Shown: one piece after another, positions 1 to 64,000 of the stretch
Numbering within the stretch: position 1 is the stretch's first letter
How the letters are laid out: the number at the start of each line of letters is the position of its first letter
Source of the DNA: Thermodesulfovibrio sp.
GTDB lineage: Bacteria; Nitrospirota; Thermodesulfovibrionia; UBA6902
Length of the DNA: 64,000 nucleotides
NCBI GenBank assembly: GCA_026982355.1
Contig: JALSHG010000046.1
Location: forward strand, 5,314 to 69,313
Direction: 5' to 3'
Notes under the pieces: model-generated
What the model was told of the DNA's origin: nothing
Databases searched by the model: none
The model's input: the letters and a program-made list of their open reading frames with translations, nothing else
Position numbers and translations under genes: made by a program

Positions 1-10617: not shown

Positions 10618-11534
10618 TCATGATTATCCGCAAAGGCATTCCTCTGATATTACTTGCTACGCTGCTGTTTGGCTGCAACGGGCGGCAGCCTGCGGAAAAG
10701 GACGTACCGGAGAAAGTCAGCGTGCCGGCGCCCGCCGTCCAGCCCCCCCCTGCGGAATACGCAGTACTCCTCGGACCGGCCAACGCGACGCGACGGAGTG
10801 TCATATCGTTGAATGCGGACAGGGCGATACTGAAAGATGCCGAGATAAGCTGGTATGTCAATGATACCAGGGTCGAATCCGCAAAGGGAACCCGTTTTGC
10901 CTCAGAAGAATTAAGAAAGGGGGACATTGTCCGCGCGGTGGTGGTCAAAGGCAAAAAGAGATTGCCTTCAAATGAAATAACAATAAAAAATACACCCCCC
11001 GTGACGCTCAGAGCCGAGTTGTCGCCCGCCATGCCGAGGGCCGACTCAACCGTAATAGTTAATATAAAAACCAGAGACATTGACGGCGATAATGTGACAT
11101 TCAAATACAAATGGACCGTAAACGGCAAGTTTGCGGGTGAGGAGGAATTTCTCGACGGAGACCTTAAGAGGGGAGATATAATCACCGTGGAAGTTACTCC
11201 TTTTGACGGCGATGATTACGGACAGACCGTGAGGCTCAAAACGGAGATATTCAACTCCCCCCCGGTTTTCTCGGCAAAACAACCTTACCTGGACGGCAAC
11301 ATCTATAAATACCAGGTCGCCGCCACTGACCCCGACGGCGACAAGCTCACGTATGCACTGAAGGAGAGCCCCGAGGGCATGAGCATTGACCCGGCCACGG
11401 GCATGATCACATGGAACGTCTCTTCGGAAAATGAGGGCGTTTATGACATAAAGGTATCCATAAGCGACAACAACGGCGGGGAGATCATCGTGCCTTTCAG
11501 CACGCGGATAAGCCTGGGCGGGGAATCCGAGTAG
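10614..11534 (+). CDS. lipoprotein with tandem beta-sandwich repeats and C-terminal cadherin-like (Cadg/He_PIG-type) domain
   Basis: ATGA overlap with the pilY1 stop; lipobox LLFGC; internal repeats (ISWYVNDTRVES... / FKYKWTVNGKFAGEE...); C-terminal YQVAATDPDGDKLTYAL...PEGMSIDPATGMITW motif typical of dystroglycan-type cadherin-like domains. Confidence 0.6.
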   Translation: MIMIIRKGIPLILLATLLFGCNGRQPAEKDVPEKVSVPAPAVQPPPAEYAVLLGPANATRRSVISLNADRAILKDAEISWYVNDTRVESAKGTRFASEELRKGDIVRAVVVKGKKRLPSNEITIKNTPPVTLRAELSPAMPRADSTVIVNIKTRDIDGDNVTFKYKWTVNGKFAGEEEFLDGDLKRGDIITVEVTPFDGDDYGQTVRLKTEIFNSPPVFSAKQPYLDGNIYKYQVAATDPDGDKLTYALKESPEGMSIDPATGMITWNVSSENEGVYDIKVSISDNNGGEIIVPFSTRISLGGESE

Positions 11535-11540
11535 GCATTG

Positions 11541-11625
11541 ATGTTGCATAAACCGGCAGGAGAGTCCAACCTAAGACCACCTGACTCTCCTGCCGGCGGG
11601 CGGTGTTTTTATGCCGCTGTAAGGT
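11541..11625 (+). repeat. MITE/REP-like palindromic element, short form (copy a)
   Basis: atgTTGCATAAACCGGCAGGAGAGTCC-15 nt-GACTCTCCTGCCGGCgggcggtgTTTTTATGCcgCTGTAAGGT; a 15-bp perfect stem flanked by inverted TTGCATAA/TTATGC arms; lies in the gap between the lipoprotein gene and queD. Confidence 0.85.
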
Positions 11626-11996
11626 TATGATTCGAAATACGTTGCCGAAGCCCCCTCGTTTTCCCATACCGTAACCGAGGATATGTCGCACCTGTCCTTT
11701 CCGATCCGTTTCCTGATCGACTCGAATATCCACTTGGCGATATTTTCGGAAGAAGGATTCTTTTCGGTGAATGGAAAGACTTCATTTAAAAATGAATGAT
11801 CCAGAGAGGCGATAACCTCGTTTGTTATCTTCTTCAACTCGTGGAAGTCTATAACCATTCCGGCATCATCCAGCCTTTCCGAGGAGACCGTTACCTGCAC
11901 CCTCCAGTTATGGCCGTGCAGTTCTTCGCATTTGCCTTTATATCCCCTGAGTTGATGCGCTGCGGAAAATTGTGATTCCACCATTAGCTCGTACAT
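11625..11996 (-). CDS. queD: 6-carboxy-5,6,7,8-tetrahydropterin synthase QueD
   Basis: 123 aa; FSAAHQLRGYKGKCEELHGHNWRVQV motif of the PTPS/QueD family (CxxxHGH zinc site). Confidence 0.85.
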   Translation of the reverse strand: MYELMVESQFSAAHQLRGYKGKCEELHGHNWRVQVTVSSERLDDAGMVIDFHELKKITNEVIASLDHSFLNEVFPFTEKNPSSENIAKWIFESIRKRIGKDRCDISSVTVWENEGASATYFES

Positions 11997-12011
11997 AAAA
12001 CCTCCCGGAGA

Positions 12012-12332
12012 CTACCGACCGTCTTCAAACTTGAAAATAATTTCGCCCTCTTTCGTGAGACCGTATTCCCTGGCGAATTCCTCGATAAGGGCTGGGTCCT
12101 TTTTCAGGGTCTCTATCCTGTTCCTCATCTCTTTGTTCTGTTTTTCAATCGCCGCGGTCTCCATCAGGAGTTTATCCCTTACATCCCGGAGCTTCATGTA
12201 TCTCACGAGGCCGTTTTCCCCGATGATCAGACTGACCATCAGGTAGATGGAGAGCAGGACGGCAAATGTAACAAAGGCCAGTTGTCTCCTCTTCCTGCTC
12301 TGCTGAACCTGCCTGCGCCTTACGTTACGCAT
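12012..12332 (-). CDS. ftsB: cell division protein FtsB/DivIC (septum formation initiator)
   Basis: 106 aa; N-terminal TM helix then coiled coil (LRDVRDKLLMETAAIEKQNKEMRNRIETLKKD); the position immediately downstream of eno is conserved. Confidence 0.75.
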   Translation of the reverse strand: MRNVRRRQVQQSRKRRQLAFVTFAVLLSIYLMVSLIIGENGLVRYMKLRDVRDKLLMETAAIEKQNKEMRNRIETLKKDPALIEEFAREYGLTKEGEIIFKFEDGR

Positions 12333-12345
12333 TTAACCGGACCCC

Positions 12346-16032
<3,687 letters not shown>

Positions 16033-16138
16033 AGAATACTTTACAACAGTCGCGGTTTTAGTTCAAGATTATTGAAACTCGAGAGCGAATAATTGTAAAA
16101 TTTATCATCTACAGATTATCACGTATCATTAAACCCCG

Positions 16139-16200
16139 GTGTTGCATAAACGGGCAGCGGGGGCCTGCCCGGCGCCGGTGTTTTAAAACAAGTGCAAGGC
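16139..16200 (+). repeat. MITE/REP-like element, degenerate copy (b)
   Basis: gtGTTGCATAAACGGGCAGcgggggcCTGCCCGgcgccGGTGTTTTaaaac...gtgcAAGGc; left arm intact, right arm decayed; in the divergent kdsB/PP-loop promoter region. Confidence 0.6.
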
Positions 16201-16219
16201 AAACCCGGAGATACATGTT

Positions 16220-17248
16220 ATGGCAAAGGCGGTTGCATTATATTCAGGCGGTCTTGACAGCACACTGGCCATACTCGTGATGATGCGGCAGGGTGTCGAG
16301 GTAACGGCCGTGACCTTCTTAAATCACTTCGGCTGCGATGTGGGCGACAAGTCATCCTGTTCAAAGGACCCGTTCGCCGCTTCAGTAAAGTTCGGTTTCC
16401 GGGTCAAGCTCTCGCACCTGTCGGACAAGTTCCTTGAAATAGTGAAAAATCCCGAGCACGGCCACGGCAAAAACATGAATCCATGCATCGACTGCAGGAT
16501 TCTCATGCTGAAGGAGGCAAGGGAATTCATGAAGCTCCTGAACGCCGACTTTATCATCACCGGCGAGGTCCTCGGCCAGAGACCCATGAGCCAGAGAAGG
16601 GAGTGTTTCCCCATGATCGACAAGGCCGCAGGCGTGAGGGGCATAGTCCTCAGGCCCCTGAGCGCAAAATTACTCAATCCTACCATACCCGAGCGGGAAG
16701 GGCTGGTCAACAGGGAAATGCTGCTGGATTTCAGCGGGCGTTCAAGAAAGCCGCAGATGGCCCTCGCAGAGGAATTCGGATTGACGGAATACCCTGCGCC
16801 TGCGGGGGGATGCCTCCTTACAGAGCCCAATTATTCGGCCAGACTAAGGGACCTGCTGGAGCATGACAAAGACCCCGGGCACACGGACATCAACCTCCTG
16901 AGGCTCGGCAGGCATTTCAGGTACTCCCCTGACTGCAAGATTATCGTGGGAAGAAACAGGGAGGAAAACTCCGCCATCGCATCACTCGCCGGTCCGGGGG
17001 ACCGCCTCCTGAGGGTGGAAGGATTCGGGAGCCCACTGACCCTGATGCGGGGCTATGCAACAGGTGACGGGCTGGCTGTCGCGGCGTCTCTGTGCGCGCG
17101 GTACTCCGATGCGAAAAAACTTCCGGAAGTGAACGTGGCGGTCTCGGAAAACGGCAGGAAACATTATCTCCGTGTCCGGCCCGCCGGTGATGAACTGATA
17201 GAGCGTTACAGGATCGGGATGAAAAAGCCGGCCATGGCTCCGGGGTAA
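16220..17248 (+). CDS. PP-loop ATP pyrophosphatase, ThiI-like tRNA sulfurtransferase family, with an extra C-terminal domain
   Basis: SGGLDS PP-loop at the N-terminus; NPCIDCRILMLKEAREFM and ITGEVLGQRPMSQ motifs parallel ThiI (CCxxCK...TGESLGQVASQT); about 130 extra C-terminal residues; no THUMP domain. Confidence 0.55.
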   Translation: MAKAVALYSGGLDSTLAILVMMRQGVEVTAVTFLNHFGCDVGDKSSCSKDPFAASVKFGFRVKLSHLSDKFLEIVKNPEHGHGKNMNPCIDCRILMLKEAREFMKLLNADFIITGEVLGQRPMSQRRECFPMIDKAAGVRGIVLRPLSAKLLNPTIPEREGLVNREMLLDFSGRSRKPQMALAEEFGLTEYPAPAGGCLLTEPNYSARLRDLLEHDKDPGHTDINLLRLGRHFRYSPDCKIIVGRNREENSAIASLAGPGDRLLRVEGFGSPLTLMRGYATGDGLAVAASLCARYSDAKKLPEVNVAVSENGRKHYLRVRPAGDELIERYRIGMKKPAMAPG

Positions 17249-17261
17249 CAGCCACTAAACG

Positions 17262-17345
17262 CCGTGCGGGATATTTCCTGAAGGAATCGCAGATAAAGGA
17301 CTTCCCTGCCCGCAGGCGATGTTTTTATGCCACTGCAAGGTATAT
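17262..17345 (+). repeat. MITE-like element, right half of the long form (copy c)
   Basis: cgccgtgCGGGATATtTCCTGaaGgAATCGCAGATAAAGgacTTCCcTGCCCGCAGGCGaTGTTTTTATGCCACTGcAAGGT aligns with the right half of the long copy at 32290-32410. Confidence 0.7.
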
Positions 17346-17366
17346 TTTGATAACTAAGAAGACATC

Positions 17367-20300
17367 TCATTGAAAGCAAGCACAGGATCCACTGGAATCG
17401 ATCTTCAGTATCCACATATCATTCCAGGTAGACCCTGAGCCGAAAGAACGGGTACTTCCGGAAGCAATGTAGCCGCCATCAGTAATCTTTTTTATAACGT
17501 TTATCACATCATAATGTGCGGTACCATATGCCTTTTGCCACTGGATATCGCCGGCTGAATCAATCTTAAGTACCCATGCATCCTGATTATTAGAAGAGGG
17601 AGGAAAGAGATTGGCTCCTATAATGTATCCGCCGTCACCGGTCGTTTGAATATAGGGATTACCATCAACATCATCGACATTCAGATATTCTTTCTGCCAT
17701 AAAATCGTGCCGTTGCTATCCGTTTTTATAATAATCAGATGCGTTTCTCTAAGATATGGCCATTCTTCACCTTCACCAGGTGGCAATTCACCCTCTCCCA
17801 CCGGAACCACCCCTGGTGGCAATTCTCCAGAGGGCTGGACAGTAACTGTACCGGCAATAACATATCCATTATCATTTGTTGTCTCTATGGATGAGAAATA
17901 AATGTTTTCGTAAACTGTCGAATTATATCCCTTAATCCATTGTATTTCCCCGTCATTATCAAATCCGATTAACACGGGAGTGGAAGGCAATCCACTATAC
18001 TTATTTTCAGTTATCCACCCAACAGCAATAAACCCGCTATCAGCAGTTTGTTTAAAATCTGAAATCCCTGAATCGCTTAAATCGCCCTGATGATGGAACT
18101 TCCACCACTGTGTCTGACCATTACTGCCGAGTTTCAGTAGCATGATGCCATCCTGCCATCTTTCCTGATCTCGAATGTATATTTCCAGTCTGCCGATCAA
18201 TACATATCCTCCATCCATTGTCTGCCTTATCGAGGTAAAAGAGGTATGTCCTATATCATAATCCATCAACCCATATATCATCGCTCCGTTAACCACTTTA
18301 TTCCATATTATGTTTCCGTTTTCATCGAGTTTTATGACGAGCGGACCCGCTTCATTAACCTTAATACTGCCACCCAGCAGGATGTATCCACCATCAGATA
18401 TCTGATGGATCTCAAGAGCACCCTGATGAGCCGGATACCATAGTTGTTTATCCCATTCCACCTTCCCATTTGCAGAAAGTTTGATTGCCCTGATATCCCT
18501 GACATTGTCATTGTCGTACTGAGTGGTGGTTCCGGCTATTATGAATCCACCATCAGATGTCTGTTCAACATAATTGGCATTCATAGGCCCAAACGCCTTA
18601 GACCAGGTGTTATCTCCTTCAATACTAACAGTAGCAGTTGCCTCTAACCCGATACTATCCGTTACCCTCAGAGTCACGGCAGTGCCACCGCACTGAGAAT
18701 ATACTGTTTGCCCTGTATCTATGACTTTTATATCTGAGGGAACTTTCTGATGGAGATCAATACCCATTGGATAGTTCATGATACTACCGCTTTCCACTAA
18801 TGTGGAATCTGCCACCATTGCATCAGTCTCATAACTGATATTACACGGCTGAATGTTTACGATTGCGGTACCATTTCCATTATCAATAAGATTGATTGAA
18901 TCAGGCACAGCCTCATTACCTGTGCCTATCAATTCAAAGGTATAAGGTGGAACACCGCCACTTGCGGAGAATCCCTGTTGATCACCACATTGATCTATCA
19001 GAGCAACCGACGGTGATAACAACAGAGGCGGAACAACCATTATGGTTACGTTAACCTTCGCGCTCCCGCCGTTTGATGTTACGGAAATTGTATGCTGATA
19101 TACGCCTGGCTCAAGCCCTGTACGGTCGACACTTGCTACAAGCCTCTCGAATACTCCGGGGGCTGTCTCACCACTCATTAAGGAGACTGAAAGCCATGAG
19201 GGCAGATCATCAGTAATGCTCCAGTTCAGCATGTCTGTGTCGCTTGTGTTTTGAATGGTAAGCATTGCCTCAACTTCAGTTACGCCCAAGTCTATGGATG
19301 CAGGCTCAACAGACATGAATGGCGGAATACCGTAACCTGACAGGCTTACATGAACCTCGGATTCATCAGGGTCATCCGAGAGGATGGTAAGGTCCGCCCA
19401 GTGGGTGACATACACCTGACTGACCGGATCATAAGTTGCGGTTACAGTACAATTCCCTCCAGGCGGAAGGACGGATGGACAGTTGTTCGTCCGGGAGTAA
19501 TGAATCGACGTGCCGACAGATATTTCACGGATATGAAGATCGGCAAGTCCTGTGTTTGCTATTGTTATGTCCCGTGATTGGGTGGTGCCAAGTGGGACGG
19601 CAGAGAACTCTATACTGTCAGGCGTCACCTGTATATCAGGTCTTGCTATAACATTTGCAGCTATGTTTACATCAAATATTCCCTCATCCGGATCATTGGA
19701 CTTTATGTGTAATGTGCCTCCGTGAATGCCTGCAATAGTTGGTGTAAGTGTAATGGTTGCGGTACAGCTTCCCTGAGGCGGTAGTATCCCCGGACAGTCA
19801 TTAGTCTGGCTTAAAGATGTTGAACCGGTCAGGTATATGGAAAATATCCGTAAATCCGCCTCTCCTGTATTTGTAATTGCAACATCCTGAGTCCGTGTAT
19901 AATCACCTGTAACGTCTCCAAAGTCTATGCTTGCGGGGATGGCGGAGATATCGGGTAGAGTGAAGTTAACGGCAATGGTAAGAGGATTAAGATTCTGATC
20001 GTTTATGAAAACGCCTACGGACTGTATATCAGAAGGCACACAATCATTAATTTTTATCATGAAAGTGTCACGATATTGATAATCCAGATCTGCTTCAGCA
20101 GGAATAATATTGACCGGATATACGCTGTAGGGTGGAGAACCACCAAATATCTTGAACACCTGTCGGTCATTGCACCTGTCCATGGTGACAGTCTCAGGAT
20201 AAACAGTGAGGGGCCATTGTCCCTTGTCCCCTTCATAGAACACATAGAGCATGCCCGAGTAATCCCGCCATGTACCCTGCTCGAAAGGTTCCGGGGCCCT

Positions 20301-23300
20301 TGCAAGGGGGTCAATAATAAGCACATCGTTTCCTGCAAAGGGGTTAAGGTCTCCGATAGTGATAAATGTGCCGAAACCCTGTTTCCAGCCGGGATGTGCC
20401 TGGTCGCCTTTGAACATGAAATCCTCAGGGACACCTGAGCGGTCTGTAAGATGGATCGTTCCAGAAGGGAGTGTATCCGAGCCGTAAAAGCCCCACACAC
20501 TGCCCGGAACCTCTGAGCTTATTCTGCCAGGGGCGCCAACCAGTAAATCCTCGTACCCATCGCCATTGATATCACCGGCAGCCAGAGCTGCCCCGAATCT
20601 TGAGAGCACGGTTGAACCGTATATCTTCGCCATTGCACTGTGAGCTTCTCTTACTCCTGTATCAGATACAGGTCTTATTATCCCTGCCGGGAACTGACTG
20701 CCTGAAAAGATGTATACCATCCCTATCCGGGATTCCTGTATCTTTTCAGTAACAGGAGACCCGGACCATCCTCCACCCACTGTATATTCATAATCAAGAA
20801 ACTCTCCAGGACTTCCAAGAATCAACTCCCCTTTTCCATCCCCATCCAGGTCGGTTATCAGCATTGCCTTTCCAACCTCCCATCCGGGTGTAGCATCGTG
20901 ATACGATTCTCCAAACTCTGGACCAAAGACCACCACATACTGTTCTCCATTGTAAGTATATGCATTCAGAACCCTGTCACTTCCGCCGAAATCATTTCTG
21001 CCATAAAAGATAAATGCAGCACCCTTCCTCAGGAAGCTGTCATAACTCCTGTAATATCGGGGGGCGCCAACCACCAGATCATCCAGGCCATCTCCGTTGA
21101 TATCGCCAACGGCTATCCCTTCACCAAGGCCATCCCCCTTATATTCTGTAGTGAATATCCTCTGCCACTCACTCTCGCCCGTTATGACCACACCGTCTAT
21201 AGATGAAGGAATATTATCTACTATAATGTTTTGCGGCAATTCATTATTGCCGAAGATGACATAGACCTTTCCTGACCAGTCTATATCGGGCTGACCGGGG
21301 TTGAAGGGTTGTCGTGGTGCGGAGACGATAATATCCCCGTAATTGTCACCGTTTAGACTGGCCACCGCAACCTGATAGCCCAATTCCCGAAAGTTATCTC
21401 CTCTGATACGAATATCATATTCACCATAGGGGATATCATACCAGCGATTCCACTGTTCCCTCGGGCGTCCATAATAGATATAGGCAGCACCGCCAGTGTG
21501 GCCTTTGGATCCAACATCTTGATGTGTATCTTGAAAAGTGTCGGGATTTAAAAGATGAGAGCCCTCCTCGTTCAGGTCTGTGCTTCCGATGAGTAAGTCA
21601 TTTATGCCATCCCCGTTTATGTCCCCTGTGGCAAGTGAGTTTCCGATACGCTGGCAGAAATTGCTGTCCGGAGAATAGCAGGCTGTATAATCTCCCGAAA
21701 TGACCACATCCCAGTAGATATCCGTGGCATTTATATCCAGGTCCATGTATTGCTGTCCCGTGGGCAGGGAAACCCCCTCTACAGGACCGAAGGCTATATA
21801 TACTGCCCCCATGTACTGCCCCGGTCCGGACTGGTCCTGTGAGACACCTACAATCAGGTCATTGACTCCGTCACCTGTTATGTCACTGACCACTGCAGAT
21901 CTGATGTAACCGTTCGGTTTTCCAAATGCAATCAAGTCCTGGTCCGCCCAGGCGGCACTCTCGACACCCTTAAGGGCAAATTCCCCGGCAAACTGCCCAT
22001 CCCTCCCATAATCAACATCCAGCATGAGACTCACTTTCAGATTTTCACCCTGAAGTCTGCGAAGCTCCTCCGGCACTATGAATGTAAGTCGATCATAGGG
22101 TGCCCCCTGGCCAATCTCTACACCCAAAACAATCTCAACCGGGTGCGTGGGAGACTCTCCTGGATACCAGTCATTGACCCCGAACCTTACAACCATATCC
22201 TCTGGATGAGGGCTGAAGTGATCGCCAATTATTGATACTCTATCGCCTATGTAACCACTTGAGGGAATAATCTTATGAATGACAAGGTCCTTCCATGGAG
22301 GTAATCCGGTGCTTACTGAAGGGCCTTTTCTCCAGTAATCCTGATTGTATGGATCATCACGATCAACCAGTTTAAGTTCCATCCTGCCGGGATCATCAAA
22401 AATGGAGGTGCACTGAGTCACAAATGAGTCCGTATCAAGTTCAGCTATGCAGGTACAATCGACCTCATCACCGTTCCAGTAGACTTTGAACACATCGCCG
22501 CACATGGTACTAAACCCGAGTCCCCAGACATACCATCCACCATAGATATCATGCCAGTACATTCCATCGATAATCGGCGCCTCAATGACCGTGGTCTCGA
22601 AATGCTCGGGATACTCGGGAGGGTCTGCCAGACATTCAGGAGTCATACAGAGTCTGTCAGGGTAGTGATAAGGACCGCAGGAACCCTGGACATCAATACT
22701 GACATCCATCCTGTCCGTGCCTTCAGGCAGATCATAGACCCGGAGTGTGTGGATGTCTGCACCGATATCAGGATTGTCTCCGGTGGTAATATTACTTACA
22801 AGAGAGGTGTTCAAACTTTGAGCGGTTGACGGAACATTTACATCCTCAATGGTTATCCTGCCGACATCTATATCAAGGAGGTCAAGCACCACCCTGCCGA
22901 TTGTAGAAATCCTGCCTATAAATCTATTGAATCCGCCATTAGAAAAATCGGTATAGAGACCGAGTGTGTCCGAGGTGCCGGTAAACAGGATGCGAGGGTC
23001 CACACCTTCATAAGGACCGACCGCATCAATATACCAGCTTGCAGCATCTGCCTGTGTTGGGACAAGATTGAGGATATCCCTGATTATATAGAGTATATCA
23101 AGAACCCCCTCGACAATCTGTCTTGCGGTCTCTAATACAGGCAAAGCAGGCTGACAGACGAAAAAGCAGATCGCCTCGCCTGCTATCAATGCACGATCGA
23201 CCCAGCGCAGGATTCCTATAATATCATTCAGTATTCCGAGGACTTCACCGACATTGCAGATAGCCTCTCCCGTTGTGGAATGGCTTAGAATCTCATTTAT

Positions 23301-24665
23301 CAGGTCGAGCTTTCCGTTTATGAGGATAAAGATGTCACTGCCGAATATTGAATCCAGTGCTGAAAGCATCTGCGGGTCATAATCAGTGGGGAAGGAGACC
23401 TTCACGTCCTCCAGGAAGGTGATGATACGATTTAAATTCTCCTCAATCTTATTCCATGTCTCCTCAGGCACATAGGGCTTTACGAGTTGCTCCATTTTTC
23501 CGAGTGTCCTCTGTGTCTTGAGAATCAAGAGGTCAAATTCTTCTGAGAGTTCGTTGCCCTGAACATCCGGTGTGGGATCGACCGCAGGGACTACGTTGAA
23601 GGGAAGGGAATTGGACACATCTGTGTCGCTGTACACATAGACCTGAATCTCTTCATCCGTATTCAGAAACACAAATGGAACAACGACCTTCATGATGGTC
23701 TCAGTGGCTTCAAGCACAAATCCTGCGGCCCCCTGTTCAGTTCCCTTGAAATAAACCCCCATCACATTCTTATCAGGGGTGAAGCCCCTGCCTGTGAGGT
23801 TCAGTATCGAGCCTGACTGTCCGGTATCCGGAGAGACTCTCTCAAGGACGAGACCCGGCGCGGTTTGTTTAACATCAACATGGGCAGGATTACTCTCCAC
23901 CCCATTATATTCGGCATATACACCAAGGTGATTCTCCCCGCCGTTGAGCCGGACAGACACCTGAAAATAACCCGTATCAGGATGCGCCTGCCCGTATGTC
24001 TCCTCCGCTCCACCCCTTACGATAACATTTACACCGGGTACAGTACGTCCGCGAAGAATAACCGTCTGCCCGGAACTTACCCGGGGAGGAGGGATAACCT
24101 CCGGGATACCGAGCACTGTGACTGCGACACTGTCAGGGGTACTCTCCGATCCTTTCTCATCCTTTACAACAAGAGTAAAGGTATAAAACCCCTGAGATAG
24201 AGAGAGTACGGGGGTCACCAGATCCTCAGGGTCAGGGTCTCCTGTCCATATGTACCGCGTTATGGTGCCGTCAGGATCACTGGAAGCACTTCCATCAAGC
24301 TGAACATCTGTTGCAGTCTCTCCCTCAGGGAGAACTAAAATCCTGTCCTCCCCTGCATTTGCAACAGGCGGCTGGTTTTCATGAGAGACAATCTCACATC
24401 CGGGGAGTGTACACAGAAGGACAAGTTTCCTTGCATCAAGCCCTGTGATTACACCGTCACCGTCGATATCACATTCAGGGCAATTTTCTGAAGACTGGTT
24501 CCGATACTGCAGAAGGATACGTACGTCATCTCTGTCTATATCATCATCGTTATCAAGGTCCCCGGTAACCGCAGATAATGGAATGGCTGTAAAGATGAGT
24601 GTGAGAAAAACAAACAGACCTTTAATACAATACCTTTGAATTCCGGTAAGATTCCATTTTTTCAT
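17367..24665 (-). CDS. giant secreted multidomain surface protein (2432 aa): dockerin-like, PKD, IPT/TIG, FG-GAP/integrin-alpha repeats, ASH (HYDIN-like) Ig domains, C-terminal ~50-aa tandem repeat beta-propeller-like region
   Basis: Signal peptide; DLDNDDDIDRDDV / CDIDGDGVITGLDARKL dockerin-type Ca loops; DGSASSDPDGTITRYIW (PKD); several GDINGDG(I/L/Y)(N/D/E)DLL(I/V)G(S/A)P FG-GAP repeats; DFGDV...NTGEADL / IANTGLADL ASH domains; 8-9 C-terminal repeats of the TxDGGYIxxG...DxWVLKxDxxGxxxWxK pattern. GC is visibly lower than in flanking housekeeping genes. Confidence 0.8.
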   Translation of the reverse strand: MKKWNLTGIQRYCIKGLFVFLTLIFTAIPLSAVTGDLDNDDDIDRDDVRILLQYRNQSSENCPECDIDGDGVITGLDARKLVLLCTLPGCEIVSHENQPPVANAGEDRILVLPEGETATDVQLDGSASSDPDGTITRYIWTGDPDPEDLVTPVLSLSQGFYTFTLVVKDEKGSESTPDSVAVTVLGIPEVIPPPRVSSGQTVILRGRTVPGVNVIVRGGAEETYGQAHPDTGYFQVSVRLNGGENHLGVYAEYNGVESNPAHVDVKQTAPGLVLERVSPDTGQSGSILNLTGRGFTPDKNVMGVYFKGTEQGAAGFVLEATETIMKVVVPFVFLNTDEEIQVYVYSDTDVSNSLPFNVVPAVDPTPDVQGNELSEEFDLLILKTQRTLGKMEQLVKPYVPEETWNKIEENLNRIITFLEDVKVSFPTDYDPQMLSALDSIFGSDIFILINGKLDLINEILSHSTTGEAICNVGEVLGILNDIIGILRWVDRALIAGEAICFFVCQPALPVLETARQIVEGVLDILYIIRDILNLVPTQADAASWYIDAVGPYEGVDPRILFTGTSDTLGLYTDFSNGGFNRFIGRISTIGRVVLDLLDIDVGRITIEDVNVPSTAQSLNTSLVSNITTGDNPDIGADIHTLRVYDLPEGTDRMDVSIDVQGSCGPYHYPDRLCMTPECLADPPEYPEHFETTVIEAPIIDGMYWHDIYGGWYVWGLGFSTMCGDVFKVYWNGDEVDCTCIAELDTDSFVTQCTSIFDDPGRMELKLVDRDDPYNQDYWRKGPSVSTGLPPWKDLVIHKIIPSSGYIGDRVSIIGDHFSPHPEDMVVRFGVNDWYPGESPTHPVEIVLGVEIGQGAPYDRLTFIVPEELRRLQGENLKVSLMLDVDYGRDGQFAGEFALKGVESAAWADQDLIAFGKPNGYIRSAVVSDITGDGVNDLIVGVSQDQSGPGQYMGAVYIAFGPVEGVSLPTGQQYMDLDINATDIYWDVVISGDYTACYSPDSNFCQRIGNSLATGDINGDGINDLLIGSTDLNEEGSHLLNPDTFQDTHQDVGSKGHTGGAAYIYYGRPREQWNRWYDIPYGEYDIRIRGDNFRELGYQVAVASLNGDNYGDIIVSAPRQPFNPGQPDIDWSGKVYVIFGNNELPQNIIVDNIPSSIDGVVITGESEWQRIFTTEYKGDGLGEGIAVGDINGDGLDDLVVGAPRYYRSYDSFLRKGAAFIFYGRNDFGGSDRVLNAYTYNGEQYVVVFGPEFGESYHDATPGWEVGKAMLITDLDGDGKGELILGSPGEFLDYEYTVGGGWSGSPVTEKIQESRIGMVYIFSGSQFPAGIIRPVSDTGVREAHSAMAKIYGSTVLSRFGAALAAGDINGDGYEDLLVGAPGRISSEVPGSVWGFYGSDTLPSGTIHLTDRSGVPEDFMFKGDQAHPGWKQGFGTFITIGDLNPFAGNDVLIIDPLARAPEPFEQGTWRDYSGMLYVFYEGDKGQWPLTVYPETVTMDRCNDRQVFKIFGGSPPYSVYPVNIIPAEADLDYQYRDTFMIKINDCVPSDIQSVGVFINDQNLNPLTIAVNFTLPDISAIPASIDFGDVTGDYTRTQDVAITNTGEADLRIFSIYLTGSTSLSQTNDCPGILPPQGSCTATITLTPTIAGIHGGTLHIKSNDPDEGIFDVNIAANVIARPDIQVTPDSIEFSAVPLGTTQSRDITIANTGLADLHIREISVGTSIHYSRTNNCPSVLPPGGNCTVTATYDPVSQVYVTHWADLTILSDDPDESEVHVSLSGYGIPPFMSVEPASIDLGVTEVEAMLTIQNTSDTDMLNWSITDDLPSWLSVSLMSGETAPGVFERLVASVDRTGLEPGVYQHTISVTSNGGSAKVNVTIMVVPPLLLSPSVALIDQCGDQQGFSASGGVPPYTFELIGTGNEAVPDSINLIDNGNGTAIVNIQPCNISYETDAMVADSTLVESGSIMNYPMGIDLHQKVPSDIKVIDTGQTVYSQCGGTAVTLRVTDSIGLEATATVSIEGDNTWSKAFGPMNANYVEQTSDGGFIIAGTTTQYDNDNVRDIRAIKLSANGKVEWDKQLWYPAHQGALEIHQISDGGYILLGGSIKVNEAGPLVIKLDENGNIIWNKVVNGAMIYGLMDYDIGHTSFTSIRQTMDGGYVLIGRLEIYIRDQERWQDGIMLLKLGSNGQTQWWKFHHQGDLSDSGISDFKQTADSGFIAVGWITENKYSGLPSTPVLIGFDNDGEIQWIKGYNSTVYENIYFSSIETTNDNGYVIAGTVTVQPSGELPPGVVPVGEGELPPGEGEEWPYLRETHLIIIKTDSNGTILWQKEYLNVDDVDGNPYIQTTGDGGYIIGANLFPPSSNNQDAWVLKIDSAGDIQWQKAYGTAHYDVINVIKKITDGGYIASGSTRSFGSGSTWNDMWILKIDSSGSCACFQ

Positions 24666-24729
24666 TTTTACTCCTCACAGCACTGTCTCCTGATGAATTT
24701 CTAAATACTCACAAGTAATTTGCAGTCTT

Positions 24730-25323
24730 TTACTGCTTCTTTCTTTTTCTTAAAAACCCTATTACTGCCAGACCACTTCCCACAAGCAGTAAAGTGCCGG
24801 GCTCAGGAACCACATTGACATTTCCACTCTGCACAGTAGCATAAAGAGGACTTGCCCAGGCATCAGATAGGGAATTGATATAGACATCTAAAGAACTTGA
24901 CCCTAAGGCAAGGGTATCAAAACTAAGGGTTGCAAGGGTAAAACTCCCCGCCTGCCATGTATCCAGATCATAAGGGGAATCAAAAGAAAGCTCAAAGAGA
25001 TTAACATTGCCATATTCGGGAATGGTATTAGTGTAACTTACAAATCCCGATAGGTCCAGCTGGTCTCCAAGTACGGGATCGCCGTAGACTGCACTGTTGA
25101 AAGAAAGCACAGTCGGATCAAAAAGGATATCAAGATCAAACATGCCAAGAGAAGGTGGTGTATAATCTCCCAGCCCCGATATAACAATATCCACAAAGGC
25201 TTGCTCACCTGAGAGCACATCCTGATCTACAGGGTCAAAGCTGATGGTTACAGCATAAGATGAATTGAGGCTGAAAAGCAGCAGCATCGCCGTTGCCGTG
25301 AATAAAAACAATACCTTTTTCAT
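24730..25323 (-). CDS. PEP-CTERM sorting-domain protein (exosortase substrate)
   Basis: MKKVLFLFTATAMLLLF signal peptide; C-terminal VPEPGTLLLVGSGLAVIGFLRKRKKQ = PEP motif + TM helix + basic tail; 64 bp upstream of the giant protein on the same strand. Confidence 0.85.
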   Translation of the reverse strand: MKKVLFLFTATAMLLLFSLNSSYAVTISFDPVDQDVLSGEQAFVDIVISGLGDYTPPSLGMFDLDILFDPTVLSFNSAVYGDPVLGDQLDLSGFVSYTNTIPEYGNVNLFELSFDSPYDLDTWQAGSFTLATLSFDTLALGSSSLDVYINSLSDAWASPLYATVQSGNVNVVPEPGTLLLVGSGLAVIGFLRKRKKQ

Positions 25324-25439
25324 GACCGGATACCCCCCTTTCCTGCTGAAACCGACGGGTATTTCAATCACTCAATGTGGTGTTGGTTATTTTTTACCAT
25401 ACGGGATGTCACAAACAGGTCACAGAAAGCCCCGATATA

Positions 25440-25490
25440 ACCTTGATGCCACATAAACCGGCAGGGTGGTCTGCCGTAAAAACCCCGGCC
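25440..25490 (+). repeat. MITE-like element, degenerate left-arm copy (d)
   Basis: gatgCcACATAAACCGGCAGGgtGgTCtGCCGTAAAAaCC resembles the left arm plus the start of the long-form insert. Confidence 0.5.
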
Positions 25491-25560
25491 GGAGTTCAGG
25501 GGCCCGCCGGGTATGAGGCAGGGGGATTATTGCGGAAGGGCCGGGGAGGGGGTGAACCGG

Positions 25561-28500
25561 TTATTTCATGCTTTCCCTGTAGACCGCCTCGGTCTCGGGT
25601 GAGGGCTTTACGCGAAGGACGCCGGAGAGTGCATTCAGGCAACTGTAATAGGTCTTTTTCACTTCACCGCGGTAGCCCAGGCGGGCGTAACACTTCATGA
25701 GTTGCTGGTACAGCTCCTCTGCAAGCGGATCCACTTCCAGCCCCCTCCTGCAACATTCTATCGCCCTTTTAAATTGACCGTTCTGCCGGAGGTATTCCCC
25801 CGTACCTGCAATATGCCGCAGAAATCTGTTCCTGAGACGTTCCCGCATGGAGAATGTCCAGTGAAACTCCGCATCTTCCCCGAGAAAATCGCCCTTATAC
25901 ATGCACAGGGCCTTCTCGAATAATTCAAACACCTTTCCGGGGCTCTTCGTGCTCCTGACCCTTGTCTCGATCTCCGAGAGGATTCTTTCAAATGCCCATG
26001 CATCCACCCAGCAGTATAGATGGTCCAGGGTCACCTTGCCTTTACCGACACGGATCGCCGCCTCGTTGCCGAGTATCCCGCGCAGCCGCTGGAGCGTGGT
26101 TGTAAAGGCGCTGACAGCGGCATCACCGTATGTATCGGGCCAGAGTGCGTCGATGAGCCTGCCCGTGCCGACCCCTCTGCCGCCGAATGCGATCAAGGCC
26201 TTCAGCAGGGCTACCGGTTTCTGCCGGGCCTTCTTCAGGAAACGCACCGGTCTTCCGTTTACGAGCAGGCCGAACCGGCCGAGGGTGTATATTTTTACAG
26301 GCCAGGGCCAGTCCTCGACATGAAGGGGGGGTGTGTCGGGGATGAGGTTGTGCCTTTTTACAAGATCAATGACATACTCTCTTTCTATTCCGGCCTCCAG
26401 CGCGCCGACACACAGCCGGGCCATCACACGGGGCCGCCAGAAGATGAAATAAACAAGCCCGTGTCTTCTGCCCAGGGCCATCGCCTGCCTGAGAAAACCG
26501 AGGGCGTTGCGTTTTTTCCCTGTGGCAAGCGCAAAATATGCCCCGGACACGAGGCACATATACTCTATCATGAGGCTCTTCATGCCGCGCCCGATCCCGC
26601 ATGCCGTGGAGAGGGCTTCAGCCGCCTCGTGATGTTCGCCGCGCTCAAACAGCACCTGTGCCATTGCATAGCGGATCATGGCCTCCATGAAAGGGAATCC
26701 TGCCGTGACTACAAGGTCAAGGGCTATGCTTATATGTTCAAAGGCATTCAGCAGGTCATGGCGGAGCATGGCCTCCCATGCCAGCAAATACCGGTAGTAT
26801 GCTGTGTTCATGATCTGCGAATCTCCCGCTTTCCCCTCCGCCTCTTCAAACAGCCTCCTTGCCCCCTCCAGGTCGCCGGTACCGAGGCAGCCGGATGCTC
26901 CGTGCATCAGAAGCTGCAGCAACATCGTATCCACACCGCTGCTCCGCACAACGCCGAGTCCCTCGGAAACCGTCTCAAGGCACAGGCTGTGCATGCCCTT
27001 AAGCGAGTAGCACATCGCCTCGAACGCCTTCAATGTTGTAAAGGCCAGGGGTGAGACGCGCCCGTCCCGCGCCAGGCTCCTGAGCGGGGCGATTACCTCT
27101 TCCGCCTTTGAGAACCGGCCCGTCCACTGGTAATACAGCGACACATCAACCTCCGACAATATCCTGAGACCGGGGTCCCTGACCTCACGGCAGGCGGCAA
27201 GAACGCGCTGCGCCCACTCTTCAATTTCAGGATGAGAGGGCTGTCTCATCAGCAGGGATATAAACATGCTGGATATCGCTCGGCTTTTTGTCTCCGTGGA
27301 GGGGAAACGGTGGCCGGAGCGGAAAAGCCCTTCAAGCACGGCTATCCACTTATCAAGCAATTTGAAATCCGCCTGTTCATATAAAACCGCATCAACCGCC
27401 CCGCAGCAGGACATAAACATTCCGCTGACGTCCTCCTGTGCCGCAAATCGCCTGTAGGCCCGATCAAACAGGACGCGGCTCACCGGTGAATCAAAAGGCA
27501 ACTCGCATACGCCAAGCCAGAAAAGGAGCCATGGAGCATTGTCGAGAAACTCTTCCGGAAGGCTCCTGATCCACTGCCCGAGCATCTGGTTTCTGCCCTG
27601 TGCAACAAGCCCCTCCGCATGCTTCATGATGAGATTTGCAAGCCCCCGCCGGTCCCTTGAAACGATGTAGAGGTGGGCCGCTTCCTCCGTCTCTCCGGCA
27701 TCCTCCAGTAGCAGGGCGGCCTTCCGCCTCAATCTGCGGAGTTCTTTGCGGGGATATGCCCTGTACGCACAGGAAAGGAGGAACTCCCTGAAAAGCGGAT
27801 GATATTGATACTTGTCCTCGGCCCCGGGCCGTTTGGCAATGAAATAGTTTCTCTGATACAGGGCCGCGAGTATCCCGGCGGAACGGTCCAGTCCCGTGAG
27901 TTTCATGGTCATATCAGGGTTCATCACGGGAAGCACGGATGTCTTCAGCAGGAACTCCCTGCTCTCCGCATCGGCATCGTCAAATGTTTCATTGGCGAAA
28001 TAGTCGAATATCTCATCATGGGAGGCGCTTTCAGGGTACTGATATTCCCCGCCGCCTGTGTCTCCCCTCTCAAGCATGAGCACAAGCCCGGCCACCCATC
28101 CGGATGACCGGCGGTGGAGAGTTTCAGCCGTTTCCCTTGGGACATCCCTCCTGATACGGATGATGCCCTCTGCCTCGTCAAGGGTGAGCTGCAGGTCTTC
28201 CCATGCAAGGAGGGAAACCATTCCATTGACCCTGAGGCGCACAAGCTCTTTCGGCATGCTGTCACGGCTGATAATTACAACATTGACCCCTTCGGGAATA
28301 CATGAGAGACCCTCTCTCATAACCACGTGCAGTAACGACCGGCGATCCGCCTCGTGATAGTTGTCAAGCACTATCACAAACGGCTGCCCAAGCCTGCTGA
28401 AAAGCTCCCCGAAGTACCGCCTTGTGAAAGCGGGGATGGATTTCCGGTATTCCGGCGTCAGAACGGGCAGGGGCTGCCGCCTCCGGGGACGGGCTTTCTT

Positions 28501-28758
28501 TGCCGCCAGCCCCATGTAATAAAAGAATGTGGCTGTATCGGAATCATGCTCATCAACCTGATACCACAGGCATGGAAGTCTCCTGGAATCTATATAACTG
28601 TTGAGGAGAGTGGTCTTCCCCGAACCCGGAGGACCCGTTATCCAGATGACAGGCCTGTTGCGTTTGCCGTCAAGCAGGCGGAACAACCTCTCGCGATTCA
28701 GCACTTCCGCATAAACGGGGCGTGTTATCTTTGCCGGATATACTGATTTGCCCTTCAT
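25561..28758 (-). CDS. large STAND-type ATPase transcriptional regulator: N-terminal P-loop NTPase (MalT/NB-ARC-like) + TPR-like helical region + C-terminal SARP (winged-helix + BTAD) domain
   Basis: Start assigned to MKGKSVYPAKI (ATG 28758), since the upstream in-frame extension is low-complexity. Walker A VIWITGPPGSGKTTLL, Walker B FVIVLDNYHE. C-terminal KIYTLGRFGLLVNGRPVRFLKKARQKPVALLKALIAFGGRGVGTGRLIDALWPD (OmpR/SARP wHTH) followed by a BTAD helical domain (LYCWVDAWAFE...). Confidence 0.75.
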   Translation of the reverse strand: MKGKSVYPAKITRPVYAEVLNRERLFRLLDGKRNRPVIWITGPPGSGKTTLLNSYIDSRRLPCLWYQVDEHDSDTATFFYYMGLAAKKARPRRRQPLPVLTPEYRKSIPAFTRRYFGELFSRLGQPFVIVLDNYHEADRRSLLHVVMREGLSCIPEGVNVVIISRDSMPKELVRLRVNGMVSLLAWEDLQLTLDEAEGIIRIRRDVPRETAETLHRRSSGWVAGLVLMLERGDTGGGEYQYPESASHDEIFDYFANETFDDADAESREFLLKTSVLPVMNPDMTMKLTGLDRSAGILAALYQRNYFIAKRPGAEDKYQYHPLFREFLLSCAYRAYPRKELRRLRRKAALLLEDAGETEEAAHLYIVSRDRRGLANLIMKHAEGLVAQGRNQMLGQWIRSLPEEFLDNAPWLLFWLGVCELPFDSPVSRVLFDRAYRRFAAQEDVSGMFMSCCGAVDAVLYEQADFKLLDKWIAVLEGLFRSGHRFPSTETKSRAISSMFISLLMRQPSHPEIEEWAQRVLAACREVRDPGLRILSEVDVSLYYQWTGRFSKAEEVIAPLRSLARDGRVSPLAFTTLKAFEAMCYSLKGMHSLCLETVSEGLGVVRSSGVDTMLLQLLMHGASGCLGTGDLEGARRLFEEAEGKAGDSQIMNTAYYRYLLAWEAMLRHDLLNAFEHISIALDLVVTAGFPFMEAMIRYAMAQVLFERGEHHEAAEALSTACGIGRGMKSLMIEYMCLVSGAYFALATGKKRNALGFLRQAMALGRRHGLVYFIFWRPRVMARLCVGALEAGIEREYVIDLVKRHNLIPDTPPLHVEDWPWPVKIYTLGRFGLLVNGRPVRFLKKARQKPVALLKALIAFGGRGVGTGRLIDALWPDTYGDAAVSAFTTTLQRLRGILGNEAAIRVGKGKVTLDHLYCWVDAWAFERILSEIETRVRSTKSPGKVFELFEKALCMYKGDFLGEDAEFHWTFSMRERLRNRFLRHIAGTGEYLRQNGQFKRAIECCRRGLEVDPLAEELYQQLMKCYARLGYRGEVKKTYYSCLNALSGVLRVKPSPETEAVYRESMK

Positions 28759-28796
28759 GATCTTGCGCTCCCGCCCGCCTGTCTTATGGGCGACAT

Positions 28797-28898
28797 TAAG
28801 TGTAACCTTACAGCGGCATAAAACCACCGCCCGCGGGCAGGAGAGTCCGGAGGTTTTACGCCGGACTCCCCTGCCGGCTTGTGCGACATCAGGGTTAA
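28797..28898 (-). repeat. MITE/REP-like element, short form, inverted orientation (copy e)
   Basis: taaccTTACAGcgGCATAAAAcCACCgcccgcgGGCAGGAGAGTCCGGaggttttacgCCGGACTCcCCTGCCGGCTTgTGCgACatcagggTTAAG; in the divergent promoter region between the regulator and the kinase/pyrophosphorylase gene. Confidence 0.8.
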
Positions 28899-28942
28899 GT
28901 TTTATGTAACACTGACAATATGTTAAAATACTGAATCCGCCT

Positions 28943-31900
28943 ATGTCCAACGTGCTTGTCGAAACAATAGTGAGCGAAGATGAAGCCGTCCGCCATCGCT
29001 CCATTGACTCCCTCCTGCACGACAAAGACAGGGGACAGATACTGAAACTCGCCGGTGAGCTGGAAGCCTTCCGCACATCCTCCGACAATCTCTACCACAA
29101 AGTCAGGGCATCCCTGTTCCTGTTTGCAATCTACAGGTTTCACCTCATGAGAGACCGGAAGACACCCGGGCAGGGGAAAATCCCGTCTGACGGGGTGAAG
29201 GCCGCATTTGCGAGGGATTTCGAAAAATCCATTGCCGTATACTTGAGAGAGATTAATGACAAAGGTGTCCGGAACCGCACCGTGTTCAGCGCGGTCGCGG
29301 ATGCGTACTATAAGCTTTCCTTCAAGTATCTGATCGATCAGGTGAAGCTGTCGATAAGCCGGCGCAGGGAGAATCATCACCTCTACAACATCGACAGCCC
29401 GGATGAATATCCGTTCTCCGTGCCTGCCGTGATGACGGCTCCCGACCCCGTAACCGGCCTGTATCCCGTGGGTATGGATGCATCACCCGTGAGGCTCGAC
29501 CCCTCACACAGCGGGTGGTCGGATATATTTTTTCTCGGTATGGATTTCCCGGAAGGCGCCAGGGTTGTCAATTTGTCGGTTGACCTGAGAATCCACGGCG
29601 GCAATGAGCCGCTGAGGCCGCCGTGTGAATGCTGGTGCCGTTTTATACGGGAGCCGGTCATACATCTGGTCTCCACGGACCTGAGGGCATCCAAGAAGAT
29701 ACACACGCTGCGGGAGCTGTTCAATTTCGGCAATGACCATCTCTCCCTGCTCAAGGCCGGTGTCGTGGCCTCAGGGATCATTCCCCCATGCTTTGAGAAC
29801 AGGGATATCCGGCTGCAGGACATTCTGAAAAGGCTGACCGGCGAAACAGGAGGGATTCAGATAGTCACGAGGGTGAACGGCATACCCAAGGGCTCCAGGC
29901 TTGCGGTAAGCACAACCCTCCTGGCGGCCATCATAACACAGTTGATGAGATTCAGCGGCCAGATAAGAAACCTGACCGGTCCCCTGCAGGAAGAGGACAG
30001 GCGTATTGTGGCCTCAAGGGCGATCCTCGGGGAATGGCTCGGGGGCTCCGGCGGGGGATGGCAGGATTCGGGCGGGCTCTGGCCGGGCATAAAGCTGATT
30101 ACGGGCGTTGCCGCTGCCGAAGGTGATCCCGAGTTCGGCGTAAGCCGGGGCTGCCTGCTGCCCCGGCATCATGTTTTCACCGAAGAAGATATTCCGCCCG
30201 GGGTGGAAAAAAAGATAGTCGACTCCATGGTGCTCGTGCACGGCGGAATATCACAGGATGTGGGGCCGATACTCGAAATGGTCACGGAAAAGTATCTCCT
30301 GAAATATGAAAGGCAGTGGCAGGCCAGGTTGAAGGGAATCAGCCTGTTCGATGAAATAGTCGATGCACTGAAGGCCGGCGACATGAGGGAACTCGGCAGG
30401 CTAACGACAGAGGACTGGGAAGAGGCCATACAGCCCGTCGTTCCATGGGTGAACAATGCATTCACCGAAGACCTGATAAACAGGCTCGGGCATGAATTCA
30501 GGGGTGATTACCTCGGTTTCCTGATGCTCGGCGGAATGTCCGGGGGAGGCATGGCGTTTATAGTCAACCCCGGGGTACGGGATGTATTCAAAAAAAGGGC
30601 CGGTGAGATAATGAACGATCTGAAAGCGGTATACAGCTCTTCATATCCCTTTATTATTGATCCGGTTGTGTATGACTTTGCGATTAATCACGAGGGCATC
30701 ACGGCCGGGCTCTTCACCGGGGGCCTCGCAAAGATGCCAGTTATGCCCCCGGCGCCTGCGGGGGTGATCAATTTAAACACAAGAGAAGGCCCGGGCGAGG
30801 AAGAAATCAGGGAAAAGTACGGCTTCGACCCAGCTTCGCACGAGCACATGAAGGCCATGCTTAAAAGGGGAGAGATCGGGCTTGCAAAAAACCGGCTGCC
30901 GCGGACCGCGGTGATAGAGGATGTCCGGTATGGAGACATACTGCATTTTGAAGATGATGAGGACGCCCTCTCATCCGGCGCACCTTCCGCTTTCCGGCGG
31001 TTTCATGAAGCCGGAATGGAGGCCTTAAGGAAACGCGAGGCCGCGGTGGTCACATTCGCAGGGGGCATGGGAAGCCGGTGGTCCCGCGGGGCGGCGGTTG
31101 TCAAACCCGTTAACCCCTTCGTGAAAATGGACGGAAGATACAGGACGTTTATTGAGATACACCTTGCCAAGAGCAAGCGGACCGGGATGCTGTCGGGCCA
31201 TGAGATACAGCATGTGTTCACCACAAGTTACCTGACCCACCACGCCATTGCCCGGTACCTCCGGAGCTTTTCATATTTCGGATGTGCCGGCCGCATCCAC
31301 CTGTCCCCCTCAAAGACCATCGGCCGCAGGGTCTATCCCATGGAGAGGGACCTGAGATTTCACTGGGAGGGTCAGCTCCGCCAGAAGCTGGATGACAACG
31401 CACAGAAGGTGCTGGATGATACTCATGCCGCGCTGATTGAGTGGGCGAAACAAAGGGGGGAGGGCGAAGACTACAGCGAAAACAGCCCCATACTCAGGTT
31501 TAATCCCCCGGGACACTGGTATGAAATCCCCAACATGTTGAAAAACGGAGTCCTCGCGCGCATGATAAGGGACAATCCCGGTCTGAAATATCTTCTATGC
31601 CACAACATCGATACACTGGGGGCGTATATTGAACCTGTGCTGCTGGGCATGCACATTGCCGGGGAGCAGTGTATTACATTCGAAGTAACCCCGAGACGCA
31701 TTGAAGACACGGGCGGAGGTCTCGCCCGGGTGGACGGGCACATCCGGCTCGTGGAGGGGACGGCGCTGCCCCGGGAGGAAGACGAATTTGAATTAAGTTA
31801 TTATAATACACTTACAAACTGGATAACCGTCGACTCCCTGCTGGAGTTCTTCGGTATTGACAGGGATACCCTTCTTGACGGCAACAGGCGGGATGAGATA

Positions 31901-32170
31901 CTCGATGCGGTCCGGGGGGTTGAGAGAAGAATCCCGACGTACGTGACCATCAAGGATGTGAAATATGTCTGGGGAAGCGGCCAGGAGGATGTATATCCGG
32001 TGGCGCAGTTTGAAAAGCTCTGGGGCGACATGAGCGGGCTGAAGGACCTGAAGGCCGCTTACGTCGCGGTTTCAAGGCACAGGGGGATGCAGTTGAAAGA
32101 GCCTTCGCTGCTTGATATGTGGGCAAATGACGGCTCATTTGAATATGTGAAGAACAGGGCGAGTTTTTAA
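28943..32170 (+). CDS. fusion protein: N-terminal unknown domain + GHMP-family sugar kinase-like domain + C-terminal UDPGP-family (UGPase/UAP-like) sugar-1-phosphate nucleotidyltransferase domain
   Basis: GHMP motif IPKGSRLAVSTTLLAAIITQ (P-x-GS-x-L-x-S-[ST] ATP loop) and GHMP C-terminal glycine motif GFLMLGGMSGGGMAFIV. Downstream, AGGMGSRW (cf. UDPGP LAGGxGTRLG) and CHNIDTLGA (cf. UDPGP N(I/S)DNLGA) motifs. 1075 aa single ORF. Confidence 0.55.
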   Translation: MSNVLVETIVSEDEAVRHRSIDSLLHDKDRGQILKLAGELEAFRTSSDNLYHKVRASLFLFAIYRFHLMRDRKTPGQGKIPSDGVKAAFARDFEKSIAVYLREINDKGVRNRTVFSAVADAYYKLSFKYLIDQVKLSISRRRENHHLYNIDSPDEYPFSVPAVMTAPDPVTGLYPVGMDASPVRLDPSHSGWSDIFFLGMDFPEGARVVNLSVDLRIHGGNEPLRPPCECWCRFIREPVIHLVSTDLRASKKIHTLRELFNFGNDHLSLLKAGVVASGIIPPCFENRDIRLQDILKRLTGETGGIQIVTRVNGIPKGSRLAVSTTLLAAIITQLMRFSGQIRNLTGPLQEEDRRIVASRAILGEWLGGSGGGWQDSGGLWPGIKLITGVAAAEGDPEFGVSRGCLLPRHHVFTEEDIPPGVEKKIVDSMVLVHGGISQDVGPILEMVTEKYLLKYERQWQARLKGISLFDEIVDALKAGDMRELGRLTTEDWEEAIQPVVPWVNNAFTEDLINRLGHEFRGDYLGFLMLGGMSGGGMAFIVNPGVRDVFKKRAGEIMNDLKAVYSSSYPFIIDPVVYDFAINHEGITAGLFTGGLAKMPVMPPAPAGVINLNTREGPGEEEIREKYGFDPASHEHMKAMLKRGEIGLAKNRLPRTAVIEDVRYGDILHFEDDEDALSSGAPSAFRRFHEAGMEALRKREAAVVTFAGGMGSRWSRGAAVVKPVNPFVKMDGRYRTFIEIHLAKSKRTGMLSGHEIQHVFTTSYLTHHAIARYLRSFSYFGCAGRIHLSPSKTIGRRVYPMERDLRFHWEGQLRQKLDDNAQKVLDDTHAALIEWAKQRGEGEDYSENSPILRFNPPGHWYEIPNMLKNGVLARMIRDNPGLKYLLCHNIDTLGAYIEPVLLGMHIAGEQCITFEVTPRRIEDTGGGLARVDGHIRLVEGTALPREEDEFELSYYNTLTNWITVDSLLEFFGIDRDTLLDGNRRDEILDAVRGVERRIPTYVTIKDVKYVWGSGQEDVYPVAQFEKLWGDMSGLKDLKAAYVAVSRHRGMQLKEPSLLDMWANDGSFEYVKNRASF

Positions 32171-32417
32171 TTTTATGCCACTGTAAGGTAAACCTTAATG
32201 TTGCATAAGCAGGCAGGAGAGTCCGCCGTAAAACCTTTATAAAGCGATGGGATATTGGAAAGATGTCCCTGTTGCAGGACGTAACGGAGAGTGAAATTCC
32301 AAAAGACGTTGATATGCCCTGCGGGATATGTCCTGGATGTATCGCAGATAAAGCTTTTCCTCCGGACTCTCCTGCCCGCAGGCGGTGTTTTTATGCAACT
32401 GTAAGGTAAACTTAACG
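32171..32417 (+). repeat. MITE-like element, long form (copy f, about 220 bp) preceded by a 24-bp right-end fragment of a second copy
   Basis: ttTTATGCCACTGTAAGGTAAAcc (orphan right end) then TTAATGTTGCATAAGCAGGCAGGAGAGTCCGCCGTAAAACCTTTATAAAGCGATGGGATATTGG...ATCGCAGATAAAGCTTTTCCTCCGGACTCTCCTGCCCGCAGGCGGTGTTTTTATGCAACTGTAAGGTAAACTTAACG; same ends as the short form plus an internal module of about 140 bp. Confidence 0.85.
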
Positions 32418-32454
32418 ATGCCGCTTTAAGATTGATACAATTTCAGGGGTGCTC

Positions 32455-33486
32455 ATGAATAATAAGAAAAAAGCCGCACTTATAAAAGGAGACGACAGGA
32501 AGGAGAACATCAAAAAATGCCTCTCCCTGATCCGTGAAGACCTCGGGCCGGTGAAAAACGCCGGAAACATCCTCATCAAACCCAATCTCGTGGCGCTTAA
32601 ACCCTGGTTTGCCAACACCCACGTGGAGGCTGTAGAGGCCGTTATTGAATTTATAAGGGACATGGCTCCGGACACGCCCATAGTGGTGGGTGAAAGCTCC
32701 GCGTCCGCTTTTTACAGGGGACTTCCGACGACAAAGGTGTTTGAGGATTACGGCTATTACGGGCTTGAGAAAAAATACGCCAATGTTTCACTCACCCACT
32801 TTGACGATGACAGGGAATACATAAACATACCCATCCTCTCGGTGGTCGGCGATACGCACATGAGGCTGTCCGGGCGCATAACGGAATTCGATTACAAAAT
32901 ATCTCTCGCCATCCCCAAGACGCACAATTTCGCTGTCGCCACGTTCGGGATAAAAAACATGGCCGGCCTTGTGCTGAGGCAGGACATGGCGATGATCCAC
33001 GGCATGAAAGGCGGCATCGAGGTCGACGCCCCCAAGACCTTCATCGACAGGCTGCCCGCCGGGACAGTGTCGATGGCAAGGAGGGCGCTTCCGAACCGGC
33101 TCATCAATTTCCTGTTCAGGCAGTATCCGGCGTACCGCAAGAGTGTGAAAATGATCCACAGGAATATCGTGGGGTTTGCAAAGAAGGCATGGCCCGACCT
33201 CGTTATACTCGACGGCTTTGTCTGCATGGAGGGTGACGGCCCTGTGGACGGTACCGCCGTTGAAATGAAAACAGCCATAGCCTCCGCGGACCCTGTCAAG
33301 GCTGACGGGATCGGCGCGCGCCTGATCGGATTCGAGCCCGAAGACATAGGTTACCTGTACTACCTGCAGAACGAGGAACACATGGGGGAGTATTCCCTGG
33401 ACAACCTGGCGGGGGATGACCTTGACAGTATAAAAAGAAGATTCAGACGCCACGGCACATATGACATACAGAGTCAGTGGAAGTAA
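32455..33486 (+). CDS. DUF362 domain-containing protein
   Basis: 344 aa; ILIKPNLV and DUF362-like core; AGGGGTG RBS before the ATG at 32455 (a GTG at 32449 is also in frame). Confidence 0.6.
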   Translation: MNNKKKAALIKGDDRKENIKKCLSLIREDLGPVKNAGNILIKPNLVALKPWFANTHVEAVEAVIEFIRDMAPDTPIVVGESSASAFYRGLPTTKVFEDYGYYGLEKKYANVSLTHFDDDREYINIPILSVVGDTHMRLSGRITEFDYKISLAIPKTHNFAVATFGIKNMAGLVLRQDMAMIHGMKGGIEVDAPKTFIDRLPAGTVSMARRALPNRLINFLFRQYPAYRKSVKMIHRNIVGFAKKAWPDLVILDGFVCMEGDGPVDGTAVEMKTAIASADPVKADGIGARLIGFEPEDIGYLYYLQNEEHMGEYSLDNLAGDDLDSIKRRFRRHGTYDIQSQWK

Positions 33487-33489
33487 AAC

Positions 33490-33525
33490 CCCATGTGGCA
33501 TAAACGGGCACAGGAGTCCGCCGGC
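33490..33525 (+). repeat. MITE-like element, left-arm remnant (copy g)
   Basis: atGTgGCATAAACgGGCAcAGGAGTCCGCCGG with no matching right arm; in the 87-bp gap before the methyltransferase gene. Confidence 0.55.
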
Positions 33526-33573
33526 TGGATGCCGCGCCACCGCAGGGAAAAACCTGCGGGGTGCTTTAGTGAA

Positions 33574-34236
33574 ATGAAACGCATACCCGAGCATGATTTA
33601 ATGAACGACAGGGCGCAGGCCGAGGCATATGCAGCGGCTGATTTCTCGGAGCCCCACGATGCGTTCGTCTCGCATTTCATGTCGAGGTTCCCGGACTTCT
33701 CAGGCGGCGAGGTGCTGGACCTCGGATGCGGGACAGCCGATGTCATCATACGTTTTGCAAACGCCTTTCCCGGCGCGCGCATAACAGGCGTTGACGGAGC
33801 GCAGGCCATGCTTGACATAGGAATGCGCGATGTGGAAAAAAGAGGTCTCTCACATCAGATCAGACTCAATCTGTGCCGTCTGCCCGACGATGAATTATCA
33901 TCAAAAAAATACGACGCCGTGATATCCAACAGCCTCCTGCATCACCTCTGTGACCCGTTGATACTGTGGGGGGCGGTCGCGGCATGCGCGCGGCACCGCG
34001 CGCCGGTCTTTATAATGGACCTGATGCGTCCGGACAGCCGCCGGAATGCGGAGGAAATGGTCCGGCTCTATGCAGCGGACGCCCCGTCCGTCCTGCAAAA
34101 AGACTTTTACAATTCACTGCTGGCCGCATATACTATAGAGGAGATCCGGCGGCAGTTAAGCCGCGCCGGACTCGATTATCTGACCGTTGAAGCGGTAAGC
34201 GACCGGCATGTGCTGGTATGGGGCGACAAGTCATGA
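33574..34236 (+). CDS. class I SAM-dependent methyltransferase
   Basis: Start at MKRIPEHDLMND (33574), because the upstream part of the six-frame ORF overlaps the repeat. Motif I VLDLGCGTADVII, motif post-I ITGVDGAQAML. Confidence 0.7.
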   Translation: MKRIPEHDLMNDRAQAEAYAAADFSEPHDAFVSHFMSRFPDFSGGEVLDLGCGTADVIIRFANAFPGARITGVDGAQAMLDIGMRDVEKRGLSHQIRLNLCRLPDDELSSKKYDAVISNSLLHHLCDPLILWGAVAACARHRAPVFIMDLMRPDSRRNAEEMVRLYAADAPSVLQKDFYNSLLAAYTIEEIRRQLSRAGLDYLTVEAVSDRHVLVWGDKS

Positions 34237-35045
34237 AAGACGCTGAAAGCAGATTCCTGGGTACCGCATTCAGGGCTGCAATGCTTGCAGGGGATATCAT
34301 CCTTGAAAATCTCGGCAAAATATCAAAGGAGGATATCGACACGAAACAGGCATCCGATTTTGTCACACATGTCGACAGGGAATCGGAGCGTACCATCCTG
34401 TCGGTCATTAAGAAGGAATTTCCCGGGCACCATTTCCTGGCCGAAGAGTCCGTTAAAGATGCGACCGCGGGGGAATACAGGTGGATAATAGACCCGCTTG
34501 ACGGTACCACGAATTTTATTCACGGTTATCCCGCCTTTGCCGTCTCAATAGCCCTTGAATTCAGGGGAGAGATAATCACGGGGCTTGTCTTCGACCCCTT
34601 GCGAAAAGAGGTCTTTACAGCGGAAAAAGGCGCCGGCGCATTTCTGAACGGCCGGCCGGTCAGTGTGTCCGCAATCAGCGAACTGAAACACGGCCTGATT
34701 GCAACAGGCTTCCCTTTCCGCAAAAAAGAGAGGATAGACGAATATCTCAGGCTCTTCAGGAATATCTTTCACAGGGTCAGCGACATCAGGAGGGCCGGGT
34801 CGGCGGCCCTTGACCTCGCCCACCTCGCCTGCGGGAGATGCGACGGTTTCTTTGAAATAGGGCTGAGCCCCTGGGACGTGGCGGCCGGAAGCATCCTGAT
34901 AAAAGAGGCTGGCGGCATTATCACTGATTTCGGAGGGGGCGGGGACTATCTCCTGACAGGCAACATAGTCGGCGGTACCCCGGAGGTTCACGGGAAGATA
35001 CTGGAAGAAGTGCAGGATGTTTTCAGGGGAGTGATTGATAAATGA
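34233..35045 (+). CDS. inositol monophosphatase family protein (SuhB/IMPase-like)
   Basis: ATGA overlap with the methyltransferase stop; metal-binding motifs HFLAEES, WIIDPLDGTTNFIHG, GSAALDLA, WDVAAG. Confidence 0.85.
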   Translation: MKDAESRFLGTAFRAAMLAGDIILENLGKISKEDIDTKQASDFVTHVDRESERTILSVIKKEFPGHHFLAEESVKDATAGEYRWIIDPLDGTTNFIHGYPAFAVSIALEFRGEIITGLVFDPLRKEVFTAEKGAGAFLNGRPVSVSAISELKHGLIATGFPFRKKERIDEYLRLFRNIFHRVSDIRRAGSAALDLAHLACGRCDGFFEIGLSPWDVAAGSILIKEAGGIITDFGGGGDYLLTGNIVGGTPEVHGKILEEVQDVFRGVIDK

Positions 35046-35046
35046 A

Positions 35047-35110
35047 ACTTAATGTTGCATAAACGTGCAGGAGCTGCATTGCGGAGCGCCGCGCGGATTG
35101 CGCCTGAAAT
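35047..35110 (+). repeat. MITE-like element, left arm plus palindrome (copy h)
   Basis: ACTTAATGTTGCATAAACgtGCAGGAGctgcattgcggagcgccgcgcggattgcgc; left arm conserved, GC-rich palindrome follows. Confidence 0.55.
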
Positions 35111-35178
35111 CTGAGTTGAAAAAAAACAAATAAACAGTTAACCTAATCAGATAAATTTTCAAACGAAGGGGGTAACTC

Positions 35179-35475
35179 ATGAGGAAGGGTGATTTAATCG
35201 AACAGGTAGCAAAATCAGCGGCGTTAACAAAGGCAAAGGCGACGATGGCCGTAAATGCAGTATTCGACAGCATCTCGGCATCCCTTAAAAAAGGGAAGAG
35301 CGTCAGCCTTATCGGTTTCGGCACGTTCAGTGTGACGAAGAGAAAAGCAAGAAACGCCAGGAATCCCCGCACCGGAGAGACCATAAAGATAAAAGCCACC
35401 AAGGCGCCCCGGTTCAAAGCAGGTAAAAGCCTCAAGGAAGCCGTATCCGGCAGGAAGAAGCAGTCAATTTCTTGA
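35179..35475 (+). CDS. HU family nucleoid-associated DNA-binding protein
   Basis: 98 aa MRKGDLIEQVAKSAALTKAKATMAVNAVFDSI...GFGTFSVTKRKARNARNPRTGETIKI; HU/IHF signature; AAGGGGG RBS. Confidence 0.92.
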   Translation: MRKGDLIEQVAKSAALTKAKATMAVNAVFDSISASLKKGKSVSLIGFGTFSVTKRKARNARNPRTGETIKIKATKAPRFKAGKSLKEAVSGRKKQSIS

Positions 35476-35535
35476 CTTTTCCGGCAAAAAATGTCACCAT
35501 AAAACAAAAGGGAAAAGTTTTGTCAGCATATAAAA

Positions 35536-35572
35536 GGCCGCAAATACTTTAAACTTTGCGGCCTTTTTTTAA
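35536..35572 (+). terminator. rho-independent terminator downstream of the HU gene
   Basis: AAAAGGCCGCAAAtactttaaacTTTGCGGCCTTTTTTTAA: 10-bp GC stem followed by a T7 tract. Confidence 0.8.
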
Positions 35573-35629
35573 TGAGACCAATTGTTAAAAAAAAACGCTG
35601 CGGAACCTCCCCACGGTTAAAAAGACAAC

Positions 35630-36013
35630 ATGCACAGACAGGATTATTTGAAAAAAATGGAATCAAAGAAGCAGGCCAGGATGGAAGCCGGACTGGTCTG
35701 CGACCGCTACCCGAAGGTATCGGGCATAGTGATTCACATGACGTATTTCCATAAGGCGGAAAATCCCGTGCTCATGGAACGCACGGTCAATATCTTTCCC
35801 TCAAGTCACGCCTTTTTCAACATGGAATGTATGATAAAAGGCTGCGACAACGGCGGCTTTGACCTGACGGATATAATCGCCAGGCAGATCAGGGAGCACA
35901 AGACCATCTCGAGAGGCAGGATGGCCTGCCCGGGCAGGGAAGGCGATATTTCCACAGACCACGCCAGCATCGCCTATCAGATTAATATCAGGTACAATAA
36001 AAGCTCAGCATAA
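35630..36013 (+). CDS. hypothetical protein (Cys-containing, no recognisable family)
   Basis: 127-aa ORF in an otherwise unexplained gap; weak RBS; the start may be at M10 (35657); ECMIKGC...MACPG cysteines. Confidence 0.35.
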   Translation: MHRQDYLKKMESKKQARMEAGLVCDRYPKVSGIVIHMTYFHKAENPVLMERTVNIFPSSHAFFNMECMIKGCDNGGFDLTDIIARQIREHKTISRGRMACPGREGDISTDHASIAYQINIRYNKSSA

Positions 36014-36032
36014 TCATTATCCGACCGGGTGC

Positions 36033-36075
36033 TAATGTTGCAGAGGCAGCGAATGTCCCTGCCTTAACAGTAATG
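36033..36075 (+). repeat. mini palindromic element related to the MITE left arm (copy i)
   Basis: cTAATGTTGCAgAggCAGcgaatgtccCTGccTTAACAG; TTAATGTTGCA arm and a GGCAG...CTGCC stem; sits between the hypothetical ORF and the convergent MCP stop. Confidence 0.45.
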
Positions 36076-36090
36076 CGCCCTTTTTACGAA

Positions 36091-37329
36091 TCAGAAAAAC
36101 GTTACATTTCCCTCTTCTTCTGCAGGGCCCGTCCCATGGGGACCGCAACCACCGGTCGCTGATATGTCAAGTGCCTCCCGAGCCATTTTCCTTTCATGTT
36201 CCATAGTATAAAGAGCTTTAAGCTCCCTGAATATCTCATCTTTTATTCCGATCTGGTTCAAATTATACTCTATCTTTTCCGAGCCGAGCAAGGCATCAAT
36301 ATCTTCTCTGATTCTGCTTATCGCCTCAATTATATGCGATGTCATCTGTTTTGTTATATCTTCAAACTGCATATTAAACGTTATCTCCTTGATTTCTTCT
36401 TTGATTTTGTCCACTGACTGCATTGACGAACCGGTGATATCATTGAATTTTAATGTTGACTCTTTTATGGCATCAAAAACCGTTGCTACTATATTCTGGA
36501 CATCCCTTATCTTCATCTCCTCACTGCTTGCTGTATTCCTGATTTGATCGCCGATCCGGACAACATATTCATTAAGACCCTTGATCTCTTTTTTTATTAC
36601 AGAGGCCTGTTCTGCGGATTTTGCGGCAAGTTTTCTGACCTCGTCAGCAACTATTGCGAATCCTGCACCATATTCACCGGCTCTCGCTGCCTCAATGGAT
36701 GCATTAAGCGCAAGCAGGTTTGTCTGATCTGCGATCTCCGCAACATTATCAGAAAACGGAAGTATGTTGTCCAATACATTATCCATATTTTCAGCATATT
36801 CAGCAGCACTCTTGTATCTTTCAACGCTAACCAACAGTCTCTGCACGGTATCAGTTCCCAATGCCGTGACTTTTTCGAGAACTTTAGGCATATCCGGACA
36901 AATATTCTCCTGTTTCAGGCAGGACTGCAGATCTCTCTTGCAGTTCTCCAGGGCAGATCCTTCAATCGATTGAAGAGAAATGCACATCTTGAATATGGAC
37001 GCCCTGTTAAGGTTCTTAATTTCCTCGATTTGATGTACCAGGTCTGAAAAGCTCCTGACCACCTGTACCGACGACCCTTCTATCCTGTTGCTGGCGCTTA
37101 CAAGCTGACTTTCAACAACAGAAAGAATTTCTTTCGACGTCAAGGCATTTTTCTGAAATGATACGATCAGCTCTGCAATCCCTTTGATATGTTGTCTCTG
37201 TGCCTCACGGTATTCCATGAATTCGTCATTCAGACGCAACTTGTCGTTTCTGCACTTTCTCCATGCAACAACAGCGATTGTAAGCACAGCAATCAGGAAA
37301 ATGTTTATTATCCACAAATAAATATTCAC
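36091..37329 (-). CDS. methyl-accepting chemotaxis protein (membrane-anchored)
   Basis: N-terminal TM helix; signalling-domain signature [37 protein letters not shown]; last gene of the che operon (ATGA overlap with cheA). Confidence 0.9.
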   Translation of the reverse strand: MNIYLWIINIFLIAVLTIAVVAWRKCRNDKLRLNDEFMEYREAQRQHIKGIAELIVSFQKNALTSKEILSVVESQLVSASNRIEGSSVQVVRSFSDLVHQIEEIKNLNRASIFKMCISLQSIEGSALENCKRDLQSCLKQENICPDMPKVLEKVTALGTDTVQRLLVSVERYKSAAEYAENMDNVLDNILPFSDNVAEIADQTNLLALNASIEAARAGEYGAGFAIVADEVRKLAAKSAEQASVIKKEIKGLNEYVVRIGDQIRNTASSEEMKIRDVQNIVATVFDAIKESTLKFNDITGSSMQSVDKIKEEIKEITFNMQFEDITKQMTSHIIEAISRIREDIDALLGSEKIEYNLNQIGIKDEIFRELKALYTMEHERKMAREALDISATGGCGPHGTGPAEEEGNVTFF

Positions 37330-40214
37330 TGATTTCCCCCTCCGGCAGACCGGAAAAGCCTTTCCGGATTTAATATCAGGACCACACTTCCATCACCGAG
37401 AATACTGACCCCGCCGATAATATCTATCATAGAGAGACTATCAGGGACGGGCTTTACGGCAAGCTCCATTTTTTTGTGTAACCTGTCTACAACCAGTGCA
37501 AACTTGGCTGTGCCTGTCTTTAATATGACAACCGGAATTTCCACATCATTTTTCAGTTTATCCCTGCCATTGCCCGTCCCGCTAAGCATGTCACCCAGCC
37601 TTACAGCATGTAATACCTCGTTGCGGCAGTGAAACAATATGTTGTTTCTGTGCTTCCTCAGTTTATTTGTTGTTATCTTTACTGTTTCAACTACGTAATC
37701 CAGGGGTAATGCATACAGCTTACCGTCAGCCTCCACAAGGAGGGCATCGTTTATTCCCATGGTCGTAGGAATGCTGAGGGTTATCTCTGACCCGTTGCCT
37801 TCCTCAGAAACCACTCCAACATCTCCACCAAGAGAAAGCACGGCCGTTTTTACCACGTCCATGCCCACCCCTCTCCCTGAAACATCGGTGACCTCCTTTT
37901 TCGTAGAAATACCGGGCATAAATATATAGTCAAGCAAATTATCATCATCAGGGGAGTCGGCATCAAAACCCATGCTCTTGGCTTTCTCAAAAAGCTTCTC
38001 TCTGTTTACTCCCCTTCCGTCATCAGTAACTCGGATGACAAGATTGCTGCCTTCCTGGGACGCATAAAGAATCACATTGCCTCTTTCAGGCTTTCCTGCC
38101 GCTCTCCTTTCGTCTGGGCCCTCTATTCCATGGTCACATGCATTCCGCACAAGATGGATTAGAGGGTCGGAGAGTTTGTCAGCCACCTGCTTATCTACTT
38201 CGGTATCATCTCCTTCGGTAATAAAATCTATCATCTTGTTCTGTTTTCTTGATATATCCCTTACAACTCTGCTGAATTTCTGGAATATACTTTTAACCGG
38301 AACCATCCTGAGAGACATTACACCATGGTGCATATCATTTGTAACCCTTGCAAGGAGATACATGTTGTCCTTGAGTGACTTGATCATTGATGGCGTAACT
38401 TTGCCTTTTGAAGCAATCTGCGATATAAGATGTTCAAACGTATTTTTTGAGACAAGGAGTTCTCCGGTCATGTCCGAAAGACGTTCTATCTTGCTTTCTT
38501 CAACCCGCATGGTCCTTGTCTCCGGTGTTGCTGATGATCTGGCACGGCCGGCACGATCCATAATTTCATGCTTCCTGACCGCTTCCCCCATGTCTTTTTC
38601 GCCGACATTGTTTTCATCGGTGAGTATCCGGCCTATCTTCTCCTGTCTGGAAAGGGCATCCCTTACATCCTTTTCTGAGACCTTGCCGTCCCTGACCAGT
38701 ATCTCTCCAAGTCTGAGACGCCCCTTCCCGACACCTTCAATGAATATGCTAATGTCCTCCACCGCCTTTAAAACTAACGTGTCATCTGTGCCGCCGATCG
38801 TGCCTAAGGCCTTTTGTATAAGAATGTTCAGTTCTCCGATTTTCATGAAACTTGCAGCTTTGTCCAGACCCTCGAGAGCCCTCCTTACTATCTTTGCCCT
38901 GCAGGAATCCAGCGGCAGAGGCTTAATGTTGTCCCGGAGTATGTCTATATACTGCCTTGCCTGCATTAAAAAAACCTTTTCGGATCCATCCGGCAACAGA
39001 GACACTCGCCCGGCTACCGCTTCGTCCTTTTCTCCAAGATGCCTGCATATACGATCCTGGATACTATGGTGTGATACATGCATATTGTTTTCAATACCGC
39101 TTATCATCTCCTTAAACGCATCGGTACCGGCAAGAAGTGTATCTACGATCTCGGGCGACCTTTTGATCTCGCCTTTGCGGAGACGCTCGAGCAGTGTCTC
39201 TAAAGAATGGGCGACTTCCTTCAGCCCTTTGAGTCCTGTGCATCCCGCATCACCCTTTATGGTATGAACAGCCCTGAACACCTCATTAAGGGCATCCTGA
39301 GAGTCCGTCTTTTCATAATGCATGATAGCTCTTTCCATTGATTCCAGCATGTCGCTGCTGCCTATCAGAAATTCTTTAAGCAGATCCTTGTCGATTCCTT
39401 CCTTACCGGAACAAGTCTTTTCCCCGTCTGTCTTCTCATCAGAGATTCTCAGTTTCCTTATCTCTATCAAGGACGGATCAAAGGACAGATTTTTCAGTTC
39501 TTCCAAGCCCGCATCTGTTGCGACATAAATTGTCGGCTTAAGGCACAGATCAAGCGCCTTAAACTTACTGAGAACCGGGACGGTATGTTCATACGGCTCT
39601 ACATAATAAAACTTAGAGGATTCCCTAAGATTACGAAGCAGAACCAATGGGTCAAATCCGTTTCTAAAGACATCCGATGTATAATTAACCTTGATACGGT
39701 AAATGTTCAGTCCTTTAGACGAGTGGGCTCTGAACTGTTCTTTCAGCCTGCGCGGCACGGCTGGTGACGGCTCGGGCCTTTTTGTTTCTCCTTTATGGAC
39801 CGCACTTTCACTGCTCTTTTTGACGGCCTGGTTTCTTTCACATATGTCTTTGAAACGCCGCATCAGTGTTCTGTCAACGCAGGCTTCGCCTCCGTCGGCA
39901 AGGGTCTCGATCATAAGACTTATATGATCAAACCCTTCGAGAATCACATCTACAATATCAGGTTTCAACAGCAATCTGCCGTTCCTCAAGGCATCGAGCA
40001 GGCCCTCCAGTCCATGCGTGAATTCAGATATTTCACCAAGATCAAACGTCCCGGCACTTCCCTTTATGGTGTGCACTCCCCTGAAAATGGAATTCAGGAT
40101 TTCCTCGTTCCCGGGGTCAGCTTCAACGCGCAATAGATCGTCATTGGCCTTTTCAAGGATGTCTCTTGCTTCATCATAAAACTGTCTCTTGTATAGTTCC
40201 ACATCTGTAGTCAT
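37326..40214 (-). CDS. cheA: chemotaxis histidine kinase CheA with two Hpt domains, dimerisation, HATPase and C-terminal CheW-like domain
   Basis: Hpt signatures FRGVHTIKGSAGTFDL and FRAVHTIKGDAGCTGL; HLVRNACDHGIE, GRGVGMDVV ATPase boxes; CheW-like C-terminus. Start set at the ATG at 40214 (AAGGGGGAAAAG RBS) rather than the upstream ATG at 40238. Confidence 0.9.
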   Translation of the reverse strand: MTTDVELYKRQFYDEARDILEKANDDLLRVEADPGNEEILNSIFRGVHTIKGSAGTFDLGEISEFTHGLEGLLDALRNGRLLLKPDIVDVILEGFDHISLMIETLADGGEACVDRTLMRRFKDICERNQAVKKSSESAVHKGETKRPEPSPAVPRRLKEQFRAHSSKGLNIYRIKVNYTSDVFRNGFDPLVLLRNLRESSKFYYVEPYEHTVPVLSKFKALDLCLKPTIYVATDAGLEELKNLSFDPSLIEIRKLRISDEKTDGEKTCSGKEGIDKDLLKEFLIGSSDMLESMERAIMHYEKTDSQDALNEVFRAVHTIKGDAGCTGLKGLKEVAHSLETLLERLRKGEIKRSPEIVDTLLAGTDAFKEMISGIENNMHVSHHSIQDRICRHLGEKDEAVAGRVSLLPDGSEKVFLMQARQYIDILRDNIKPLPLDSCRAKIVRRALEGLDKAASFMKIGELNILIQKALGTIGGTDDTLVLKAVEDISIFIEGVGKGRLRLGEILVRDGKVSEKDVRDALSRQEKIGRILTDENNVGEKDMGEAVRKHEIMDRAGRARSSATPETRTMRVEESKIERLSDMTGELLVSKNTFEHLISQIASKGKVTPSMIKSLKDNMYLLARVTNDMHHGVMSLRMVPVKSIFQKFSRVVRDISRKQNKMIDFITEGDDTEVDKQVADKLSDPLIHLVRNACDHGIEGPDERRAAGKPERGNVILYASQEGSNLVIRVTDDGRGVNREKLFEKAKSMGFDADSPDDDNLLDYIFMPGISTKKEVTDVSGRGVGMDVVKTAVLSLGGDVGVVSEEGNGSEITLSIPTTMGINDALLVEADGKLYALPLDYVVETVKITTNKLRKHRNNILFHCRNEVLHAVRLGDMLSGTGNGRDKLKNDVEIPVVILKTGTAKFALVVDRLHKKMELAVKPVPDSLSMIDIIGGVSILGDGSVVLILNPERLFRSAGGGNQ

Positions 40215-40232
40215 GGCTTTTCCCCCTTGCAA

Positions 40233-40440
40233 GGGCATAAAACACCGGCGGCTCCGGGCGGGAGAGCCTGCCTGAAAAGTTTTACATGCAATTCCTCAAC
40301 TGAATATTCCCCACGGCATATTGCCGTCTTGATCAATTTTATTTTCCGTTACGTTCTGCAACAAAGGCATGTTACCAACATCCCATCGCTTTATAAAGAT
40401 TTTACGCCGGACTCCGCTGCCGGCTTATGCAACATTGAGG
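40233..40440 (-). repeat. MITE-like element, long form, inverted orientation (copy j), between cheY and cheA
   Basis: The reverse complement reads cGTTGCcTcAATGTTGCATAAGCCGGCAGcgGAGTCCGgCGTAAAAtCTTTATAAAGCGATGGGATgTTGG...tcaggcaggctctcccGCCcGgAGccGccGGTGTTTTATGCcCtTG. Co-linear with copy f, including the internal module. Confidence 0.85.
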
Positions 40441-40447
40441 CAACGTT

Positions 40448-40813
40448 TCACCCGATTATTTTCCTGACAACACCCAGCAGTGCATCCGGCTTGAAGGGTT
40501 TGACCATCCACGCCTTAACCCCGGCATCTTTTCCCTCCTGTTTTTTCCCGTCCTCACTCTCTGTAGTCAACATGACTATGGGGACGAATTTGAATGCAGG
40601 CAATGACTTTAGTGCCTTCACAAATTCAATGCCGTTCATATTCGGCATATTGAGGTCTGTTATTACCATAGACACCTTTTTCCCCTGCAATCTGTTCAGC
40701 GCCTCCTTCCCGTCCGATGCCTCTATTACTTCGTAGCCGCTGTTCCTGAGCGTCATAGCAACCAGTCCCCTCATGGACACTGCATCATCAACTATTAATA
40801 AAGTCTTTGCCAT
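40448..40813 (-). CDS. cheY: chemotaxis response regulator CheY
   Basis: 121 aa; LLIVDDAVSMR...VITDLNMPNMNG...KPF; single receiver domain. Confidence 0.9.
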   Translation of the reverse strand: MAKTLLIVDDAVSMRGLVAMTLRNSGYEVIEASDGKEALNRLQGKKVSMVITDLNMPNMNGIEFVKALKSLPAFKFVPIVMLTTESEDGKKQEGKDAGVKAWMVKPFKPDALLGVVRKIIG

Positions 40814-40909
40814 TTAAACCTCCACATAATGTACACACAATCTCGTTCCATATGTCGTTTAAAGCATGCCTTACAACTCAGGCATGTGGGTAGCCGTGTT
40901 CGATTGAGG

Positions 40910-41191
40910 TCAGGGCATATCGATTCCATATAAATTGAAAATTTCTCTTACTGTCTCAGGCATTTCCGATATTGAAAATTTCCCGCCAGATTCCTTTGAT
41001 GATATCATCAGTGAAAGAAGCAGTTGAAAATAGGCTGTATCCATCTCCTCAACGTCTCTTGCATTAACCTCTATATTTTTTACAGCCTTAAGCAAGGGCT
41101 GAAGTTTTTCAGTGTCAGCTTCTACTTCGGCTATAGTGCATTCCCTCTCCAGCGTAACAGTAACCCTGTTTTTATTTTTTTTCAGTTTCAT
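40910..41191 (-). CDS. STAS domain protein (anti-sigma-factor antagonist-like) in the che operon
   Basis: 93 aa; ...VNARDVEEMDTAYFQLLLSLMISSKESGGKFSISEMPETVREIFNLYGI matches STAS topology; overlaps the upstream receiver gene by 4 nt. Confidence 0.6.
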   Translation of the reverse strand: MKLKKNKNRVTVTLERECTIAEVEADTEKLQPLLKAVKNIEVNARDVEEMDTAYFQLLLSLMISSKESGGKFSISEMPETVREIFNLYGIDMP

Positions 41192-41553
41192 TGCCCTTCT
41201 CCCAGAAGCATTTTTATATGAAGGGCCAGATCAGCGGGCTTTACCGGCTTTACAACGTAAATGTTTGCCCCTGCTTCAAAGCCCTTTCTCCTGTGCACGG
41301 TCTCTTCCTGTGTTGAAATAATGATGATGGGAGTTTCTCTTTCCTCTTCCCGATACTTTGAAATAAAGGTCAGGCCATCCATATTGGGCATGTTAATATC
41401 ACACAGTATAAGGTCATAGTCGTTCGAAAGGGCCTTCTCAAGAGCCTCTATCCCGTCTCCTGCACCGTCTGCCATGAATCCGGACGTTTTTAATATATTC
41501 ATGTGAAAACTCCTGACCACCTTTGAATCATCCACTACAAGCACCTTTTTCAT
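41188..41553 (-). CDS. CheY-like single-domain response regulator
   Basis: 121 aa; VLVVDDSKVVR...LILCDINMPNMDG...KPVKP receiver motifs. Confidence 0.88.
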   Translation of the reverse strand: MKKVLVVDDSKVVRSFHMNILKTSGFMADGAGDGIEALEKALSNDYDLILCDINMPNMDGLTFISKYREEERETPIIIISTQEETVHRRKGFEAGANIYVVKPVKPADLALHIKMLLGEGQ

Positions 41554-41559
41554 TATTCC

Positions 41560-42432
41560 CTACTCCTTCATGTAAACCAAGTAATCCCCGGCCTTTCTGA
41601 CCTTGAAGGCTGTATTGATCCGCCCTACGGACTCACTTGAACCAAGGAAGATATATCCTCCTTTATTAAGGGCTATATAGAAATGGTCTACAACCTGTTT
41701 TCTCGATACATCGTCAAAGTATATAAGCACATTACGGCAGAATATGAAGTCATAGCCTCTCATCTTCCTCATCGCGGCCCTATCCGCAAGGTTGAGATGT
41801 TCAAGTCTTACAAGCTTTTTCACCTCATCACGCAGCCTGTGTGCCCCGTTCAGTCCGCTGTCAAAATATCGTTTGCGGTATTCACCGGGAACGTTCTTCA
41901 CACTCCTGTCGCCGTAGACTGCAAAACGGGCCTTGCTGAGTATATCCATGTCTATATCTGTTGCCGTTATTTCTATATCCCACTCACTGATATCGTCGAG
42001 CATTTCAAGGAGAATAATGGCGAGTGTGTACGGCTCTTCACCGCTGGAACATGCCGCAGACCATATTCTCAGACTCCTGTCACCTGCATAAGCCTTTCTC
42101 TCCGTAACATCCACAAGGGCATGTTCCGCAAAGCTCTGCAACTGGGGGAAGTCCCTGAAAAAGTATGTTTCGTTTATTGTCAGCAGATTCAACAGGTTCT
42201 GCATTTCCATCCCGTCACTGTCAAGAAACCTGAGAAATCTGATATATTCAGAAGGACTTTCCATGCCGAGTTTGTCAAGCCTCTGTTTCACCCTTTTGGA
42301 GAGGAAGTAAATCTTCCTGGACTCAAGCCATATTCCTGCTTTCCTGTATATAAAATCACTCAGCCTCTTATAATCCTCGGCGGTCAATTCCATATTGGCC
42401 GCTCTGTATGCTGTTCTTGCCATTTTATTCAC
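41560..42432 (-). CDS. cheR: chemotaxis protein methyltransferase CheR
   Basis: 290 aa; ETYFFRDFPQLQSF, SAACSSGEEPYTLAI, FCRNVLIYFD motifs. Confidence 0.93.
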   Translation of the reverse strand: MNKMARTAYRAANMELTAEDYKRLSDFIYRKAGIWLESRKIYFLSKRVKQRLDKLGMESPSEYIRFLRFLDSDGMEMQNLLNLLTINETYFFRDFPQLQSFAEHALVDVTERKAYAGDRSLRIWSAACSSGEEPYTLAIILLEMLDDISEWDIEITATDIDMDILSKARFAVYGDRSVKNVPGEYRKRYFDSGLNGAHRLRDEVKKLVRLEHLNLADRAAMRKMRGYDFIFCRNVLIYFDDVSRKQVVDHFYIALNKGGYIFLGSSESVGRINTAFKVRKAGDYLVYMKE

Positions 42433-43492
42433 CTATAACATCTGTACAAAATTCCCTCAGGTCTTCATCGTCCGTATTTTCCATGAAGGACTTTATTCTC
42501 TCCTTGGCCCTGTTCGTGCCGCTTTTTGCGAGCAATTTTATTCCTGAATGGCTAATGCCGTCATAAAGAAGGTTTAGTCCCAGTTTATAAAGCACATTCC
42601 GGGAAACATCGGAAAAGCTCTCATTCAACAGATACTCCACAGCCTGAATACGAATCTCTTCACATATCCATCTGTCGCCTGCAATCTTTATCAGTTTGTC
42701 GATTGCTTCGTCGCACGCCGCACCATCTTTGAAGCGTTTTATTGTTTCTCCGATCAGTTCGATTATATTTTCACTATATGCGCTTATGTCATCTATGTTC
42801 CCCATCAATGTCTTTATATCTTCCAGATTCCCGCTCTTTGCAATGAACGCCGTTACTTCGGGAAGATACAGAGGATCTGTGTTTTTTATTTCTCCTCCCG
42901 GGATGACTATATCCATCGCCCGTCTGATGTGATCATTGCCACCCATTTGTGATATGACCTTCAGTATAGTGATACGCAGCATGGGCTCTGTGTCGTTTGC
43001 CAAGAGGTCGAGAATATCGTTCAGGCTGTCCCTGTCATTAAGCCTGCCCAGATATTCCACTGCCGTTATCCTGACATTCGGGGCATCATCATGCAGAAGC
43101 GCCCTTATGGCCAACCTGGCATCAGGCGTGCCTATTTCGACTATGGCGTCAAGCATGAGTTTCCTGACTTCCTTATCTGTATGATCAAGTTTTTCCCCGA
43201 GATAGTAAAGGGCATTTTCCCCACCTGCACCGAAGATGCTCAAAGCCGCATTTCTCATGAATGCTTCCGGTGAACTGAACATATCAAAGAGCATTCCGTA
43301 TGCCTCCGAACAGTCCATTCTCTTAAGGGCAAAGACTATAGAGTCTTTTACTGCCCGGGAATCTTCTCTTGCCAGTCTCTCCACAAGGTGGACGGCACCT
43401 TCCGGATCGCCAGACTCGAGGATATCTTCCACTGCATAGAGCCTTTCGGCTTCATCATTGCTGTTTAATGCCGTTATAATAAGTTCGTCCAT
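42425..43492 (-). CDS. HEAT-repeat (PBS-lyase type) protein associated with the che cluster
   Basis: 355 aa of repeating ...VRxxAxxALGxIGxxxA... HEAT units (e.g. DAPNVRITAVEYLGRLND, KEVRKLMLDAIVEIGTPDA). Confidence 0.7.
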   Translation of the reverse strand: MDELIITALNSNDEAERLYAVEDILESGDPEGAVHLVERLAREDSRAVKDSIVFALKRMDCSEAYGMLFDMFSSPEAFMRNAALSIFGAGGENALYYLGEKLDHTDKEVRKLMLDAIVEIGTPDARLAIRALLHDDAPNVRITAVEYLGRLNDRDSLNDILDLLANDTEPMLRITILKVISQMGGNDHIRRAMDIVIPGGEIKNTDPLYLPEVTAFIAKSGNLEDIKTLMGNIDDISAYSENIIELIGETIKRFKDGAACDEAIDKLIKIAGDRWICEEIRIQAVEYLLNESFSDVSRNVLYKLGLNLLYDGISHSGIKLLAKSGTNRAKERIKSFMENTDDEDLREFCTDVIGE

Positions 43493-43503
43493 TTTTCTCC
43501 CCC

Positions 43504-44592
43504 TTAAGTTCCCGAGACCGCTTTGACGATCTCATCGGCAATCAGCCAGCTTGGCGCCACTACCCGGGCACCTCCGCGTTCAATGGCCTCACGGGGCATG
43601 CCGTACACTATGGCACTTTCTTCACTTTCAGCTATGGTTATTCCACCGTTCGCTGTTATCTTCACCATACCGGCGGCCCCGTCATCACCCATGCCGGTCA
43701 TCAACACCCCGACCGTGCCGGAACCAAAGACATCAAGAACAGATTCCATCATAATATCCACAGAAGGGAGAAAGGTATGAACAGGTTTTGTAGGGGTCCG
43801 CAGGATGATTTTTCCTGTCAGTTTCTTATAGACAGTCATATGACAGCCTGCTTTGCCGATATAAATGCTGCCGGGTTCGACCACCATGCCAGCCTCTGCC
43901 TCCACACATCTTAAAGGACAGCTTGAATCAATACGTTTTGCAAATGTACTCGTAAAACCGGTGGGCATATGTTGTACAACAAATATTGCTGCATTCAGGT
44001 CAGCAGGAATGAAAGGAAGCACCTCAAATATGGTCTTGGGTCCCCCCGTGGATATGCCTATCGCTACTGCCTTGAAATCCCGAGTGTCTGATGATACTGC
44101 TTCTCTCTCTCGTCTGTTTATCTGCTTGCTCTGATGCAGAGAAGCCTTCCTGATGATATCCGGTTTTTTCCGTCGGAGTTTTTTTATGGTATCTTTCCCG
44201 GAGGCAGCCTTTATCTTTGAGATAAGCTCGTCTTCAACAGTCCTCATGTCTTTTGTTACAGTACCTTCCGGTTTCCCCACATAATCAAAAGCTCCGAGCG
44301 CCATTGCCTCAAAGGTAGCGGTCGCTCCCTCCTGTGTAAGCGAAGAAACCATTATAACAGGAGCAATGGCCTCCTCCACTATTATCTGGAGCGCAGTGAT
44401 ACCATCAATCCCCGGCATGTTTATATCCATTGTTATTACATCGGGGCGAAGCTCTCTGGCCTTTGTTATGGCATCTTCCCCGTCTCTTGCCATGCCGGCC
44501 ACATAAAGCCCCGGAGCCGACTCGATAATTTTTCTCAGCACCTTACGCATAAGGGCTGAATCATCACATATAAGCACTCCGATCTTTCCCAT
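43504..44592 (-). CDS. cheB: chemotaxis response regulator protein-glutamate methylesterase CheB
   Basis: 362 aa; N-terminal receiver (VLICDDSALMR...VITMDINMPGIDG), C-terminal methylesterase (IAIGISTGGP, catalytic-triad context). Confidence 0.93.
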   Translation of the reverse strand: MGKIGVLICDDSALMRKVLRKIIESAPGLYVAGMARDGEDAITKARELRPDVITMDINMPGIDGITALQIIVEEAIAPVIMVSSLTQEGATATFEAMALGAFDYVGKPEGTVTKDMRTVEDELISKIKAASGKDTIKKLRRKKPDIIRKASLHQSKQINRREREAVSSDTRDFKAVAIGISTGGPKTIFEVLPFIPADLNAAIFVVQHMPTGFTSTFAKRIDSSCPLRCVEAEAGMVVEPGSIYIGKAGCHMTVYKKLTGKIILRTPTKPVHTFLPSVDIMMESVLDVFGSGTVGVLMTGMGDDGAAGMVKITANGGITIAESEESAIVYGMPREAIERGGARVVAPSWLIADEIVKAVSGT

Positions 44593-44624
44593 AGCTCATC
44601 TCTTCCCATCTCTCGAAGTTTAAC

Positions 44625-44702
44625 TTTGCAGTTGCATAAAATACCGGCGGCTGAGCAGGGGAGTAAGGTTTTCCGGCAGACTCCTCTGCCCGTTTATGCA
44701 AT
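44625..44702 (+). repeat. MITE/REP-like element, short form (copy k), between the cheW3 gene and cheB
   Basis: cagTTGCATAAAataCCGGCGGctGAGCAGGGGAGTaaggttttccggCAGACTCCTCTGCCCGTTTATGCAAt. Confidence 0.75.
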
Positions 44703-44715
44703 ATTTAGACAACGG

Positions 44716-46749
44716 CTAACATCTTTTCAGCTTTTTATTTCGCGAGTTGTTTGTTTTTTCTGTTCCGGTTTTTGTCTTTTCACCTTCTGGCGCTACAACT
44801 TTTGTCTTTTTCTGCGCTGTATTTTGCGTTTCTTCTGCTGTAATCATCCCTTTTACGTCAGATTCTGTTTGTTTTCCCAGCTTGGCAAGCAGCTTCACTT
44901 CATTTTCATTGAATATCATGCCGAGATCAAGGAGCAAAACTATTCTCCTGCCCTCATCAAGTTTGCAAAGACCATTTATAAATCTGCTTTCTGCATTGGA
45001 TGAAATTATCGAAGGTGTATTCTCTATGTCACTCTTCAATACCGTGAGCACCTCATTTACCTGATCGACTCTCAGTCCCGTCTTCTTGCCTGCAATATCT
45101 GCTATGATGACCCGCGTCCTGTCGTCCACATCATTTTCTTCAAGACCAAAGAGTTTACGGATATTTACTACAGGTATCACATTACCCCGCAGGTTCGTGA
45201 CCCCATCGATAAAAAACGGAGCTCTCGGTACACTCATGACCCCTTCCGGACGATTAATCTCCCGAACATCCACGATGCGAAGGCCGTACTCTTCATCACC
45301 AACAGAGAACGTTACAAGCTGCTCTTCATCCATGCTATCTTCAGCAGACGGTTTTTCCCCTGACCCGGAATTTTCATCAGCGCAGGCGTCACCTGCGGCT
45401 GCCTGTCTGATTATCTCTTCACTTTTCGGAGAGATCAGCGAGGTCTCGTCAATGATCATAATAAGCCTATCCCCTCCATCAAGCTTTGCCACGCCTTTAA
45501 GCTCTTTTTTCTGCGTGGAGACTATTTCAGGGGCTTCATCTATTACTGATTTTAAGATACGGGATACTTCGTTAACGCTATCGACCAGATAACCAACCAT
45601 AAATGTTCCGCTCATTACCACAAGCACCCTCTGGTCTTCGGTTATGTTTTCTTCGATGGATTTTTTCAAGTTGGCAAATCCTTCGAGAACCATTTCCATC
45701 AGAACGCGTGTCTCTTTTTCAAAACATTCAAGTGCTTCTTCGCCGCAGGTCTTGCGCAGATTTATTGTCTTTTCGGCACTGGCGTGAACAAGCGCGTGCG
45801 GTCTCTTCAATCTCTTTATGGCGGTCTGTATTTCCTCGCTTGCAGTATTGTAGTGCTCGAGCCACTTCCCGTAAGAGCATTTTCTCGGATTCATTGTGCC
45901 CTCAAAAGGTGTCCCTGCATCCAGGGAGTGCTTGAGGGTCTCCAGCCATCTCCGGTGTTCATGCTCCATTGCGTCAATAGCTGCTATGCGCTCTTCACTC
46001 AAGTCGGGCAAACCCAGGAGCCTCCTGAGATCGATAACTGGTATTAATTGATCACGAATGGTAAACAACCCCCTTACGTAATCCGGAACATTGGGAACAG
46101 GGGTGATATTCTTGACCTTGAGTATCTCTCTGACTTTTTCAATGTCGAAGGCATATTCCTCTCCTGATACGTGAAACGAGACCAACTGTTCCTCATCCAC
46201 AGATTCCTTATGGGCATCATTTTCCCTCCCATCACAACCCTTACCATCAAGCATATTTTCATTCTTGGATATGTCGACCTTGATAACTTCAGCAAGATTA
46301 AGAGTCAATATCAGCCGCCTGCCCCCGTCCATTTTCACGACACTATCCAGAAATTCCCTGTCAATTCCTTTGCACACTGCTGGGGGATGTTCCACAAGGG
46401 CGTCGCTCATCCGTGTTACTTCTCTCATTTTATCAACCACAAGCCCTGCATTTATACCGTCGTTTTCCACAATCAGCAGGCGGGTATCTTCGGTTTTTTC
46501 GTGCCTTTCCATTGCAAACCGTATTCGCGTATCAATCACGGGCAAGATACCACCGCGCAGGTTGCACACCCCTGATACATAGTCAGGACTTCTTGGTATC
46601 GGGGTCACTTCCGGCAGACGCACGATTTCCCGGACATTGTGAATATTCACGCCGAATTCCACATCATTAAGCTTAAACACAACCAATTGTCCTTCTTTCG
46701 AAGCCATTGTTATTCCCATATCAGATTCACACGTTGTATTTTCGGGCAT
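44716..46749 (-). CDS. triple CheW-domain scaffold protein with a CZB (chemoreceptor zinc-binding) domain embedded in the second CheW domain
   Basis: Three CheW-like blocks (LVVFKLNDVEFGVNIHNVREIV..., LVSFHVSGEEYAFDIEKVREIL..., LVTFSVGDEEYGLRIVDVREIN...). Inserted H-x3-W...C-S-Y-G-K-W...H-x3-H segment (HEHRRWLETL...KCSYGKWLEHY...HALVH) = CZB motif. Confidence 0.75.
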   Translation of the reverse strand: MPENTTCESDMGITMASKEGQLVVFKLNDVEFGVNIHNVREIVRLPEVTPIPRSPDYVSGVCNLRGGILPVIDTRIRFAMERHEKTEDTRLLIVENDGINAGLVVDKMREVTRMSDALVEHPPAVCKGIDREFLDSVVKMDGGRRLILTLNLAEVIKVDISKNENMLDGKGCDGRENDAHKESVDEEQLVSFHVSGEEYAFDIEKVREILKVKNITPVPNVPDYVRGLFTIRDQLIPVIDLRRLLGLPDLSEERIAAIDAMEHEHRRWLETLKHSLDAGTPFEGTMNPRKCSYGKWLEHYNTASEEIQTAIKRLKRPHALVHASAEKTINLRKTCGEEALECFEKETRVLMEMVLEGFANLKKSIEENITEDQRVLVVMSGTFMVGYLVDSVNEVSRILKSVIDEAPEIVSTQKKELKGVAKLDGGDRLIMIIDETSLISPKSEEIIRQAAAGDACADENSGSGEKPSAEDSMDEEQLVTFSVGDEEYGLRIVDVREINRPEGVMSVPRAPFFIDGVTNLRGNVIPVVNIRKLFGLEENDVDDRTRVIIADIAGKKTGLRVDQVNEVLTVLKSDIENTPSIISSNAESRFINGLCKLDEGRRIVLLLDLGMIFNENEVKLLAKLGKQTESDVKGMITAEETQNTAQKKTKVVAPEGEKTKTGTEKTNNSRNKKLKRC

Positions 46750-46792
46750 TTCAACACCTCCATTTCATTGATAATAAACATCATCGCGACTA

Positions 46793-48736
46793 CTACTGCA
46801 TATTCTGCATTTCATCTGCCTGGCTTGATATATCCTCGATAGCCTCGGAGATATTCTGCATGCCCTTGCTGCCTTCCTCTGCCGCCCTTGCCGCTTCTTC
46901 AGCCGCCCGCCTGCTCTCAGCAGCACCTTCCTTTATCTGTTTGACAGCCGTGTTGGCCTGTTCAATAGCCGCCAGGATTTCCGACGTGTTGCTGTTAATC
47001 TCTGCGATTTCTTCATGAACAGTCTCGGTCTCTTTTTCAATAGCTTTAAGGTTTGTCGTTGATGTTTTGGCGTTTTCAACTTCCCGGGAAGCTGTCTTTC
47101 CTGCATGGTTAATATTAGCTGAAGCTTGGATTATCTGGTGTTGCATGTTTCTCACCATATCCTTTATCTTGTCAGCATTCTCTGATGATTCGTTCGCCAG
47201 CGTCCGGATATCGCCTGCGACAACGGAAAACCCCCTTCCAAATTCCCCTGCGCGTGCCGCCTCTACCGAGCCGTTTACGGCCAACATGTTTGTCATCAGG
47301 GTGACATTTACTATCTGATCCACTATTTTGTTGATATTGTTTGTTTTGTCCTCAAGTATGCGGATGTTATCAGAGGACTTACCGGATTTTTCAGCCATTT
47401 CCCCGATACTTGCAATCATGGTATCAATATTATTCTTATTTTTTGTAAGCAATTCCTTGAGCGCCGATATCTTTTCAGCCGATTCTTCGGCTGTATCACT
47501 TGTGCTCTTAGCAGAATCTTTAATCCGCCTGCCTAATTCTTCACTCTCGTTTGCCCTTTTTTCTTGTATCACGGCTGCCCTCGATATCTGTTCTATGGCG
47601 ACCGTTATCTGTTTTGCAGCATTGGTTGCCTCTTCAATGTTGGCGGAGAGTTCTTCGGCTGATGCGGCTATTTCTTCCGCGGATTTCTGGATGTCTGTGG
47701 AGTTTTTAAGTGAATCGGTAAGTTCGGCAAGTTCATTTGAAGCAATCTGCATCTCTGAAAATGCCTTATTCTGCTCCTGTATAGCCTTTGAAGATTCCTC
47801 TGCAGAGCTGGACGCCTCCTCAGCACCTGCGGCTATTTCTTCCGCACTTTTCAGCAACTCTCCGGCTGCTGATTGCATGTCAGCGGCTTTATGGGTTATT
47901 TCCTCACAGCTCTTTACAACACTATCAAAATCTCTGTCAATCTGATTAAGTTCAAGAATTATTGACTCTGCCTTCTCGGCTTCTTCCCTTGCAAGTCTGC
48001 CGGTGCTTTCCACATCCGCCACAACCTGCTGAACCTGCTGTTGTATATCATCGACTACCTCTCTAATGCCCCTTGCGCTTCCCTCGGAGGTCTCTGCCAG
48101 ATTCCTTACTTCATCTGCAACAACTGCAAAACCCCTCCCATGCTCACCTGCACGTGCTGCCTCGATCGCTGCATTGAGAGCAAGGAGGTTTGTCTGGTCG
48201 GCAATGCGGACAACAGCGCCAACAATATCACCAATCTCTTCTGAATGTTTCTCCAGCTCTTTTATCATTTCTGTAGACTTTATGTTTACCTTGGCTGCAT
48301 CGCCCACTCCTTTTATCAAAGCCCTGATATCGACTACCGTCGTGCGGACCAGTTCCTGCAGTTTTCTCCCGTTATCAAGAGAACGTTTCGCTCTTTCTGC
48401 TGCTATTACTGAAGACTTTTCGATCTGGCTGATTGCCGCCCTCGTTTGTTCGGAGGCTGAGGATGCCTGCTCAGCAGCACTCGCTATGGATTGCATATTT
48501 TTCCCTAACTGCTCGGAAGCACTTCCGGCCTCTTCAAGAGACGACGCCATTTCCTCGACAGCAGCAGCCAATCTTTCAGCAAGTTGCTGCTGTCGAGCAA
48601 GGGTCCGTGCCTTAGCCTTTTCCTGCGCCAATCGTTTTGCCTCCTCCCTCTTTCTTGTCATGTCGCCGTTTCCATCTTCTTTTACCGCTCCTATACCTTT
48701 GTTGATTACATCGGGTGATAATAATTTTTTTGCCAT
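46793..48736 (-). CDS. soluble methyl-accepting chemotaxis protein with two tandem signalling (MA) domains
   Basis: 647 aa, no TM segment. Two complete highly conserved MCP cores: [38 protein letters not shown] and [35 protein letters not shown], each flanked by heptad-rich methylation-helix-like sequence. Confidence 0.85.
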
Positions 48737-48849
48737 ATCTTCTCCTCCTTAGCCCCAACACGGTGCTTTGTTTACGATGATAATGTCTATGGTTTTGAGT
48801 GAAGTTGTATTACACTGCATGGTGATGGTGTTTATCCCGCAAGTGGCCA

Positions 48850-48900
48850 TAGCGAAACCCCACCTTGAAAATGTAGCATAAGGAAACCGCGGCATAAAGC
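48850..48900 (+). repeat. MITE-like remnant (copy l)
   Basis: ACCTTgaaaatgtaGCATAAggaAACCGCgGCATAAAGCGCAGCAG; decayed right-end-like fragments. Confidence 0.35.
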
Positions 48901-48996
48901 GCAGCAGAGTATCAATTCTATAAATATTAATGCCTCTGCGCGGTATTAAAACAGGGAAAAATGGAACGGCAAAAAAAGTGAAGTGAGAATACTTTT

Positions 48997-49058
<62 letters not shown>

Positions 49059-49451
49059 AAAAGTCATGCCAAAACTTACATCTGGTCCATATTTGTTTAA
49101 TAAATTGTTATCTGTATGCATGTTTCAAATTATTTTTTGAAATCGAAAATAAAGCCTATCATCCGCCGTTAAAATAAATTCTTCATTTCCTGTAACAATC
49201 CCTTGCATATCTTTACGCTCTGACATAAATTAGTTTTCTTATTACGGCAGTTTTTCGGAAAACTTTACCAGAAAATTTACCTGCTTTGCTATTTTTTTGA
49301 CCGCCTTCCAAAGGAAATGGAAATGGGAAAGGTGTAGGGGCAACAACCAGAGTCTGACCTCCCTGAGCGTGACAACAGTAATGGGAGGTAAGGACAAGGG
49401 ACGGATCAGGAAATCCCGCGGCGGGGATGCACGAGGGATTCGATTACACAA

Positions 49452-49486
49452 CGGCAAAAAGGCGTCCTGAAATATCAGGACGCCTT
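49452..49486 (-). terminator. rho-independent terminator downstream of rplQ
   Basis: Minus strand reads AAGGCGTCCTGAtatttCAGGACGCCTTTTTGCCG: 11-bp stem plus T-run, 35 nt after the rplQ stop. Confidence 0.75.
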
Positions 49487-49519
49487 GTCAACATTGTCTC
49501 GGAAGTCTCTGGAAAAAGT

Positions 49520-49945
49520 TTATTTGTCTTTTTTCTCTTCCTTCTTCGCCTTTTTACGCTCCTTCTTTTCTTCCTTGGCCCCCTTCAACAGGTCATAATC
49601 GACAAATTCAAGAACAGCCATGGACGCGTTGTCGCCGACACGGTTCCGTGTCTTCAGTATCCTCAGGTAACCGCTCTCCCTTGTAATCTTCGGCGCTATC
49701 TCATTAAACAGCTTTGTTATCACCCTGTTGTCGGGAATGCGGGACAGCGCCAGCCTCCTTGAGCTCAAATCTCCTTTTCTTCCGAGGGTGATCACACGCT
49801 CCGCCAGCCTCCTCGCCTCTTTTGCCTTGGCCACCGTCGTCTCTATCCTGAGATGTTCAAACAGCGATATAACAAGCCCGCGTAACAGGGCCTTTCTCTG
49901 ATTGGTGTTCCTGTGGAATCTCCTTCCCGCCACTCTATGTCGCAT
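49520..49945 (-). CDS. rplQ: 50S ribosomal protein L17
   Basis: 141 aa MRHRVAGRRFHRNTNQRKALLRGL...; L17 signature; lysine-rich tail. Confidence 0.95.
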   Translation of the reverse strand: MRHRVAGRRFHRNTNQRKALLRGLVISLFEHLRIETTVAKAKEARRLAERVITLGRKGDLSSRRLALSRIPDNRVITKLFNEIAPKITRESGYLRILKTRNRVGDNASMAVLEFVDYDLLKGAKEEKKERKKAKKEEKKDK

Positions 49946-51080
49946 TTTCCGTCCTCTTCATCGCCGCCAGTTTTTCCAGGTCTTCAGGTTCTATCCTCAT
50001 GTTGAACGACAGTCCCATGGCGCTGATGATTTCCTTTATCTCATTCAGGGACTTGCGCCCGAAATTCTTCGTCCTGAGCATCTCCTGCTCGGTCTTCTGT
50101 ACAAGGTCGGCGAGTGTGCGGATGTTGGCGTTTTTCAGGCAATTATAGGAGCGCACCGAGAGCTCGAGCTCTTCGACATTCTTGAGCAGATTTTCATTAA
50201 GTTCCGGCCGTTCCTCGCTGTAATATTCGGTGTGAGTGCCGGGATTGTGCCCGGCTTCCTCCCGAGGTGCGTCATCGGAAGCCTCCGCAGGCGCATCGGC
50301 GTCTTCTTCTTCGGCAGGAGTCTCCTCGGCAGCGGTCTCGGGCGGTTCCACCGTTTCTTCCTCTTCGGTTCCGGGCGCCTCTCCCCCGTTGAAGGAAAAA
50401 AGCGCTAAATGCTCGTTCAGTATCCCGGCCGCCTCTGTTACGGCGGCCTGAGGGGTGACGCTCCCGTCCGTCCATATCTCCATGACAAGCCTGTCATAAT
50501 CCGTGGAACGTCCCACCCTGGCCCTCTCCACCCAGAAATTGACCTTCCTGATGGGTGTGAAGATTGAATCTATCTCTATTGTATCGATCGGTTCATCCGC
50601 CTTCTTGTTGGCATCCGCCGTGACATAGCCCTTGCCCTTTGCTATGTTCAGTTCCATGGTGAAATCAACGTCTTTCTCCAGGGTTGCTATATGCTGCTCG
50701 GTATTGAGCACCTCGATATGGGCACCCTTTATATCCGCTCCCCTGATCTCTCCGGGACCTTTCATGCTGACCGTGACCGTCTGCGGTGTGTCTGTATGCA
50801 TCCTGAAACGCAGTTGCTTCACGTTCAAAACGATATCCACTATGTCTTCTTTGACGCCGGGCAGTGTGGAGAACTCATGAAGCACCCCCGGGATCCTTAT
50901 GGAAGTCACCGCAGCCCCCTCTATGGATGACAGCAGTATTCTCCTCAGCGCGTTTCCTATGGTTACGGCAAAACCCCGCTCAAATGCCTCTGCCGAGAGT
51001 CTGCCGTATGTATTTGTAAGGCTCTCCGAATCGAAACTGATATTTTCAGGTAGTTGAAAGCCTTTTTTTCTGAGATCCAT
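49935..51080 (-). CDS. rpoA: DNA-directed RNA polymerase subunit alpha (with long acidic inter-domain linker)
   Basis: Start at MDLRKKG (AAGGAGG RBS 5 nt upstream); NTD (GNALRRILLSS), CTD (SVRSYNCLKNANIRTLADL); a block of about 45 residues rich in E/A/P/T/D lies between them. Confidence 0.93.
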   Translation of the reverse strand: MDLRKKGFQLPENISFDSESLTNTYGRLSAEAFERGFAVTIGNALRRILLSSIEGAAVTSIRIPGVLHEFSTLPGVKEDIVDIVLNVKQLRFRMHTDTPQTVTVSMKGPGEIRGADIKGAHIEVLNTEQHIATLEKDVDFTMELNIAKGKGYVTADANKKADEPIDTIEIDSIFTPIRKVNFWVERARVGRSTDYDRLVMEIWTDGSVTPQAAVTEAAGILNEHLALFSFNGGEAPGTEEEETVEPPETAAEETPAEEEDADAPAEASDDAPREEAGHNPGTHTEYYSEERPELNENLLKNVEELELSVRSYNCLKNANIRTLADLVQKTEQEMLRTKNFGRKSLNEIKEIISAMGLSFNMRIEPEDLEKLAAMKRTENAT

Positions 51081-51156
51081 TAAGCCTCCTTGCATAATGT
51101 TTCATTATACTGATTGCTCGGACATGTTTATTCAGCCCGTTTAAATCGCCTGTAAT

Positions 51157-51783
51157 TTATTTGGAGTACAACTCAATTATCAACTGCTCCTGTACAGGCA
51201 GCTCTATTTCATCCCTCGACGGATAATTCAGTATCTTGCCCCTGAGATTGCCCGTATCCATTTCCAGCCAGCCGGGCAGGCCCCTGTGCTCTATCTTGGA
51301 GATGTTTTCCCCGATGATATTGAGCTTCCTGCTTGATTCCTTCAGTGCTATGGTGTCACCGGTGCGAACCAGGTAAGAGGGAATATTGACCCGCCTGTCG
51401 TTCACCGTGAAATGGCCGTGCAGCACGAGCTGCCTCGCCTGCCTGCGGTTTGCGGCGAAACCGAGCCTGTAGACTATGTTATCCAGCCTGCGCTCCAGCA
51501 ATTGCAGGAGATTGCTTCCAGTAACGCCTTTTTTCTTTTCCGCCATATAGAAGTATTTCTTGAACTGTTTCTCAAGCAGGCCGTATGTCTCTTTCGCCTT
51601 CTGTTTTTCCCTGAGCTGCAATGCATAATCGGAAAGCTTCCTTCTTCTCTGGCCGTGCTGGCCCGGAGCGTATTTTCTTCTTTCAACCGCGCATTTGTCC
51701 GTATAGCACCTGTCTCCTTTCAGAAACAGCTTTTCACCCTCTCTCCTGCACAACCTGCACAGCGCATCTCTGTATCTCGCCAC
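51157..51783 (-). CDS. rpsD: 30S ribosomal protein S4
   Basis: 208 aa [32 protein letters not shown]... (C4 zinc form). Confidence 0.96.
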
Positions 51784-52172
51784 TATACTCTTCTCCTTTT
51801 CGGTGGTTTCGTGCCGTTGTGCGGAACAGGGGTTACATCCTTGATAAGGCTTATTTCAAGGCCTGCGGACTGCAGGGCCCTTATGGCCGATTCCCTGCCG
51901 GCTCCGGGACCCTTCACGTATACATTGATATGCCTCATTCCGAAACCCATCGCCTTTCTGGCTGCATTGTCCGCCGCTATCTGCGCGGCATAGGGAGTCC
52001 CCTTTCTTGAACCCTTGAACCCCTGGGCGCCGGCCGAAGACCACGTGATGACATTGCCGTTCTGGTCCGTTATGGTAATAATGGTGTTGTTGAATGTCGC
52101 CTGTATATATGCATCGCCGGAATGCACCGTCTTTTTTTCTTTCTTGCCGCTTTTCTTTCTCTTCTGAGCCAT
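51783..52172 (-). CDS. rpsK: 30S ribosomal protein S11
   Basis: 129 aa; ...[21 protein letters not shown]-terminus. Confidence 0.96.
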
Positions 52173-52175
52173 TAT

Positions 52176-52550
52176 TTAAACACCTCTCTTCTTCATGCCG
52201 CCTATAGCCTTCTTGGGACCCTTGCGGGTGCGGGCATTGGTGCTGGTCCTCTGACCGCGCACCGGCAGCCTGGCCCTGTGCCTCAGCCCCCTGTAACTGC
52301 CGATATCCTGGAGTCTCTTTATGTTCATCGCTATTTCACGCCTGAGGTCTCCTTCAACCTTGCAGTCCCTTTCTATGACGGTCCTTAGTTTGACGCCTTC
52401 TTCATCGGTAAGGTCCCTTGTTTTCTTGTTGGGATCCACGCCCGTTTCCTGCAATATCCTGCGGGATGTGGTTCTCCCGATGCCGAAAATCCTCGTCAGG
52501 CTTATCTCCACCCTCTCATTTTTCGGTAAATCCACTCCTGCTATTCTCAC
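52176..52550 (-). CDS. rpsM: 30S ribosomal protein S13 (GTG start)
   Basis: (M)[24 protein letters not shown]...; GTG start with AGAGG RBS. Confidence 0.95.
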
Positions 52551-52564
52551 CTTGGCATATCCTC

Positions 52565-52678
52565 TCTTATCCCTGTCTTTGTTTGTGTTTCGGGTTGCTG
52601 CATATCACCCTGACCACGCCTTCCCTCTTGATCACCTTGCATTTTGGGCATATGGGCTTTACTGATGAACGAACTTTC
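52565..52678 (-). CDS. rpmJ: 50S ribosomal protein L36 (zinc-ribbon type)
   Basis: Not in the >=60-aa ORF track. Manual translation gives [37 protein letters not shown], 37 aa with the C-x2-C-x12-C-x4-H motif; sits between infA and rpsM as expected. Confidence 0.9.
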
Positions 52679-52687
52679 ATGTCTACC

Positions 52688-52906
52688 TCATTTGAACCTG
52701 TATGTTATTCTGCCTTTTGTAAGGTCGTAGGGGGAGAGTTCCACCGTCACTTTATCCCCCGGCAGTATCTTTATAAAATGCATCCGCATCTTTCCGGAGA
52801 CATACGCCAGTATCCTCTGCTTGTTTTCAAGCTCCACCCTGAACATTGCGTTGGGCAGGTTTTCGATAATGGTTCCCTGAACCTCTATGGCGTCTTCTTT
52901 GGGCAT
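52688..52906 (-). CDS. infA: translation initiation factor IF-1
   Basis: 72 aa [29 protein letters not shown]... Confidence 0.96.
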
Positions 52907-52937
52907 TTTTTTCAGAACTTATAATTATAATTATTCT

Positions 52938-53684
52938 CTATAATTTAGTCAAGATATCATGGCCCTTTTTTGTAATGGCAACTGTGTGCTCGAAATGGGC
53001 CGACAGGCTCCCGTCCTTTGTCACCGCCGTCCAGCCGTCGCTTAATATAACGACTTCCCAGCCGCCTGCGTTAACCATGGGCTCAATCGCAAGCGTCATC
53101 CCTTCCCTGAGCCTCGGGCCCTCCCCGGCCCTGCCGAAATTGGGTATCTGCGGCTCCTCGTGAAGCTCTCTTCCAATGCCGTGGCCCACAAAGTTTCTCA
53201 CCACTGAAAAGCCCTCCGACTCCGCGCAGGCCTGTATGGCGGATGATATGTCAGAGAGCCTGTTGCCGGGCACCGCCCTGTCTATCCCGGCCTCCAGGGC
53301 CTTTTCGGTTACCGCAAGCAGTTTTTCAGCCGGGCCGTTTATCCTGCCCACCGGCAATGTCACGGCGGCGTCTCCGTAAAATCCCCTGTAATACACCCCT
53401 ATGTCAAGGCTGATGATATCGCCGTCCGCCAGCCTGGCCGGTGAAGGGATGCCGTGGACGACCTGCTCATTTACGGATGTGCACACACTCGCGGGATAGC
53501 CCCTGTATCCCTTGAAGGCCGGCCTCGCCCCTTTTGAACGAATAAACGATTCCGCAAACTCATCGAGCTCTTTTGTCGTCACCCCCGGTGCCACGATTTT
53601 TTTTATTCCTTCCAGCACCTCGGCCACGATCCGGCAGGACTCTGCCATACGGTTTATTTCATCTTCCGACTTCAGAACTATCAA
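52938..53684 (-). CDS. map: type I methionine aminopeptidase
   Basis: 248 aa; metal ligands in the AFKGYRGYPASVCTSVNEQVVHGIP...FVGHGIG... context. Confidence 0.95.
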   Translation of the reverse strand: MIVLKSEDEINRMAESCRIVAEVLEGIKKIVAPGVTTKELDEFAESFIRSKGARPAFKGYRGYPASVCTSVNEQVVHGIPSPARLADGDIISLDIGVYYRGFYGDAAVTLPVGRINGPAEKLLAVTEKALEAGIDRAVPGNRLSDISSAIQACAESEGFSVVRNFVGHGIGRELHEEPQIPNFGRAGEGPRLREGMTLAIEPMVNAGGWEVVILSDGWTAVTKDGSLSAHFEHTVAITKKGHDILTKL

Positions 53685-53711
53685 TTATCAGATCAGTGCC
53701 CATCTTCCGGT

Positions 53712-53812
53712 TGTATAAACCTTACAGTTGCATAAAAGCATCGCCCTGCGGGCAGGAGAATGTGCGGCAGGTTTTACGCCGGGCTCTCCTGCCGGCTTAT
53801 GCAACATCAAGT
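53712..53812 (-). repeat. MITE/REP-like element, short form, inverted orientation (copy m) between secY and map
   Basis: ACCTTACAGttGCATAAAAgCAtCGCCctgcgGGCAGGAGAaTgtgcggcaggttttacgCCGGgCTCTCCTGCCGGCTTATGCAACATcAAG; occupies the slot where adk normally lies. Confidence 0.85.
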
Positions 53813-53816
53813 TTAA

Positions 53817-55124
53817 TCAGTGTCTCCTGCCCCGGATCCTGCCTTTTTTCAGAAATCCATCATACGAGCGCGTCACCAGGTGGGACTCCATCTGCGAAAT
53901 CGTATCCAGCGCAACACCTACAATTATAAGTATGGACGTGCCTCCGAAATAAAAAGGCACCTTGAAATATTTTATAAAAAATTCCGGAAGTACGCATACC
54001 AGGGACAGGTACACCGCGCCCCCGAAAGTGATCCTCGCAAGGACGCGGTATATGTAATCAGATGTCTTCTGTCCCGGCCTCACACCCGGAATAAACCCTC
54101 CGTATTTTTTCAGGTTGTCCGCAATATCCACGGGGTTGAAGATAATCGAGGTATAAAAGTAGCAGAAGAAGAATATCATGCTCACGTAAAGCACCGTGTA
54201 AAACGTTGTGCCCGGCGTAAGCTGCCTTGAGAGCGACTGCACCCACGGGACCGAGATAAAGCCTGCTATTGTTGCGGGAAACATTATTATGGATGACGCG
54301 AATATCGGCGGGATAACGCCCGCGGTGTTCACCTTAAGCGGCAGATGGGTGCTCTGGCCGCCGTATACCTTTCTTCCGACCACGCGCTTGGCGTACTGTA
54401 TGGGGATCTTCCTCTGCCCCCGCTCCACATAGACGATGACGGCTATGACCGCTATCATGATGACCACCACGAAGAGGAGCAGCAGGATATGCATCTCCCC
54501 CGCCCTCAGGAGGGATACGGAGCCGATGACCGCATTCGGAAACCTCGCCACTATGCCGGCGAAAATTATAAGGGAAATGCCGTTGCCGATCCCACGCTCG
54601 GTGATCTGTTCGCCGAGCCACATTATGAATGCGGTGCCCGAGGTCATGGTAATCATGGTCATGAGCCTGAACGGCCAGCCCGGGTTCTGGACGAATGCAC
54701 CCTGGTTCATGCTTTCGATTCCGACGGCTATGCCGATTGACTGGACGATGCTTATCAGCACGGTGCCGTAACGTGTATACTGCGTGATCTTTTTTCTGCC
54801 GGCTTCGCCCTCTTTTGCGAGCTTGCCGAGCGCGGGAATAACGACCGTCAGCAGTTGCAGGATGATGGATGCGCTTATGTAAGGCATTATGCCCAGCGCA
54901 AAGATCGTGGCCCTTGACAGCGCGCCGCCCGAGAACATGTCGAAGAACCCCATGAGCGCCCCGCCCCTCTCCATGAGAAACTTGCTCAGTTCCTCTCCGT
55001 TGATCCCGGGGGTGGGGATATGGGCGCCTACCCTGTAAACCGCCAGGAGGGCAAGGGTGAAGATTATCCTGCTCTTAAGCTCTGCTATGCGAAAAACATT
55101 CTGGAAGCTGTTGATGATGCCCAC
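53817..55124 (-). CDS. secY: preprotein translocase subunit SecY
   Basis: 435 aa, 10 TM segments, conserved SecY plug/hinge sequences. Confidence 0.97.
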   Translation of the reverse strand: MGIINSFQNVFRIAELKSRIIFTLALLAVYRVGAHIPTPGINGEELSKFLMERGGALMGFFDMFSGGALSRATIFALGIMPYISASIILQLLTVVIPALGKLAKEGEAGRKKITQYTRYGTVLISIVQSIGIAVGIESMNQGAFVQNPGWPFRLMTMITMTSGTAFIMWLGEQITERGIGNGISLIIFAGIVARFPNAVIGSVSLLRAGEMHILLLLFVVVIMIAVIAVIVYVERGQRKIPIQYAKRVVGRKVYGGQSTHLPLKVNTAGVIPPIFASSIIMFPATIAGFISVPWVQSLSRQLTPGTTFYTVLYVSMIFFFCYFYTSIIFNPVDIADNLKKYGGFIPGVRPGQKTSDYIYRVLARITFGGAVYLSLVCVLPEFFIKYFKVPFYFGGTSILIIVGVALDTISQMESHLVTRSYDGFLKKGRIRGRRH

Positions 55125-55174
55125 GATAAGAAAATCTCAGATATTTTAAGAGTTAAACAAAATCTTCCTGAATT

Positions 55175-55208
55175 TTGAATCTTGAATCTTGAATCTTGAA
55201 TCTTGAAT
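55175..55208. repeat. heptanucleotide tandem repeat (CTTGAAT)x4 plus a partial unit
   Basis: ttgaatCTTGAATCTTGAATCTTGAATCTTGAAT read directly, in the 85-bp rplO-secY spacer. Confidence 0.9.
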
Positions 55209-55209
55209 T

Positions 55210-55647
55210 TCAAATAATCTCCGCGCTTCCCTGTGCCCGCGTTATTTTTTCTTTTGCAGAGGCGCTGAAGGCATGGGCCCTGACCGTGACCGGCCGCGAG
55301 ATGTCCCCGTTGCCGAGTATCTTTATCCCGTCCCGGAGTTTCCTGACGACTCCTTCCTTCAGAAGATACTCCGGTGTGATCTCGGTCTCACCGAGCTTGT
55401 CAAGTGTGCCGACATTTACAATCGCGTATTCTTTCCTGAAAATGTTTGTGAAACCCCTCTTGGGAAGCCTGCGCTGCAACGGCATCTGCCCGCCTTCAAA
55501 ACCGGGTTTGACGCCGCCGCCGCTTCTTGAATTCTGTCCCTTGTGCCCCCTGCATGATGTCTTGCCGTGGCCGGAGCCGGGACCCCTGCCCACTCTCTTC
55601 CTCTTTTTCCTGCTTCCGGGAGCCGGTGCAAGTTCGGATAGTTTCAT
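55210..55647 (-). CDS. rplO: 50S ribosomal protein L15
   Basis: 145 aa [31 protein letters not shown]... Confidence 0.96.
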
Positions 55648-55845
55648 TTATTCCTCCACTGCCTCGCTGACTTCGACCAGATGAGCGGTCTTCTGTATCA
55701 TCCCGCGTATGGAAGGCGTATCCTTATGAATAACGCTCCGGTTGATTTTCCTCAGTCCCAGGGAACGAATGATCCTCCTGTGTTTTTCCGGCCTGCCGAT
55801 GAGGCTTCGCTTTAATGTCACTTTAAGTGTTTTCATCGGAATCAC
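55648..55845 (-). CDS. rpmD: 50S ribosomal protein L30
   Basis: (MIP)[30 protein letters not shown]...; the true start is probably M4 (55836). Confidence 0.92.
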
Positions 55846-56344
55846 CCCTGTTTTTTTCTTCGGTTCTGCCGGTTCTTCTCTGGACGCTTTCAGGGTCCTT
55901 GAGCTTCAGAAGACCGTCCAGGGTGGCCCTTACGGTATTGAAAGGATTGCGGCTTCCCAGTGACTTGGCCACAATATTGCGTATCCCGGCCACTTCCATG
56001 ATCGCCCTGACGGGACCGCCGGCTATGAGGCCCGTCCCCGGCCTGGCGGGAAGCATCACGACTCTTCCCGCCCCGTACTCGCCGTTTATCCTGTGGGGGA
56101 TGGTGCCGTCCTTGACGGGCACCTTCACGAGCGCCCTCTTTGCCTGCTCAACGGCCTTTCGGATGGCCTCGGGAACCTCCGCCGCCTTTCCCTTGCCAAA
56201 GCCTATGCAGCCGCTTTCATCGCCGACGACCACGAGCGCGCTGAACGAGAAACGCCTTCCGCCCTTGACGACTTTGGCGACCCTGTTTATATATATAACC
56301 TTGTCCTTTAATGTTCCGAGACTCTCAGAGTCGATTCTACCCAC
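55823..56344 (-). CDS. rpsE: 30S ribosomal protein S5
   Basis: 173 aa; ...[27 protein letters not shown]... Confidence 0.96.
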
Positions 56345-56361
56345 TATGCCTCCCTTTGAAC

Positions 56362-56724
56362 TTAAAATTCAAGCCCGCCTTCCCGCGCCGCGTCAGCCAG
56401 GGCCTTGACCCTGCCGTGATAGAGGTATCCGCCCCTGTCGAAAACGACTTTTTTTATGCCTTTATCAGCAGCCCTGCCGGCAATCAGCAAACCCACGGCC
56501 TTTGCAGCCTCGATATTGCCTCCCGAGCCGAGCTTTTCCCTGATCTCCTTGTCCAGGCTTGAGGCGGCGGCGAGTGTGTGTCCTGATATATCATCGATTA
56601 TCTGTGCGTATATGTGTTTAAGGCTCCTGAATACGTTAAGCCTGGGCTTGTCGGGCGTACCTGAGACTTTCTTCCTGACCCTGAAGTGTCTGGCTTTTCT
56701 CGCCCTTGCTCTCTTTGATTTCAA
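56362..56724 (-). CDS. rplR: 50S ribosomal protein L18
   Basis: 120 aa [34 protein letters not shown]... Confidence 0.96.
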
Positions 56725-56759
56725 TCTTTCACCTCAAAAACTGTTTTTAGTTCAGGCAG

Positions 56760-64000: not shown

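Follow-up and report, generated by a model that had tools for sequence, protein, structure and literature searches.

The giant protein gene and the gene directly upstream of it probably constitute a two-gene socket-and-plug operon for surface display, in which an exosortase-sorted cohesin tethers a dockerin-tagged giant. The proposal builds on observations made in the 64-kb stretch of DNA analysed here (the window) and in related loci, namely the cohesin fold of one protein, the dockerin sequence identity of the other, the PEP-CTERM signal, the pairing and co-variation of both genes and the variability of the cassette that they form.

According to this model, the first gene would give rise to a secreted protein with a single cohesin, whose PEP-CTERM signal would be recognised by an exosortase and bring it to the cell surface or into the exopolysaccharide matrix. 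The calcium-binding dockerin of the giant would bind this cohesin non-covalently. The cohesin would thereby tether the giant, whose own role may lie in adhesion or aggregation. In many phyla, sockets of this family would be combined with a single dedicated dockerin subtype on unrelated cargo, and cohesin plus cargo would be exchanged between genomes as a cassette. We infer physical binding, exosortase processing, the final location, the outer-membrane route and the adhesin function from these features.

Domain organisation of the giant protein

An earlier note on this DNA reported a 2432-aa ORF at 17367..24665. It is present, lies on the minus strand and is identical in sequence to an entry of the public collections (P0382). 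A Shine-Dalgarno motif (GGAG) is located 5 nt 5' of its ATG. The following features were assigned to the giant:

24570..24665, minus strand, Sec signal peptide (aa 1-32, ...AIPLSA followed by VTG; predicted from sequence)
24390..24569, minus strand, dockerin module (aa 33-92)
24114..24377, minus strand, PKD domain (aa 97-184; PF22352 43.9 bits, PF18911 36.9 bits)
22296..23582, minus strand, region of ~430 aa without recognised family (aa 362-790), partly helical and Cys-rich
20226..21968, minus strand, FG-GAP / integrin-alpha-like repeats (~aa 900-1480; PF01839 109.6 bits, 6 stretches)
19068..19970, minus strand, two choice-of-anchor-D / HYDIN-ASH Ig-like domains and BACON_2
17370..18608, minus strand, C-terminal seven-bladed beta-propeller, ending ...SSGSCACFQ

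Pfam and NCBIfam confirmed the PKD, IPT, about six FG-GAP and two HYDIN/ASH domains that had been recognised by eye. The K319L-like PKD / PKD_4 match of Pfam covers aa 97-184, and TIG (IPT/TIG) is found in two stretches. Three DINGDG calcium-loop motifs are located in the FG-GAP region (aa 1007, 1180 and 1357). Integrin-alpha-type FG-GAP beta-propellers have seven blades with calcium-binding DxDxDG loops. The choice-of-anchor-D/ASH pair spans aa 1566-1777 (NF012200 127.8 bits, PF22544 73.3 bits), whereby the two HYDIN/ASH stretches and the NF012200 match are one and the same region. BACON_2 follows at aa 1784-1866 (PF19190 31.6 bits). The region aa 362-790 has no Pfam match and no sequence match in the PDB. 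It is conserved in the homologs of the giant, with motifs such as ILSHSTTGEAICNV in P0383-P0393.

The C-terminal repeats span aa 2038-2432. They are real, but their number is seven instead of the eight to nine counted before (blade motifs at aa 2038, 2091, 2151, 2209, 2265, 2344 and 2396). The propeller matches that of CylK (7fh8/7ron; phmmer E 4.5e-11, 3 stretches). Judged from the alignment, which is confined to the propeller of CylK, the resemblance concerns the shared fold only and implies no alkylating activity.

Taken together, the domain content predicts an adhesin role for the giant. Its body is of the kind known from giant surface proteins with choice-of-anchor D and FG-GAP domains (NF012200), and anchoring differs between relatives. 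About 12 full-length relatives exist with 32-60% identity. Their N-terminal module can be this dockerin, a dockerin of another kind or a domain that is no dockerin. The body common to the dockerin-less homologs begins at the PKD domain of the giant, the alignment running from ENQPPVANAGEDR on.

The dockerin module

The dockerin is located directly behind the signal peptide and is the only attachment device of the giant. Calcium loop 1 corresponds to D36-D47 (DLDNDDDIDRDD) and loop 2 to D66-D77 (DIDGDGVITGLD), accompanied by the conserved helix ARKLVLLCTLPGC and by four cysteines (C62, C65, C85 and C90), of which C85 and C90 are predicted to form a disulfide. Both loops are canonical with 12 residues, and in an alignment with 22 relatives the module shows the two-loop pattern of type I dockerins. 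This pattern is defined by tandem segments of ~22 residues, each with an EF-hand-like loop that has Asp/Asn at positions 1, 3, 5 and 12 and continues into a helix. Dockerin_1 scores 19.9 bits in the whole giant (aa 35-79), which is below the gathering score of 22.9. Searched alone, the module reaches 28.2 bits on Dockerin_1 (PF00404), exceeding this threshold, and a Dockerin_1 match is found in 22 of the 23 modules of the family. Hence the pair of calcium loops suspected at the N-terminus holds, and by sequence we consider the N-terminal module to be a dockerin.

A profile of the dockerin family has its best match in the cellulosomal GH48 dockerin 2y3n_B (E 3e-8) and also matches calmodulin-type EF-hands (E ~1e-4). 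The consensus of the subtype reads GDLDGDGDVD...DLDGDGxITVLDARKLVLLCTRPRC. When the dockerin alignment was searched as a profile, only fragments of 45-125 aa were matched, hence no cargo census was derived from it.

The neighbouring PEP-CTERM protein is a predicted cohesin

The gene upstream of the giant, also on the minus strand, was assigned as follows:

24730..25323, minus strand, cohesin anchor (197 aa)
25252-25323, minus strand, signal peptide (aa 1-24)
24808-25251, minus strand, cohesin beta-sandwich (aa 25-172)
24733-24810, minus strand, VPEP, TM helix and RKRKKQ tail (PEP-CTERM; aa 172-197)

The true start is M17 of a 213-aa ORF, which makes the protein identical to P0001, and a Shine-Dalgarno-like GGGGGG precedes the ATG. 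A single-sequence AlphaFold2 prediction of the 213-aa ORF gave a pLDDT of 34. With an alignment of 40 sequences the model reached a pLDDT of 92.7, with strands over aa 25-172. Using this model, the best 50 Foldseek matches in the PDB are all cohesins (E 4e-11 to 2e-6), with TM-scores on the target of 0.77-0.80 for the best of them. They include 2xdh of Archaeoglobus fulgidus, 2jh2 and 2vo8 of Clostridium perfringens and, at rank 46, the ScaE cohesin 2zf9. Solved cohesins are nine-stranded jelly-roll beta-sandwiches of ~140-150 residues, which the model matches. These are fold matches, the identity to known cohesins being 10-19%.

At the sequence level, phmmer and profile searches of the family against PDB sequences yield weak matches only, the best profile match being the ScaC cohesin 5lxv. 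The cohesin in the window has no Pfam Cohesin match at E <= 0.1. Among its relatives, 22 of 40 family members match PF00963 (best E 1.1e-5), and a precomputed PF00963 match exists for three members. Based on the modelled fold and on these relatives, the 197-aa protein is most plausibly a cohesin.

The PEP-CTERM character of the neighbour, already noticed by eye, is borne out by PF07589 (27.3 bits, cut-off 20.7) and TIGR02595 (26.2, cut-off 16). The protein combines a signal peptide, a PEP motif, a TM helix and a basic cluster. Its C-terminus is VPEPGTLLLVGSGLAVIGFLRKRKKQ, with a modelled helix at aa 175-196. No curated PEP-CTERM family attains its cut-off on the cohesin in the window. NF038129 is the best of them with 39.3-39.7 bits, below its curated cut-off of 65, so that the protein is not assigned to this family; over the sample of 40 cohesin family sequences no E-value is better than 4.3e-10 (corresponding to 39.7 bits).

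The family is uniform, with ~200 aa and one cohesin in each protein. At E <= 1e-30 it counts 1156 representatives when clustered at 50% identity. The family occurs in at least 10 phyla, and a cultured species, Methylovulum psychrotolerans, is among its carriers; there the cohesin is paired with a PD40/PKD cargo. The earlier note had offered anchoring via a cohesin-like partner or co-export with the PEP-CTERM/exosortase system. Since the PEP-CTERM neighbour is itself the predicted cohesin, these two alternatives become one.

Pairing and co-variation of cohesin and dockerin

The stop codon of the cohesin gene and the start of the giant are separated by 64 nt, and each gene has its own Shine-Dalgarno sequence, which suggests that both belong to one operon. 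Sec signal peptides are found on both proteins; that of the giant is conserved with the N-terminus of the cargo in a related locus (L005).

We compared 29 independent cohesin loci. In 21 of them, covering at least 10 phyla, the cohesin is adjoined by a gene on the same strand that carries one and the same dockerin subtype. The gaps between the paired genes, taken between stop-to-stop ORF segments, are mostly 4-60 nt. The other 8 loci lack a dockerin gene within 7 kb of the cohesin. Among the paired loci the dockerin is located at the N- or at the C-terminus of the cargo. An N-terminal dockerin, regarded as unusual in the earlier note, is thus nothing special in this family.

The paired cargo proteins are unrelated to each other and comprise Big_5/He_PIG arrays, Laminin_G_3, PD40 with PKD, TSP3 with CARDB, DUF4215 and RHS. 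By kind, Ig arrays, lectins, propellers and RHS proteins are represented. Scans of the giant and nine other cargo proteins revealed no GH, no CBM and no other catalytic domain.

The presence of the dockerin coincides with that of the cohesin. All four homologs of the giant with a dockerin have an adjacent cohesin (the one in the window, P0388 in L031, the cargo of L017 and P0384 in L033). The three without a dockerin (P0385, P0392 and P0387) have no cohesin neighbour. P0384 shares 59% identity with the giant, and its locus keeps the synteny with a regulator gene (see below). Its dockerin scores 26.7 bits vs ~90 for typical modules, and the cohesin of the same locus scores 52 bits vs ~296 for the cohesin in the window, with 30% identity. 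Dockerin and cohesin of this locus diverged together. Over 21 pairs the identities of cohesins and dockerins are correlated (Mantel r 0.49, p 0.002), a value confounded by the shared ancestry of linked genes.

Genomic surroundings and exchange of the cassette

The GC content is 0.43-0.50 over 17-25 kb vs 0.52-0.59 in the flanks. At third codon positions the GC content (GC3) falls to 0.455 in the giant and 0.394 in the cohesin, compared with 0.57-0.71 in eno, pyrG, rpoA and secY. The drop over 17.3-25.4 kb from which the earlier note argued is therefore real in the GC and GC3 profiles but not unique: a chemotaxis operon at 36-49 kb has a GC3 of 0.45-0.53. Low GC alone was rejected as proof of horizontal transfer, because the chemotaxis operon has it too, and we replaced the argument by a comparison of synteny. 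The low-GC block at 35-50 kb was also considered as an EPS/exosortase locus; this was dismissed as well, the block being the chemotaxis operon.

Comparison with a closely related MAG gave 88-89% DNA identity for the flanking genes and only 70.6% for the cohesin, and the cargo there is unrelated to the giant except for the dockerin. This divergence next to well-conserved flanks speaks for the horizontal acquisition that had been proposed. It supports, better than GC alone, that cohesin and cargo represent a variable cassette.

Upstream of the cohesin lies the gene of a putative regulator:

25561..28758, minus strand, STAND-type regulator of 1065 aa (AAA_16 / MalT-TPR / BTAD)

Its aa identity is 89% in L005 and 61% in L033, and a cohesin-cargo pair follows in each case. 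The regulator may thus be functionally tied to the pair. A scan for promoters and terminators revealed no excess over the expectation from shuffled sequences. Four copies of an intergenic repeat were found.

Comparison with known systems

In Ruminococcus flavefaciens, ScaE consists of one cohesin followed by an LPXTG signal for sortase at the C-terminus. It fixes two dockerin-bearing proteins, ScaB and the non-enzymatic adhesin CttA, to the cell wall. Like ScaE, the protein described here is predicted to be a small secreted single cohesin with a C-terminal sorting signal that acts as a socket for dockerin-tagged proteins. In contrast to ScaE, the signal is PEP-CTERM (exosortase, diderm) instead of LPXTG (sortase, Gram-positive wall), there is neither an X-module nor a scaffoldin hierarchy, and the cargo is adhesin-like or toxin-like, not cellulolytic. 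In diderms, the PEP-CTERM cohesin would take the part that the sortase-anchored ScaE cohesin plays in R. flavefaciens.

A passage in PMC5244752, citing Peer et al. 2009, describes that non-cellulosomal cohesin and dockerin modules exist beyond cellulose degraders and that their function is largely unknown. The cohesins 2xdh of A. fulgidus and 2jh2 and 2vo8 of C. perfringens, named above as fold matches, belong to these modules. What distinguishes the present family from such modules is the fixed one-cohesin architecture, the dedicated dockerin subtype and the operonic pairing. In syntrophic sulfate reducers that are partners of ANME, adjacent cohesin/dockerin complexes were described as putative adhesins, with genes that are highly expressed in aggregates and move between clades (Murali et al. 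2023, PMC10553843). These resemble our case in the adjacency of cohesin and dockerin genes and in their occurrence in uncultured diderms. Compared by description, however, that study (PMC10553843) is a domain catalogue that neither ties the cohesins to PEP-CTERM/exosortase nor delimits a dockerin subtype; the term 'PEP-CTERM' is confined to exopolysaccharide gene tables, as far as its text and supplements were examined.

According to Haft et al. 2006 (PMC1569441), PEP-CTERM proteins show 'little homology to known proteins'. Our cohesin shares with them the N-terminal signal peptide, the PEP motif with TM helix and basic tail, and the origin from environmental diderms. Unlike in curated PEP-CTERM families (NF038129, PepA), the passenger can be recognised as a cohesin, and a partner is predicted for it. 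We found no report in the searchable literature that links a cohesin to PEP-CTERM/exosortase.

Alternative explanations

The cohesin-like protein could also be tethered to the inner membrane as a periplasmic chaperone, secretion adaptor or retention factor, with the PEP-CTERM helix as a plain anchor, and hold or pass on the dockerin-tagged protein during export. Pairing, co-variation and presence/absence demand an interaction only and no location, the C-terminal TM helix is modelled, and a scan of the 64-kb window over ORFs of at least 180 aa revealed no exosortase. Moreover, what happens to PEP-CTERM proteins once exosortase has cleaved them is itself a hypothesis, and their final location is unproven (Haft et al. 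2006, PMC1569441). We nevertheless regard both the periplasmic location and such a role in export as unlikely. It is the full PEP-CTERM motif and not a plain TM helix that is kept in 39 of 40 family members. The cohesin-dockerin pairs known to us all work extracellularly, and a dockerin at either end of the cargo suits tethering more than it suits a signal for export. Finally, the signal has been tied to exosortase processing and exopolysaccharide export (Haft et al. 2006, PMC1569441).

Two further readings do without a tether for adhesins. If both genes were mere neighbours, adjacent as co-regulated surface proteins, the segment that resembles a dockerin would stabilise the secreted adhesin as an ordinary calcium binder of EF-hand type, and the PEP-CTERM protein would be an independent matrix protein. 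The EF-hand match of the dockerin profile, the calcium loops of FG-GAP and TSP3 that are common in such proteins and the 8 unpaired cohesin genes fit this idea. We consider it quite improbable, as one subtype with the conserved helix ITVLDARKLVLLCTRPRC recurs in the paired loci whatever the cargo or the dockerin position, the dockerin-less homologs of the giant lack a cohesin neighbour, both partners diverged jointly in the P0384 locus and the fold of the neighbour is truly that of a cohesin. An enzyme complex that resembles a small cellulosome and degrades polymers comes to mind because cohesin-dockerin pairs are best known from cellulosomes, and BACON and PKD often occur beside glycan-active proteins. 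The anchor has one cohesin only and the CylK match is restricted to the propeller. Membership in the cellulosomes was rejected because there are no carbohydrate-active enzymes in the scanned cargo and no scaffoldin, leaving the enzyme complex hardly any probability compared with display of an adhesin.

Implications of a cohesin socket in diderms

The binding of dockerins by cohesins is a model case of protein assembly that is understood almost only in Gram-positive cellulosomes, and we know of no role assigned to many non-cellulosomal modules. PEP-CTERM/exosortase in turn is a widespread sorting system of environmental diderm bacteria with mostly anonymous substrates. The locus described here joins both. 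The pairing of a PEP-CTERM cohesin with dockerin-tagged cargo was not described in the literature searchable here.

On a wider scale, the chances seem about even that the single-cohesin PEP-CTERM family is the universal socket of a modular display system in diderms, with dedicated dockerins that are probably disulfide-stapled and with cassettes that are swapped. Its cargo would include giant adhesins and lectins as well as RHS toxins. If the display model is true, exosortase installs a cohesin socket that holds exchangeable adhesins, lectins and toxins non-covalently. This would explain how giant adhesins are retained on surfaces, in flocs or in biofilms without a covalent anchor in diderms, and exchange of the cassette would offer a mechanism for rapid diversification of the surface. 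New orthogonal cohesin-dockerin pairs would become available for surface display in Gram-negative hosts. Moreover, the function of a protein family of >1000 clusters would be open to a simple binding assay. It would represent a function for non-cellulosomal cohesin-dockerin pairs in Gram-negative bacteria and the first defined molecular role for a PEP-CTERM protein family.

Domain architecture of the giant protein

The giant protein and its upstream neighbour are encoded on the same strand.

17367..24665 (-), ORF of the giant protein, 2432 codons, from ORF reading
24730..25371 (-), ORF upstream of the giant, start re-set to Met17

A protein identical to the giant (P0382) is found in public collections on a 71-kb contig. 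Pfam and NCBIfam assign the following domains.

aa 35-79, N-terminal: Dockerin_1 match (Pfam)
aa 97-184: PKD domain
two stretches: IPT/TIG
six stretches: FG-GAP, 109.6 bits
two domains: HYDIN/ASH Ig-like, choice-of-anchor D in NCBIfam, 127.8 bits
one domain: BACON_2

Nearly every element listed in an earlier note is thus recovered by Pfam and NCBIfam; its count of 8-9 C-terminal repeats does not hold, as seven copies are present (aa 2038-2432). They share homology with the CylK propeller, which has seven blades (E 4.5e-11). A stretch of ~430 residues (aa 362-790) has no match in Pfam or PDB. The N-terminal dockerin, also proposed in that note, scores 19.9 bits in the context of the whole protein, under the gathering score of 22.9. 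Scanned alone the module reaches 28.2 bits, which exceeds that score.

The neighbouring PEP-CTERM protein as a cohesin

With the start at Met17 the upstream gene encodes a 197-aa protein identical to the public protein P0001. It consists of a signal peptide, a passenger of ~150 aa and a textbook PEP-CTERM end, VPEPGTLLLVGSGLAVIGFLRKRKKQ (PF07589 27.3 bits vs 20.7; TIGR02595 26.2 vs 16). The passenger of this particular protein has no Pfam match. Its relatives do: 22 of 40 are matched by the Cohesin profile (best E 1.1e-5). A structure model from the 40-sequence alignment is confident (pLDDT 92.7), and all of its best 50 Foldseek matches in the PDB are cohesin modules (E from 4e-11, TM-score on target up to 0.80). 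They span types I, II and III, cellulosomal as well as non-cellulosomal, and include 2zf9, the ScaE cohesin. Judged by the relatives' Pfam matches, the model and Foldseek, the neighbour is a cohesin, giving substance to the idea of a cohesin-like partner or a PEP-CTERM system.

Searching 1.84 billion cluster representatives in full with HMMER shows the family to be large and uniform: 1156 match at E <= 1e-30 and 4019 at E <= 1e-10, and of the best 150 listed nearly all have a length of ~200 aa. No curated NCBIfam model captures the family, the best being NF038129 (39.7 bits vs a cut-off of 65).

The cohesin ATG (25323) is preceded by a G-rich Shine-Dalgarno sequence. Between the cohesin stop and the ATG of the giant (24665) are 64 nt, and GGAG stands 5 nt before this ATG. 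Behind the upstream STAND/BTAD regulator gene lies a terminator-like hairpin, from a scan that overall performed no better than on shuffles. No exosortase was found among window ORFs of at least 180 aa.

Pairing of cohesin and dockerin across loci

We compared 29 independent loci with a member of the cohesin family: the window, 2 metagenome contigs and 26 species-representative genomes. The genomes are labelled Deltaproteobacteria/Thermodesulfobacteriota, Gammaproteobacteria (including the cultured Methylovulum psychrotolerans), Binatia, Omnitrophota, Spirochaetes, Phycisphaerales, Acidobacteriota, Methylomirabilota, Verrucomicrobia, Myxococcota and Nitrospirales. By HMM search, a window-type dockerin is encoded in a same-strand ORF directly adjoining the cohesin gene in 21 of the 29 loci, mostly with gaps of 4-60 nt between stop-to-stop ORF segments. 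The remaining 8 have no window-type dockerin match within 7 kb of the cohesin. Other dockerin matches in the loci with an adjoining pair (domain E <= 1e-5) are confined to one extra ORF in L017 and two in L026, the latter locus also carrying a second cohesin gene. L026 (Nitrospirales NPIRA02) thereby holds three dockerin-bearing and two cohesin-PEP-CTERM genes within 13 kb (4241-16937). In L011 (9959-13617) one full cohesin gene is followed by two short cohesin fragments.

The dockerin modules belong to one tight subtype (consensus GDLDGDGDVDxxDLxxLLxxRNxP...CDLDGDGxITVLDARKLVLLCTRPRC). Conservation is much stronger in the second helix than in the first, and a C-x4-C pair follows the second helix in most members. 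Pfam Dockerin_1 matches 22 of 23 modules, and the best PDB match of the family profile is the cellulosomal GH48 dockerin 2y3n_B (E 3e-8). Cohesin identity correlates with dockerin identity over the 21 adjacent pairs (Mantel r 0.49, permutation p 0.002), a value to which linkage and shared ancestry contribute.

The dockerin is C-terminal in most loci, and N-terminal in the window, in L005 and in one cargo each of L017 and L026. In a Gammaproteobacteria MAG it is internal (aa 1212-1272) to an RHS protein adjoining the cohesin (L021, 10567-15129), suggesting that toxin-like cargo can also use the cohesin anchor. L004 has a separate RHS gene (16626-20600) at 6 kb distance from its cohesin gene. 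The cargo is unrelated between loci, with the following architectures.

Big_5/He_PIG/CarboxypepD_reg arrays
two Laminin_G_3 lectin domains
PD40 propeller and PKD
TSP3 and CARDB
DUF4215
RHS repeats

Variation of cargo and N-terminal module

The 'Deferribacteres bacterium' MAG GCA_013152795.1 (L005, same as L003) is syntenic with the window. Its flanks are close to those of the window (UDPGP 91%, STAND/BTAD regulator 89% protein identity; DNA 88-89%), and similarity drops at the end of the regulator, the cohesin sharing 70.6% of DNA and 62.6% of protein sequence. The L005 cargo (2820 aa) has only aa 1-108, i.e. signal peptide and dockerin, in common with the giant (56% identity) and is unrelated beyond. 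This comparison indicates that cargo is exchanged behind a retained dockerin, and supports the horizontal acquisition proposed earlier better than composition alone. Between regulator and cohesin gene L005 carries an AAA_14/DUF4143 ATPase gene (8505-9731, GC3 0.49) that is absent from the window, a further sign that insertions or exchanges concentrate at this junction.

About a dozen full-length relatives of the giant (32-60% identity) have the body in common from the PKD domain onward ('ENQPPVANAGEDR...') and differ in the preceding part. This is the window dockerin subtype in P0383, P0388 and the L017 cargo, a different dockerin-like module in P0384 and a non-dockerin domain in P0385, P0386, P0390-P0392 and P0397. 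The neighbourhoods of P0388, P0384, P0385, P0392 and P0387 track the N-terminal module exactly. Upstream of P0388 (L031) lies a family cohesin 44% identical to that of the window, upstream of P0384 (L033) a PEP-CTERM cohesin-like protein, and the dockerin-less P0385, P0392 and P0387 have no cohesin neighbour at their loci. Most revealing is the P0384 locus, with 59% identity to the window giant in the body and the same BTAD regulator upstream. Its dockerin (26.7 bits vs ~90 for typical modules) and its cohesin (52 bits vs ~296 for the window cohesin, 30% identity) are both diverged, as if the pair had been replaced together.

The C-termini of P0383, P0384, P0385, P0390, P0391, P0392 and P0398 show a Gly/Glu-rich stretch and a very short hydrophobic tail (e.g. 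GGGGIIILR, GGVVIIIR, GGIIIPRQ, GGLVPVPVPGG), conceivably an as yet unrecognised C-terminal signal for sorting or anchoring in place of the dockerin strategy. P0387 is directly followed by an SLH-domain protein of ~620 aa (L036, 9090-10964; L037, 8524-10389), which may represent yet another anchoring arrangement for the giant body.

Base composition and genomic context

The GC drop reported earlier at the giant is reproduced, with 0.43-0.50 over 17-25 kb vs 0.52-0.59 alongside. The giant has a GC3 of 0.455 and the cohesin one of 0.394, compared with 0.57-0.71 for eno, pyrG, kdsB, rpoA, rpsD and secY. Cohesin and cargo have a lower GC3 than their neighbours in three further loci. A second block at 36-49 kb, a chemotaxis operon (MCPs, CheA, CheR, CheB, CheW), is equally low; therefore low GC is not peculiar to the giant gene. 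This complete operon (36091-48736 (-), GC3 0.45-0.53, as low as the cohesin-giant pair) stands apart from the remainder of the window. Its genes encode two MCPs, a CheA that carries two Hpt domains, CheR, a HEAT-repeat protein, CheB, and a 677-aa protein combining four CheW domains with a CZB zinc-binding domain.

Outside the cohesin-giant pair the window is an ordinary stretch of chromosome: ruvAB, queH, type IV minor pilins, PilY1, divIC-eno-pyrG-kdsB, this chemotaxis operon and a ribosomal protein/secY operon. Another adhesion-related locus, 6 kb from the giant and cohesin (2945-11534 (+)), comprises a type IV pilus minor-pilin cluster (GspH-like, PilW, PilX) and, behind it, genes for a 1499-aa PilY1-like protein and a 306-aa He_PIG/Big_9 Ig-domain protein. 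Several gene ends are followed by a short intergenic repeat (core GACTCTCCTGCCCGCAGGCGGTGTTTTTATGC), one copy lying directly behind the stop codon of the giant.

Window: 11583-11614 (+), 17299-17330 (+), 28816-28847 (-), 32365-32396 (+)
Window, looser copies: near 40225-40441, 44665-44708, 53718-53759, 58867-59003
L005: 1098-1171, 4592-4805, 8232-8311

The 32-nt core has 4 matches vs 0 expected by chance. The repeat occurs in both the window and the related MAG and resembles a REP or terminator-like element.

A probable tethered adhesin

From the folds and motifs, the pairing with its specificity and the cassette behaviour we infer how the pair may bind, be processed, be located and function. 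Giant and cohesin would both be exported by Sec. An exosortase would recognise the cohesin via PEP-CTERM and direct it to the cell surface or the exopolysaccharide layer, a route following the itself unproven model of Haft et al. 2006 (PMC1569441). The dockerin of the giant would bind the cohesin with Ca2+, and the tethered giant could act as adhesin or aggregation factor via its integrin-like, Ig-like and propeller domains. We consider this reading, an exosortase-sorted cohesin tethering a dockerin-tagged giant adhesin, to be the best supported and probable. It bears out and sharpens the candidate adhesin of the earlier note by a neighbouring cohesin, a conserved pairing and cassette behaviour, the adhesin role itself being presumed.

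That the cohesin is instead a periplasmic chaperone or adaptor seems rather unlikely, and we give still less weight to merely co-regulated neighbours with the dockerin as generic Ca-binding module. A cellulosome-like enzyme complex is the least plausible and quite improbable: the anchor has a single cohesin, and neither the giant nor nine other scanned cargo proteins contain a catalytic or CBM domain.

Functionally, the closest system to the proposed tethered adhesin is ScaE of Ruminococcus flavefaciens, a sortase-anchored single-cohesin protein. Both combine one cohesin with a C-terminal sorting signal; they differ in their sorting machinery and in the cell envelope. Cohesins and dockerins outside cellulosomes, of unknown function, are found across all domains of life (Peer et al. 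2009, cited in PMC5244752). Among the putative adhesins of syntrophic sulfate reducers, Murali et al. 2023 (PMC10553843) list 'cohesin/dockerin complexes' whose genes are adjacent and highly expressed, and note their transfer between clades; the text and supplements considered do not link them to PEP-CTERM. The founding PEP-CTERM paper (Haft et al. 2006) mentions neither cohesin nor dockerin, and the literature searched, incomplete in coverage, yielded no paper naming both PEP-CTERM and cohesin. The locus is more than a lone odd adhesin: it reveals dockerin-tagged, exchangeable cargo coupled with a predicted exosortase-type cohesin anchor, a combination that is widespread and apparently undescribed.

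What the first reader, a model, noticed from the sequence alone, without database searches (positions are those of the whole stretch)
25561..28758. STAND ATPase with C-terminal SARP (wHTH+BTAD) output, divergently paired with the kinase/pyrophosphorylase fusion gene
Domain order is P-loop NTPase (Walker A GPPGSGKTT at the extreme N-terminus), then a ~600-aa TPR-like helical sensor region, then an OmpR-type winged helix plus BTAD at the C-terminus. This is the reverse of AfsR-type SARPs (SARP-NB-ARC-TPR) and differs from MalT/LAL regulators, which end in LuxR HTH. It shares a 184-bp divergent promoter region (which itself contains MITE copy e) with the GHMP::UDPGP gene. It is likely an ATP- and ligand-gated activator of that sugar-activation gene or of the adhesin block.
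Basis: partly seen in the sequence, partly recalled or inferred. Interest (0 to 1): 0.55.

Follow-up and report, generated by a model that had tools for sequence, protein, structure and literature searches.

The report
MalT-type ATPase regulator with SARP output
This gene encodes a large ATP-switch transcription factor that joins a MalT-like sensor to a DNA-binding module known mainly from Streptomyces antibiotic regulators. Its likely target is the neighbouring cell-surface adhesin operon, and it belongs to a large, unstudied family in environmental bacteria.

Summary
ORF 25561-28758 (-) encodes a 1065-aa protein with three parts: a MalT-clade STAND ATPase with its winged-helix arm (aa 8-412), a TPR sensor (about 413-805), and a C-terminal SARP module (winged helix plus BTAD, aa 806-1065). 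HMMs, PDB profile hits and an AlphaFold model (pLDDT 88) all support this.

The architecture is not rare. At least 3,077 clusters at 50% identity carry this C-terminal module. They are generically annotated, and I found no paper on them.

I found no SARP-type box in the 184-bp divergent region, half of which is a REP/MITE-like repeat. The only tandem box in the 64 kb is TCTGTGACCTG-TTTGTGACATC at 25426-25405 (-). It sits 8 bp upstream of an extended -10 and about 100 bp upstream of the downstream operon. That operon encodes a PEP-CTERM cohesin and a 2432-aa dockerin-bearing FG-GAP protein.

The same box, with AfsR-box geometry, lies beside five homologues that were found without using the box as a search term. 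A degenerate version lies beside 25 of 50 regulator loci. A search that started from the box alone recovered the regulator in 17 of 120 metagenomic loci.

In many loci the box drives a conserved, uncharacterised protein of about 65 aa. The window lacks that gene.

Most likely this is a ligand- and ATP-gated activator of the adhesin operon, not of the sugar gene.

The parts
25561..28758 (-). Regulator gene, 1065 aa: MalT-clade STAND ATPase, TPR sensor, C-terminal SARP module
28609..28635 (-). Walker A (GPPGSGKTT, aa 42-50). Walker B is VLDNYH at aa 130-135 (nt 28354-28371), with N133 in place of the second acidic residue.
   Evidence: G45, G47, K48, T49 and D132 are invariant in 34 homologues. 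Position 133 is N in 27 of 34.
27523..28737 (-). NOD plus winged-helix arm (aa 8-412), homologous to MalT residues 3-409. Includes the SR sensor-1 motif (S164 R165) and the YHPLF motif (H320).
26344..27522 (-). All-helical TPR/SUPR sensor region (aa 413-805)
   Evidence: Pfam TPR_MalT at aa 601-776. MalT DT3 (PDB 1hz4) at profile positions 615-783. Helix pairs in the model.
26008..26307 (-). OmpR-type winged helix (aa 818-917). Recognition helix is at aa 878-896, with T887 and R891 aligned to the AfsR base contacts T88 and R92.
   Evidence: (weak Pfam hit)
25573..26007 (-). BTAD (bacterial transcriptional activator domain), aa 918-1062
   Evidence: Pfam PF03704 E 1.7e-19. AfsR and EmbR matches.
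25478..25546 (-). G+C-rich stem (CCCCGGCC...GGCCGGGG) followed by UUUUU. Probable terminator of the regulator gene.
   Evidence: Fold. The whole-region z-score is not significant. Inference from the stem plus U-run.
25405..25426 (-). Predicted binding site: two 11-bp direct repeats, TCTGTGACCTG and TTTGTGACATC. The first 8 bp of each are conserved.
   Evidence: The only tandem box in the window. 36 of 37 nt from box to -10 are identical to L001.
25391..25399 (-). Extended -10-like element (TGG TAAAAA), with the hexamer 8 bp after the second repeat. No -35 consensus is present.
   Evidence: The TG is conserved in all 12 aligned promoters and was not part of any search pattern.
24730..25323 (-). 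Predicted first target gene: 197-aa secreted cohesin-fold protein with a PEP-CTERM sorting signal
17367..24665 (-). Predicted second target gene (64-bp gap, no terminator found): 2432-aa secreted protein with an N-terminal dockerin-like module plus PKD, FG-GAP, Ig-like and BACON domains
28759..28942 (.). 184-bp divergent intergenic region. No tandem SARP-type box. The REP/MITE-like hairpin element occupies 28803-28891. A weak sigma-70-like match for the regulator lies at 28949-28920 (-).
28943..32170 (+). Divergent neighbour: 1075-aa fusion of a GHMP sugar kinase and a UDP-sugar pyrophosphorylase. Not predicted to be a target.
   Evidence: Synteny is kept only in L001.

Best explanation
**What it is.** The gene encodes a signal-gated transcription activator built like MalT but with a different DNA-binding end. 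The N-terminal MalT-clade STAND ATPase and the TPR sensor would hold the protein closed until an unknown ligand binds. Nucleotide-dependent opening and self-association would then place the C-terminal SARP modules side by side.

**How it acts.** Two SARP modules bind the two 11-bp direct repeats TCTGTGACnnn at 25426-25405. The repeats occupy about -40 to -19 of a promoter that has an extended -10 and no -35. The bound modules would recruit RNA polymerase as AfsR does, substituting for the -35 contact.

**What it controls.** In this window the promoter drives the PEP-CTERM cohesin gene and the giant dockerin-bearing FG-GAP protein. The regulator would therefore switch on a cell-surface adhesin display.

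**Shown.** The domain composition, fold and motif conservation. The presence, uniqueness and cross-locus conservation of the box. Its AfsR-like geometry.

**Inferred.** Physical binding, activation rather than repression, the role of ATP, oligomerisation and the ligand.
For: **Architecture.** Searches support the domain assignment.

**Geometry matches the AfsR box.** The AfsR paper PMC10936776 describes two 11-bp repeats at -40 to -19. The first 8 bp of each repeat are contacted, and the 3' repeat lies 8 bp from the -10. The window box has 8 conserved plus 3 variable bp per repeat, then 8 bp, then TAAAAA.

**Same box beside homologues that were not selected by the box.**
- L001 (89% identity), L002 (63%), L083 (65%), L084 (62%) and L048.
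- GTGAC-N6-GTGAC gives 5 hits in 1.25 Mb against 2.4 expected, and 4 of the 5 lie next to the regulator.

**Footprint.** Window and L001 share 36 of 37 nt from the box to the -10. The flanks diverge, and the downstream protein is only 63% identical.

**Family level.** A degenerate ATCYGTR tandem gives 33 hits against 1.8 expected in 50 regulator loci. 27 of them lie within 1.5 kb of the gene, which is 17% of the sequence.

**Reverse test.** Of 120 metagenomic loci found by the box pattern alone, 17 carry the regulator and 31 carry the regulator or the associated small ORF.

**Recognition helix.** The AfsR base-contact residues T88 and R92 align with T887 and R891. R891 is invariant in the family.

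**Promoter.** No sigma-70 -35/-10 pair is predicted upstream of the cohesin gene. A terminator-like hairpin follows the regulator gene.
Against: - No experiment exists for any member of the family.
- In the window alone the box is not significant: 13 of 100 shuffles give a match. The case rests on cross-locus conservation.
- Expected counts use a uniform base model.
- About 89 of the 120 box-anchored loci show neither the regulator nor the small ORF. Many are short contigs and some are chance hits, such as the L114 microsatellite.
- Half of the regulator loci show no recognisable box.
- Walker B lacks the second acidic residue (DN instead of DD), so the ATP cycle may differ from MalT.
- An extended -10 promoter could be active on its own. 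In that case binding at -40 to -19 could repress.
- Homologous cohesin-plus-large-protein pairs in other genomes lack this regulator. The link is therefore specific to this lineage.
Confidence: 0.65

Rival explanations
1. The regulator controls the divergently transcribed GHMP::UDPGP sugar-activation gene, and possibly itself, from the shared 184-bp region.
For: The divergent arrangement is kept in the 89%-identical relative L001, together with the downstream DUF362, methyltransferase and inositol-monophosphatase genes. Divergent boxes do occur in some family members: L048, L091, L106 and L085. A single GCGACAT-like word occurs on each side of the REP element.
Against: No tandem box is found there, and no half-site there scores above 10.5 bits in the PWM scan. 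89 of the 184 bp belong to a dispersed repeat element. The pairing is absent in L002. It is not seen among the box-driven genes inspected in other loci. L001 is too close a relative for its synteny to be informative.
Confidence: 0.12
2. The protein binds the same box but acts as a repressor. It would occlude a self-sufficient extended -10 promoter until a signal releases it.
For: The promoter has a conserved TGnTA extended -10, which can work without a -35. The box overlaps the RNA polymerase footprint. Loss of GSU1771, a Geobacter regulator with a C-terminal SARP module, gives thicker and more electroactive biofilms (PMC10599522), which would fit negative control.
Against: The position and spacing match the AfsR activation complex. 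BTAD-containing SARPs are characterised as activators. In four Burkholderiales-type loci the box precedes the small ORF, which lies upstream of the regulator on the same strand. This fits positive autoregulation.
Confidence: 0.13
3. It is an anti-phage STAND/NLR-like (Avs-type) sensor whose DNA-binding end is an effector, not a promoter-specific regulator.
For: Foldseek lists Avs3 and Avs4 among STAND matches. The protein is a large NOD-plus-repeat sensor.
Against: The best matches are MalT and AfsR, both transcription factors. PADLOC gives no defence-family hit beyond P-loop fragments and one 'TPR' model matching aa 821-918. Conserved promoter boxes with a -10 at a fixed distance accompany the gene. 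There is no nuclease, protease or TIR-type effector domain.
Confidence: 0.03
4. The tandem repeat at 25426-25405 is the site of a different factor, or a chance feature, and the regulator's real targets lie outside the window.
For: Significance in the window alone is weak. Half of the regulator loci lack a recognisable box. Most box-anchored contigs lack the regulator.
Against: Box and regulator co-occur in both search directions, far above expectation. The box sequence changes with regulator lineage while the geometry stays fixed.
Confidence: 0.07

Closest known systems
MalT (E. coli maltose regulon activator) and LAL regulators
   Same: The N-terminal NOD and winged-helix arm are homologous over about 400 aa: Walker A, the first Walker B Asp, the SR sensor-1 motif and the YHPLF motif. 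A TPR/SUPR sensor follows. The DNA-binding module is C-terminal and begins at the same relative position, about residue 806 (MalT boundary from my own knowledge).
   Different: The output is a SARP module (OmpR-type winged helix plus BTAD) instead of a LuxR-type HTH. Walker B is DN rather than DD in most members. The predicted sites are 11-bp tandem repeats overlapping the -35 position, not MalT boxes.
AfsR and other 'large' SARPs (SARP-NB-ARC-TPR), with target afsS
   Same: The SARP module is homologous (E 5e-14, TM 0.75). LIDALW and the base-contact residues T and R are conserved. The predicted box has the same geometry: 2 x 11 bp, 8 bp contacted, 8 bp to the -10. In much of the family the box sits just downstream of the regulator and drives a very small protein, as afsR does with afsS.
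   Different: The domain order is reversed, with the SARP module at the C-terminus. The ATPase belongs to the MalT clade, not NB-ARC, so this is an independent fusion. Hosts are Deferribacteres-like, Nitrospirota, Desulfobacterota and Proteobacteria, not Actinobacteria. There is no link to antibiotic clusters. No sequence similarity between the small protein and AfsS was tested.
GSU1771 of Geobacter sulfurreducens (REC plus C-terminal SARP; COG 'SAPR' type)
   Same: It is a non-actinobacterial regulator in which a sensory domain precedes a C-terminal SARP module. It controls biofilm and extracellular functions (PMC10599522).
   Different: Its input is a phospho-receiver domain of about 120 aa, not an 800-aa STAND ATPase plus TPR sensor. 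No homology beyond the SARP module is expected, and this was not tested here.
EmbR (M. tuberculosis; SARP plus FHA)
   Same: The SARP fold matches (Foldseek E 1.5e-5 over 256 columns; profile E 6.6e-6).
   Different: In EmbR the SARP module is N-terminal and is regulated through an FHA domain and phosphorylation.

Membership tests
SARP regulators | OmpR-type winged helix immediately followed by a BTAD | tested here: met
   BTAD E 1.7e-19. Profile match to AfsR residues 29-264 at E 5e-14 and to EmbR. Fold TM 0.75 to AfsR SARP. Pfam Trans_reg_C alone is sub-threshold.
SARP regulators | Target promoters carry direct repeats at 11-bp (or 22-bp) spacing, with the 3' repeat 8 bp from the -10 | tested here: met
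   A site with this geometry is at 25426-25391. It recurs beside homologues. The definition is taken from PMC10936776. This is an in-silico test only.
SARP regulators | Physical binding to the repeats and activation of transcription | not testable with these tools
   Needs EMSA or footprinting and in vitro transcription.
SARP regulators | SARP module at the N-terminus, as in the described small, medium and large SARP classes | tested here: not met
   The module is at aa 806-1065 of 1065. In all 150 best exhaustive-search hits it lies at the extreme C-terminus. Class definitions are from the preprint read.
AfsR-type large SARPs | NB-ARC-clade NOD downstream of the SARP module | tested here: not met
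   No NB-ARC hit appears among the 25 Pfam families shown of 37. The NOD matches MalT at E 3e-59. AfsR matches only in the SARP region.
MalT / LAL regulators (MalT clade of STAND) | N-terminal MalT-type NOD with Walker A/B and a winged-helix arm | tested here: met
   WHD_MalT (PF25873) is precomputed for P0001 and its homologues.
MalT / LAL regulators (MalT clade of STAND) | TPR/SUPR sensor domain | tested here: met
   Pfam TPR_MalT E 2e-14. PDB 1hz4 E 5e-5.
MalT / LAL regulators (MalT clade of STAND) | C-terminal LuxR-type HTH | tested here: not met
   No LuxR/GerE hit. The C-terminus is a SARP module.
MalT / LAL regulators (MalT clade of STAND) | Catalytic Walker B pair (DD) and an ATP-dependent switch | tested here: inconclusive
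   D132 is invariant, but position 133 is N in 27 of 34 members against D in MalT. Nucleotide binding and hydrolysis were not testable.
Anti-phage STAND (Avs-like) systems | Match to a defence-system model or a cell-killing effector domain | tested here: not met
   PADLOC gives only P-loop fragments and one 'TPR' model matching aa 821-918.
Cohesin-dockerin pair (predicted target operon) | Cohesin fold in one partner and a dockerin Ca-loop pair in the other | tested here: met
   Cohesin: the model has pLDDT 91.6, and the top 47 PDB hits are all cohesins at E down to 6.6e-12. Dockerin: two DxDxDG-type loops at aa 35-79. The Pfam hit is E 8.6e-4, 19.9 bits against a cut-off of 22.9, so the dockerin half is only weakly supported.

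The most novel reading that the evidence does not exclude
The family forms a conserved three-part regulatory cassette found in thousands of environmental bacteria. Its parts are a MalT-clade STAND ATPase with a C-terminal SARP output, a tandem 11-bp box joined to an extended -10, and a small protein of about 65 aa with no known family (motif YxVRIYRR...LVGVVEEVG...F.NLDELW.IL). The small protein is the canonical first target. It would act as the output or as a feedback partner of the regulator, giving an independently evolved counterpart of AfsR-AfsS. In the window's lineage the cassette has lost the small gene, and the box has been re-wired to a PEP-CTERM cohesin / giant dockerin adhesin operon. 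That operon runs from a different upstream motif in the other genomes checked.
Probability: 0.5. Interest if true: 0.65.

Novelty: new variant of a known kind. Interest (0 to 1): 0.5.

Why it matters
**SARP-type activation outside Actinobacteria.** SARP-type activation, in which a side-by-side dimer on 11-bp repeats replaces the -35 contact, has been worked out only in Actinobacteria. This locus belongs to a very large family in Nitrospirota, Desulfobacterota, Proteobacteria and Deferribacteres-like bacteria. At least 3,077 clusters at 50% identity carry its C-terminal module, and I found no paper on the family. It couples that output to a MalT-type ATP switch. A sequence-defined box is now predicted, so the idea can be tested directly.

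**Comparing two output modules on one switch.** The family offers a natural experiment: the same STAND switch drives either a LuxR-type output (MalT) or a SARP output.

**A handle on surface structures of uncultured bacteria.** For this organism the prediction names the regulator of a cohesin-dockerin surface adhesin anchored by PEP-CTERM. That gives a way to study the control of cell-surface and biofilm structures in bacteria that have not been cultured.

**A candidate new small regulatory protein.** The associated small ORF is a candidate for a new small regulatory protein family.

Tried and rejected
1. **SARP boxes in 28759-28942.** The repeat finder shows only a 93-bp-spaced pair flanking the REP element. 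The PWM scan finds no tandem site. Rejected.
2. **Pfam Trans_reg_C on the isolated C-terminal stretch.** The hit is sub-threshold. I relied instead on the profile and fold matches to AfsR and EmbR.
3. **Defence-system reading.** PADLOC is negative.
4. **Literature.** Four searches found no paper on a MalT-NOD plus C-terminal SARP protein. One apparent hit (PMC11672702) held neither term in the text available.
5. **The small ORF in the window.** tblastn and an HMM built from 40 members find nothing in the window, L001 or L002. A 10-codon remnant-like ORF (MKTGIIKIVR) follows the box in L002, but this is only an impression.
6. **The small ORF in Pfam and NCBIfam.** No significant hit; DUF7889 reaches only E about 0.05.
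7. **Whether cohesin homologues elsewhere carry the regulator or the box.** They do not (L205-L208). The cohesin operon is therefore not a family-wide target.
8. **The PEP-CTERM protein behind the L021 box.** It shares only the sorting tail with the window protein.
9. **L114.** Its six overlapping box matches are a plain 11-bp microsatellite.
10. **Terminator after the regulator.** The fold z-score is not significant, so the terminator call rests on the stem plus U-run only.
Full report
**Observation.** The ORF is exactly as reported: 25561-28758 on the minus strand, ATG at 28758 preceded by GGGAG, 1065 aa. An identical protein, P0001, exists in public metagenome data on a 71-kb contig.

- Pfam gives AAA_16/NPHP3_N at aa 19-165, TPR_MalT at 601-776 and BTAD at 918-1062 (E 1.7e-19).
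- NCBIfam aligns aa 8-412 with MalT (E 3e-59) and aa 848-1058 with AfsR.
- A 34-sequence family profile hits MalT (PDB 8bob) at E 2.4e-56 over positions 9-411. It hits AfsR (8k60, 8jke, 8hvr) at E about 5e-14 over positions 827-1070, aligned to AfsR residues 29-264. It also hits EmbR at 6.6e-6 and the MalT sensor domain 1hz4 at 5e-5.
- The AlphaFold2 model is confident (pLDDT 88.2, pTM 0.78). By Foldseek its best PDB match is the MalT NOD (TM 0.83 on the target). It superposes on the AfsR SARP domain (TM 0.75 over 249 columns) and on EmbR.
- Pfam Trans_reg_C alone is sub-threshold (E 0.0049). The winged helix is supported instead by the fold (two N-terminal strands, three helices, a wing hairpin), by an identical LIDALW motif, and by alignment of the AfsR base-contact residues T88 and R92 with T887 and R891. 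R891 is invariant in the family.

**Relation to MalT and AfsR.** The pairwise alignment with MalT shows:

- Walker A: GPPGSGKTT against SPAGYGKTT.
- Walker B: VLDNYH against VIDDYH.
- A shared SR sensor-1 motif and a shared YHPLF motif.

The second Walker B acidic residue is Asn in 27 of 34 family members. ATP may therefore be bound but hydrolysed slowly; this is an inference. The SARP module begins near residue 806. From my own knowledge, the LuxR-type domain of MalT begins at about the same position. The protein is best described as MalT with its output domain swapped. AfsR has an NB-ARC-clade NOD and an N-terminal SARP module. The two STAND-SARP combinations are therefore independent fusions in opposite order.

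**How common it is.** The word-indexed search returned 2,657 homologues at E <= 1e-5 among the 8,000 candidates scored. The best 120 are nearly all 1,030-1,130 aa long, and all but one cover 96-100% of the query. JGI names many of them by combining its MalT and SARP activator labels, and NCBI names some 'BTAD domain-containing putative transcriptional regulator'.

An exhaustive search with the last 286 aa found 3,077 clusters (50% identity) at E <= 1e-30 and 10,934 at E <= 1e-10. In all 150 listed hits the module lies at the extreme C-terminus.

Genome hits come almost entirely from metagenome-assembled genomes of Nitrospirota, Desulfobacterota, Geobacter, Burkholderiales, Gammaproteobacteria and others. 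Four literature searches found no paper on the family. The architecture is thus widespread and generically annotated but uncharacterised.

**The divergent region.** The 184-bp gap is real. Its central 89 bp (28803-28891) is a hairpin-containing element with other copies at 11539-11627, 53718-53816, 32359-32415, 32171-32236, 40397-40435 and 17305-17341. No tandem repeat of the SARP type is present. The neighbour is a genuine GHMP-kinase::UDPGP fusion. The pairing is kept only in the 89%-identical relative L001, not in L002.

**The box.** About 135 bp downstream of the regulator's stop codon, after a stem plus U-run, lies this sequence (25426-25391, minus strand):

TCTGTGACCTG TTTGTGACATC CCGTATGG TAAAAA

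It ends 68 bp before the ATG of the next gene.

On its own this is weak evidence: 13 of 100 shuffles give a match. However, the same motif lies next to the regulator gene in loci that were not selected by the motif:

- L001 (89% identity), even though another gene has been inserted between regulator and box
- L002 (63%)
- L083 (65%)
- L084 (62%)
- L048, where it is divergent from the regulator

GTGAC-N6-GTGAC occurs 5 times in 1.25 Mb against 2.4 expected, and 4 of the 5 lie beside the regulator.

Between the window and L001, 36 of 37 nt from the box to the -10 are identical. The flanks diverge, and the downstream protein is only 63% identical.

The alignment also shows a conserved TG one base before the TA of the -10, giving an extended -10. 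That TG was not part of any search pattern. No sigma-70 -35/-10 pair is predicted there.

The PWM scan finds this as the only tandem site in the 64 kb.

**Geometry.** The AfsR paper (PMC10936776) defines the afs box as follows:

- two 11-bp direct repeats spanning -40 to -19;
- the first 8 bp of each repeat contacted and the last 3 not;
- the 3' repeat 8 bp from the -10.

The unit here is 8 conserved bp (TCTGTGAC) plus 3 variable bp, repeated twice, followed by 8 bp and then the -10 hexamer. The match is exact in 5 of the 6 loci that were found without using the box. L084 has 7 bp to its best TAAAAA hexamer.

**Family-level tests.**

- *Forward test.* I scanned 50 regulator-anchored loci with a full-length gene (762 kb). 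A degenerate tandem pattern (ATYBGTD-N4-ATYBGTD) gives 33 hits against 1.8 expected under a uniform model. 27 of them lie within 1.5 kb of the gene ends, which is 17% of the sequence. They fall in 25 loci, nearly always on the regulator's strand, and usually with TAnnnT 9 nt later.
- *Lineage variation.* The repeat sequence varies by lineage (TCTGTGAC, ATCCGTA, ATCTGTAGG, ATTTGTCCCC) while the geometry stays fixed.
- *Reverse test.* A metagenome scan with the box pattern alone returned at least 120 stretches. 17 carry a regulator homologue next to the box, mostly with the box just after the stop codon. 31 carry the regulator or the small ORF described below. The rest are short contigs, possible distant regulon members, or chance hits such as the L114 microsatellite.

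**An associated small protein.** In many loci the first gene behind the box encodes a protein of 57-88 aa. Its motif is M-x-S-Y-[IV]-V-R-I-Y-R-R ... L-V-G-V-V-E-E-V-G ... F-x-N-L-D-E-L-W-x-I-L.

- It occurs in 18 of the 50 regulator loci, always on the regulator's strand. In 12 loci it lies within 300 bp downstream. In four Burkholderiales-type loci it lies upstream of the regulator.
- It occurs in 23 of the 120 box-anchored loci.
- It has at least 564 database clusters, no Pfam or NCBIfam family, and only 'hypothetical' names.
- The arrangement recalls afsR-afsS, where AfsR's direct target is a small protein encoded next door.
- The window, L001 and L002 lack this gene.

**What the box drives in the window.** The first gene (24730-25323) encodes a 197-aa protein with a signal peptide and a PEP-CTERM tail. 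Its model (pLDDT 91.6) matches only cohesin modules in the top 47 PDB hits (E to 6.6e-12, TM 0.77-0.80). Two homologues carry Pfam Cohesin.

After a 64-bp gap, the 2432-aa protein starts with a signal peptide and a dockerin-like pair of calcium loops. Pfam Dockerin_1 is just below its cut-off. PKD, FG-GAP, Ig-like and BACON domains follow.

The predicted regulon is therefore a surface-anchored cohesin plus a giant dockerin-bearing adhesin.

L001 keeps the pair but with a giant protein of different domain content. L021 (33% identity) has its own box in front of an unrelated PEP-CTERM protein. Cohesin homologues in other genomes (L205-L208) are also followed by large proteins. They lack both the regulator and the box, and they share a different upstream motif. 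The link is specific to this lineage.

The protein works like a SARP at the promoter and like MalT at the switch. It does not fully belong to either described family, because it has a C-terminal SARP module, no LuxR HTH and no NB-ARC domain.

The ligand, the nucleotide cycle, oligomerisation and the sign of regulation are inferred, not shown.

Noticed in passing
window 28803-28891; also 11539-11627, 53718-53816, 32359-32415, 32171-32236, 40397-40435, 17305-17341: A dispersed REP/MITE-like element of about 89 bp with an 18-bp hairpin (GCGGGCAGGAGAGTCCGG / CCGGACTCCCCTGCCGGC). The copies checked lie just after stop codons (ORFs ending at 11534 and 32170; the giant gene's stop at 17367). A related copy is in L001 at about 13040-13100. 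They may act as terminators or mRNA stabilisers.
   Followed up: partly
window 24730-25323 (-) and 17367-24665 (-): A PEP-CTERM-anchored single cohesin (confident fold match) lies next to a giant protein with an N-terminal dockerin-like module. This looks like a non-cellulosomal cohesin-dockerin surface display tied to the exosortase sorting system. Homologous cohesins elsewhere are also followed by large proteins (L205-L208).
   Followed up: partly
L006, L008-L010, L013, L015, L019, L023, L036, L048, L083, L091, L097, L105, L106, L117 and others (not in the window): A conserved small ORF of 57-88 aa (YxVRIYRR...LVGVVEEVG...FxNLDELWxIL) sits directly behind the regulator's box. It has no Pfam or NCBIfam family and at least 564 database clusters. 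Its function is unknown.
   Followed up: partly
L205 about 300-330; L206 about 7865-7885; L207 about 7725-7745 and 7860-7880: In genomes without the MalT-SARP regulator, the cohesin/PEP-CTERM genes are preceded by a shared motif GGAAAWTTTTACAY, present twice in L207. It may be the site of a different regulator of PEP-CTERM genes.
   Followed up: no
L001 13291-14517: In the 89%-identical relative, an AAA_14/DUF4143 gene plus REP-like sequence is inserted between the regulator and its box. The promoter block itself is unchanged.
   Followed up: no
window 28943-35045 (+): The GHMP-kinase::UDPGP fusion has its domains in the reverse order of Bacteroides FKP. It is followed by DUF362, a SAM methyltransferase and an inositol-monophosphatase-family gene. 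The same set is present in L001. This may be a sugar or inositol activation operon.
   Followed up: partly
window 132-135 of the regulator (nt 28354-28365) and family alignment A1: The Walker B motif is D-N (N in 27 of 34, G in 5) instead of the D-D of MalT. The loss of the presumed catalytic carboxylate is a family-wide feature.
   Followed up: partly
L002 5255-5290: Behind the box in L002 there is only a 10-codon ORF, MKTGIIKIVR-stop. It resembles the start of the small protein (MxSYIIRIYRR) and may be a decayed remnant.
   Followed up: no
window 6118-10617 (+); 36091-48736 (-); 49935-55124 (-): The context genes include a 1499-aa PilY1-like protein and a full chemotaxis cluster: CheA, a 677-aa protein with four CheW domains, two MCPs, CheB, CheR and a HEAT-repeat protein. 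Next comes the rpoA/secY ribosomal-protein region. This points to a chromosomal locus of a motile bacterium, not a mobile element.
   Followed up: no

What the first reader, a model, noticed from the sequence alone, without database searches (positions are those of the whole stretch)
28943..32170. Unusual fusion of a GHMP-type sugar kinase with a UDPGP-type sugar-1-phosphate nucleotidyltransferase (one-polypeptide NDP-sugar salvage enzyme)
The N-terminal two-thirds carries both GHMP kinase glycine-rich motifs: the ATP loop IPKGSRLAVSTTLLAA and the C-terminal GFLMLGGMSGGGMAFIV. It follows an additional ~270-aa N-terminal domain of unknown function. The C-terminal ~420 aa carries UDPGP-family motifs (AGGMGSRW, CHNIDTLGA). 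The best-known kinase/pyrophosphorylase fusions (Fkp/FKGP, L-fucose salvage) have the opposite domain order and a different pyrophosphorylase fold. This arrangement suggests an uncharacterised salvage route producing an NDP-sugar (UDP-/GDP-hexose or hexosamine), plausibly feeding glycosylation of the neighbouring surface proteins.
Basis: partly seen in the sequence, partly recalled or inferred. Interest (0 to 1): 0.65.

Follow-up and report, generated by a model that had tools for sequence, protein, structure and literature searches.

The report
Fused sugar kinase and UDP-sugar pyrophosphorylase
This gene encodes one long protein that joins a fucokinase-like sugar kinase to a UDP-glucose-pyrophosphorylase-like enzyme; the fusion is real, strongly conserved in hundreds of environmental bacteria from at least nine phyla, and apparently never studied, so it probably makes an activated (UDP-linked) sugar whose identity is still unknown.

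Summary
Window 28943-32170 (+) is one intact 1075-aa ORF.

It has three modules:
- a helical N-terminal domain (aa 1-170) with no sequence or fold relative in the PDB;
- a GHMP-fold kinase (aa 176-591) whose only sequence-detectable solved relative is the fucokinase half of Bacteroides FKP. All FKP catalytic and sugar-contact residues are kept, but the phosphate loop is an invariant GSRLAVST;
- after a disordered linker, a PF01704 (UDPGP) nucleotidyltransferase (aa 619-1075) closest to eukaryote-type UDP-glucose pyrophosphorylases.

It is not an assembly artefact. Collinear full-length homologues occur in at least 590 species-level genomes of at least nine phyla. A circularly permuted version exists in Omnitrophota.

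The gene is not rare. Databases label it "UTP--glucose-1-phosphate uridylyltransferase". I found no paper describing it.

Outside Nitrospirota it is almost always translationally coupled to a GalU-like nucleotidyltransferase. In the window's Nitrospirota clade it is followed by DUF362, a methyltransferase and an IMPase-family gene.

Most likely mechanism: sugar + ATP gives sugar-1-P, then UTP gives UDP-sugar. The sugar is unidentified.

The proposed link to glycosylation of neighbouring surface proteins is unsupported. Novelty: a new variant of a known kind.

The parts
28943..32170 (+). Complete gene for the 1075-aa three-domain protein (stop codon 32168-32170).
   Evidence: ORF list and translation. 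An identical protein is called on independent ENA, Logan, NCBI and JGI assemblies. Collinear with 80 of 80 fetched homologues.
28943..29452 (+). N-terminal all-helical domain (aa 1-170), specific to this family. It always precedes the kinase domain, even in the permuted Omnitrophota form.
   Evidence: AF2 secondary structure. No Pfam or NCBIfam hit. No meaningful PDB sequence hit. No Foldseek PDB match: best E 0.73, TM<0.3. Permutation in P0323.
29468..30715 (+). GHMP-fold, FKP-type anomeric sugar kinase domain (aa 176-591).
   Evidence: NCBIfam PRK13412 positions 612-934, E=4e-22. PDB 9iip/5yys E~1e-12. Foldseek 9iip TM 0.85 and WcbL TM 0.83.
29492..29545 (+). R184...D201 (VRLDPSHSGWSDIFFLGMD). 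Equivalent to FKP R592 (stabilises the leaving group), W599 and D601 (sugar contacts).
   Evidence: Residue-level HMMER alignment. Residue roles from PMC11982464. Invariant in 77 homologues.
29882..29917 (+). Phosphate-binding loop IPKGSRLAVSTT (aa 314-325). Compared with FKP 712-AGSGLGTSS-720: G715 becomes R319, G717 becomes A321, and the Mg-ligand S719 is kept as S323.
   Evidence: Invariant in the core family. Divergent members have GSGLAVST.
30032..30067 (+). E364...GGGWQD375. Equivalent to FKP E751, Q761 and the general base D762.
   Evidence: Invariant.
30515..30565 (+). GHMP motif III, GFLMLGGMSGGGMAFIV (aa 525-541).
   Evidence: Aligned to FKP LPGAGGGGYLYMV. Conserved.
30716..30796 (+). 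Poorly conserved, low-confidence interdomain linker (aa 592-618).
   Evidence: pLDDT<50 at 605-615. 18-23% identity to homologues over this stretch.
30797..32167 (+). UDPGP-family (PF01704) sugar-1-phosphate nucleotidyltransferase domain (aa 619-1075), closest to eukaryote-type UDP-glucose pyrophosphorylases.
   Evidence: Pfam E=3.8e-11. Family profile against PDB: UGPases 3e-16 to 1e-12, UAPs 1e-6 or weaker. Foldseek UAP/AGX/UGPase E 1e-15 to 1e-13.
31055..31081 (+). Nucleotide-binding loop FAGGMGSRW (aa 705-713). Aligns with UGPase LNGGLGT.
   Evidence: Alignment. G708, G710, R712 and W713 are invariant.
31511..31624 (+). GHWYE (aa 857-861) and HNIDTLGA (aa 887-894). They align with UGPase PPGHGD and N-x-D-N-L-GA.
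   Evidence: Alignment. G857, H858, W859, E861, N888 and D890 are invariant.
32075..32101 (+). SRHRGMQLKE (aa 1045-1053) with invariant R1047 and K1052, the proposed catalytic lysine. Only 23 residues follow it, so the C-terminal beta-helix domain of eukaryotic UGPases/UAPs appears to be absent.
   Evidence: Invariance. The equivalence to the UGPase 'PRSRFLPVK' lysine comes from my memory of that motif, not from a tool alignment, so it is an inference.
32455..33486 (+). DUF362 gene. It lies immediately downstream of the fusion gene in 14 of 15 Nitrospirota-clade loci and is a possible operon partner.
   Evidence: Pfam PF04015 E=1.6e-36. Synteny counts.
33493..34236 (+). Class I SAM-dependent methyltransferase gene at position +2 (in 9 loci of the Nitrospirota clade).
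34218..35045 (+). IMPase/SuhB-family phosphatase gene at position +3 (in 8 loci of the Nitrospirota clade). The same family is fused to a divergent member of the kinase-UDPGP family (P0253).
   Evidence: Pfam Inositol_P E=1.9e-68. NCBIfam NF008027 5e-79, below cut-off. Synteny. Fusion in P0253.
25561..28758 (-). Divergently transcribed STAND-type regulator (AAA_16, MalT-like TPR, BTAD). A neighbour in this window only, not conserved with the family.
   Evidence: Not recovered as a recurrent neighbour.

Best explanation
The gene encodes a bifunctional nucleotide-sugar enzyme.

Step 1 (inferred from conserved residues). The FKP-type GHMP domain binds a monosaccharide and MgATP and phosphorylates the anomeric hydroxyl:
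- D375 acts as general base.
- R184, the GSRLAVST loop and S323-bound Mg2+ stabilise the transferred phosphate.
- W192, D194 and Q374 hold the sugar.

Step 2 (inferred). The sugar-1-phosphate is taken by the UGPase-type domain about 30 residues downstream and reacts with UTP to give UDP-sugar plus PPi. The residues involved are the nucleotide loop G707-G708-x-G710-x-R712, H858, D890 and K1052.

The helical N-domain is a family-specific accessory module that travels with the kinase. Its role (scaffold, oligomerisation or regulation) is unknown.

The sugar cannot be named from sequence:
- The kinase pocket looks FKP-like.
- The transferase, and the GalU-like partner found in other phyla, look UDP-glucose-pyrophosphorylase-like. 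A neutral hexose or 6-deoxyhexose is therefore the best guess.

In most phyla the enzyme works as a two-gene module with a GalU-like nucleotidyltransferase. In the window's Nitrospirota clade that partner is not adjacent. The gene instead heads a DUF362-methyltransferase-IMPase cluster.
For: Intact ORF.

Domain identification by four independent methods: Pfam and NCBIfam, PDB sequence search, the AF2 model, and Foldseek.

Every residue shown by mutagenesis or structure to matter in FKP is present and invariant across 77 homologues from many phyla. These are R592, W599, D601, E751, Q761, D762 and S719 (PMC11982464; conservation). Most are also kept in 33-45%-identical outliers.

The UGPase motifs align and are invariant.

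The two modules are kept together in at least 590 species genomes, in a circularly permuted Omnitrophota protein and in a eukaryote homologue. This argues for functional coupling.

All recurrent or fused partners belong to sugar or nucleotide-sugar metabolism:
- GalU-like nucleotidyltransferase
- ROK kinase and IMPase fusions
- a protein containing a UDP-Glc/GDP-Man dehydrogenase module
- FBPase_2 and Nudix neighbours
Against: - No biochemical data exist for any member. I found none in seven literature searches.
- The phosphate loop departs from the GHMP consensus (G to R319, G to A321). Pfam's GHMP_kinases_N model does not match.
- Pfam UDPGP covers only the central third of the model.
- The catalytic-lysine assignment (K1052) is by motif resemblance only.
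- A second, GalU-like nucleotidyltransferase is coupled to the gene in most phyla. A simple kinase-plus-transferase salvage model does not explain this.
- The extreme conservation (mean 66% identity between phyla) is unusual for a salvage enzyme.
Confidence: 0.6

Rival explanations
1. Heptose-pathway logic (HddA/WcbL-GmhB-HddC type). The kinase domain phosphorylates C1 of a sugar that already carries a phosphate, for example a hexose-6-phosphate made by a ROK kinase. An IMPase- or FBPase-type bisphosphatase then removes the distal phosphate. The UDPGP domain activates the resulting sugar-1-phosphate. This would be an ATP-driven, mutase-independent route from sugar-6-P to UDP-sugar.
For: - The heptose-7-phosphate kinase WcbL is nearly as good a structural match as FKP (TM 0.83 against 0.85).
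- An IMPase-family gene sits at +3 in 8 loci of the Nitrospirota clade, including the window.
- A 2318-aa relative fuses ROK, the whole kinase-UDPGP unit and an IMPase-family domain.
- Another relative fuses ROK.
- A permuted Omnitrophota member has an FBPase_2 neighbour.
Against: - No phosphatase is a conserved neighbour in the main, multi-phylum clade.
- By sequence, only FKP (a free-sugar kinase) is detectable, and FKP's sugar-contact residues are kept.
- The members fused to ROK/IMPase are the divergent ones that lack W192 and R319.
- SuhB-type IMPases are common housekeeping genes, so the adjacency may be lineage synteny.
Confidence: 0.15
2. Three-activity exchange module. The fused enzyme makes UDP-sugar X from sugar X. 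The GalU-like partner runs the UDP-glucose/glucose-1-P reaction in the opposite direction and recycles UTP and PPi. Together with an epimerase encoded elsewhere, kinase plus two pyrophosphorylases would replace a GalT-type uridylyltransferase (an Isselbacher-type, Leloir-like catabolic route).
For: - A GalU-type gene lies immediately upstream, mostly with a 4-nt overlap, in 61 of the 66 loci outside the Nitrospirota clade: 54 by clustering plus 7 found only in six-frame translations.
- Its best solved relatives are bacterial GalU/YngB UGPases (E 4e-20). GalU-type motifs are kept.
- One protein (P0304) appears to fuse it to the N-domain and kinase.
- Both transferases look UGPase-like.
Against: - The partner is absent next to the gene in all 14 Nitrospirota-clade loci and from the whole 64-kb window.
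- No epimerase is a conserved neighbour.
- The direction of flux cannot be inferred from sequence.
Confidence: 0.15
3. Only one half is catalytic. The protein is essentially a UDP-sugar pyrophosphorylase whose kinase-like domain, with a non-canonical phosphate loop, has become a sugar- or nucleotide-sensing regulatory domain (or the reverse).
For: - Pfam does not detect GHMP_kinases_N.
- GHMP_kinases_C is below threshold.
- Two of the three loop glycines are replaced, GSGLGTSS to GSRLAVST.
Against: - The general base, the Arg, the Glu, the Mg-binding Ser, motif III and the sugar-contact residues are all invariant across phyla. There are 122 invariant positions in the kinase domain.
- More divergent members still have GSG in the loop. 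The Arg is therefore a clade-specific change on an otherwise intact site.
Confidence: 0.1
4. Artefact: two adjacent genes joined by mis-assembly or a sequencing error.
For: The roughly 27-residue linker is poorly conserved and disordered.
Against: - The same uninterrupted architecture occurs in at least 590 genomes of many phyla.
- The identical protein appears in independent assemblies.
- 240 full-length database relatives were listed.
Confidence: 0.01

Closest known systems
Bacteroides fragilis FKP (L-fucokinase/GDP-L-fucose pyrophosphorylase; PDB 5YYS, 9IIP, 9IIT) and plant/mammalian FKGP/FCSK
   Same: A single polypeptide that couples an anomeric sugar kinase to a sugar-1-P nucleotidyltransferase. 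The kinase domains are homologous (E~1e-12; Foldseek TM 0.85). They share the catalytic Arg, Glu and Asp, the Mg-binding Ser and the Trp/Asp/Gln sugar contacts.
   Different: - Opposite domain order.
- The transferase is PF01704 (UGPase type), not the PF07959 + beta-helix GFPP domain.
- The expected nucleotide is UTP rather than GTP.
- The phosphate loop is GSRLAVST.
- There is an extra 170-aa helical N-domain.
- The score on the FKP equivalog model is 78 bits against a cut-off of 721.
Eukaryote-type UDP-glucose pyrophosphorylase (UGPase-A), UDP-GlcNAc pyrophosphorylase (UAP/AGX) and UDP-sugar pyrophosphorylase (USP), all Pfam PF01704
   Same: Same family by Pfam threshold and by fold. The nucleotide loop, the GH motif, the N-x-D-x-L-G-A motif and the GGG motif align.
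   Different: - Fused behind a kinase.
- The central motifs are altered: GHWYE for GHGD, DRGGGLA for VKGGT, YYNxxTxW for FNTNNLW.
- The C-terminal beta-helix domain appears to be missing (inference).
- USP itself was not among the sequence hits.
Two-enzyme salvage in plants and trypanosomatids: separate GHMP sugar-1-kinases (GalK, GlcAK, AraK, GalAK) plus USP
   Same: Same predicted chemistry and the same two superfamilies: GHMP kinase, then a PF01704 transferase (established pathway; reviewed in PMC6329318).
   Different: Those are separate proteins, and their kinases belong to the galactokinase/glucuronokinase branches. Here the kinase belongs to the fucokinase branch and is covalently fused.
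Zebrafish/Xenopus GKUP (glucuronokinase/putative UDP-GlcA pyrophosphorylase; PMC3938481)
   Same: A natural fusion of a GHMP sugar-1-kinase with a nucleotidyltransferase aimed at a UDP-sugar.
   Different: GKUP has a short bacterial-type NTP_transferase at the N-terminus and the kinase at the C-terminus. It has no PF01704 domain.
GDP-D-glycero-alpha-D-manno-heptose pathway (HddA/WcbL kinase, GmhB phosphatase, HddC transferase)
   Same: WcbL is a close structural match to the kinase domain (TM 0.83). The combination kinase + phosphatase + short NTP_transferase resembles the partners seen around this family.
   Different: Separate proteins, a HAD phosphatase, a GDP product, and no PF01704 domain. 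No sequence-level hit to WcbL.

Membership tests
GHMP kinase superfamily | Two-lobed GHMP fold | tested here: met
   AF2 model (pLDDT 85) matches the FKP kinase part (TM 0.85) and WcbL (TM 0.83).
GHMP kinase superfamily | Motif II phosphate loop, P-x-x-x-G-L-x-S-S-A (Gly-rich) | tested here: inconclusive
   The loop is present at the aligned position but reads P-K-G-S-R-L-A-V-S-T-T. Two FKP glycines are replaced (G715 to R319, G717 to A321). The Mg-ligand Ser is kept. Pfam GHMP_kinases_N is not detected.
GHMP kinase superfamily | Motif III (Gly-rich, C-terminal lobe) and the Pfam GHMP_kinases_C match | tested here: inconclusive
   The motif GGMSGGGM aligns with FKP GAGGGGY. PF08544 scores only 12.3 bits against a cut-off of 21.
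Anomeric sugar kinases of the fucokinase/HddA branch (COG2605) | Catalytic Arg (FKP R592), general base Asp in GGGWQD (D762) and Glu (E751) | tested here: met
   R184, D375 and E364 are aligned and invariant in 77 homologues.
Bifunctional FKP (NCBIfam PRK13412 equivalog) | Whole-protein score above the curated cut-off, and an N-terminal GFPP domain (PF07959) followed by the fucokinase | tested here: not met
   77.7 bits against a cut-off of 721. Only model positions 612-934 match. No PF07959 hit. The domain order is reversed.
UDPGP family (Pfam PF01704) | Score above Pfam's gathering threshold | tested here: met
   42.8 bits against 22, E=3.8e-11, although only model positions 156-282 of 413 are covered. 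The fold matches UAP/AGX/UGPase over about 450 columns.
UDPGP family (Pfam PF01704) | Nucleotide-binding loop G-G-x-G-T/S-x, His of the GH motif, Asp of N-x-D-x-L-G | tested here: met
   AGGMGSRW, GHWYE and HNIDTLGA align to UGPase motifs and are invariant.
UDPGP family (Pfam PF01704) | Catalytic lysine following the central domain | tested here: inconclusive
   K1052 is invariant in an R-x-x-Q-L-K motif. No tool alignment reached this region. The equivalence rests on my recollection of the UGPase PRSRFLPVK motif.
UDP-glucose pyrophosphorylase (EC 2.7.7.9) specifically, the name given by NCBI | Specific use of glucose-1-phosphate and UTP | not testable with these tools
   UGPases are the best sequence relatives. 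The sugar-contacting motifs differ (KGGT becomes RGGGL, NTNN becomes NxLT). Substrate must be measured.
UDP-sugar pyrophosphorylase (USP) | Broad sugar-1-P specificity and USP-type sequence | tested here: not met
   No USP chain appears among PDB sequence hits at E<=0.01 with the family profile. Specificity itself is not testable here.

The most novel reading that the evidence does not exclude
The family, with its GalU-like or IMPase-type partners, could be a previously unrecognised and widespread route to a UDP-sugar in environmental bacteria of at least nine phyla. Two forms are possible:
- an ATP-driven, phosphomutase-independent path: sugar-6-P to sugar-1,6-bisP to sugar-1-P to UDP-sugar;
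- a kinase plus two-pyrophosphorylase replacement of the GalT step.

The route might produce a UDP-sugar not yet known in bacteria. The family-specific N-domain and the invariant Arg in the phosphate loop would be the adaptations for it.
Probability: 0.2. Interest if true: 0.75.

Novelty: new variant of a known kind. Interest (0 to 1): 0.5.

Why it matters
Kinase-pyrophosphorylase fusions such as FKP are the workhorses of chemo-enzymatic nucleotide-sugar synthesis. They also define how cells reuse free sugars.

This combination has not been described: a fucokinase-type kinase first, a eukaryote-type UGPase-family transferase second, and a new helical domain in front. It is nevertheless present and very strongly conserved in hundreds of genomes:
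- Nitrospirota
- Acidobacteriota
- Chloroflexota
- Bacteroidota
- Planctomycetota
- Verrucomicrobiota
- Armatimonadota
- Eremiobacterota
- Omnitrophota

All of these are currently mislabelled as plain UDP-glucose pyrophosphorylase.

Identifying its sugar would correct a widespread annotation. It would add a step to carbohydrate metabolism in poorly studied, environmentally dominant phyla. It might also give a one-protein catalyst for making a UDP-sugar from a free sugar.

Tried and rejected
1. Assembly or frameshift artefact. Rejected.

2. Link to neighbouring surface-protein glycosylation. Rejected. The upstream neighbours are not conserved, and no glycosyltransferase was found among the window ORFs scanned.

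3. Peptidoglycan-sugar recycling analogy (AmgK/MurU), with the partner acting as MurU. Not supported. The partner's solved relatives are GalU/YngB and RmlA, with no MurU hit.

4. A conserved epimerase or glycosyltransferase partner. One contig (L094) shows epimerase, GalU-like gene, fusion gene and a GT1 glycosyltransferase. Neither the epimerase nor the GT has a homologue near the gene in the 80 loci.

5. N-domain identity. Pfam, NCBIfam, a PDB sequence profile and Foldseek on a separate AF2 model all gave nothing. The haemagglutinin hits at E>0.05 are chance.

7. Seven literature searches found no description of the architecture. No paper in the library contains both 'UDPGP' and 'GHMP'. One search was badly designed and uninformative. 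The FKP phylogeny paper (PMC12732313) does not mention it.

8. Apparent stand-alone kinase or transferase 'representatives' turned out, where checked, to be contig-end fragments or products of frameshift-rich assemblies.

The orientation of R319 and the distance between the two active sites could not be examined.

Full report
**1. The observation**

Window 28943-32170 (+) is a single ATG-initiated ORF of 1075 codons.

The minus-strand ORF that overlaps the start in the mechanical list is, in the public gene call, a regulator ending at 28758. The two genes are therefore divergent, with a 184-bp spacer.

**2. Domain identities**

- Pfam reports UDPGP (PF01704): E=3.8e-11, 42.8 bits against a cut-off of 22, aa 847-969. 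It gives only a sub-threshold GHMP_kinases_C hit.
- NCBIfam matches aa 179-541 to positions 612-934 of the bifunctional fucokinase/fucose-1-P guanylyltransferase model. This is the kinase half only (E=4e-22), and the score is far below the equivalog cut-off.
- Against PDB sequences, the kinase region hits only Bacteroides FKP (E~1e-12). The C-terminal region hits eukaryote-type UGPases.
- Family profiles sharpen this. The UDPGP profile finds UGPases at 3e-16 to 1e-12 and UDP-GlcNAc pyrophosphorylases only at 1e-6 or weaker. The N-terminal/kinase profile still finds only FKP.

An AlphaFold2 model built on 77 sequences (pLDDT 85.1, pTM 0.85) shows:
- a helical domain, aa 1-165;
- a GHMP-like alpha/beta region, aa 176-591;
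- a disordered stretch around aa 605-615;
- a nucleotidyltransferase-like region, aa 619-1075.

Foldseek against the PDB gives:
- the FKP fucokinase part: E 4.7e-19, TM 0.85;
- the heptokinase WcbL: TM 0.83;
- UAP/AGX: E~1e-15;
- UGPases: E~1e-13.

The N-domain was modelled on its own (pLDDT 84.8). It has no significant structural match (best E 0.73, TM<0.3).

**3. Catalytic residues**

The FKP structure paper (PMC11982464) assigns these roles:
- D762 is the general base.
- R592 and Mg2+ stabilise the leaving group.
- E751 is essential.
- The loop 712-720 (AGSGLGTSS) binds the triphosphate, and S719 binds the metal.
- W599, D601, T602 and Q761 contact the sugar.

In the HMMER alignment these correspond to D375, R184, E364, K316-GSRLAVST-T324 (S323 kept), W192, D194, I195 and Q374.

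All of these are invariant in 77 full-length homologues spanning many phyla. The kinase domain has 122 invariant positions.

The one striking departure is in the phosphate loop: G715 becomes R319 and G717 becomes A321. More divergent relatives (33-45% identity) keep GSGLAVST and lack W192. They retain R184, D194, S323, GGGWQD and the transferase motifs.

In the transferase half, several motifs align with UGPase motifs and are invariant:
- AGGxGSRW aligns with LNGGLGT.
- PxGHWYE aligns with PPGHGD.
- HNIDTLGA aligns with NxDNLGA.
- DRGGGLA aligns with VKGGT.

An invariant R-x-x-Q-L-K1052 near the C-terminus resembles the UGPase catalytic-lysine motif. That resemblance is from my memory and is not tool-verified. 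Only 23 residues follow K1052, so the C-terminal beta-helix domain of eukaryotic enzymes seems to be missing.

**4. Distribution**

The first search of the 5.8-billion-protein collection returned 8000 hits. The best 120 were almost all full length, 62-81% identical over 95-100% of the query and 1017-1157 aa long. They came mostly from Nitrospirota MAGs.

A scan of one genome per species found at least 590 genomes encoding relatives. The 80 best are collinear over aa 1-1075. They come from:
- Nitrospirota
- Acidobacteriota
- Chloroflexota
- Bacteroidota, including Ignavibacteria and Rhodothermales
- Planctomycetota
- Verrucomicrobiota
- Armatimonadota
- Eremiobacterota

Omnitrophota, Thermodesulfobacteriota and the oxymonad eukaryote Blattamonas nauphoetae also carry members.

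There are two clades. The Nitrospirota clade, which includes the window, is 62-87% identical to the query. A multi-phylum clade is 46-50% identical to the query but 66% identical on average (minimum 56%) within itself, across phyla. That level is unusually high. It means either very strong constraint or lateral spread.

Sources name the protein 'UTP--glucose-1-phosphate uridylyltransferase' (NCBI), or 'UDP-N-acetylglucosamine pyrophosphorylase/galactokinase/mevalonate kinase-like predicted kinase' or 'hypothetical protein' (JGI). The two-domain nature is therefore visible to pipelines. No dedicated family model or paper was found.

**5. Architecture variants**

Among 50%-identity representatives there were 2309 hits at E<=1e-3 and 324 at E<=1e-30. 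Many are fragments.
- P0323 (Ca. Kaelpia imicola, Omnitrophota) is circularly permuted: UDPGP at 118-487, then the N-domain at 564-834, then the kinase at 908-1216.
- P0253 (2318 aa) carries ROK, the whole unit, and an IMPase-family domain.
- P0259/P0391 (about 3000 aa) carry the unit plus ROK.
- P0304 appears to fuse the GalU-like partner to the N-domain and kinase.
- P0251 (Omnitrophota) overlaps by 4 nt a 1857-aa protein that contains a UDP-Glc/GDP-Man dehydrogenase module.

The N-domain always stays directly in front of the kinase.

**6. Gene neighbourhood**

I clustered neighbours in the 80 loci plus the window.
- A gene of about 288 aa lies immediately upstream on the same strand in 54 loci. 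Most show a 4-nt overlap.
- A six-frame HMM search raises this to 61 of the 66 loci outside the Nitrospirota clade.
- This gene is a divergent GalU-type NTP_transferase: PF00483 5e-11; TIGR01099 5e-26, below cut-off; best PDB relatives YngB/GalU at 4e-20. GalU-type motifs such as VEKP are kept.
- It is absent next to the gene in all Nitrospirota-clade loci and from the whole window.

In the Nitrospirota clade the gene is instead followed by DUF362 (14 of 15 loci), a class I methyltransferase (9 loci) and an IMPase/SuhB-family gene (8 loci). The window has the same arrangement at 32455-35045.

Upstream genes vary. In the window they are a MalT/BTAD-type STAND regulator, a PEP-CTERM protein and a 2432-aa PKD/FG-GAP protein. 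No glycosyltransferase was found among the window ORFs I scanned. The rest of the scanned window holds enolase, CTP synthase, KdsB, a PilY1-like protein and a chemotaxis cluster.

**7. Interpretation**

- Shown: the ORF, the three-module anatomy, the homologies, the conservation of catalytic residues, the distribution and the synteny.
- Inferred: that both active sites work, that the kinase phosphorylates the anomeric carbon, that the nucleotide is UTP, and that the product of the first site feeds the second.

The most likely mechanism is sugar + ATP to sugar-1-P, followed by UTP-dependent formation of a UDP-sugar.

The sugar cannot be named. The kinase pocket is FKP-like. Both the fused transferase and the partner are UGPase-like.

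Three observations show that a simple 'salvage' label is incomplete:
- the coupled second transferase;
- the recurrent ROK, IMPase and FBPase associations;
- the very high conservation.

Two more elaborate schemes remain open and are given as rivals: a heptose-pathway-like bisphosphate route, and a two-pyrophosphorylase GalT bypass.

**8. Comparison with known systems and novelty**

It works like FKP, and like the plant/trypanosomatid pair of a sugar-1-kinase plus USP. It is not a member of the FKP family: the equivalog score is not met, there is no GFPP domain, and the order is reversed. Calling it a UDP-glucose pyrophosphorylase is untested.

The zebrafish GKUP fusion has the other order and a short NTP_transferase.

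I classify it as a new variant of a known kind. It is a real, widespread, uncharacterised domain combination. It is not a new principle.

Interest is moderate. A nucleotide-sugar specialist would want to know the substrate and why a second transferase is coupled, but would not be astonished by a kinase-pyrophosphorylase fusion.

Noticed in passing
window 28795-28874, 32172-32226, 32356-32420; also 11556-11593 and 53780-53792: A short composite repeat flanks the fusion gene. GCAGGAGAGTCCG or its complement occurs 7 times in the window (0.07 expected) and forms hairpins at 11556-11593 and 28837-28874. The motif CTGTAAGGTWAMM occurs only three times, all next to these arms. A roughly 65-nt unit (CCGGACTCTCCTGCCCGCRGGCGGTGKTTTTATGCNNCTGTAAGGT...) lies in inverted orientation upstream of the regulator gene and directly upstream of the DUF362 gene. 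It may be REP/MITE-like, a terminator or an operator.
   Followed up: partly
L015-L080 (e.g. L046 7127-7998; L083 9144-10001), not in the window: Outside Nitrospirota the fusion gene is almost always preceded by a translationally coupled (ATGA overlap), divergent GalU-type nucleotidyltransferase of about 288 aa. Its N-terminal motif reads AAGRNQRALP instead of GxGTR. It forms an uncharacterised two-gene module.
   Followed up: partly
P0323 / L086 8001-11741 (Ca. Kaelpia imicola, Omnitrophota): A circularly permuted form of the family (UDPGP first, then N-domain and kinase). It sits in a run of very large unannotated proteins, together with Nudix-, NAGPA-like- and FBPase_2-containing proteins.
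   Followed up: partly
P0253 (2318 aa), P0259/P0391 (2939/3096 aa; L085 10001-18820): Giant proteins embed the whole kinase-UDPGP unit together with ROK-family kinase domains and, in P0253, an IMPase-family domain. The neighbour of P0259 is a 7976-aa protein with HAD and Glycoamylase (PF10091) domains.
   Followed up: partly
P0265 = KAK2962578.1, Blattamonas nauphoetae (oxymonad): A eukaryotic homologue (1292 aa) of this otherwise bacterial family, presumably acquired laterally. Its nucleotide-binding loop is degenerate (ASRVCSGW).
   Followed up: no
L015-L080 versus each other: Members from different phyla (Acidobacteriota, Chloroflexota, Bacteroidota, Planctomycetota, Verrucomicrobiota and others) are on average 66% identical (minimum 56%) over about 1100 aa. 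This is unusually high for cross-phylum orthologues and suggests strong constraint or lateral transfer.
   Followed up: no
window 17367-25371 (-): A 2432-aa protein with PKD, FG-GAP, ASH and HYDIN-like Ig domains, next to a roughly 200-aa PEP-CTERM (exosortase-sorted) protein. They are not syntenic with the fusion gene elsewhere.
   Followed up: partly
window 36091-48736 (-): A large chemotaxis cluster: MCPs, a CheA with two Hpt matches, CheR, CheB, a HEAT-repeat protein, and a 677-aa protein with four CheW domains plus a chemoreceptor zinc-binding (CZB) domain.
   Followed up: no
window aa 195-199 of the fusion protein (29525-29539): The invariant IFFLG stretch, right after the sugar-contacting W192/D194, is the lowest-confidence part of the kinase domain in the AF2 model (pLDDT<50). 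It may be a conserved mobile lid over the sugar site.
   Followed up: no

What the first reader, a model, noticed from the sequence alone, without database searches (positions are those of the whole stretch)
32195..32417. Long-form element carries a conserved ~140-bp internal module with a possible micro-ORF (two full copies, one deleted copy)
Copy f (32195-32417, + orientation) and copy j (40233-40440, - orientation) are co-linear over about 210 bp. They share an internal module: ...CGTAAAA(C/T)CTTTATAAAGCGATGGGAT(A/G)TTGG(A/T)AA(G/C)ATG(T/C)C(C/T)(C/T)TGTTGCAG(G/A)ACGTAACGGA(G/A)A...AAATT...GA(C/T)ATGCC.TG.GG.ATAT.... In both copies an ATG opens a reading frame. Copy f, 32263-32409, gives MSLLQDVTESEIPKDVDMPCGICPGCIADKAFPPDSPARRRCFYATVR. 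Copy j, 40370-40296 on the minus strand, gives MPLLQNVTENKIDQDGNMPWGIFS*. The first 18 residues are about 55% identical (M.LLQ.VTE..I..D..M). Copy n (58848-59002) retains the flanks but has lost the middle of the module, and copy c (17262-17345) is the right half only. The module could be a small RNA gene, the remnant of a transposase-independent cargo, or a leader-peptide-like micro-protein. The substitution pattern between the two copies mixes synonymous and non-synonymous changes, so coding status is unproven.
Basis: partly seen in the sequence, partly recalled or inferred. Interest (0 to 1): 0.7.

Follow-up and report, generated by a model that had tools for sequence, protein, structure and literature searches.

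The report
Long-form MITE, micro-ORF not real
The 220-bp sequence is one copy of a very abundant miniature transposable element (MITE) found in an uncultured bacterial lineage. Its conserved middle section is non-coding element DNA, and the small reading frame in it shows no sign of being a gene.

Summary
Copies f (32193-32406, +) and j (40225-40440, -) are co-linear: 76% identity over 207 bp, E=7e-38. Copies n and c are partial copies, as described.

This is a MITE family:
- The terminal inverted repeats are CCTTAAYGTTGCATAA...TTATGCMACTGTAAGG.
- It has a 4-bp AT-rich target-site duplication: identical flanks in 44 of 82 copies against 12.8 expected. For f the duplication is TAAA.
- I found no transposase.
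- More than 150 long-form copies occur in at least four related genomes or metagenomes.

The roughly 125-bp internal module (32237-32361) is what separates long forms from the roughly 95-bp short forms. At one orthologous site the window has a short form where a related genome has a long form.

The micro-ORF is not supported:
- The start codon is ATG in almost all copies of one genome but in 1 of 24 copies in another.
- Two large subfamilies read the second half in a different frame.
- Stop-creating variants occur at the neutral rate, and crude omega is 0.7-1.35.
- The stop codon of f lies in the target-site duplication.
- A search of 5.8 billion proteins found only 7 tiny unannotated ORFs.

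No independent RNA gene is supported either. There is no Rfam match, covariation occurs only in the outer arms, and the apical 100 nt is not unusually stable.

One result is real and unexplained. Both long and short forms lie almost always in the sense direction of flanking co-directional genes (57:6), including inside the ribosomal-protein operon.

The parts
32193..32406 (+). Copy f: a complete long-form MITE of 214 bp
   Evidence: nhmmer hit to element-model positions 4-229, E=7e-73. Ends were fixed by alignment to more than 100 copies. As RNA it folds to -87.7 kcal/mol, z=-6.6.
32189..32192 (.). Left copy of the 4-bp target-site duplication (TAAA)
   Evidence: The same 4 bases flank both ends. 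Family-wide, 44 of 82 copies have identical 4-nt flanks, against 12.8 (maximum 22) in 1000 shuffles.
32407..32410 (.). Right copy of the target-site duplication (TAAA). Its first three bases are the stop codon of the putative micro-ORF.
   Evidence: Sequence reading. Peptide tails after ...ATVR differ in every copy.
32193..32236 (+). Left arm: TIR tip CCTTAATGTTGCATAA, local palindrome GGCAGGAGAGTCCGCC, then GTAAAACCT
   Evidence: Shared with the short forms. It pairs with the right arm, with compensatory changes at 7 pairs.
32237..32361 (+). Internal module of about 125 bp, present only in long forms. It is bounded by the two most conserved boxes of the element: CGTAAAACCTTTATAAAGCGAT (32227-32248) and TATCGCAGATAAAGCTTTTCC (32340-32360).
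   Evidence: The short-form junction is AAAACCT|CCGGACTC. Conservation profile: right box 0.956, against 0.84-0.93 for the arms and 0.88 for the apex. The box stems are invariant in 101-103 of 103 copies, with no covariation.
32263..32409 (+). Putative 48-codon micro-ORF. Judged not to be a gene.
   Evidence: Start codon, frame and stop statistics are. Of shuffles of f, 16% carry an ATG-ORF of at least 48 codons. No Pfam family matches. Only 7 small ORFs were found in the protein database.
32362..32406 (+). Right arm. It carries about 11 extra nt relative to the left arm, forming a weak terminator-like hairpin (32372-32385) followed by TGTTTTTATG.
   Evidence: Terminator-like consensus match. 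The asymmetry between arms is visible in the alignments.
32171..32188 (+). Orphan right end of another copy (TTTTATGCCACTGTAAGG), directly upstream of f
   Evidence: Direct-repeat family D7 and sequence reading.
40225..40440 (-). Copy j: a degenerate long form between cheY and cheA, in sense orientation. No target-site duplication is left, its right box has diverged, and an in-frame stop falls at codon 25.
   Evidence: Its fold is no better than shuffles (z=-0.39).
58849..59005 (-). Copy n: a medium form lacking about 50 nt of the module. It lies between rplN (L14) and rplX (L24), in sense orientation.
   Evidence: nhmmer positions 6-102 and 151-227. Flanking genes were identified by Pfam.
17257..17340 (+). 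Copy c: right half only, starting just after the stop codon of the upstream gene
   Evidence: nhmmer positions 127-230 and sequence.
28796..28899 (-). Short-form copy. At the orthologous site of a related MAG (L088:7047-7264) there is a long form.
   Evidence: Alignment with shared flanks. Synteny at 75-91% amino-acid identity.
53712..53816 (-). Short-form copy between secY and map, in sense orientation
44616..44714 (-). Short-form copy between the cheW-like gene and cheB, in sense orientation
11534..11634 (+). Short-form copy after the gene ending at 11534

Best explanation

Shown:
- The element has imperfect terminal inverted repeats of 16-18 bp.
- It duplicates a 4-bp AT-rich target (TTAA, TAAA or TTTA).
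- It carries no transposase.
- It sits in intergenic spacers.
- It is present or absent, or long versus short, at orthologous sites of related genomes.

Inferred: it is mobilised in trans by a cut-and-paste DDE-type transposase, which I did not find.

The 125-bp module is the inner stem and apex of the element's long hairpin. Short forms are the same element with the module removed at a CCT...CCT junction.

The reading frame in the module is an accident of the family consensus that the copies inherit. It is not a gene.

Inferred: the module's two inner inverted boxes are the best-conserved part and most likely serve the element's own propagation, for example as inner transposase-binding sites or to stabilise the hairpin.

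The elements lie in operon spacers in the sense direction, so they are almost certainly transcribed as part of host mRNAs, forming a long hairpin followed by a U-rich tract. Inferred: there they probably act as a leaky terminator, a 3'-end stabiliser or a processing site.
For: - **Terminal repeats, multiplicity and partial forms:**
- **Target-site duplication:** 44 of 82 identical 4-mers against 12.8 expected, and none at 5 or 6 nt.
- **No transposase:** no Pfam domain in the peptide, no multi-copy ORF in about 0.9 Mb of loci, and only housekeeping genes among the 19 window ORFs scanned against Pfam (not all 34 ORFs of at least 220 aa were scanned).
- **Spread:** two MAGs, one JGI metagenome and one NCBI assembly.
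- **Orthologous sites:** long versus short and filled versus unfilled.
- **ORF tests:**
  - ATG frequency is 64/67 (M), 13/22 (D) and 1/24 (N).
  - Shifted-frame subfamilies exist.
  - Stop-creating variants, observed/expected: 3/4.3, 2/1.9, 3/3.4, 0/0.9.
  - Crude omega is 0.69-1.35.
  - The synonymous fraction in the ORF frame does not differ significantly from the other frames.
  - The C-terminal tails come from whatever flanks each copy.
- **Hairpin:** 98% of stem cells are paired, with compensatory changes confined to the arms.
- **Sense orientation:** long forms 18:1 and 26:5, short forms 3:0 and 10:0. In the window, 5 of 5 copies are sense.
Against: - No autonomous parent element with matching ends was found, so the transposase class is inferred only from the 4-bp duplication.
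- In 38 of 82 copies the duplication is imperfect.
- One subfamily shows a borderline excess of synonymous variants (46 against 35.6 expected, p=0.05).
- ATG is retained in 64 of 67 copies of one genome, so a weak constraint on the first 24 or so codons cannot be completely excluded.
- The right inner box is more conserved than the terminal repeats, which a purely selfish, decaying element does not by itself explain.
- The orientation bias is unexplained. Stem mismatches show no G·U over A·C excess, which would have pointed to RNA-level selection.
Confidence: 0.85

Rival explanations
1. The module encodes a real micro-protein or leader peptide of about 24-48 aa. Translation of it through the right arm could matter, for example for translational coupling in operons, as proposed for the small ORFs of mycobacterial MIRUs.
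For: - The frame is open in f and in most copies of two genomes.
- ATG is kept in 64/67 copies of metagenome Ga0256839.
- The synonymous fraction is slightly higher in this frame in both data sets: 0.30 against 0.21-0.25, and 0.31 against 0.22-0.24.
- Subfamily A has omega of about 0.69, p=0.05.
- The elements lie in sense orientation in operon spacers.
Against: - ATG is replaced by ACG, ACA or AGG in 23/24 copies of one MAG and lost in 9/22 copies of another.
- Two abundant subfamilies use different frames for the second half.
- Stops arise at the neutral rate.
- j has a stop at codon 25.
- The stop of f lies in the target-site duplication, and the C-termini vary with the flanks.
- There is no usable Shine-Dalgarno spacing, and the start codon sits inside the stem (sequence).
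- The ORF does not overlap the neighbouring stop or start codons.
- Of shuffles, 16% give an equally long ORF.
- Short forms lack the ORF yet show the same orientation bias.
Confidence: 0.04
2. The module is an independent functional RNA, either a small RNA gene or a cis-regulatory structured RNA, carried as cargo by the element.
For: - The module is conserved across at least four genomes.
- The inner boxes are nearly invariant.
- f folds far better than shuffles (z=-6.6).
- The orientation is sense.
- MITE-derived small RNAs are known (review PMC10969869).
Against: - No Rfam family matches, even at E up to 10.
- No compensatory change occurs in any module helix among 103 copies.
- The apical 100 nt has z of about -1.1 on both strands.
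- The stability of f comes from the arm-to-arm stem.
- The apex tolerates a roughly 95-bp nested insertion and complete replacement by other sequences in copies that still multiplied.
- No promoter-like site lies inside the element.
- There is no G·U over A·C bias.
Confidence: 0.07
3. The element is a REPIN-like doublet of REP palindromes moved by a RAYT or IS200/IS605-type HUH transposase through single-stranded DNA. It would then not be a DDE-type MITE.
For: - Each arm contains its own palindrome (GGCAGR-NNNN-YCTGCC).
- The two arms are inverted and form a long hairpin.
- Arm complementarity is kept within copies, and the four positions of the sixth stem pair change together.
- An orientation bias is typical of single-strand transposition.
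Against: - A genuine variable 4-bp target-site duplication is present. HUH transposases do not make one (established knowledge of IS200/IS605 and REP/RAYT systems).
- The terminal inverted repeats extend to the very tips.
- In the window, f (+) and j (-) lie 8 kb apart in opposite orientations, each following local transcription. A replication-fork-directed mechanism would not predict that.
- No RAYT gene was seen in the loci, although I did not search for one systematically.
Confidence: 0.04

Closest known systems
Correia elements (NEMIS/CREE) of Neisseria
   Same: - Terminal inverted repeats with a short AT target duplication.
- Hundreds of intergenic copies.
- Long and short size classes that differ by an internal segment.
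- Co-transcribed with neighbouring genes as long hairpins, which RNase III cleaves in Neisseria (review PMC10969869).
   Different: - No sequence similarity.
- No IHF site or outward promoter was identified here.
- RNase III processing is untested here.
ERIC/IRU elements of enterobacteria and yersiniae
   Same: - An imperfect palindrome of about 127 bp with longer variants carrying internal insertions.
- Located in transcribed intergenic regions.
- In Yersinia, insertion at the 3' ends of genes lowers the level of the ERIC-containing transcripts through an RNase E site (review PMC10969869).
- Small ORFs have been noted in enterobacterial small mobile sequences in general (Delihas 2007, cited in PMC3184786).
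   Different: - A different sequence and a different host lineage.
- The target-site duplication is clear here.
- Any effect on mRNA has not been measured here.
[quoted passage not shown]
   Same: - A hairpin plus U-tract motif at one end.
- A positional bias towards gene 3' ends.
- Elements inserting into one another (PMC3184786, PMC10969869).
   Different: - The terminator-like hairpin here is weak (5 bp).
- Copies sit inside essential ribosomal-protein and che operons, so termination must be leaky if it happens at all.
- One genome's subfamily lacks the U-tract.
Mycobacterial MIRUs
   Same: - They lie in operon spacers and are transcribed in polycistronic mRNA.
- They have tetranucleotide direct repeats.
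- They contain small ORFs (PMC3184786).
   Different: - MIRU ORFs overlap the stop and start codons of their neighbours. The ORF here does not, and it is neither frame- nor start-conserved.
- MIRUs occur as tandem units. These elements are single hairpin units.
REPINs / REP-RAYT systems
   Same: Inverted pairs of short palindromes forming a long hairpin, in high copy number, with arms that evolve in concert.
   Different: REPINs have no target-site duplication and no terminal inverted repeats reaching the tips. A 4-bp duplication is demonstrated here.

Membership tests
MITE (non-autonomous TIR transposon) | Small size (under about 500 bp) with no transposase gene | tested here: met
   The long form is 214-230 bp and the short form about 95 bp. 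The only ORF is 48 codons, with no Pfam hit.
MITE (non-autonomous TIR transposon) | Terminal inverted repeats | tested here: met
   The ends are CCTTAAYGTTGCATAA and TTATGCMACTGTAAGG. Complementarity continues inward through the arms.
MITE (non-autonomous TIR transposon) | Target-site duplication of fixed length and variable sequence | tested here: met
   Identical 4-nt flanks in 44/82 copies, against 12.8 in shuffles (maximum 22), and 0 at 5 or 6 nt. There are 12 different duplicated 4-mers.
MITE (non-autonomous TIR transposon) | Many dispersed copies, mainly intergenic | tested here: met
   More than 150 long-form copies in four data sets. Incidental copies run at about 1 per 5 kb. All window copies are intergenic.
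MITE (non-autonomous TIR transposon) | Filled versus empty orthologous sites | tested here: inconclusive
   L110 carries the element where the L038 ortholog does not. However, the spacer has diverged and no clean empty site with a single copy of the target can be read. Long versus short at one orthologous site is clear.
MITE (non-autonomous TIR transposon) | A cognate autonomous IS with the same ends | tested here: not met
   No transposase-sized ORF bounded by the ends could be singled out, and there was no multi-copy ORF in about 0.9 Mb of loci. The DDE_Tnp_1 gene at the end of L092 has no matching end upstream. Whole genomes could not be searched.
Protein-coding small ORF | Conserved start codon and ribosome-binding site | tested here: not met
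   ATG frequency is 64/67, 13/22 and 1/24 in three genomes. GGAAAG abuts the ATG with no spacer, and the start lies in a stem.
Protein-coding small ORF | Reading frame preserved, with indels in multiples of three | tested here: not met
   A -1 shift is shared by all 23 N-type copies. 32 of 62 M copies are in another frame after codon 24. There are further single shifts in L032, L059, L070, L104, L141.
Protein-coding small ORF | Purifying selection: an excess of synonymous change and a deficit of stops | tested here: not met
   Crude omega is 0.69 (p=0.05), 1.05, 0.70, 0.84 and 1.35. Stops occur at expectation. Comparisons between frames are not significant, p=0.12-0.17.
Protein-coding small ORF | Homologues annotated or embedded in larger proteins | tested here: not met
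   7 hits of 47-81 aa, unnamed and without Pfam domains, each on one contig and each with a different tail.
Known structured RNA family (Rfam) | Match to a curated covariance model | tested here: not met
   0 hits at gathering score in the window. Only chance-level hits (E of 1.5 or more) at a permissive threshold.
Structured RNA (novel) | Compensatory base changes in module helices | tested here: not met
   Among 103 copies, all both-side changes lie in the outer arms. Module helices are invariant or change on one side only.
REPIN / REP-RAYT | No target-site duplication, and mobilisation by an HUH tyrosine transposase | tested here: not met
   A 4-bp duplication is present. The presence of a RAYT gene was not tested.
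Intrinsic terminator | GC-rich hairpin directly followed by a U-tract, at the end of a transcription unit | tested here: inconclusive
   There is a minimal match at 32372-32395. However, copies sit inside the r-protein and che operons, and one subfamily lacks the U-tract. Termination itself is not testable here.

The most novel reading that the evidence does not exclude
The family is not merely selfish DNA. Its hairpin plus U-tract may have been co-opted as an orientation-dependent RNA element in operon spacers, for example a leaky terminator, a 3'-end protector or an RNase III site that sets relative cistron levels. Host selection would then explain the 57:6 sense bias. Alternatively, the bias and the concerted evolution of the arms may reflect an unusual transcription-coupled or hairpin-dependent insertion mechanism. 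In either case, the near-invariant inner boxes of the long form would be a functional site rather than filler.
Probability: 0.15. Interest if true: 0.5.

Novelty: new member of a known kind. Interest (0 to 1): 0.25.

Why it matters
Practical value comes first. These elements break assemblies: a Logan contig ends exactly at copy j. They also generate spurious small ORF calls and inflate 'conserved intergenic motif' lists in this uncultured lineage. Recognising the family removes a false micro-protein or small-RNA candidate.

Biologically, it adds a well-defined MITE family. It has a 4-bp duplication, long, medium and short forms, and nested insertions, at roughly one copy per 5 kb even inside ribosomal-protein operons. 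Its strong sense-strand bias could be used to study how such hairpins are tolerated or exploited in polycistronic mRNAs.

Tried and rejected
- **Rfam:** searched at gathering and at permissive thresholds; nothing.
- **Peptide against Pfam:** nothing.
- **Peptide against the 5.8-billion-protein set:** only 7 tiny ORFs and no larger protein, so the idea that the ORF is a relic of a transposase N-terminus got no support.
- **BLAST of f against plasmid and phage collections:** no match.
- **Viral contig scan:** one chance match.
- **Parent transposase:** pairing element ends 0.7-4 kb apart gave hundreds of false pairs because copies are so dense. All-against-all comparison of ORFs found no multi-copy protein. 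The transposase at the edge of L092 lacks the ends.
- **Strand-specific RNA selection (G·U versus A·C mismatches):** no asymmetry.
- **Replication direction from GC skew:** uninformative, because skew follows the coding strand.
- **Rho-avoidance explanation for the orientation bias:** the module's sense strand is G-rich, with GC skew +0.34. The explanation is weakened because short forms lacking the module show the same bias.
- **Gene caller:** my crude first ORF-based caller mis-called genes around f and j. It was replaced by a start-trimming caller and checked against the called genes of L089.
- **Taxon:** I could not name it beyond 'related to MAGs labelled Deferribacteres bacterium M_MaxBin.054 and Nitrospirae bacterium S140_38'.

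Full report
**Observation.**
Copy f and copy j are real, co-linear copies. blastn gives 76.3% identity over 207 bp (E=6.8e-38), and the repeat finder lists them as the longest inverted pair in the window (I1).

A profile built from long copies matches the window copies as follows:

| Copy | Profile positions matched |
|---|---|
| f | 4-229 |
| j | 5-227 |
| n | 6-102 and 151-227 |
| c | 127-230 |

So 'n lost the middle' and 'c is the right half' are correct. The window also holds four short forms of about 95 bp (11534-11634, 28796-28899, 44616-44714, 53712-53816) and several solo arms.

**Conservation beyond the window.**
It returned dozens of copies in two MAGs: 'Deferribacteres bacterium M_MaxBin.054' (D) and 'Nitrospirae bacterium S140_38' (N). 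nhmmer found 48 near-full copies in those loci.
- A metagenome scan used a pattern lying upstream of the putative start codon, so it was unbiased with respect to the ORF. It returned 60 stretches, 59 of them from JGI metagenome Ga0256839 (M). These held 67-73 long copies that are 84-96% identical to f.
- Three more copies are in L091 (same sample as the window's twin contig) and L092 (GCA_054018075.1).
- The genomes are related. Window genes 24.7-29.6 kb are syntenic with D locus L088 at 75-91% amino-acid identity. M loci share orthologues with both D and N loci.

**What it is.**
Aligning more than 100 copies fixes the ends at CCTTAAYGTTGCAT...ATGCMACTGTAAGG.
- The four bases outside the two ends are identical in 44 of 82 copies, against 12.8 (maximum 22) in 1000 shuffles. 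There is no signal at 5 or 6 nt. The duplicated 4-mers vary: TTAA 14, TAAA 13, TTTA 4, plus nine others. This is a genuine 4-bp target-site duplication.
- For f, the element is 32193-32406 and TAAA flanks both sides (32189-92, 32407-10).
- The element carries no transposase and is very dense, with about one incidental copy or fragment per 5 kb in the M loci.
- The 19 window ORFs I scanned against Pfam are ordinary chromosomal genes: ruvB, eno, pyrG, a che operon, rpoA, secY and ribosomal proteins.

These are the defining features of a MITE. I found no parent IS, so the transposase class is inferred.

**The module.**
Short forms join ...GTAAAACCT directly to CCGGACTC.... The module is therefore 32237-32361, about 125 bp.
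- At an orthologous intergenic site with shared flanks, the window has a short form (28796-28899) and the D MAG has a long form (L088:7047-7264). Long and short forms interconvert or replace each other in situ. Deletion of the inner part of the hairpin at the CCT...CCT junction is the simplest reading.
- Among incidental copies in M, short forms outnumber long forms 29 to 11.
- The apex is dispensable for multiplication. Several D copies carry the same roughly 95-bp nested palindromic insertion there, and other copies have entirely different inner sequences between the same arms and right box.
- The two boxes bounding the module are the most conserved part of the element. They are CGTAAAACCTTTATAAAGCGAT and its partial inverse TATCGCAGATAAAGCTTTTCC. 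The right box was not part of any search pattern. Its mean major-allele frequency is 0.956, against 0.84-0.93 for the arms and 0.88 for the apex.

**Coding test.**
- *Start codon:* ATG in 64/67 (M), 13/22 (D) and 1/24 (N, mostly ACG).
- *Frame:*
  - All 23 N copies share a -1 deletion after GATATG.
  - In M, 30 copies keep the f frame (...CPEGIADKAFPPDSPARRRCFYATVR).
  - 32 M copies read ...LSKVSQIKLFRRTPLPAGGIFMPL* after codon 24.
  - Other copies have single shifts.
- *Stops:* j and four D copies stop at codon 25.
- *Spectrum-corrected expectations:*

| Set | Synonymous variants, observed / expected | Stop-creating variants, observed / expected | Crude omega |
|---|---|---|---|
| M subfamily A | 46 / 35.6 (p=0.05) | 3 / 4.3 | 0.69 |
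| M subfamily B | 24 / 24.9 | 2 / 1.9 | 1.05 |
| D | 28 / 24.6 | 3 / 3.4 | 0.84 |
| N | 7 / 8.8 | 0 / 0.9 | 1.35 |

- *Frame comparison:* the ORF frame has the highest synonymous fraction in both data sets (0.30-0.33 against 0.20-0.27), but not significantly (p=0.12-0.17).
- *Stop codon of f:* it is the first three bases of the target-site duplication. In other copies the frame runs into unrelated flanks.
- *Chance:* 16% of shuffles of f contain an ATG-ORF of at least 48 codons.
- *Database searches:* no Pfam family matches. The 5.8-billion-protein search found only seven unnamed ORFs of 47-81 aa and no larger protein.

I conclude that the ORF is inherited from the family consensus and is not under protein-level selection. 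A weak residual trend in one subfamily is noted.

**RNA test.**
- No Rfam family matches.
- RNAalifold and explicit pair counts show a long arm-to-arm stem. It is 98% paired, against 94.1% in shuffles and 40-50% when partners are slid.
- All compensatory changes lie in the outer arms, which short forms share.
- In 103 copies, the module's basal helices (CUUUAU/AUAAAG, GCGAU/AUCGC) are invariant, and the predicted apical helices show only one-sided changes.
- The apical 100 nt has z of about -1.1 on either strand.
- f as a whole folds exceptionally well (z=-6.6). j does not (z=-0.39).
- Stem mismatches show no G·U over A·C excess.

So there is no evidence for a distinct RNA gene in the module. 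The arms do co-evolve: the sixth pair of each arm's local palindrome changes at four positions in concert, and the loops stay complementary. Subfamily descent could produce that without selection, because the shuffle control does not preserve relatedness.

**Orientation.**
I used ORF-based gene calls and counted only copies flanked by two genes on the same strand.

| Form and data set | Sense : antisense | p |
|---|---|---|
| Long, D/N/W loci | 18:1 | 7.6e-5 |
| Long, M | 26:5 | 1.9e-4 |
| Short, D/N/W loci | 3:0 | 0.25 |
| Short, M | 10:0 | 0.002 |

- In the window, f is + among + genes. Copies j, n, 44616 and 53712 are - among - genes.
- Copy n lies between rplN and rplX, and a short form lies between secY and map. 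Strong transcription termination by these elements is therefore implausible.
- f and j lie 8 kb apart in opposite orientations, each matching local transcription. This argues against a purely replication-directed insertion bias.
- The only asymmetry common to long and short forms is the extra segment in the right arm. In the sense orientation it gives a weak hairpin plus U-tract. One genome's subfamily lacks that U-tract.
- The module's sense strand is G-rich, which would avoid Rho loading. That cannot be the whole story, because short forms show the same bias.

I cannot decide between host selection on the transcript and a target or transcription-coupled insertion preference. In element orientation, TAAA outnumbers TTTA as the duplicated target by about 3:1.

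**Comparison and verdict.**
The closest known systems are the following (reviews PMC10969869 and PMC3184786):
- Correia: long and short classes, co-transcribed hairpins.
- ERIC: effects on the mRNA of the upstream gene.
- SPRITE: terminator-like element.
- MIRU: operon spacers, small ORFs.

No sequence relative was found in the plasmid, phage or viral collections. No paper in the held library contains both 'miniature inverted-repeat transposable' and 'Nitrospirae'.

The finding is a new member of a known kind. The sense-strand bias and the highly conserved inner boxes are the only points that merit follow-up.

Noticed in passing
window 32171-32188: An orphan right end of another copy (TTTTATGCCACTGTAAGG) lies directly after the stop codon of the upstream gene and directly before f's target duplication. 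So f inserted next to, or into, an older copy.
   Followed up: partly
window 28796-28899 versus L088:7047-7264: The same orthologous intergenic site holds a short form in the window and a long form in a related MAG, with shared flanks. The window additionally has a 17-bp TIR-like remnant (TCAGTGTTACATAAAAC) upstream.
   Followed up: yes
L016, L024, L026, L058, L083, L012/L013 (D MAG); also L004:3469-3573, L010:382-481, L032:1963-2071: A second small palindromic element of about 95 bp (…GGCCGT..CCGTGTCCGT…ACGGACACG…) is nested in the apex of the long form. This composite occurs in several copies, so it has itself multiplied.
   Followed up: partly
L013:2680-2916, L004:2142-2221 and 7039-7121, L088:3542-3626, L002:6478-6558, L026:4322-4410; L018:123-224, L066:248-352, L069:3699-3804: Other inner sequences sit between the same arms and right box: a GGGTGCAGGGTGCAG…CCCCCTCCCC…GGGGGAGGGGG segment, or a CCCCTTAAGTTAAGGGGAGG segment. 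This is a mosaic repeat landscape.
   Followed up: no
window 58849-59005, 53712-53816, 61422-61453: Element copies sit inside the ribosomal-protein/secY cluster, all on the gene strand: between rplN and rplX, between secY and map, and a fragment between rpsS and rplV.
   Followed up: partly
all loci; window copies f, j, n, 44616, 53712: There is a strong sense-orientation bias relative to co-directional flanking genes: long forms 44:6, short forms 13:0. It is unexplained.
   Followed up: partly
L090 (logan SRR7968108_43752), end of contig = window 40406: A public short-read contig identical to the window ends inside copy j. The repeat breaks assemblies.
   Followed up: no
window, whole: GC skew and AT skew switch sign with gene strand (about ±0.15-0.25). 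The coding strands of this organism are strongly purine-rich.
   Followed up: no
window 36615-36735 and 48085-48205: A 121-nt direct repeat at 71% identity lies inside two genes of the chemotaxis cluster. They are probably paralogous domains.
   Followed up: no
L101:136-360 (Ga0256839): A copy 96% identical to f occurs in a different metagenome. None of the 0.5 Mb loaded from that metagenome matched any other window DNA at megablast level. The f-like subfamily is therefore young, or the sampled loci simply do not overlap the window.
   Followed up: no

What the first reader, a model, noticed from the sequence alone, without database searches (positions are those of the whole stretch)
44716..46749. 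CheW-CheW-CheW scaffold with a CZB zinc-binding domain inserted inside the middle CheW domain
There are three CheW-like domains in one 677-aa protein. The second is interrupted by about 210 residues. These contain the CZB signature HxxxW...(about 25 aa)...CSYGKWLEHY...HALVH (Hx3[WFYL], then C-x-[LFMVY]-G-x-W, then Hx3H). CZB domains sense Zn2+ or oxidants such as hypochlorite, usually in MCPs or diguanylate cyclases. Placing CZB within a CheW coupling scaffold would feed a redox or metal signal directly into the receptor-kinase array.
Basis: partly seen in the sequence, partly recalled or inferred. Interest (0 to 1): 0.6.

Follow-up and report, generated by a model that had tools for sequence, protein, structure and literature searches.

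The report
Triple-CheW scaffold with embedded zinc sensor
This gene encodes the triple-CheW scaffold of an "F9" cytoplasmic chemoreceptor array, and its middle CheW domain is split by a complete zinc-binding CZB sensor domain, which suggests a way for this poorly understood signalling system to receive a metal or redox signal through its scaffold rather than its receptors.

Summary
ORF 44716-46749 (-) encodes 677 aa with three CheW domains. A CZB domain (Pfam 36.7 bits, cut-off 29.4) splits the middle one at its midpoint. The insert is about 120 aa, not about 210, and the first ligand motif is HxxW, not Hx3W. H265, C291, H318 and H322 align with the zinc ligands of E. coli DgcZ, and the AlphaFold model's best non-CheW PDB match is the DgcZ CZB domain.

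Context changes the reading. The gene follows a 647-aa receptor with two signalling tips (DosM-like), and the cluster is colinear with Vibrio cholerae cluster I. This is therefore the CheW3 scaffold of an F9-class cytoplasmic array.

The insert is family-wide: at least 401 homologs, with relatives in 455 species genomes. Only 27 of the 120 best homologs keep all four ligands. The rest keep the insert with substituted ligands. Basal F9 scaffolds lack it.

Single CheW proteins split by CZB at the same site are common, so this topology is typical of the catalogued, unstudied "CheW-CZB" class.

Both parents (CheW3, CheW-CZB) are known. I found no description of the combination. Verdict: a new variant of a known kind. 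The zinc/redox switch mechanism is inferred, not shown.

The parts
44716..46749 (-). CheW3::CZB scaffold gene, 677 aa plus stop codon
   Evidence: ORF. Pfam CheW x4 stretches plus CZB. 100% identical to database protein P0001 on a 71-kb contig.
46279..46695 (-). CheW domain 1 (residues 19-157)
   Evidence: Full-length PF01584 match at 115.5 bits. AF2 beta-barrel with pLDDT above 90.
45994..46197 (-). CheW domain 2, N-terminal half (residues 185-252)
   Evidence: PF01584 profile positions 1-65, 77.1 bits. This is the most conserved segment of the family, with mean pairwise identity 0.72.
45634..45993 (-). CZB insert (residues 253-372): helices 250-278, 292-299, 305-334 and 336-372
   Evidence: PF13682 at 36.7/40.9 bits against GA 29.4. 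AF2 pLDDT about 95. Foldseek top PDB hit is 3t9o_B, the DgcZ CZB domain. Profile against 3T9O gives E=8.8e-6.
45955..45957 (-). His265 codon, predicted Zn ligand 1 (HxxW268)
   Evidence: Aligns with DgcZ H22. Invariant in ligand-complete inserts. Codon verified.
45859..45879 (-). C291-S-Y-G-K-W-L297 motif, containing predicted Zn ligand 2 and redox-active Cys291
   Evidence: Aligns with DgcZ C52 in CQFGRW. G294 and W296 are nearly invariant across the whole family. Verified.
45784..45798 (-). H318-A-L-V-H322, predicted Zn ligands 3 and 4
   Evidence: Aligns with DgcZ H79/H83. Verified.
45430..45633 (-). CheW domain 2, C-terminal half (residues 373-440)
   Evidence: PF01584 profile positions 67-134, 35.4 bits. 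In the AF2 model strand 374-380 follows helix 336-372 with a single non-helical residue between them.
44905..45330 (-). CheW domain 3 (residues 474-615)
   Evidence: Full-length PF01584 match at 118.9 bits.
44719..44904 (-). C-terminal helix (615-638) and disordered Lys-rich tail
   Evidence: AF2 secondary structure and pLDDT below 50 after residue 638. The family consensus ends in a Lys-rich tail.
46793..48736 (-). DosM-like soluble receptor, 647 aa, with two MCP signalling tips 300 aa apart, no sensor domain and no TM segment
   Evidence: Two MCPsignal stretches. Tips at residues 193 and 493. Maximum 19-residue hydropathy 1.08. A double-tip MCP lies directly upstream of the scaffold gene in nearly all 73 related loci.
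43504..44592 (-). CheB methylesterase with receiver domain
   Evidence: Pfam.
42425..43492 (-). HEAT-repeat protein. It occupies the conserved unknown slot ('.') between CheB and CheR in F9 clusters, which is VC1400 in V. cholerae
   Evidence: Pfam HEAT_2. Gene-order tables.
41560..42432 (-). CheR methyltransferase
   Evidence: Pfam.
41188..41553 (-). CheY-like response regulator
   Evidence: Pfam.
40448..40813 (-). Second CheY-like response regulator
   Evidence: Pfam.
37326..40238 (-). CheA kinase, 970 aa (two Hpt stretches, dimerisation domain, HATPase, P5/CheW)
   Evidence: Pfam.
36091..37329 (-). Short MCP, 412 aa, with one N-terminal TM helix. Positional counterpart of VC1394
   Evidence: Pfam MCPsignal. 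Hydropathy 2.68 at residue 3. VC1394 topology as described in PMC7534058.
48737..49520 (-). Upstream non-coding region of the cluster: terminator of the rpoA-rplQ operon, an AT-rich spacer and a (CT)29 microsatellite at 48999-49056
   Evidence: Sequence read. GC 0.415 and repeat coordinates.

Best explanation
Shown:
- The protein is the concatenated triple-CheW scaffold (CheW3) of an F9-class chemosensory system. In Vibrio cholerae this class builds flat, two-layered, purely cytoplasmic receptor arrays held together by the double-tipped receptor DosM.
- The window carries the whole cluster in the canonical order: DosM-like, CheW3, CheB, unknown (HEAT), CheR, CheY, CheY, CheA, MCP.
- In this lineage the middle CheW domain carries a complete CZB four-helix zinc-binding domain. 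It is inserted in the surface loop that corresponds to E. coli CheW D79-T86, at the midpoint of the CheW profile.
- In the AF2 model both ends of the CZB bundle run almost directly into CheW2 beta-strands.

Inferred mechanism:
1. Zn(II) bound by H265, C291, H318 and H322 keeps the bundle ordered.
2. Loss of Zn, caused by a fall in labile zinc or by oxidation of the Cys291 thiolate, would loosen the alpha2-alpha3 region. It would also change the dynamics of the first and last helices, as described for DgcZ.
3. Both of those helices are anchored in CheW2. The change would therefore act on the geometry of the CheW2 barrel pair and on how it couples receptor tips to CheA P5 in the baseplate.
4. 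This would modulate kinase output, and possibly lattice stability.

The scaffold would then supply a sensory input to an array whose main receptor (DosM) has no sensor domain. The effector is more likely intracellular zinc or redox state than HOCl specifically. The source is an environmental organism placed tentatively in Nitrospirota by RpoA, and the scaffold's homologs come mostly from Desulfobacterota.
For: - Domain calls and split topology.
- Ligands aligned with DgcZ H22/C52/H79/H83, at E=8.8e-6.
- Confident models (insert pLDDT about 95; insert-only pTM 0.86).
- DgcZ CZB (3t9o_B) is the top PDB fold match for the insert and the first non-CheW match for the whole protein.
- The AF2 model shows helix 336-372 leading into strand 374-380, and only 5 residues between helix 241-244 and helix 250-278. 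The connections are therefore short and look rigid.
- F9 identity rests on several results. The adjacent 647-aa MCP has two tips. The cluster is colinear with VC1394-VC1403 and with the [DosM W3 B. R Y A. Y M] order of 72 species. The DosM-CheW3 pair recurs in nearly all 73 related loci.
- Ligands are strictly kept in 27 of 120 homologs. These lie on several deep branches, including the query's own clade. They are also kept in at least 90% of the 149 best CZB matches, which include many stand-alone CheW::CZB proteins.
- Literature: Cys oxidation leads to Zn release and an order-to-disorder change transmitted to the CZB terminal helices (PMC8262984).
- Literature: 98% of DosM homologs lack sensor domains, so F9 arrays need another signal input (PMC9321776).
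Against: - There is no experimental evidence for Zn binding, oxidant reactivity or any effect on CheA for any CheW-CZB protein.
- 93 of the 120 closest homologs lack the complete ligand set (91 of them lack the Cys), yet all keep the insert under constraint, with their own conserved residues. The insert's family-wide role cannot depend on zinc and may be architectural.
I could not check the metal-site geometry, or whether the CZB points toward the receptors, toward CheA or into the cytoplasm.
- pTM for the whole protein is 0.50, so the inter-domain arrangement is undefined.
- The Cys motif has Tyr where the published motif has Leu/Phe (CSYGKWL).
- The physiological output of F9 systems is unknown even in V. 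cholerae (PMC7534058).
Confidence: 0.55

Rival explanations
1. The insert is mainly an architectural element of the F9 baseplate. The CZB bundle mediates CheW3-CheW3 pairing (CZB domains are dimeric in DgcZ) or contacts with another component. Zinc, where present, is a structural cofactor and not a signal.
For: - The insert is kept in every member of a large clade, but the ligand quartet is complete in only 27 of 120.
- Ligand-less inserts are still constrained: mean identity 0.35 against 0.11-0.31 for the linkers. They have their own near-invariant residues, including K312 at 99%, F293 at 91% and W296 at 98%.
- In Cys-less inserts an acidic residue at 265 goes with Arg at 318 (odds ratio 11, p=2e-5). 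A salt bridge could be replacing the metal and locking the fold.
- CheW2 is the most conserved part of the protein.
Against: - All four ligands are strictly retained in several deep, diverse lineages, and in stand-alone CheW::CZB proteins. That argues for selection on metal chemistry in those lineages, the query's included.
- The position 265/318 association is confounded by shared ancestry.
- In the two CZB proteins studied (TlpD, DgcZ), zinc is regulatory and not merely structural (PMC8262984; PMC6715182).
- The CZB dimerisation statement for DgcZ comes from my own knowledge of the 3T9O/4H54 papers and was not tested here.
Confidence: 0.3
2. The domain is specifically a hypochlorite (HOCl) sensor, as in H. 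pylori TlpD and E. coli DgcZ, and it drives taxis toward or away from bleach-like oxidants.
For: The conserved Zn-thiolate Cys sits in the CxxGxW motif, which is the HOCl-reactive site in TlpD and DgcZ (PMC6715182; PMC8262984).
Against: - The host is an environmental organism. Its RpoA groups with Nitrospirota MAGs, and the scaffold's homologs come mainly from Desulfobacterota MAGs, including cable bacteria. None of these records is from an animal-associated organism exposed to neutrophil HOCl.
- Perkins et al. themselves regard zinc binding as the ancestral function and HOCl sensing as a later adaptation.
- In their analysis CheW-CZB proteins also have a different residue at motif position 2.
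Confidence: 0.1
3. The architecture is an artefact: an assembly chimera, a gene-call fusion or a decaying pseudogene.
For: None found. I considered it only because split domains and 4 CheW stretches can arise from mis-assembly.
Against: - The ORF is intact and the N-terminal Met is conserved across the family.
- The same 677-aa protein occurs on an independent 4.3-kb Logan contig.
- At least 401 homologs have the same length and layout, and relatives occur in 455 species genomes.
- The split module also exists as a stand-alone protein.
- The AF2 model is confident through both junctions.
Confidence: 0.01

Closest known systems
CheW3 (VC1402) of the Vibrio cholerae cluster I / F9 chemosensory system
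   Same: - Both are three concatenated CheW domains in one polypeptide.
- Both are encoded directly downstream of a double-signalling-domain receptor (DosM, VC1403).
- The cluster order is the same: DosM, W3, CheB, unknown, CheR, CheY, CheA, then an MCP with a TM segment.
- In V. cholerae this scaffold forms the baseplates of two-layered cytoplasmic arrays together with CheA (PMC7534058).
   Different: - The query's middle CheW is split by a 120-aa CZB domain.
- VC1402 is listed as plain 'W3' by SMART in Mo et al. 2022. Basal F9 scaffolds in my loci (Syntrophomonas, Desulfallas, a Zetaproteobacteria MAG and others) lack the insert. I could not obtain the VC1402 sequence to check it directly.
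- The query's cluster has two adjacent CheY genes, and its CheA has two Hpt stretches.
'CheW-CZB' architecture class (Perkins et al. 2021, mBio; listed as known by Muok et al. 2023)
   Same: - CheW and CZB occur in one protein, with the 3His/1Cys core.
- It is catalogued as 1.4% of CZB proteins and falls in CZB cluster III together with DgcZ.
- In the stand-alone members I examined (about 250-290 aa), CZB splits a single CheW at the same profile position, about 65-70, as in the query's CheW2.
   Different: - The query embeds this module as the middle unit of a triple CheW, within an F9 cluster.
- The published description gives no topology in the text I could read. It does not mention multi-CheW forms or F9, and it reports the class as most abundant in Clostridia.
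- No member has been studied experimentally.
E. coli DgcZ (YdeH) CZB domain, PDB 3T9O / 4H54
   Same: - It is the best solved-structure match by sequence profile (E=8.8e-6) and by fold (TM 0.62-0.71).
- All four Zn ligands align.
   Different: - In DgcZ the CZB is N-terminal and regulates a GGDEF cyclase through one connection. Here it is an internal insert tied to the regulated domain at both ends.
- Sequence identity is only about 13-14%.
H. pylori TlpD (soluble chemoreceptor with a C-terminal CZB)
   Same: Both place a CZB sensor inside a cytoplasmic chemotaxis signalling complex, and it acts on CheA through the array (PMC6715182; bioRxiv 10.64898/2026.01.16.699579).
   Different: In TlpD the sensor is on the receptor and signals along the coiled coil over a distance of more than 140 A. 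Here it sits in the coupling protein, at baseplate level.
Treponema denticola CheWS (CheW fused to a CheR-like sensor domain; Muok et al. 2023)
   Same: It is the precedent for a CheW-family coupling protein that carries its own sensory domain and provides signal input at the baseplate.
   Different: The sensor domain is different (SAM-binding CheR-like against CZB). The fusion is terminal rather than an insertion. It has a single CheW domain and belongs to a membrane-bound F2 array.
DosM homologs with a CZB domain (two species, e.g. Geovibrio thiophilus; Mo et al. 2022, S6 table)
   Same: CZB is recruited into an F9 system.
   Different: In those species the CZB is on the receptor DosM, not in the CheW3 scaffold.

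Membership tests
CZB domain (Pfam PF13682; criteria of Perkins et al. 2021) | Match to the CZB profile HMM above the curated threshold | tested here: met
   36.7 bits in the whole protein and 40.9 bits for the insert alone, against a gathering score of 29.4. Profile positions 1-63 of 64 are covered.
CZB domain (Pfam PF13682; criteria of Perkins et al. 2021) | Conserved 3His/1Cys zinc-binding core | tested here: met
   H265, C291, H318 and H322 align with DgcZ H22, C52, H79 and H83 in a profile alignment to 3T9O. They are invariant in 17 ligand-complete inserts.
CZB domain (Pfam PF13682; criteria of Perkins et al. 2021) | CX(L/F)GXW(Y/L) motif | tested here: met
   The query has C-S-Y-G-K-W-L. 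Six of the seven positions fit. Position 3 is Tyr instead of Leu/Phe in the query and its two closest relatives, while other family members have Leu/Phe. This is a conservative deviation, not a strict match.
CZB domain (Pfam PF13682; criteria of Perkins et al. 2021) | Helical-bundle fold like the solved CZB structure | tested here: met
   The AF2 insert model has pLDDT 94.9. The Foldseek top PDB hit is 3t9o_B (probability 1.00, TM 0.62, rmsd 3.6 A over 112 columns). From the full-length model TMt is 0.71. Foldseek E-values are weak (0.06-0.09), as is usual for helical bundles.
CZB domain (Pfam PF13682; criteria of Perkins et al. 2021) | Actual Zn(II) binding and a response to Zn or oxidant | not testable with these tools
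   This needs metal analysis and biochemistry.
CheW-like domain (PF01584), three copies | Three complete CheW profile matches in one polypeptide | tested here: met
   CheW1 115.5 bits, CheW3 118.9 bits, and CheW2 119.8 bits once the insert is removed. The structural top hits are solved CheW chains 2qdl, 6s1k_C, 8c5v_E and 2ch4.
F9 chemosensory class (Wuichet & Zhulin 2010; Mo et al. 2022) | Adjacent DosM-type receptor with two signalling domains in tandem and no sensor domain | tested here: met
   The 647-aa MCP at 46793-48736 has two MCPsignal stretches and two tip motifs, with no other Pfam domain and no TM segment.
F9 chemosensory class (Wuichet & Zhulin 2010; Mo et al. 2022) | Concatenated triple-CheW adaptor (CheW3) | tested here: met
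F9 chemosensory class (Wuichet & Zhulin 2010; Mo et al. 2022) | Characteristic gene order [DosM W3 B . R Y A (. Y M)] | tested here: met
   The window order is DosM-like, W3, CheB, HEAT protein, CheR, CheY, CheY, CheA, MCP. The only difference is that the second CheY lies before CheA rather than after it.
F9 chemosensory class (Wuichet & Zhulin 2010; Mo et al. 2022) | Receptor of heptad class 44H | tested here: inconclusive
   Tip-to-tip spacing is 300 aa, or 42.9 heptads, against the 308 aa expected for 44H. The spacing is identical in 48 of 50 related loci. Heptad-class HMMs were not available.
F9 chemosensory class (Wuichet & Zhulin 2010; Mo et al. 2022) | CheA, CheB and CheR assigned to F9 by class-specific profiles or phylogeny | not testable with these tools
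   The MiST class HMMs are not in any available library.
F9 chemosensory class (Wuichet & Zhulin 2010; Mo et al. 2022) | Forms two-layered, purely cytoplasmic arrays | not testable with these tools
   This needs cryo-electron tomography.
'CheW-CZB' architecture class (Perkins et al. 2021) | CheW-like and CZB domains in the same protein | tested here: met
   Stand-alone members share the same split-CheW topology.

The most novel reading that the evidence does not exclude
F9 cytoplasmic arrays in this lineage take their primary signal through the scaffold and not through a receptor. The CZB bundle embedded in CheW2 would act as a zinc/thiol switch that changes kinase coupling or the integrity of the baseplate lattice. 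In most of the family the metal site has been replaced by a Glu/Asp265-Arg318 pair that locks the bundle in a zinc-bound-like state. That would turn a former sensor into a permanent structural strut, giving a natural series of switchable, locked and absent versions of the same array component.
Probability: 0.25. Interest if true: 0.65.

Novelty: new variant of a known kind. Interest (0 to 1): 0.45.

Why it matters
F9 chemosensory systems occur in about 2% of complete bacterial genomes and build unusual two-layered cytoplasmic arrays. Their function and signal input are still unknown, even in Vibrio cholerae, and their signature receptor DosM has no sensor domain (PMC9321776, PMC7534058).

A scaffold with a built-in, ligand-complete CZB domain gives a concrete hypothesis that can be tested biochemically: in some lineages zinc or redox state enters the array at the baseplate. 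Cable bacteria (Candidatus Electrothrix) are among those lineages.

The family also provides natural controls. Insert-less, ligand-complete and ligand-substituted versions of the same scaffold could separate the sensing role of the insert from its architectural role.

There is a practical point for annotation as well. These proteins are annotated only as "CheW". The split middle domain can be miscounted as a fourth CheW domain, which may explain the "W4" entries in Mo et al. 2022. That link is my inference.

Tried and rejected
1. The word-indexed homolog search with the insert profile (A3) returned nothing, so that search was wasted. The exhaustive HMMER search with the same profile worked.
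2. Single-sequence phmmer of the insert against the PDB gave only E=0.57 to 3T9O, with chance-level AppA BLUF hits ranked above it. I replaced it with a profile search, which gave E=8.8e-6.
3. Supplementary data of Perkins 2021 and Muok 2023 held no searchable text on CheW-CZB members or multi-CheW+CZB architectures. I could not establish whether their CheW-CZB set already includes triple-CheW proteins.
4. I could not obtain VC1402 or the two "W4" proteins. Briegel 2016 (PMC5027440) is not held. The VC1402 literature gave no length or domain map. The genome scan kept only the best 80 of its 455 matches, and no Vibrio was among them.
I inferred taxonomy from RpoA instead.
6. The sigma-70 promoter scan over the cluster was no better than shuffled sequence, 22 sites against 20.2 expected, so I make no promoter claim.
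7. I tried to confirm the 44H class from tip spacing. The result of 300 aa (42.9 heptads) is inconclusive.
8. I rejected the artefact or pseudogene reading.
9. I rejected the idea that the insert is a coiled-coil linker without ligands.
Full report
**1. What is in the sequence**

The ORF at 44716-46749 on the minus strand encodes a 677-aa protein.

- Pfam finds CheW (PF01584) at 319.5 bits in four stretches. It finds CZB (PF13682) at 36.7 bits, above the curated 29.4-bit threshold, at residues 265-328.
- I scanned sub-segments separately. CheW1 (residues 21-157) and CheW3 (477-615) each cover the whole CheW profile.
- The middle domain is split. Residues 188-252 match profile positions 1-65 and residues 371-439 match positions 67-134.
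- Removing the intervening residues in silico restores a single continuous CheW hit of 119.8 bits.
- The insert is therefore about 118-124 residues (253-372), not about 210.
- The ligand residues are H265 (in H-x-x-W268, not Hx3W), C291 (in CSYGKWL), H318 and H322.

**2. Is the insert really a CZB domain?**

- A profile built from 17 diverse ligand-complete inserts has H, C, H and H invariant.
- That profile hits the crystal structure of the E. coli DgcZ CZB domain (3T9O) at E=8.8e-6. The four residues align with DgcZ H22, C52, H79 and H83.
- AlphaFold2 with a 120-sequence alignment gives a confident model. Mean pLDDT is 83, and about 95 in the insert.
- In the model the insert forms helices 250-278, 292-299, 305-334 and 336-372, and these leave and re-enter CheW2 with very short connections.
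- An insert-only model has pLDDT 94.9 and pTM 0.86.
- Foldseek ranks the DgcZ CZB chain 3t9o_B first among PDB structures for the insert (TM 0.62). For the whole protein it ranks first among non-CheW structures (TMt 0.71). Solved CheW chains are the top hits overall.
- Foldseek E-values for the bundle are weak (0.06-0.09), so the fold match is supporting evidence. The identification rests on the Pfam and profile results.
- Alignment of the insert-deleted CheW2 to E. coli CheW places the insertion between Tyr82 and Asn83. This is in the D79-T86 loop, just before the V87/V88 strand.

**3. Genomic context changes the picture**

All neighbours are on the same strand. In order of transcription they are:

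- a 647-aa soluble MCP with two signalling-domain matches, two tip motifs 300 aa apart, no sensor domain and no TM segment
- the triple CheW
- CheB
- a HEAT-repeat protein
- CheR
- two CheY genes
- a 970-aa CheA
- a 412-aa MCP with one N-terminal TM helix

This matches Vibrio cholerae cluster I (VC1403 DosM, VC1402 "concatenated triple CheW", VC1401 CheB, VC1400 unknown, VC1399 CheR, VC1398 CheY, VC1397 CheA and on to VC1394 MCP) (PMC7534058). It also matches the [DosM W3 B. R Y A. Y M] order that Mo et al. tabulated for 72 species (PMC9321776).

DosM and CheW3 are the two signature components of the F9 chemosensory class. In V. cholerae this class forms flat, two-layered, purely cytoplasmic arrays.

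In 73 related loci fetched from species-representative genomes, the scaffold gene follows a ~650-aa double-tip MCP almost without exception. The tip spacing is exactly 300 aa in 48 of 50 of these receptors.

The protein is therefore the CheW3 scaffold of an F9 system.

**4. The insert is a family trait, and the metal site is not**

- A search of 5.8 billion proteins returned 401 homologs at E<=1e-10. The best 120 are all about 590-750 aa.
- The genome scan found relatives in 455 species. The named ones are mostly Desulfobacterota. Others are labelled KSB1, Aminicenantes, Fibrobacteres, Calditrichaceae, Verrucomicrobiales, Acidobacteriaceae and Actinomycetota.
- All 120 top homologs carry the insert, with W268, G294 and W296 nearly invariant. 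Only 27 of the 120 have the full H-C-H-H quartet.
- The others most often have Glu/Asp/His, Thr/Ser, Arg and Tyr/Phe at those four positions.
- I built a neighbour-joining tree from the CheW columns only. Ligand-complete sequences occupy several deep branches, including the query's clade, with scattered single losses. One large derived clade is entirely ligand-substituted.
- In the loci tree the insert-less scaffolds (Syntrophomonas, Desulfallas, Tepidanaerobacteraceae and a Zetaproteobacteria MAG) are basal. One insert-less subclade (L052-L055) is nested among insert-bearing ones, which suggests secondary loss.
- These are distance trees without support values, so the order of events is provisional.
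- The insert evolves faster than the CheW parts (mean pairwise identity 0.35 against 0.62-0.72) but is far more constrained than the linkers (0.11-0.31).
- Ligand-substituted inserts have their own near-invariant residues, such as K312 at 99%.
- Among Cys-less inserts, an acidic residue at 265 is associated with Arg at 318 (odds ratio 11, p=2e-5). This could mean a salt bridge replaces the metal, but shared ancestry confounds the test.

**5. The split CheW::CZB module is not unique to this protein**

- An exhaustive HMMER search of 1.84 billion cluster representatives with the insert profile found 5,350 proteins at E<=0.001 and 1,589 at E<=1e-10.
- I mapped domains locally on the best 150. A few are triple-CheW proteins. 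Many are ~250-290-aa proteins made of one CheW split by CZB at the same profile position (about 65-70).
- Pfam confirmed this layout fully in seven of the ten I checked, which have an N-terminal CheW half, a CZB and a second CheW stretch. In the other three Pfam resolved a single CheW stretch or only a marginal CheW match.
- The one named example is annotated as CheW from Bacteroidota / Candidatus Kapabacteria.
- The remainder of the 150 are soluble MCPs and CZB-only proteins with two to five tandem CZB repeats.
- CZB inserted at the midpoint of CheW is therefore the recurring form of the "CheW-CZB" class.

**6. What the literature already says**

- Perkins et al. 2021 catalogued CheW-CZB as 1.4% of CZB proteins, most abundant in Clostridia.
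- Muok et al. [quoted passage not shown] They suggested that CheW-fused sensor domains may be a widespread way to sense the intracellular environment.
- Only these two works (each also held as a preprint) contain the term "CheW-CZB". Neither describes the insertion topology or a link to F9 in the text I could read.
- Mo et al. 2022 surveyed F9 systems and noted CZB only in two DosM homologs. They listed two scaffolds as "W4, quadruple CheW".
- Pfam counts four CheW stretches in the query, so I infer that those W4 entries are this split architecture. I could not fetch those sequences to check.
- V. cholerae VC1402 is listed as W3, so it probably lacks the insert. This is also unverified.

**7. 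Mechanism**

Shown: the architecture, the ligand set, the fold and the F9 context.

From the literature: in DgcZ, oxidation of the zinc-binding Cys promotes Zn release and local unfolding of alpha2-alpha3. This alters the dynamics of the N- and C-terminal helices that connect to the regulated domain, in an order-to-disorder switch (PMC8262984). DosM homologs almost never have sensor domains, so F9 arrays need another input.

Inferred: both terminal helices of the CZB bundle are anchored in CheW2 through short connections. Zinc occupancy or the thiol redox state would therefore change the geometry or dynamics of the CheW2 barrel pair. That in turn would change receptor-CheA coupling or baseplate lattice stability.

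I put about 0.55 on this switch model for the query. I put about 0.3 on a mainly architectural role in which zinc is structural. The retention of ligand-less inserts across most of the family makes that second reading a serious one. HOCl as the specific effector seems unlikely for an environmental organism.

**8. Host and origin**

- RpoA is encoded next to the cluster, on the same 71-kb database contig. Its named matches are all Nitrospirota/Nitrospirae MAGs, at 62-69% identity.
- The scaffold's nearest named relatives are Desulfobacterota, at about 55%.
- The cluster (36091-48736) has 46.1% GC, against 52.2% and 52.5% in the flanks.
- It is separated from the rpoA-rplQ operon by a strong terminator hairpin and a 780-nt AT-rich spacer.
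- Together these fit horizontal acquisition of the cluster, in line with the frequent transfer of F9 clusters reported by Mo et al.. The phylum assignment is tentative.

**9. Verdict**

Both parent architectures are already catalogued.

The protein belongs to a large family that the searchable literature does not describe: F9 CheW3 scaffolds with a CZB or CZB-derived insert. This is a new variant of a known kind.

It matters mainly because it offers a testable route for signal input into F9 arrays, together with a natural series of insert-less, ligand-complete and ligand-substituted scaffolds. The mechanism remains inferred.

Noticed in passing
window 48999-49056: A perfect (GA)29 / (CT)29 dinucleotide microsatellite lies about 260 nt upstream of the DosM-like start codon, in the AT-rich spacer (GC 0.415) that precedes the chemotaxis cluster. 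The mechanical ORF list reads it as the LSLSLS... start of a 103-aa ORF (48749-49060), which has no Pfam match and is probably not a gene. A repeat like this could vary in length by strand slippage and affect expression. I did not test that.
   Followed up: partly
window 36091-48736 compared with the flanks: The whole chemotaxis cluster has 46.1% GC, against 52.2% (1-36000) and 52.5% (49935-64000). RpoA next to it groups with Nitrospirota MAGs, while the CheW3 scaffold's closest named relatives are Desulfobacterota. This looks like a horizontally acquired F9 cluster.
   Followed up: partly
window 42425-43492 (-): A 355-aa HEAT-repeat protein sits between CheB and CheR. This is the position of the conserved unknown gene ('.') in F9 gene orders, which is VC1400 in V. 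cholerae. Its role in F9 arrays appears to be unknown.
   Followed up: no
proteins P0121, P0122, P0164 and others: The CZB profile search found soluble chemoreceptors with two to five tandem N-terminal CZB repeats (for example P0121, 1028 aa, with five CZB stretches followed by an MCP tip). It also found CZB-only proteins made of tandem repeats. Most repeats sit at regular positions near residues 55, 150 and 240.
   Followed up: no
loci L037, L041, L048: These scaffolds have Cys in place of the first His ligand (C-C-H-H quartet), so they may carry a Cys2His2 variant of the CZB site.
   Followed up: no
loci L052-L055: A small clade of insert-less triple-CheW scaffolds (about 527-571 aa) nests inside the insert-bearing group in the distance tree. 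This suggests a clean secondary deletion of the CZB insert. It rests on a neighbour-joining tree only.
   Followed up: partly
loci L022, L049; proteins P0275, P0276: Ligand-complete CheW3::CZB scaffolds occur in cable bacteria (Candidatus Electrothrix marina and communis) and in Desulfobulbus sp. US4.
   Followed up: no
window 49455-49490 (-): A strong intrinsic-terminator-like hairpin (GGCGTCCTGA-TATTT-TCAGGACGCC followed by TTTTT) lies just after the stop codon of the gene downstream of rpoA, which I take to be rplQ. It marks the end of the ribosomal/rpoA operon, before the chemotaxis cluster.
   Followed up: partly
window 49935-51095 (-): RpoA is called here as 386 aa (381 aa in the database copy), while nearly all homologs are 350-365 aa. 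This may be a lineage-specific extension or an upstream start-codon call.
   Followed up: no
window 44719-44904 (-), residues 616-677: The scaffold ends in a predicted helix (615-638) followed by a disordered Lys-rich tail. A Lys-rich C-terminus recurs in the family consensus. Its function is unknown.
   Followed up: no
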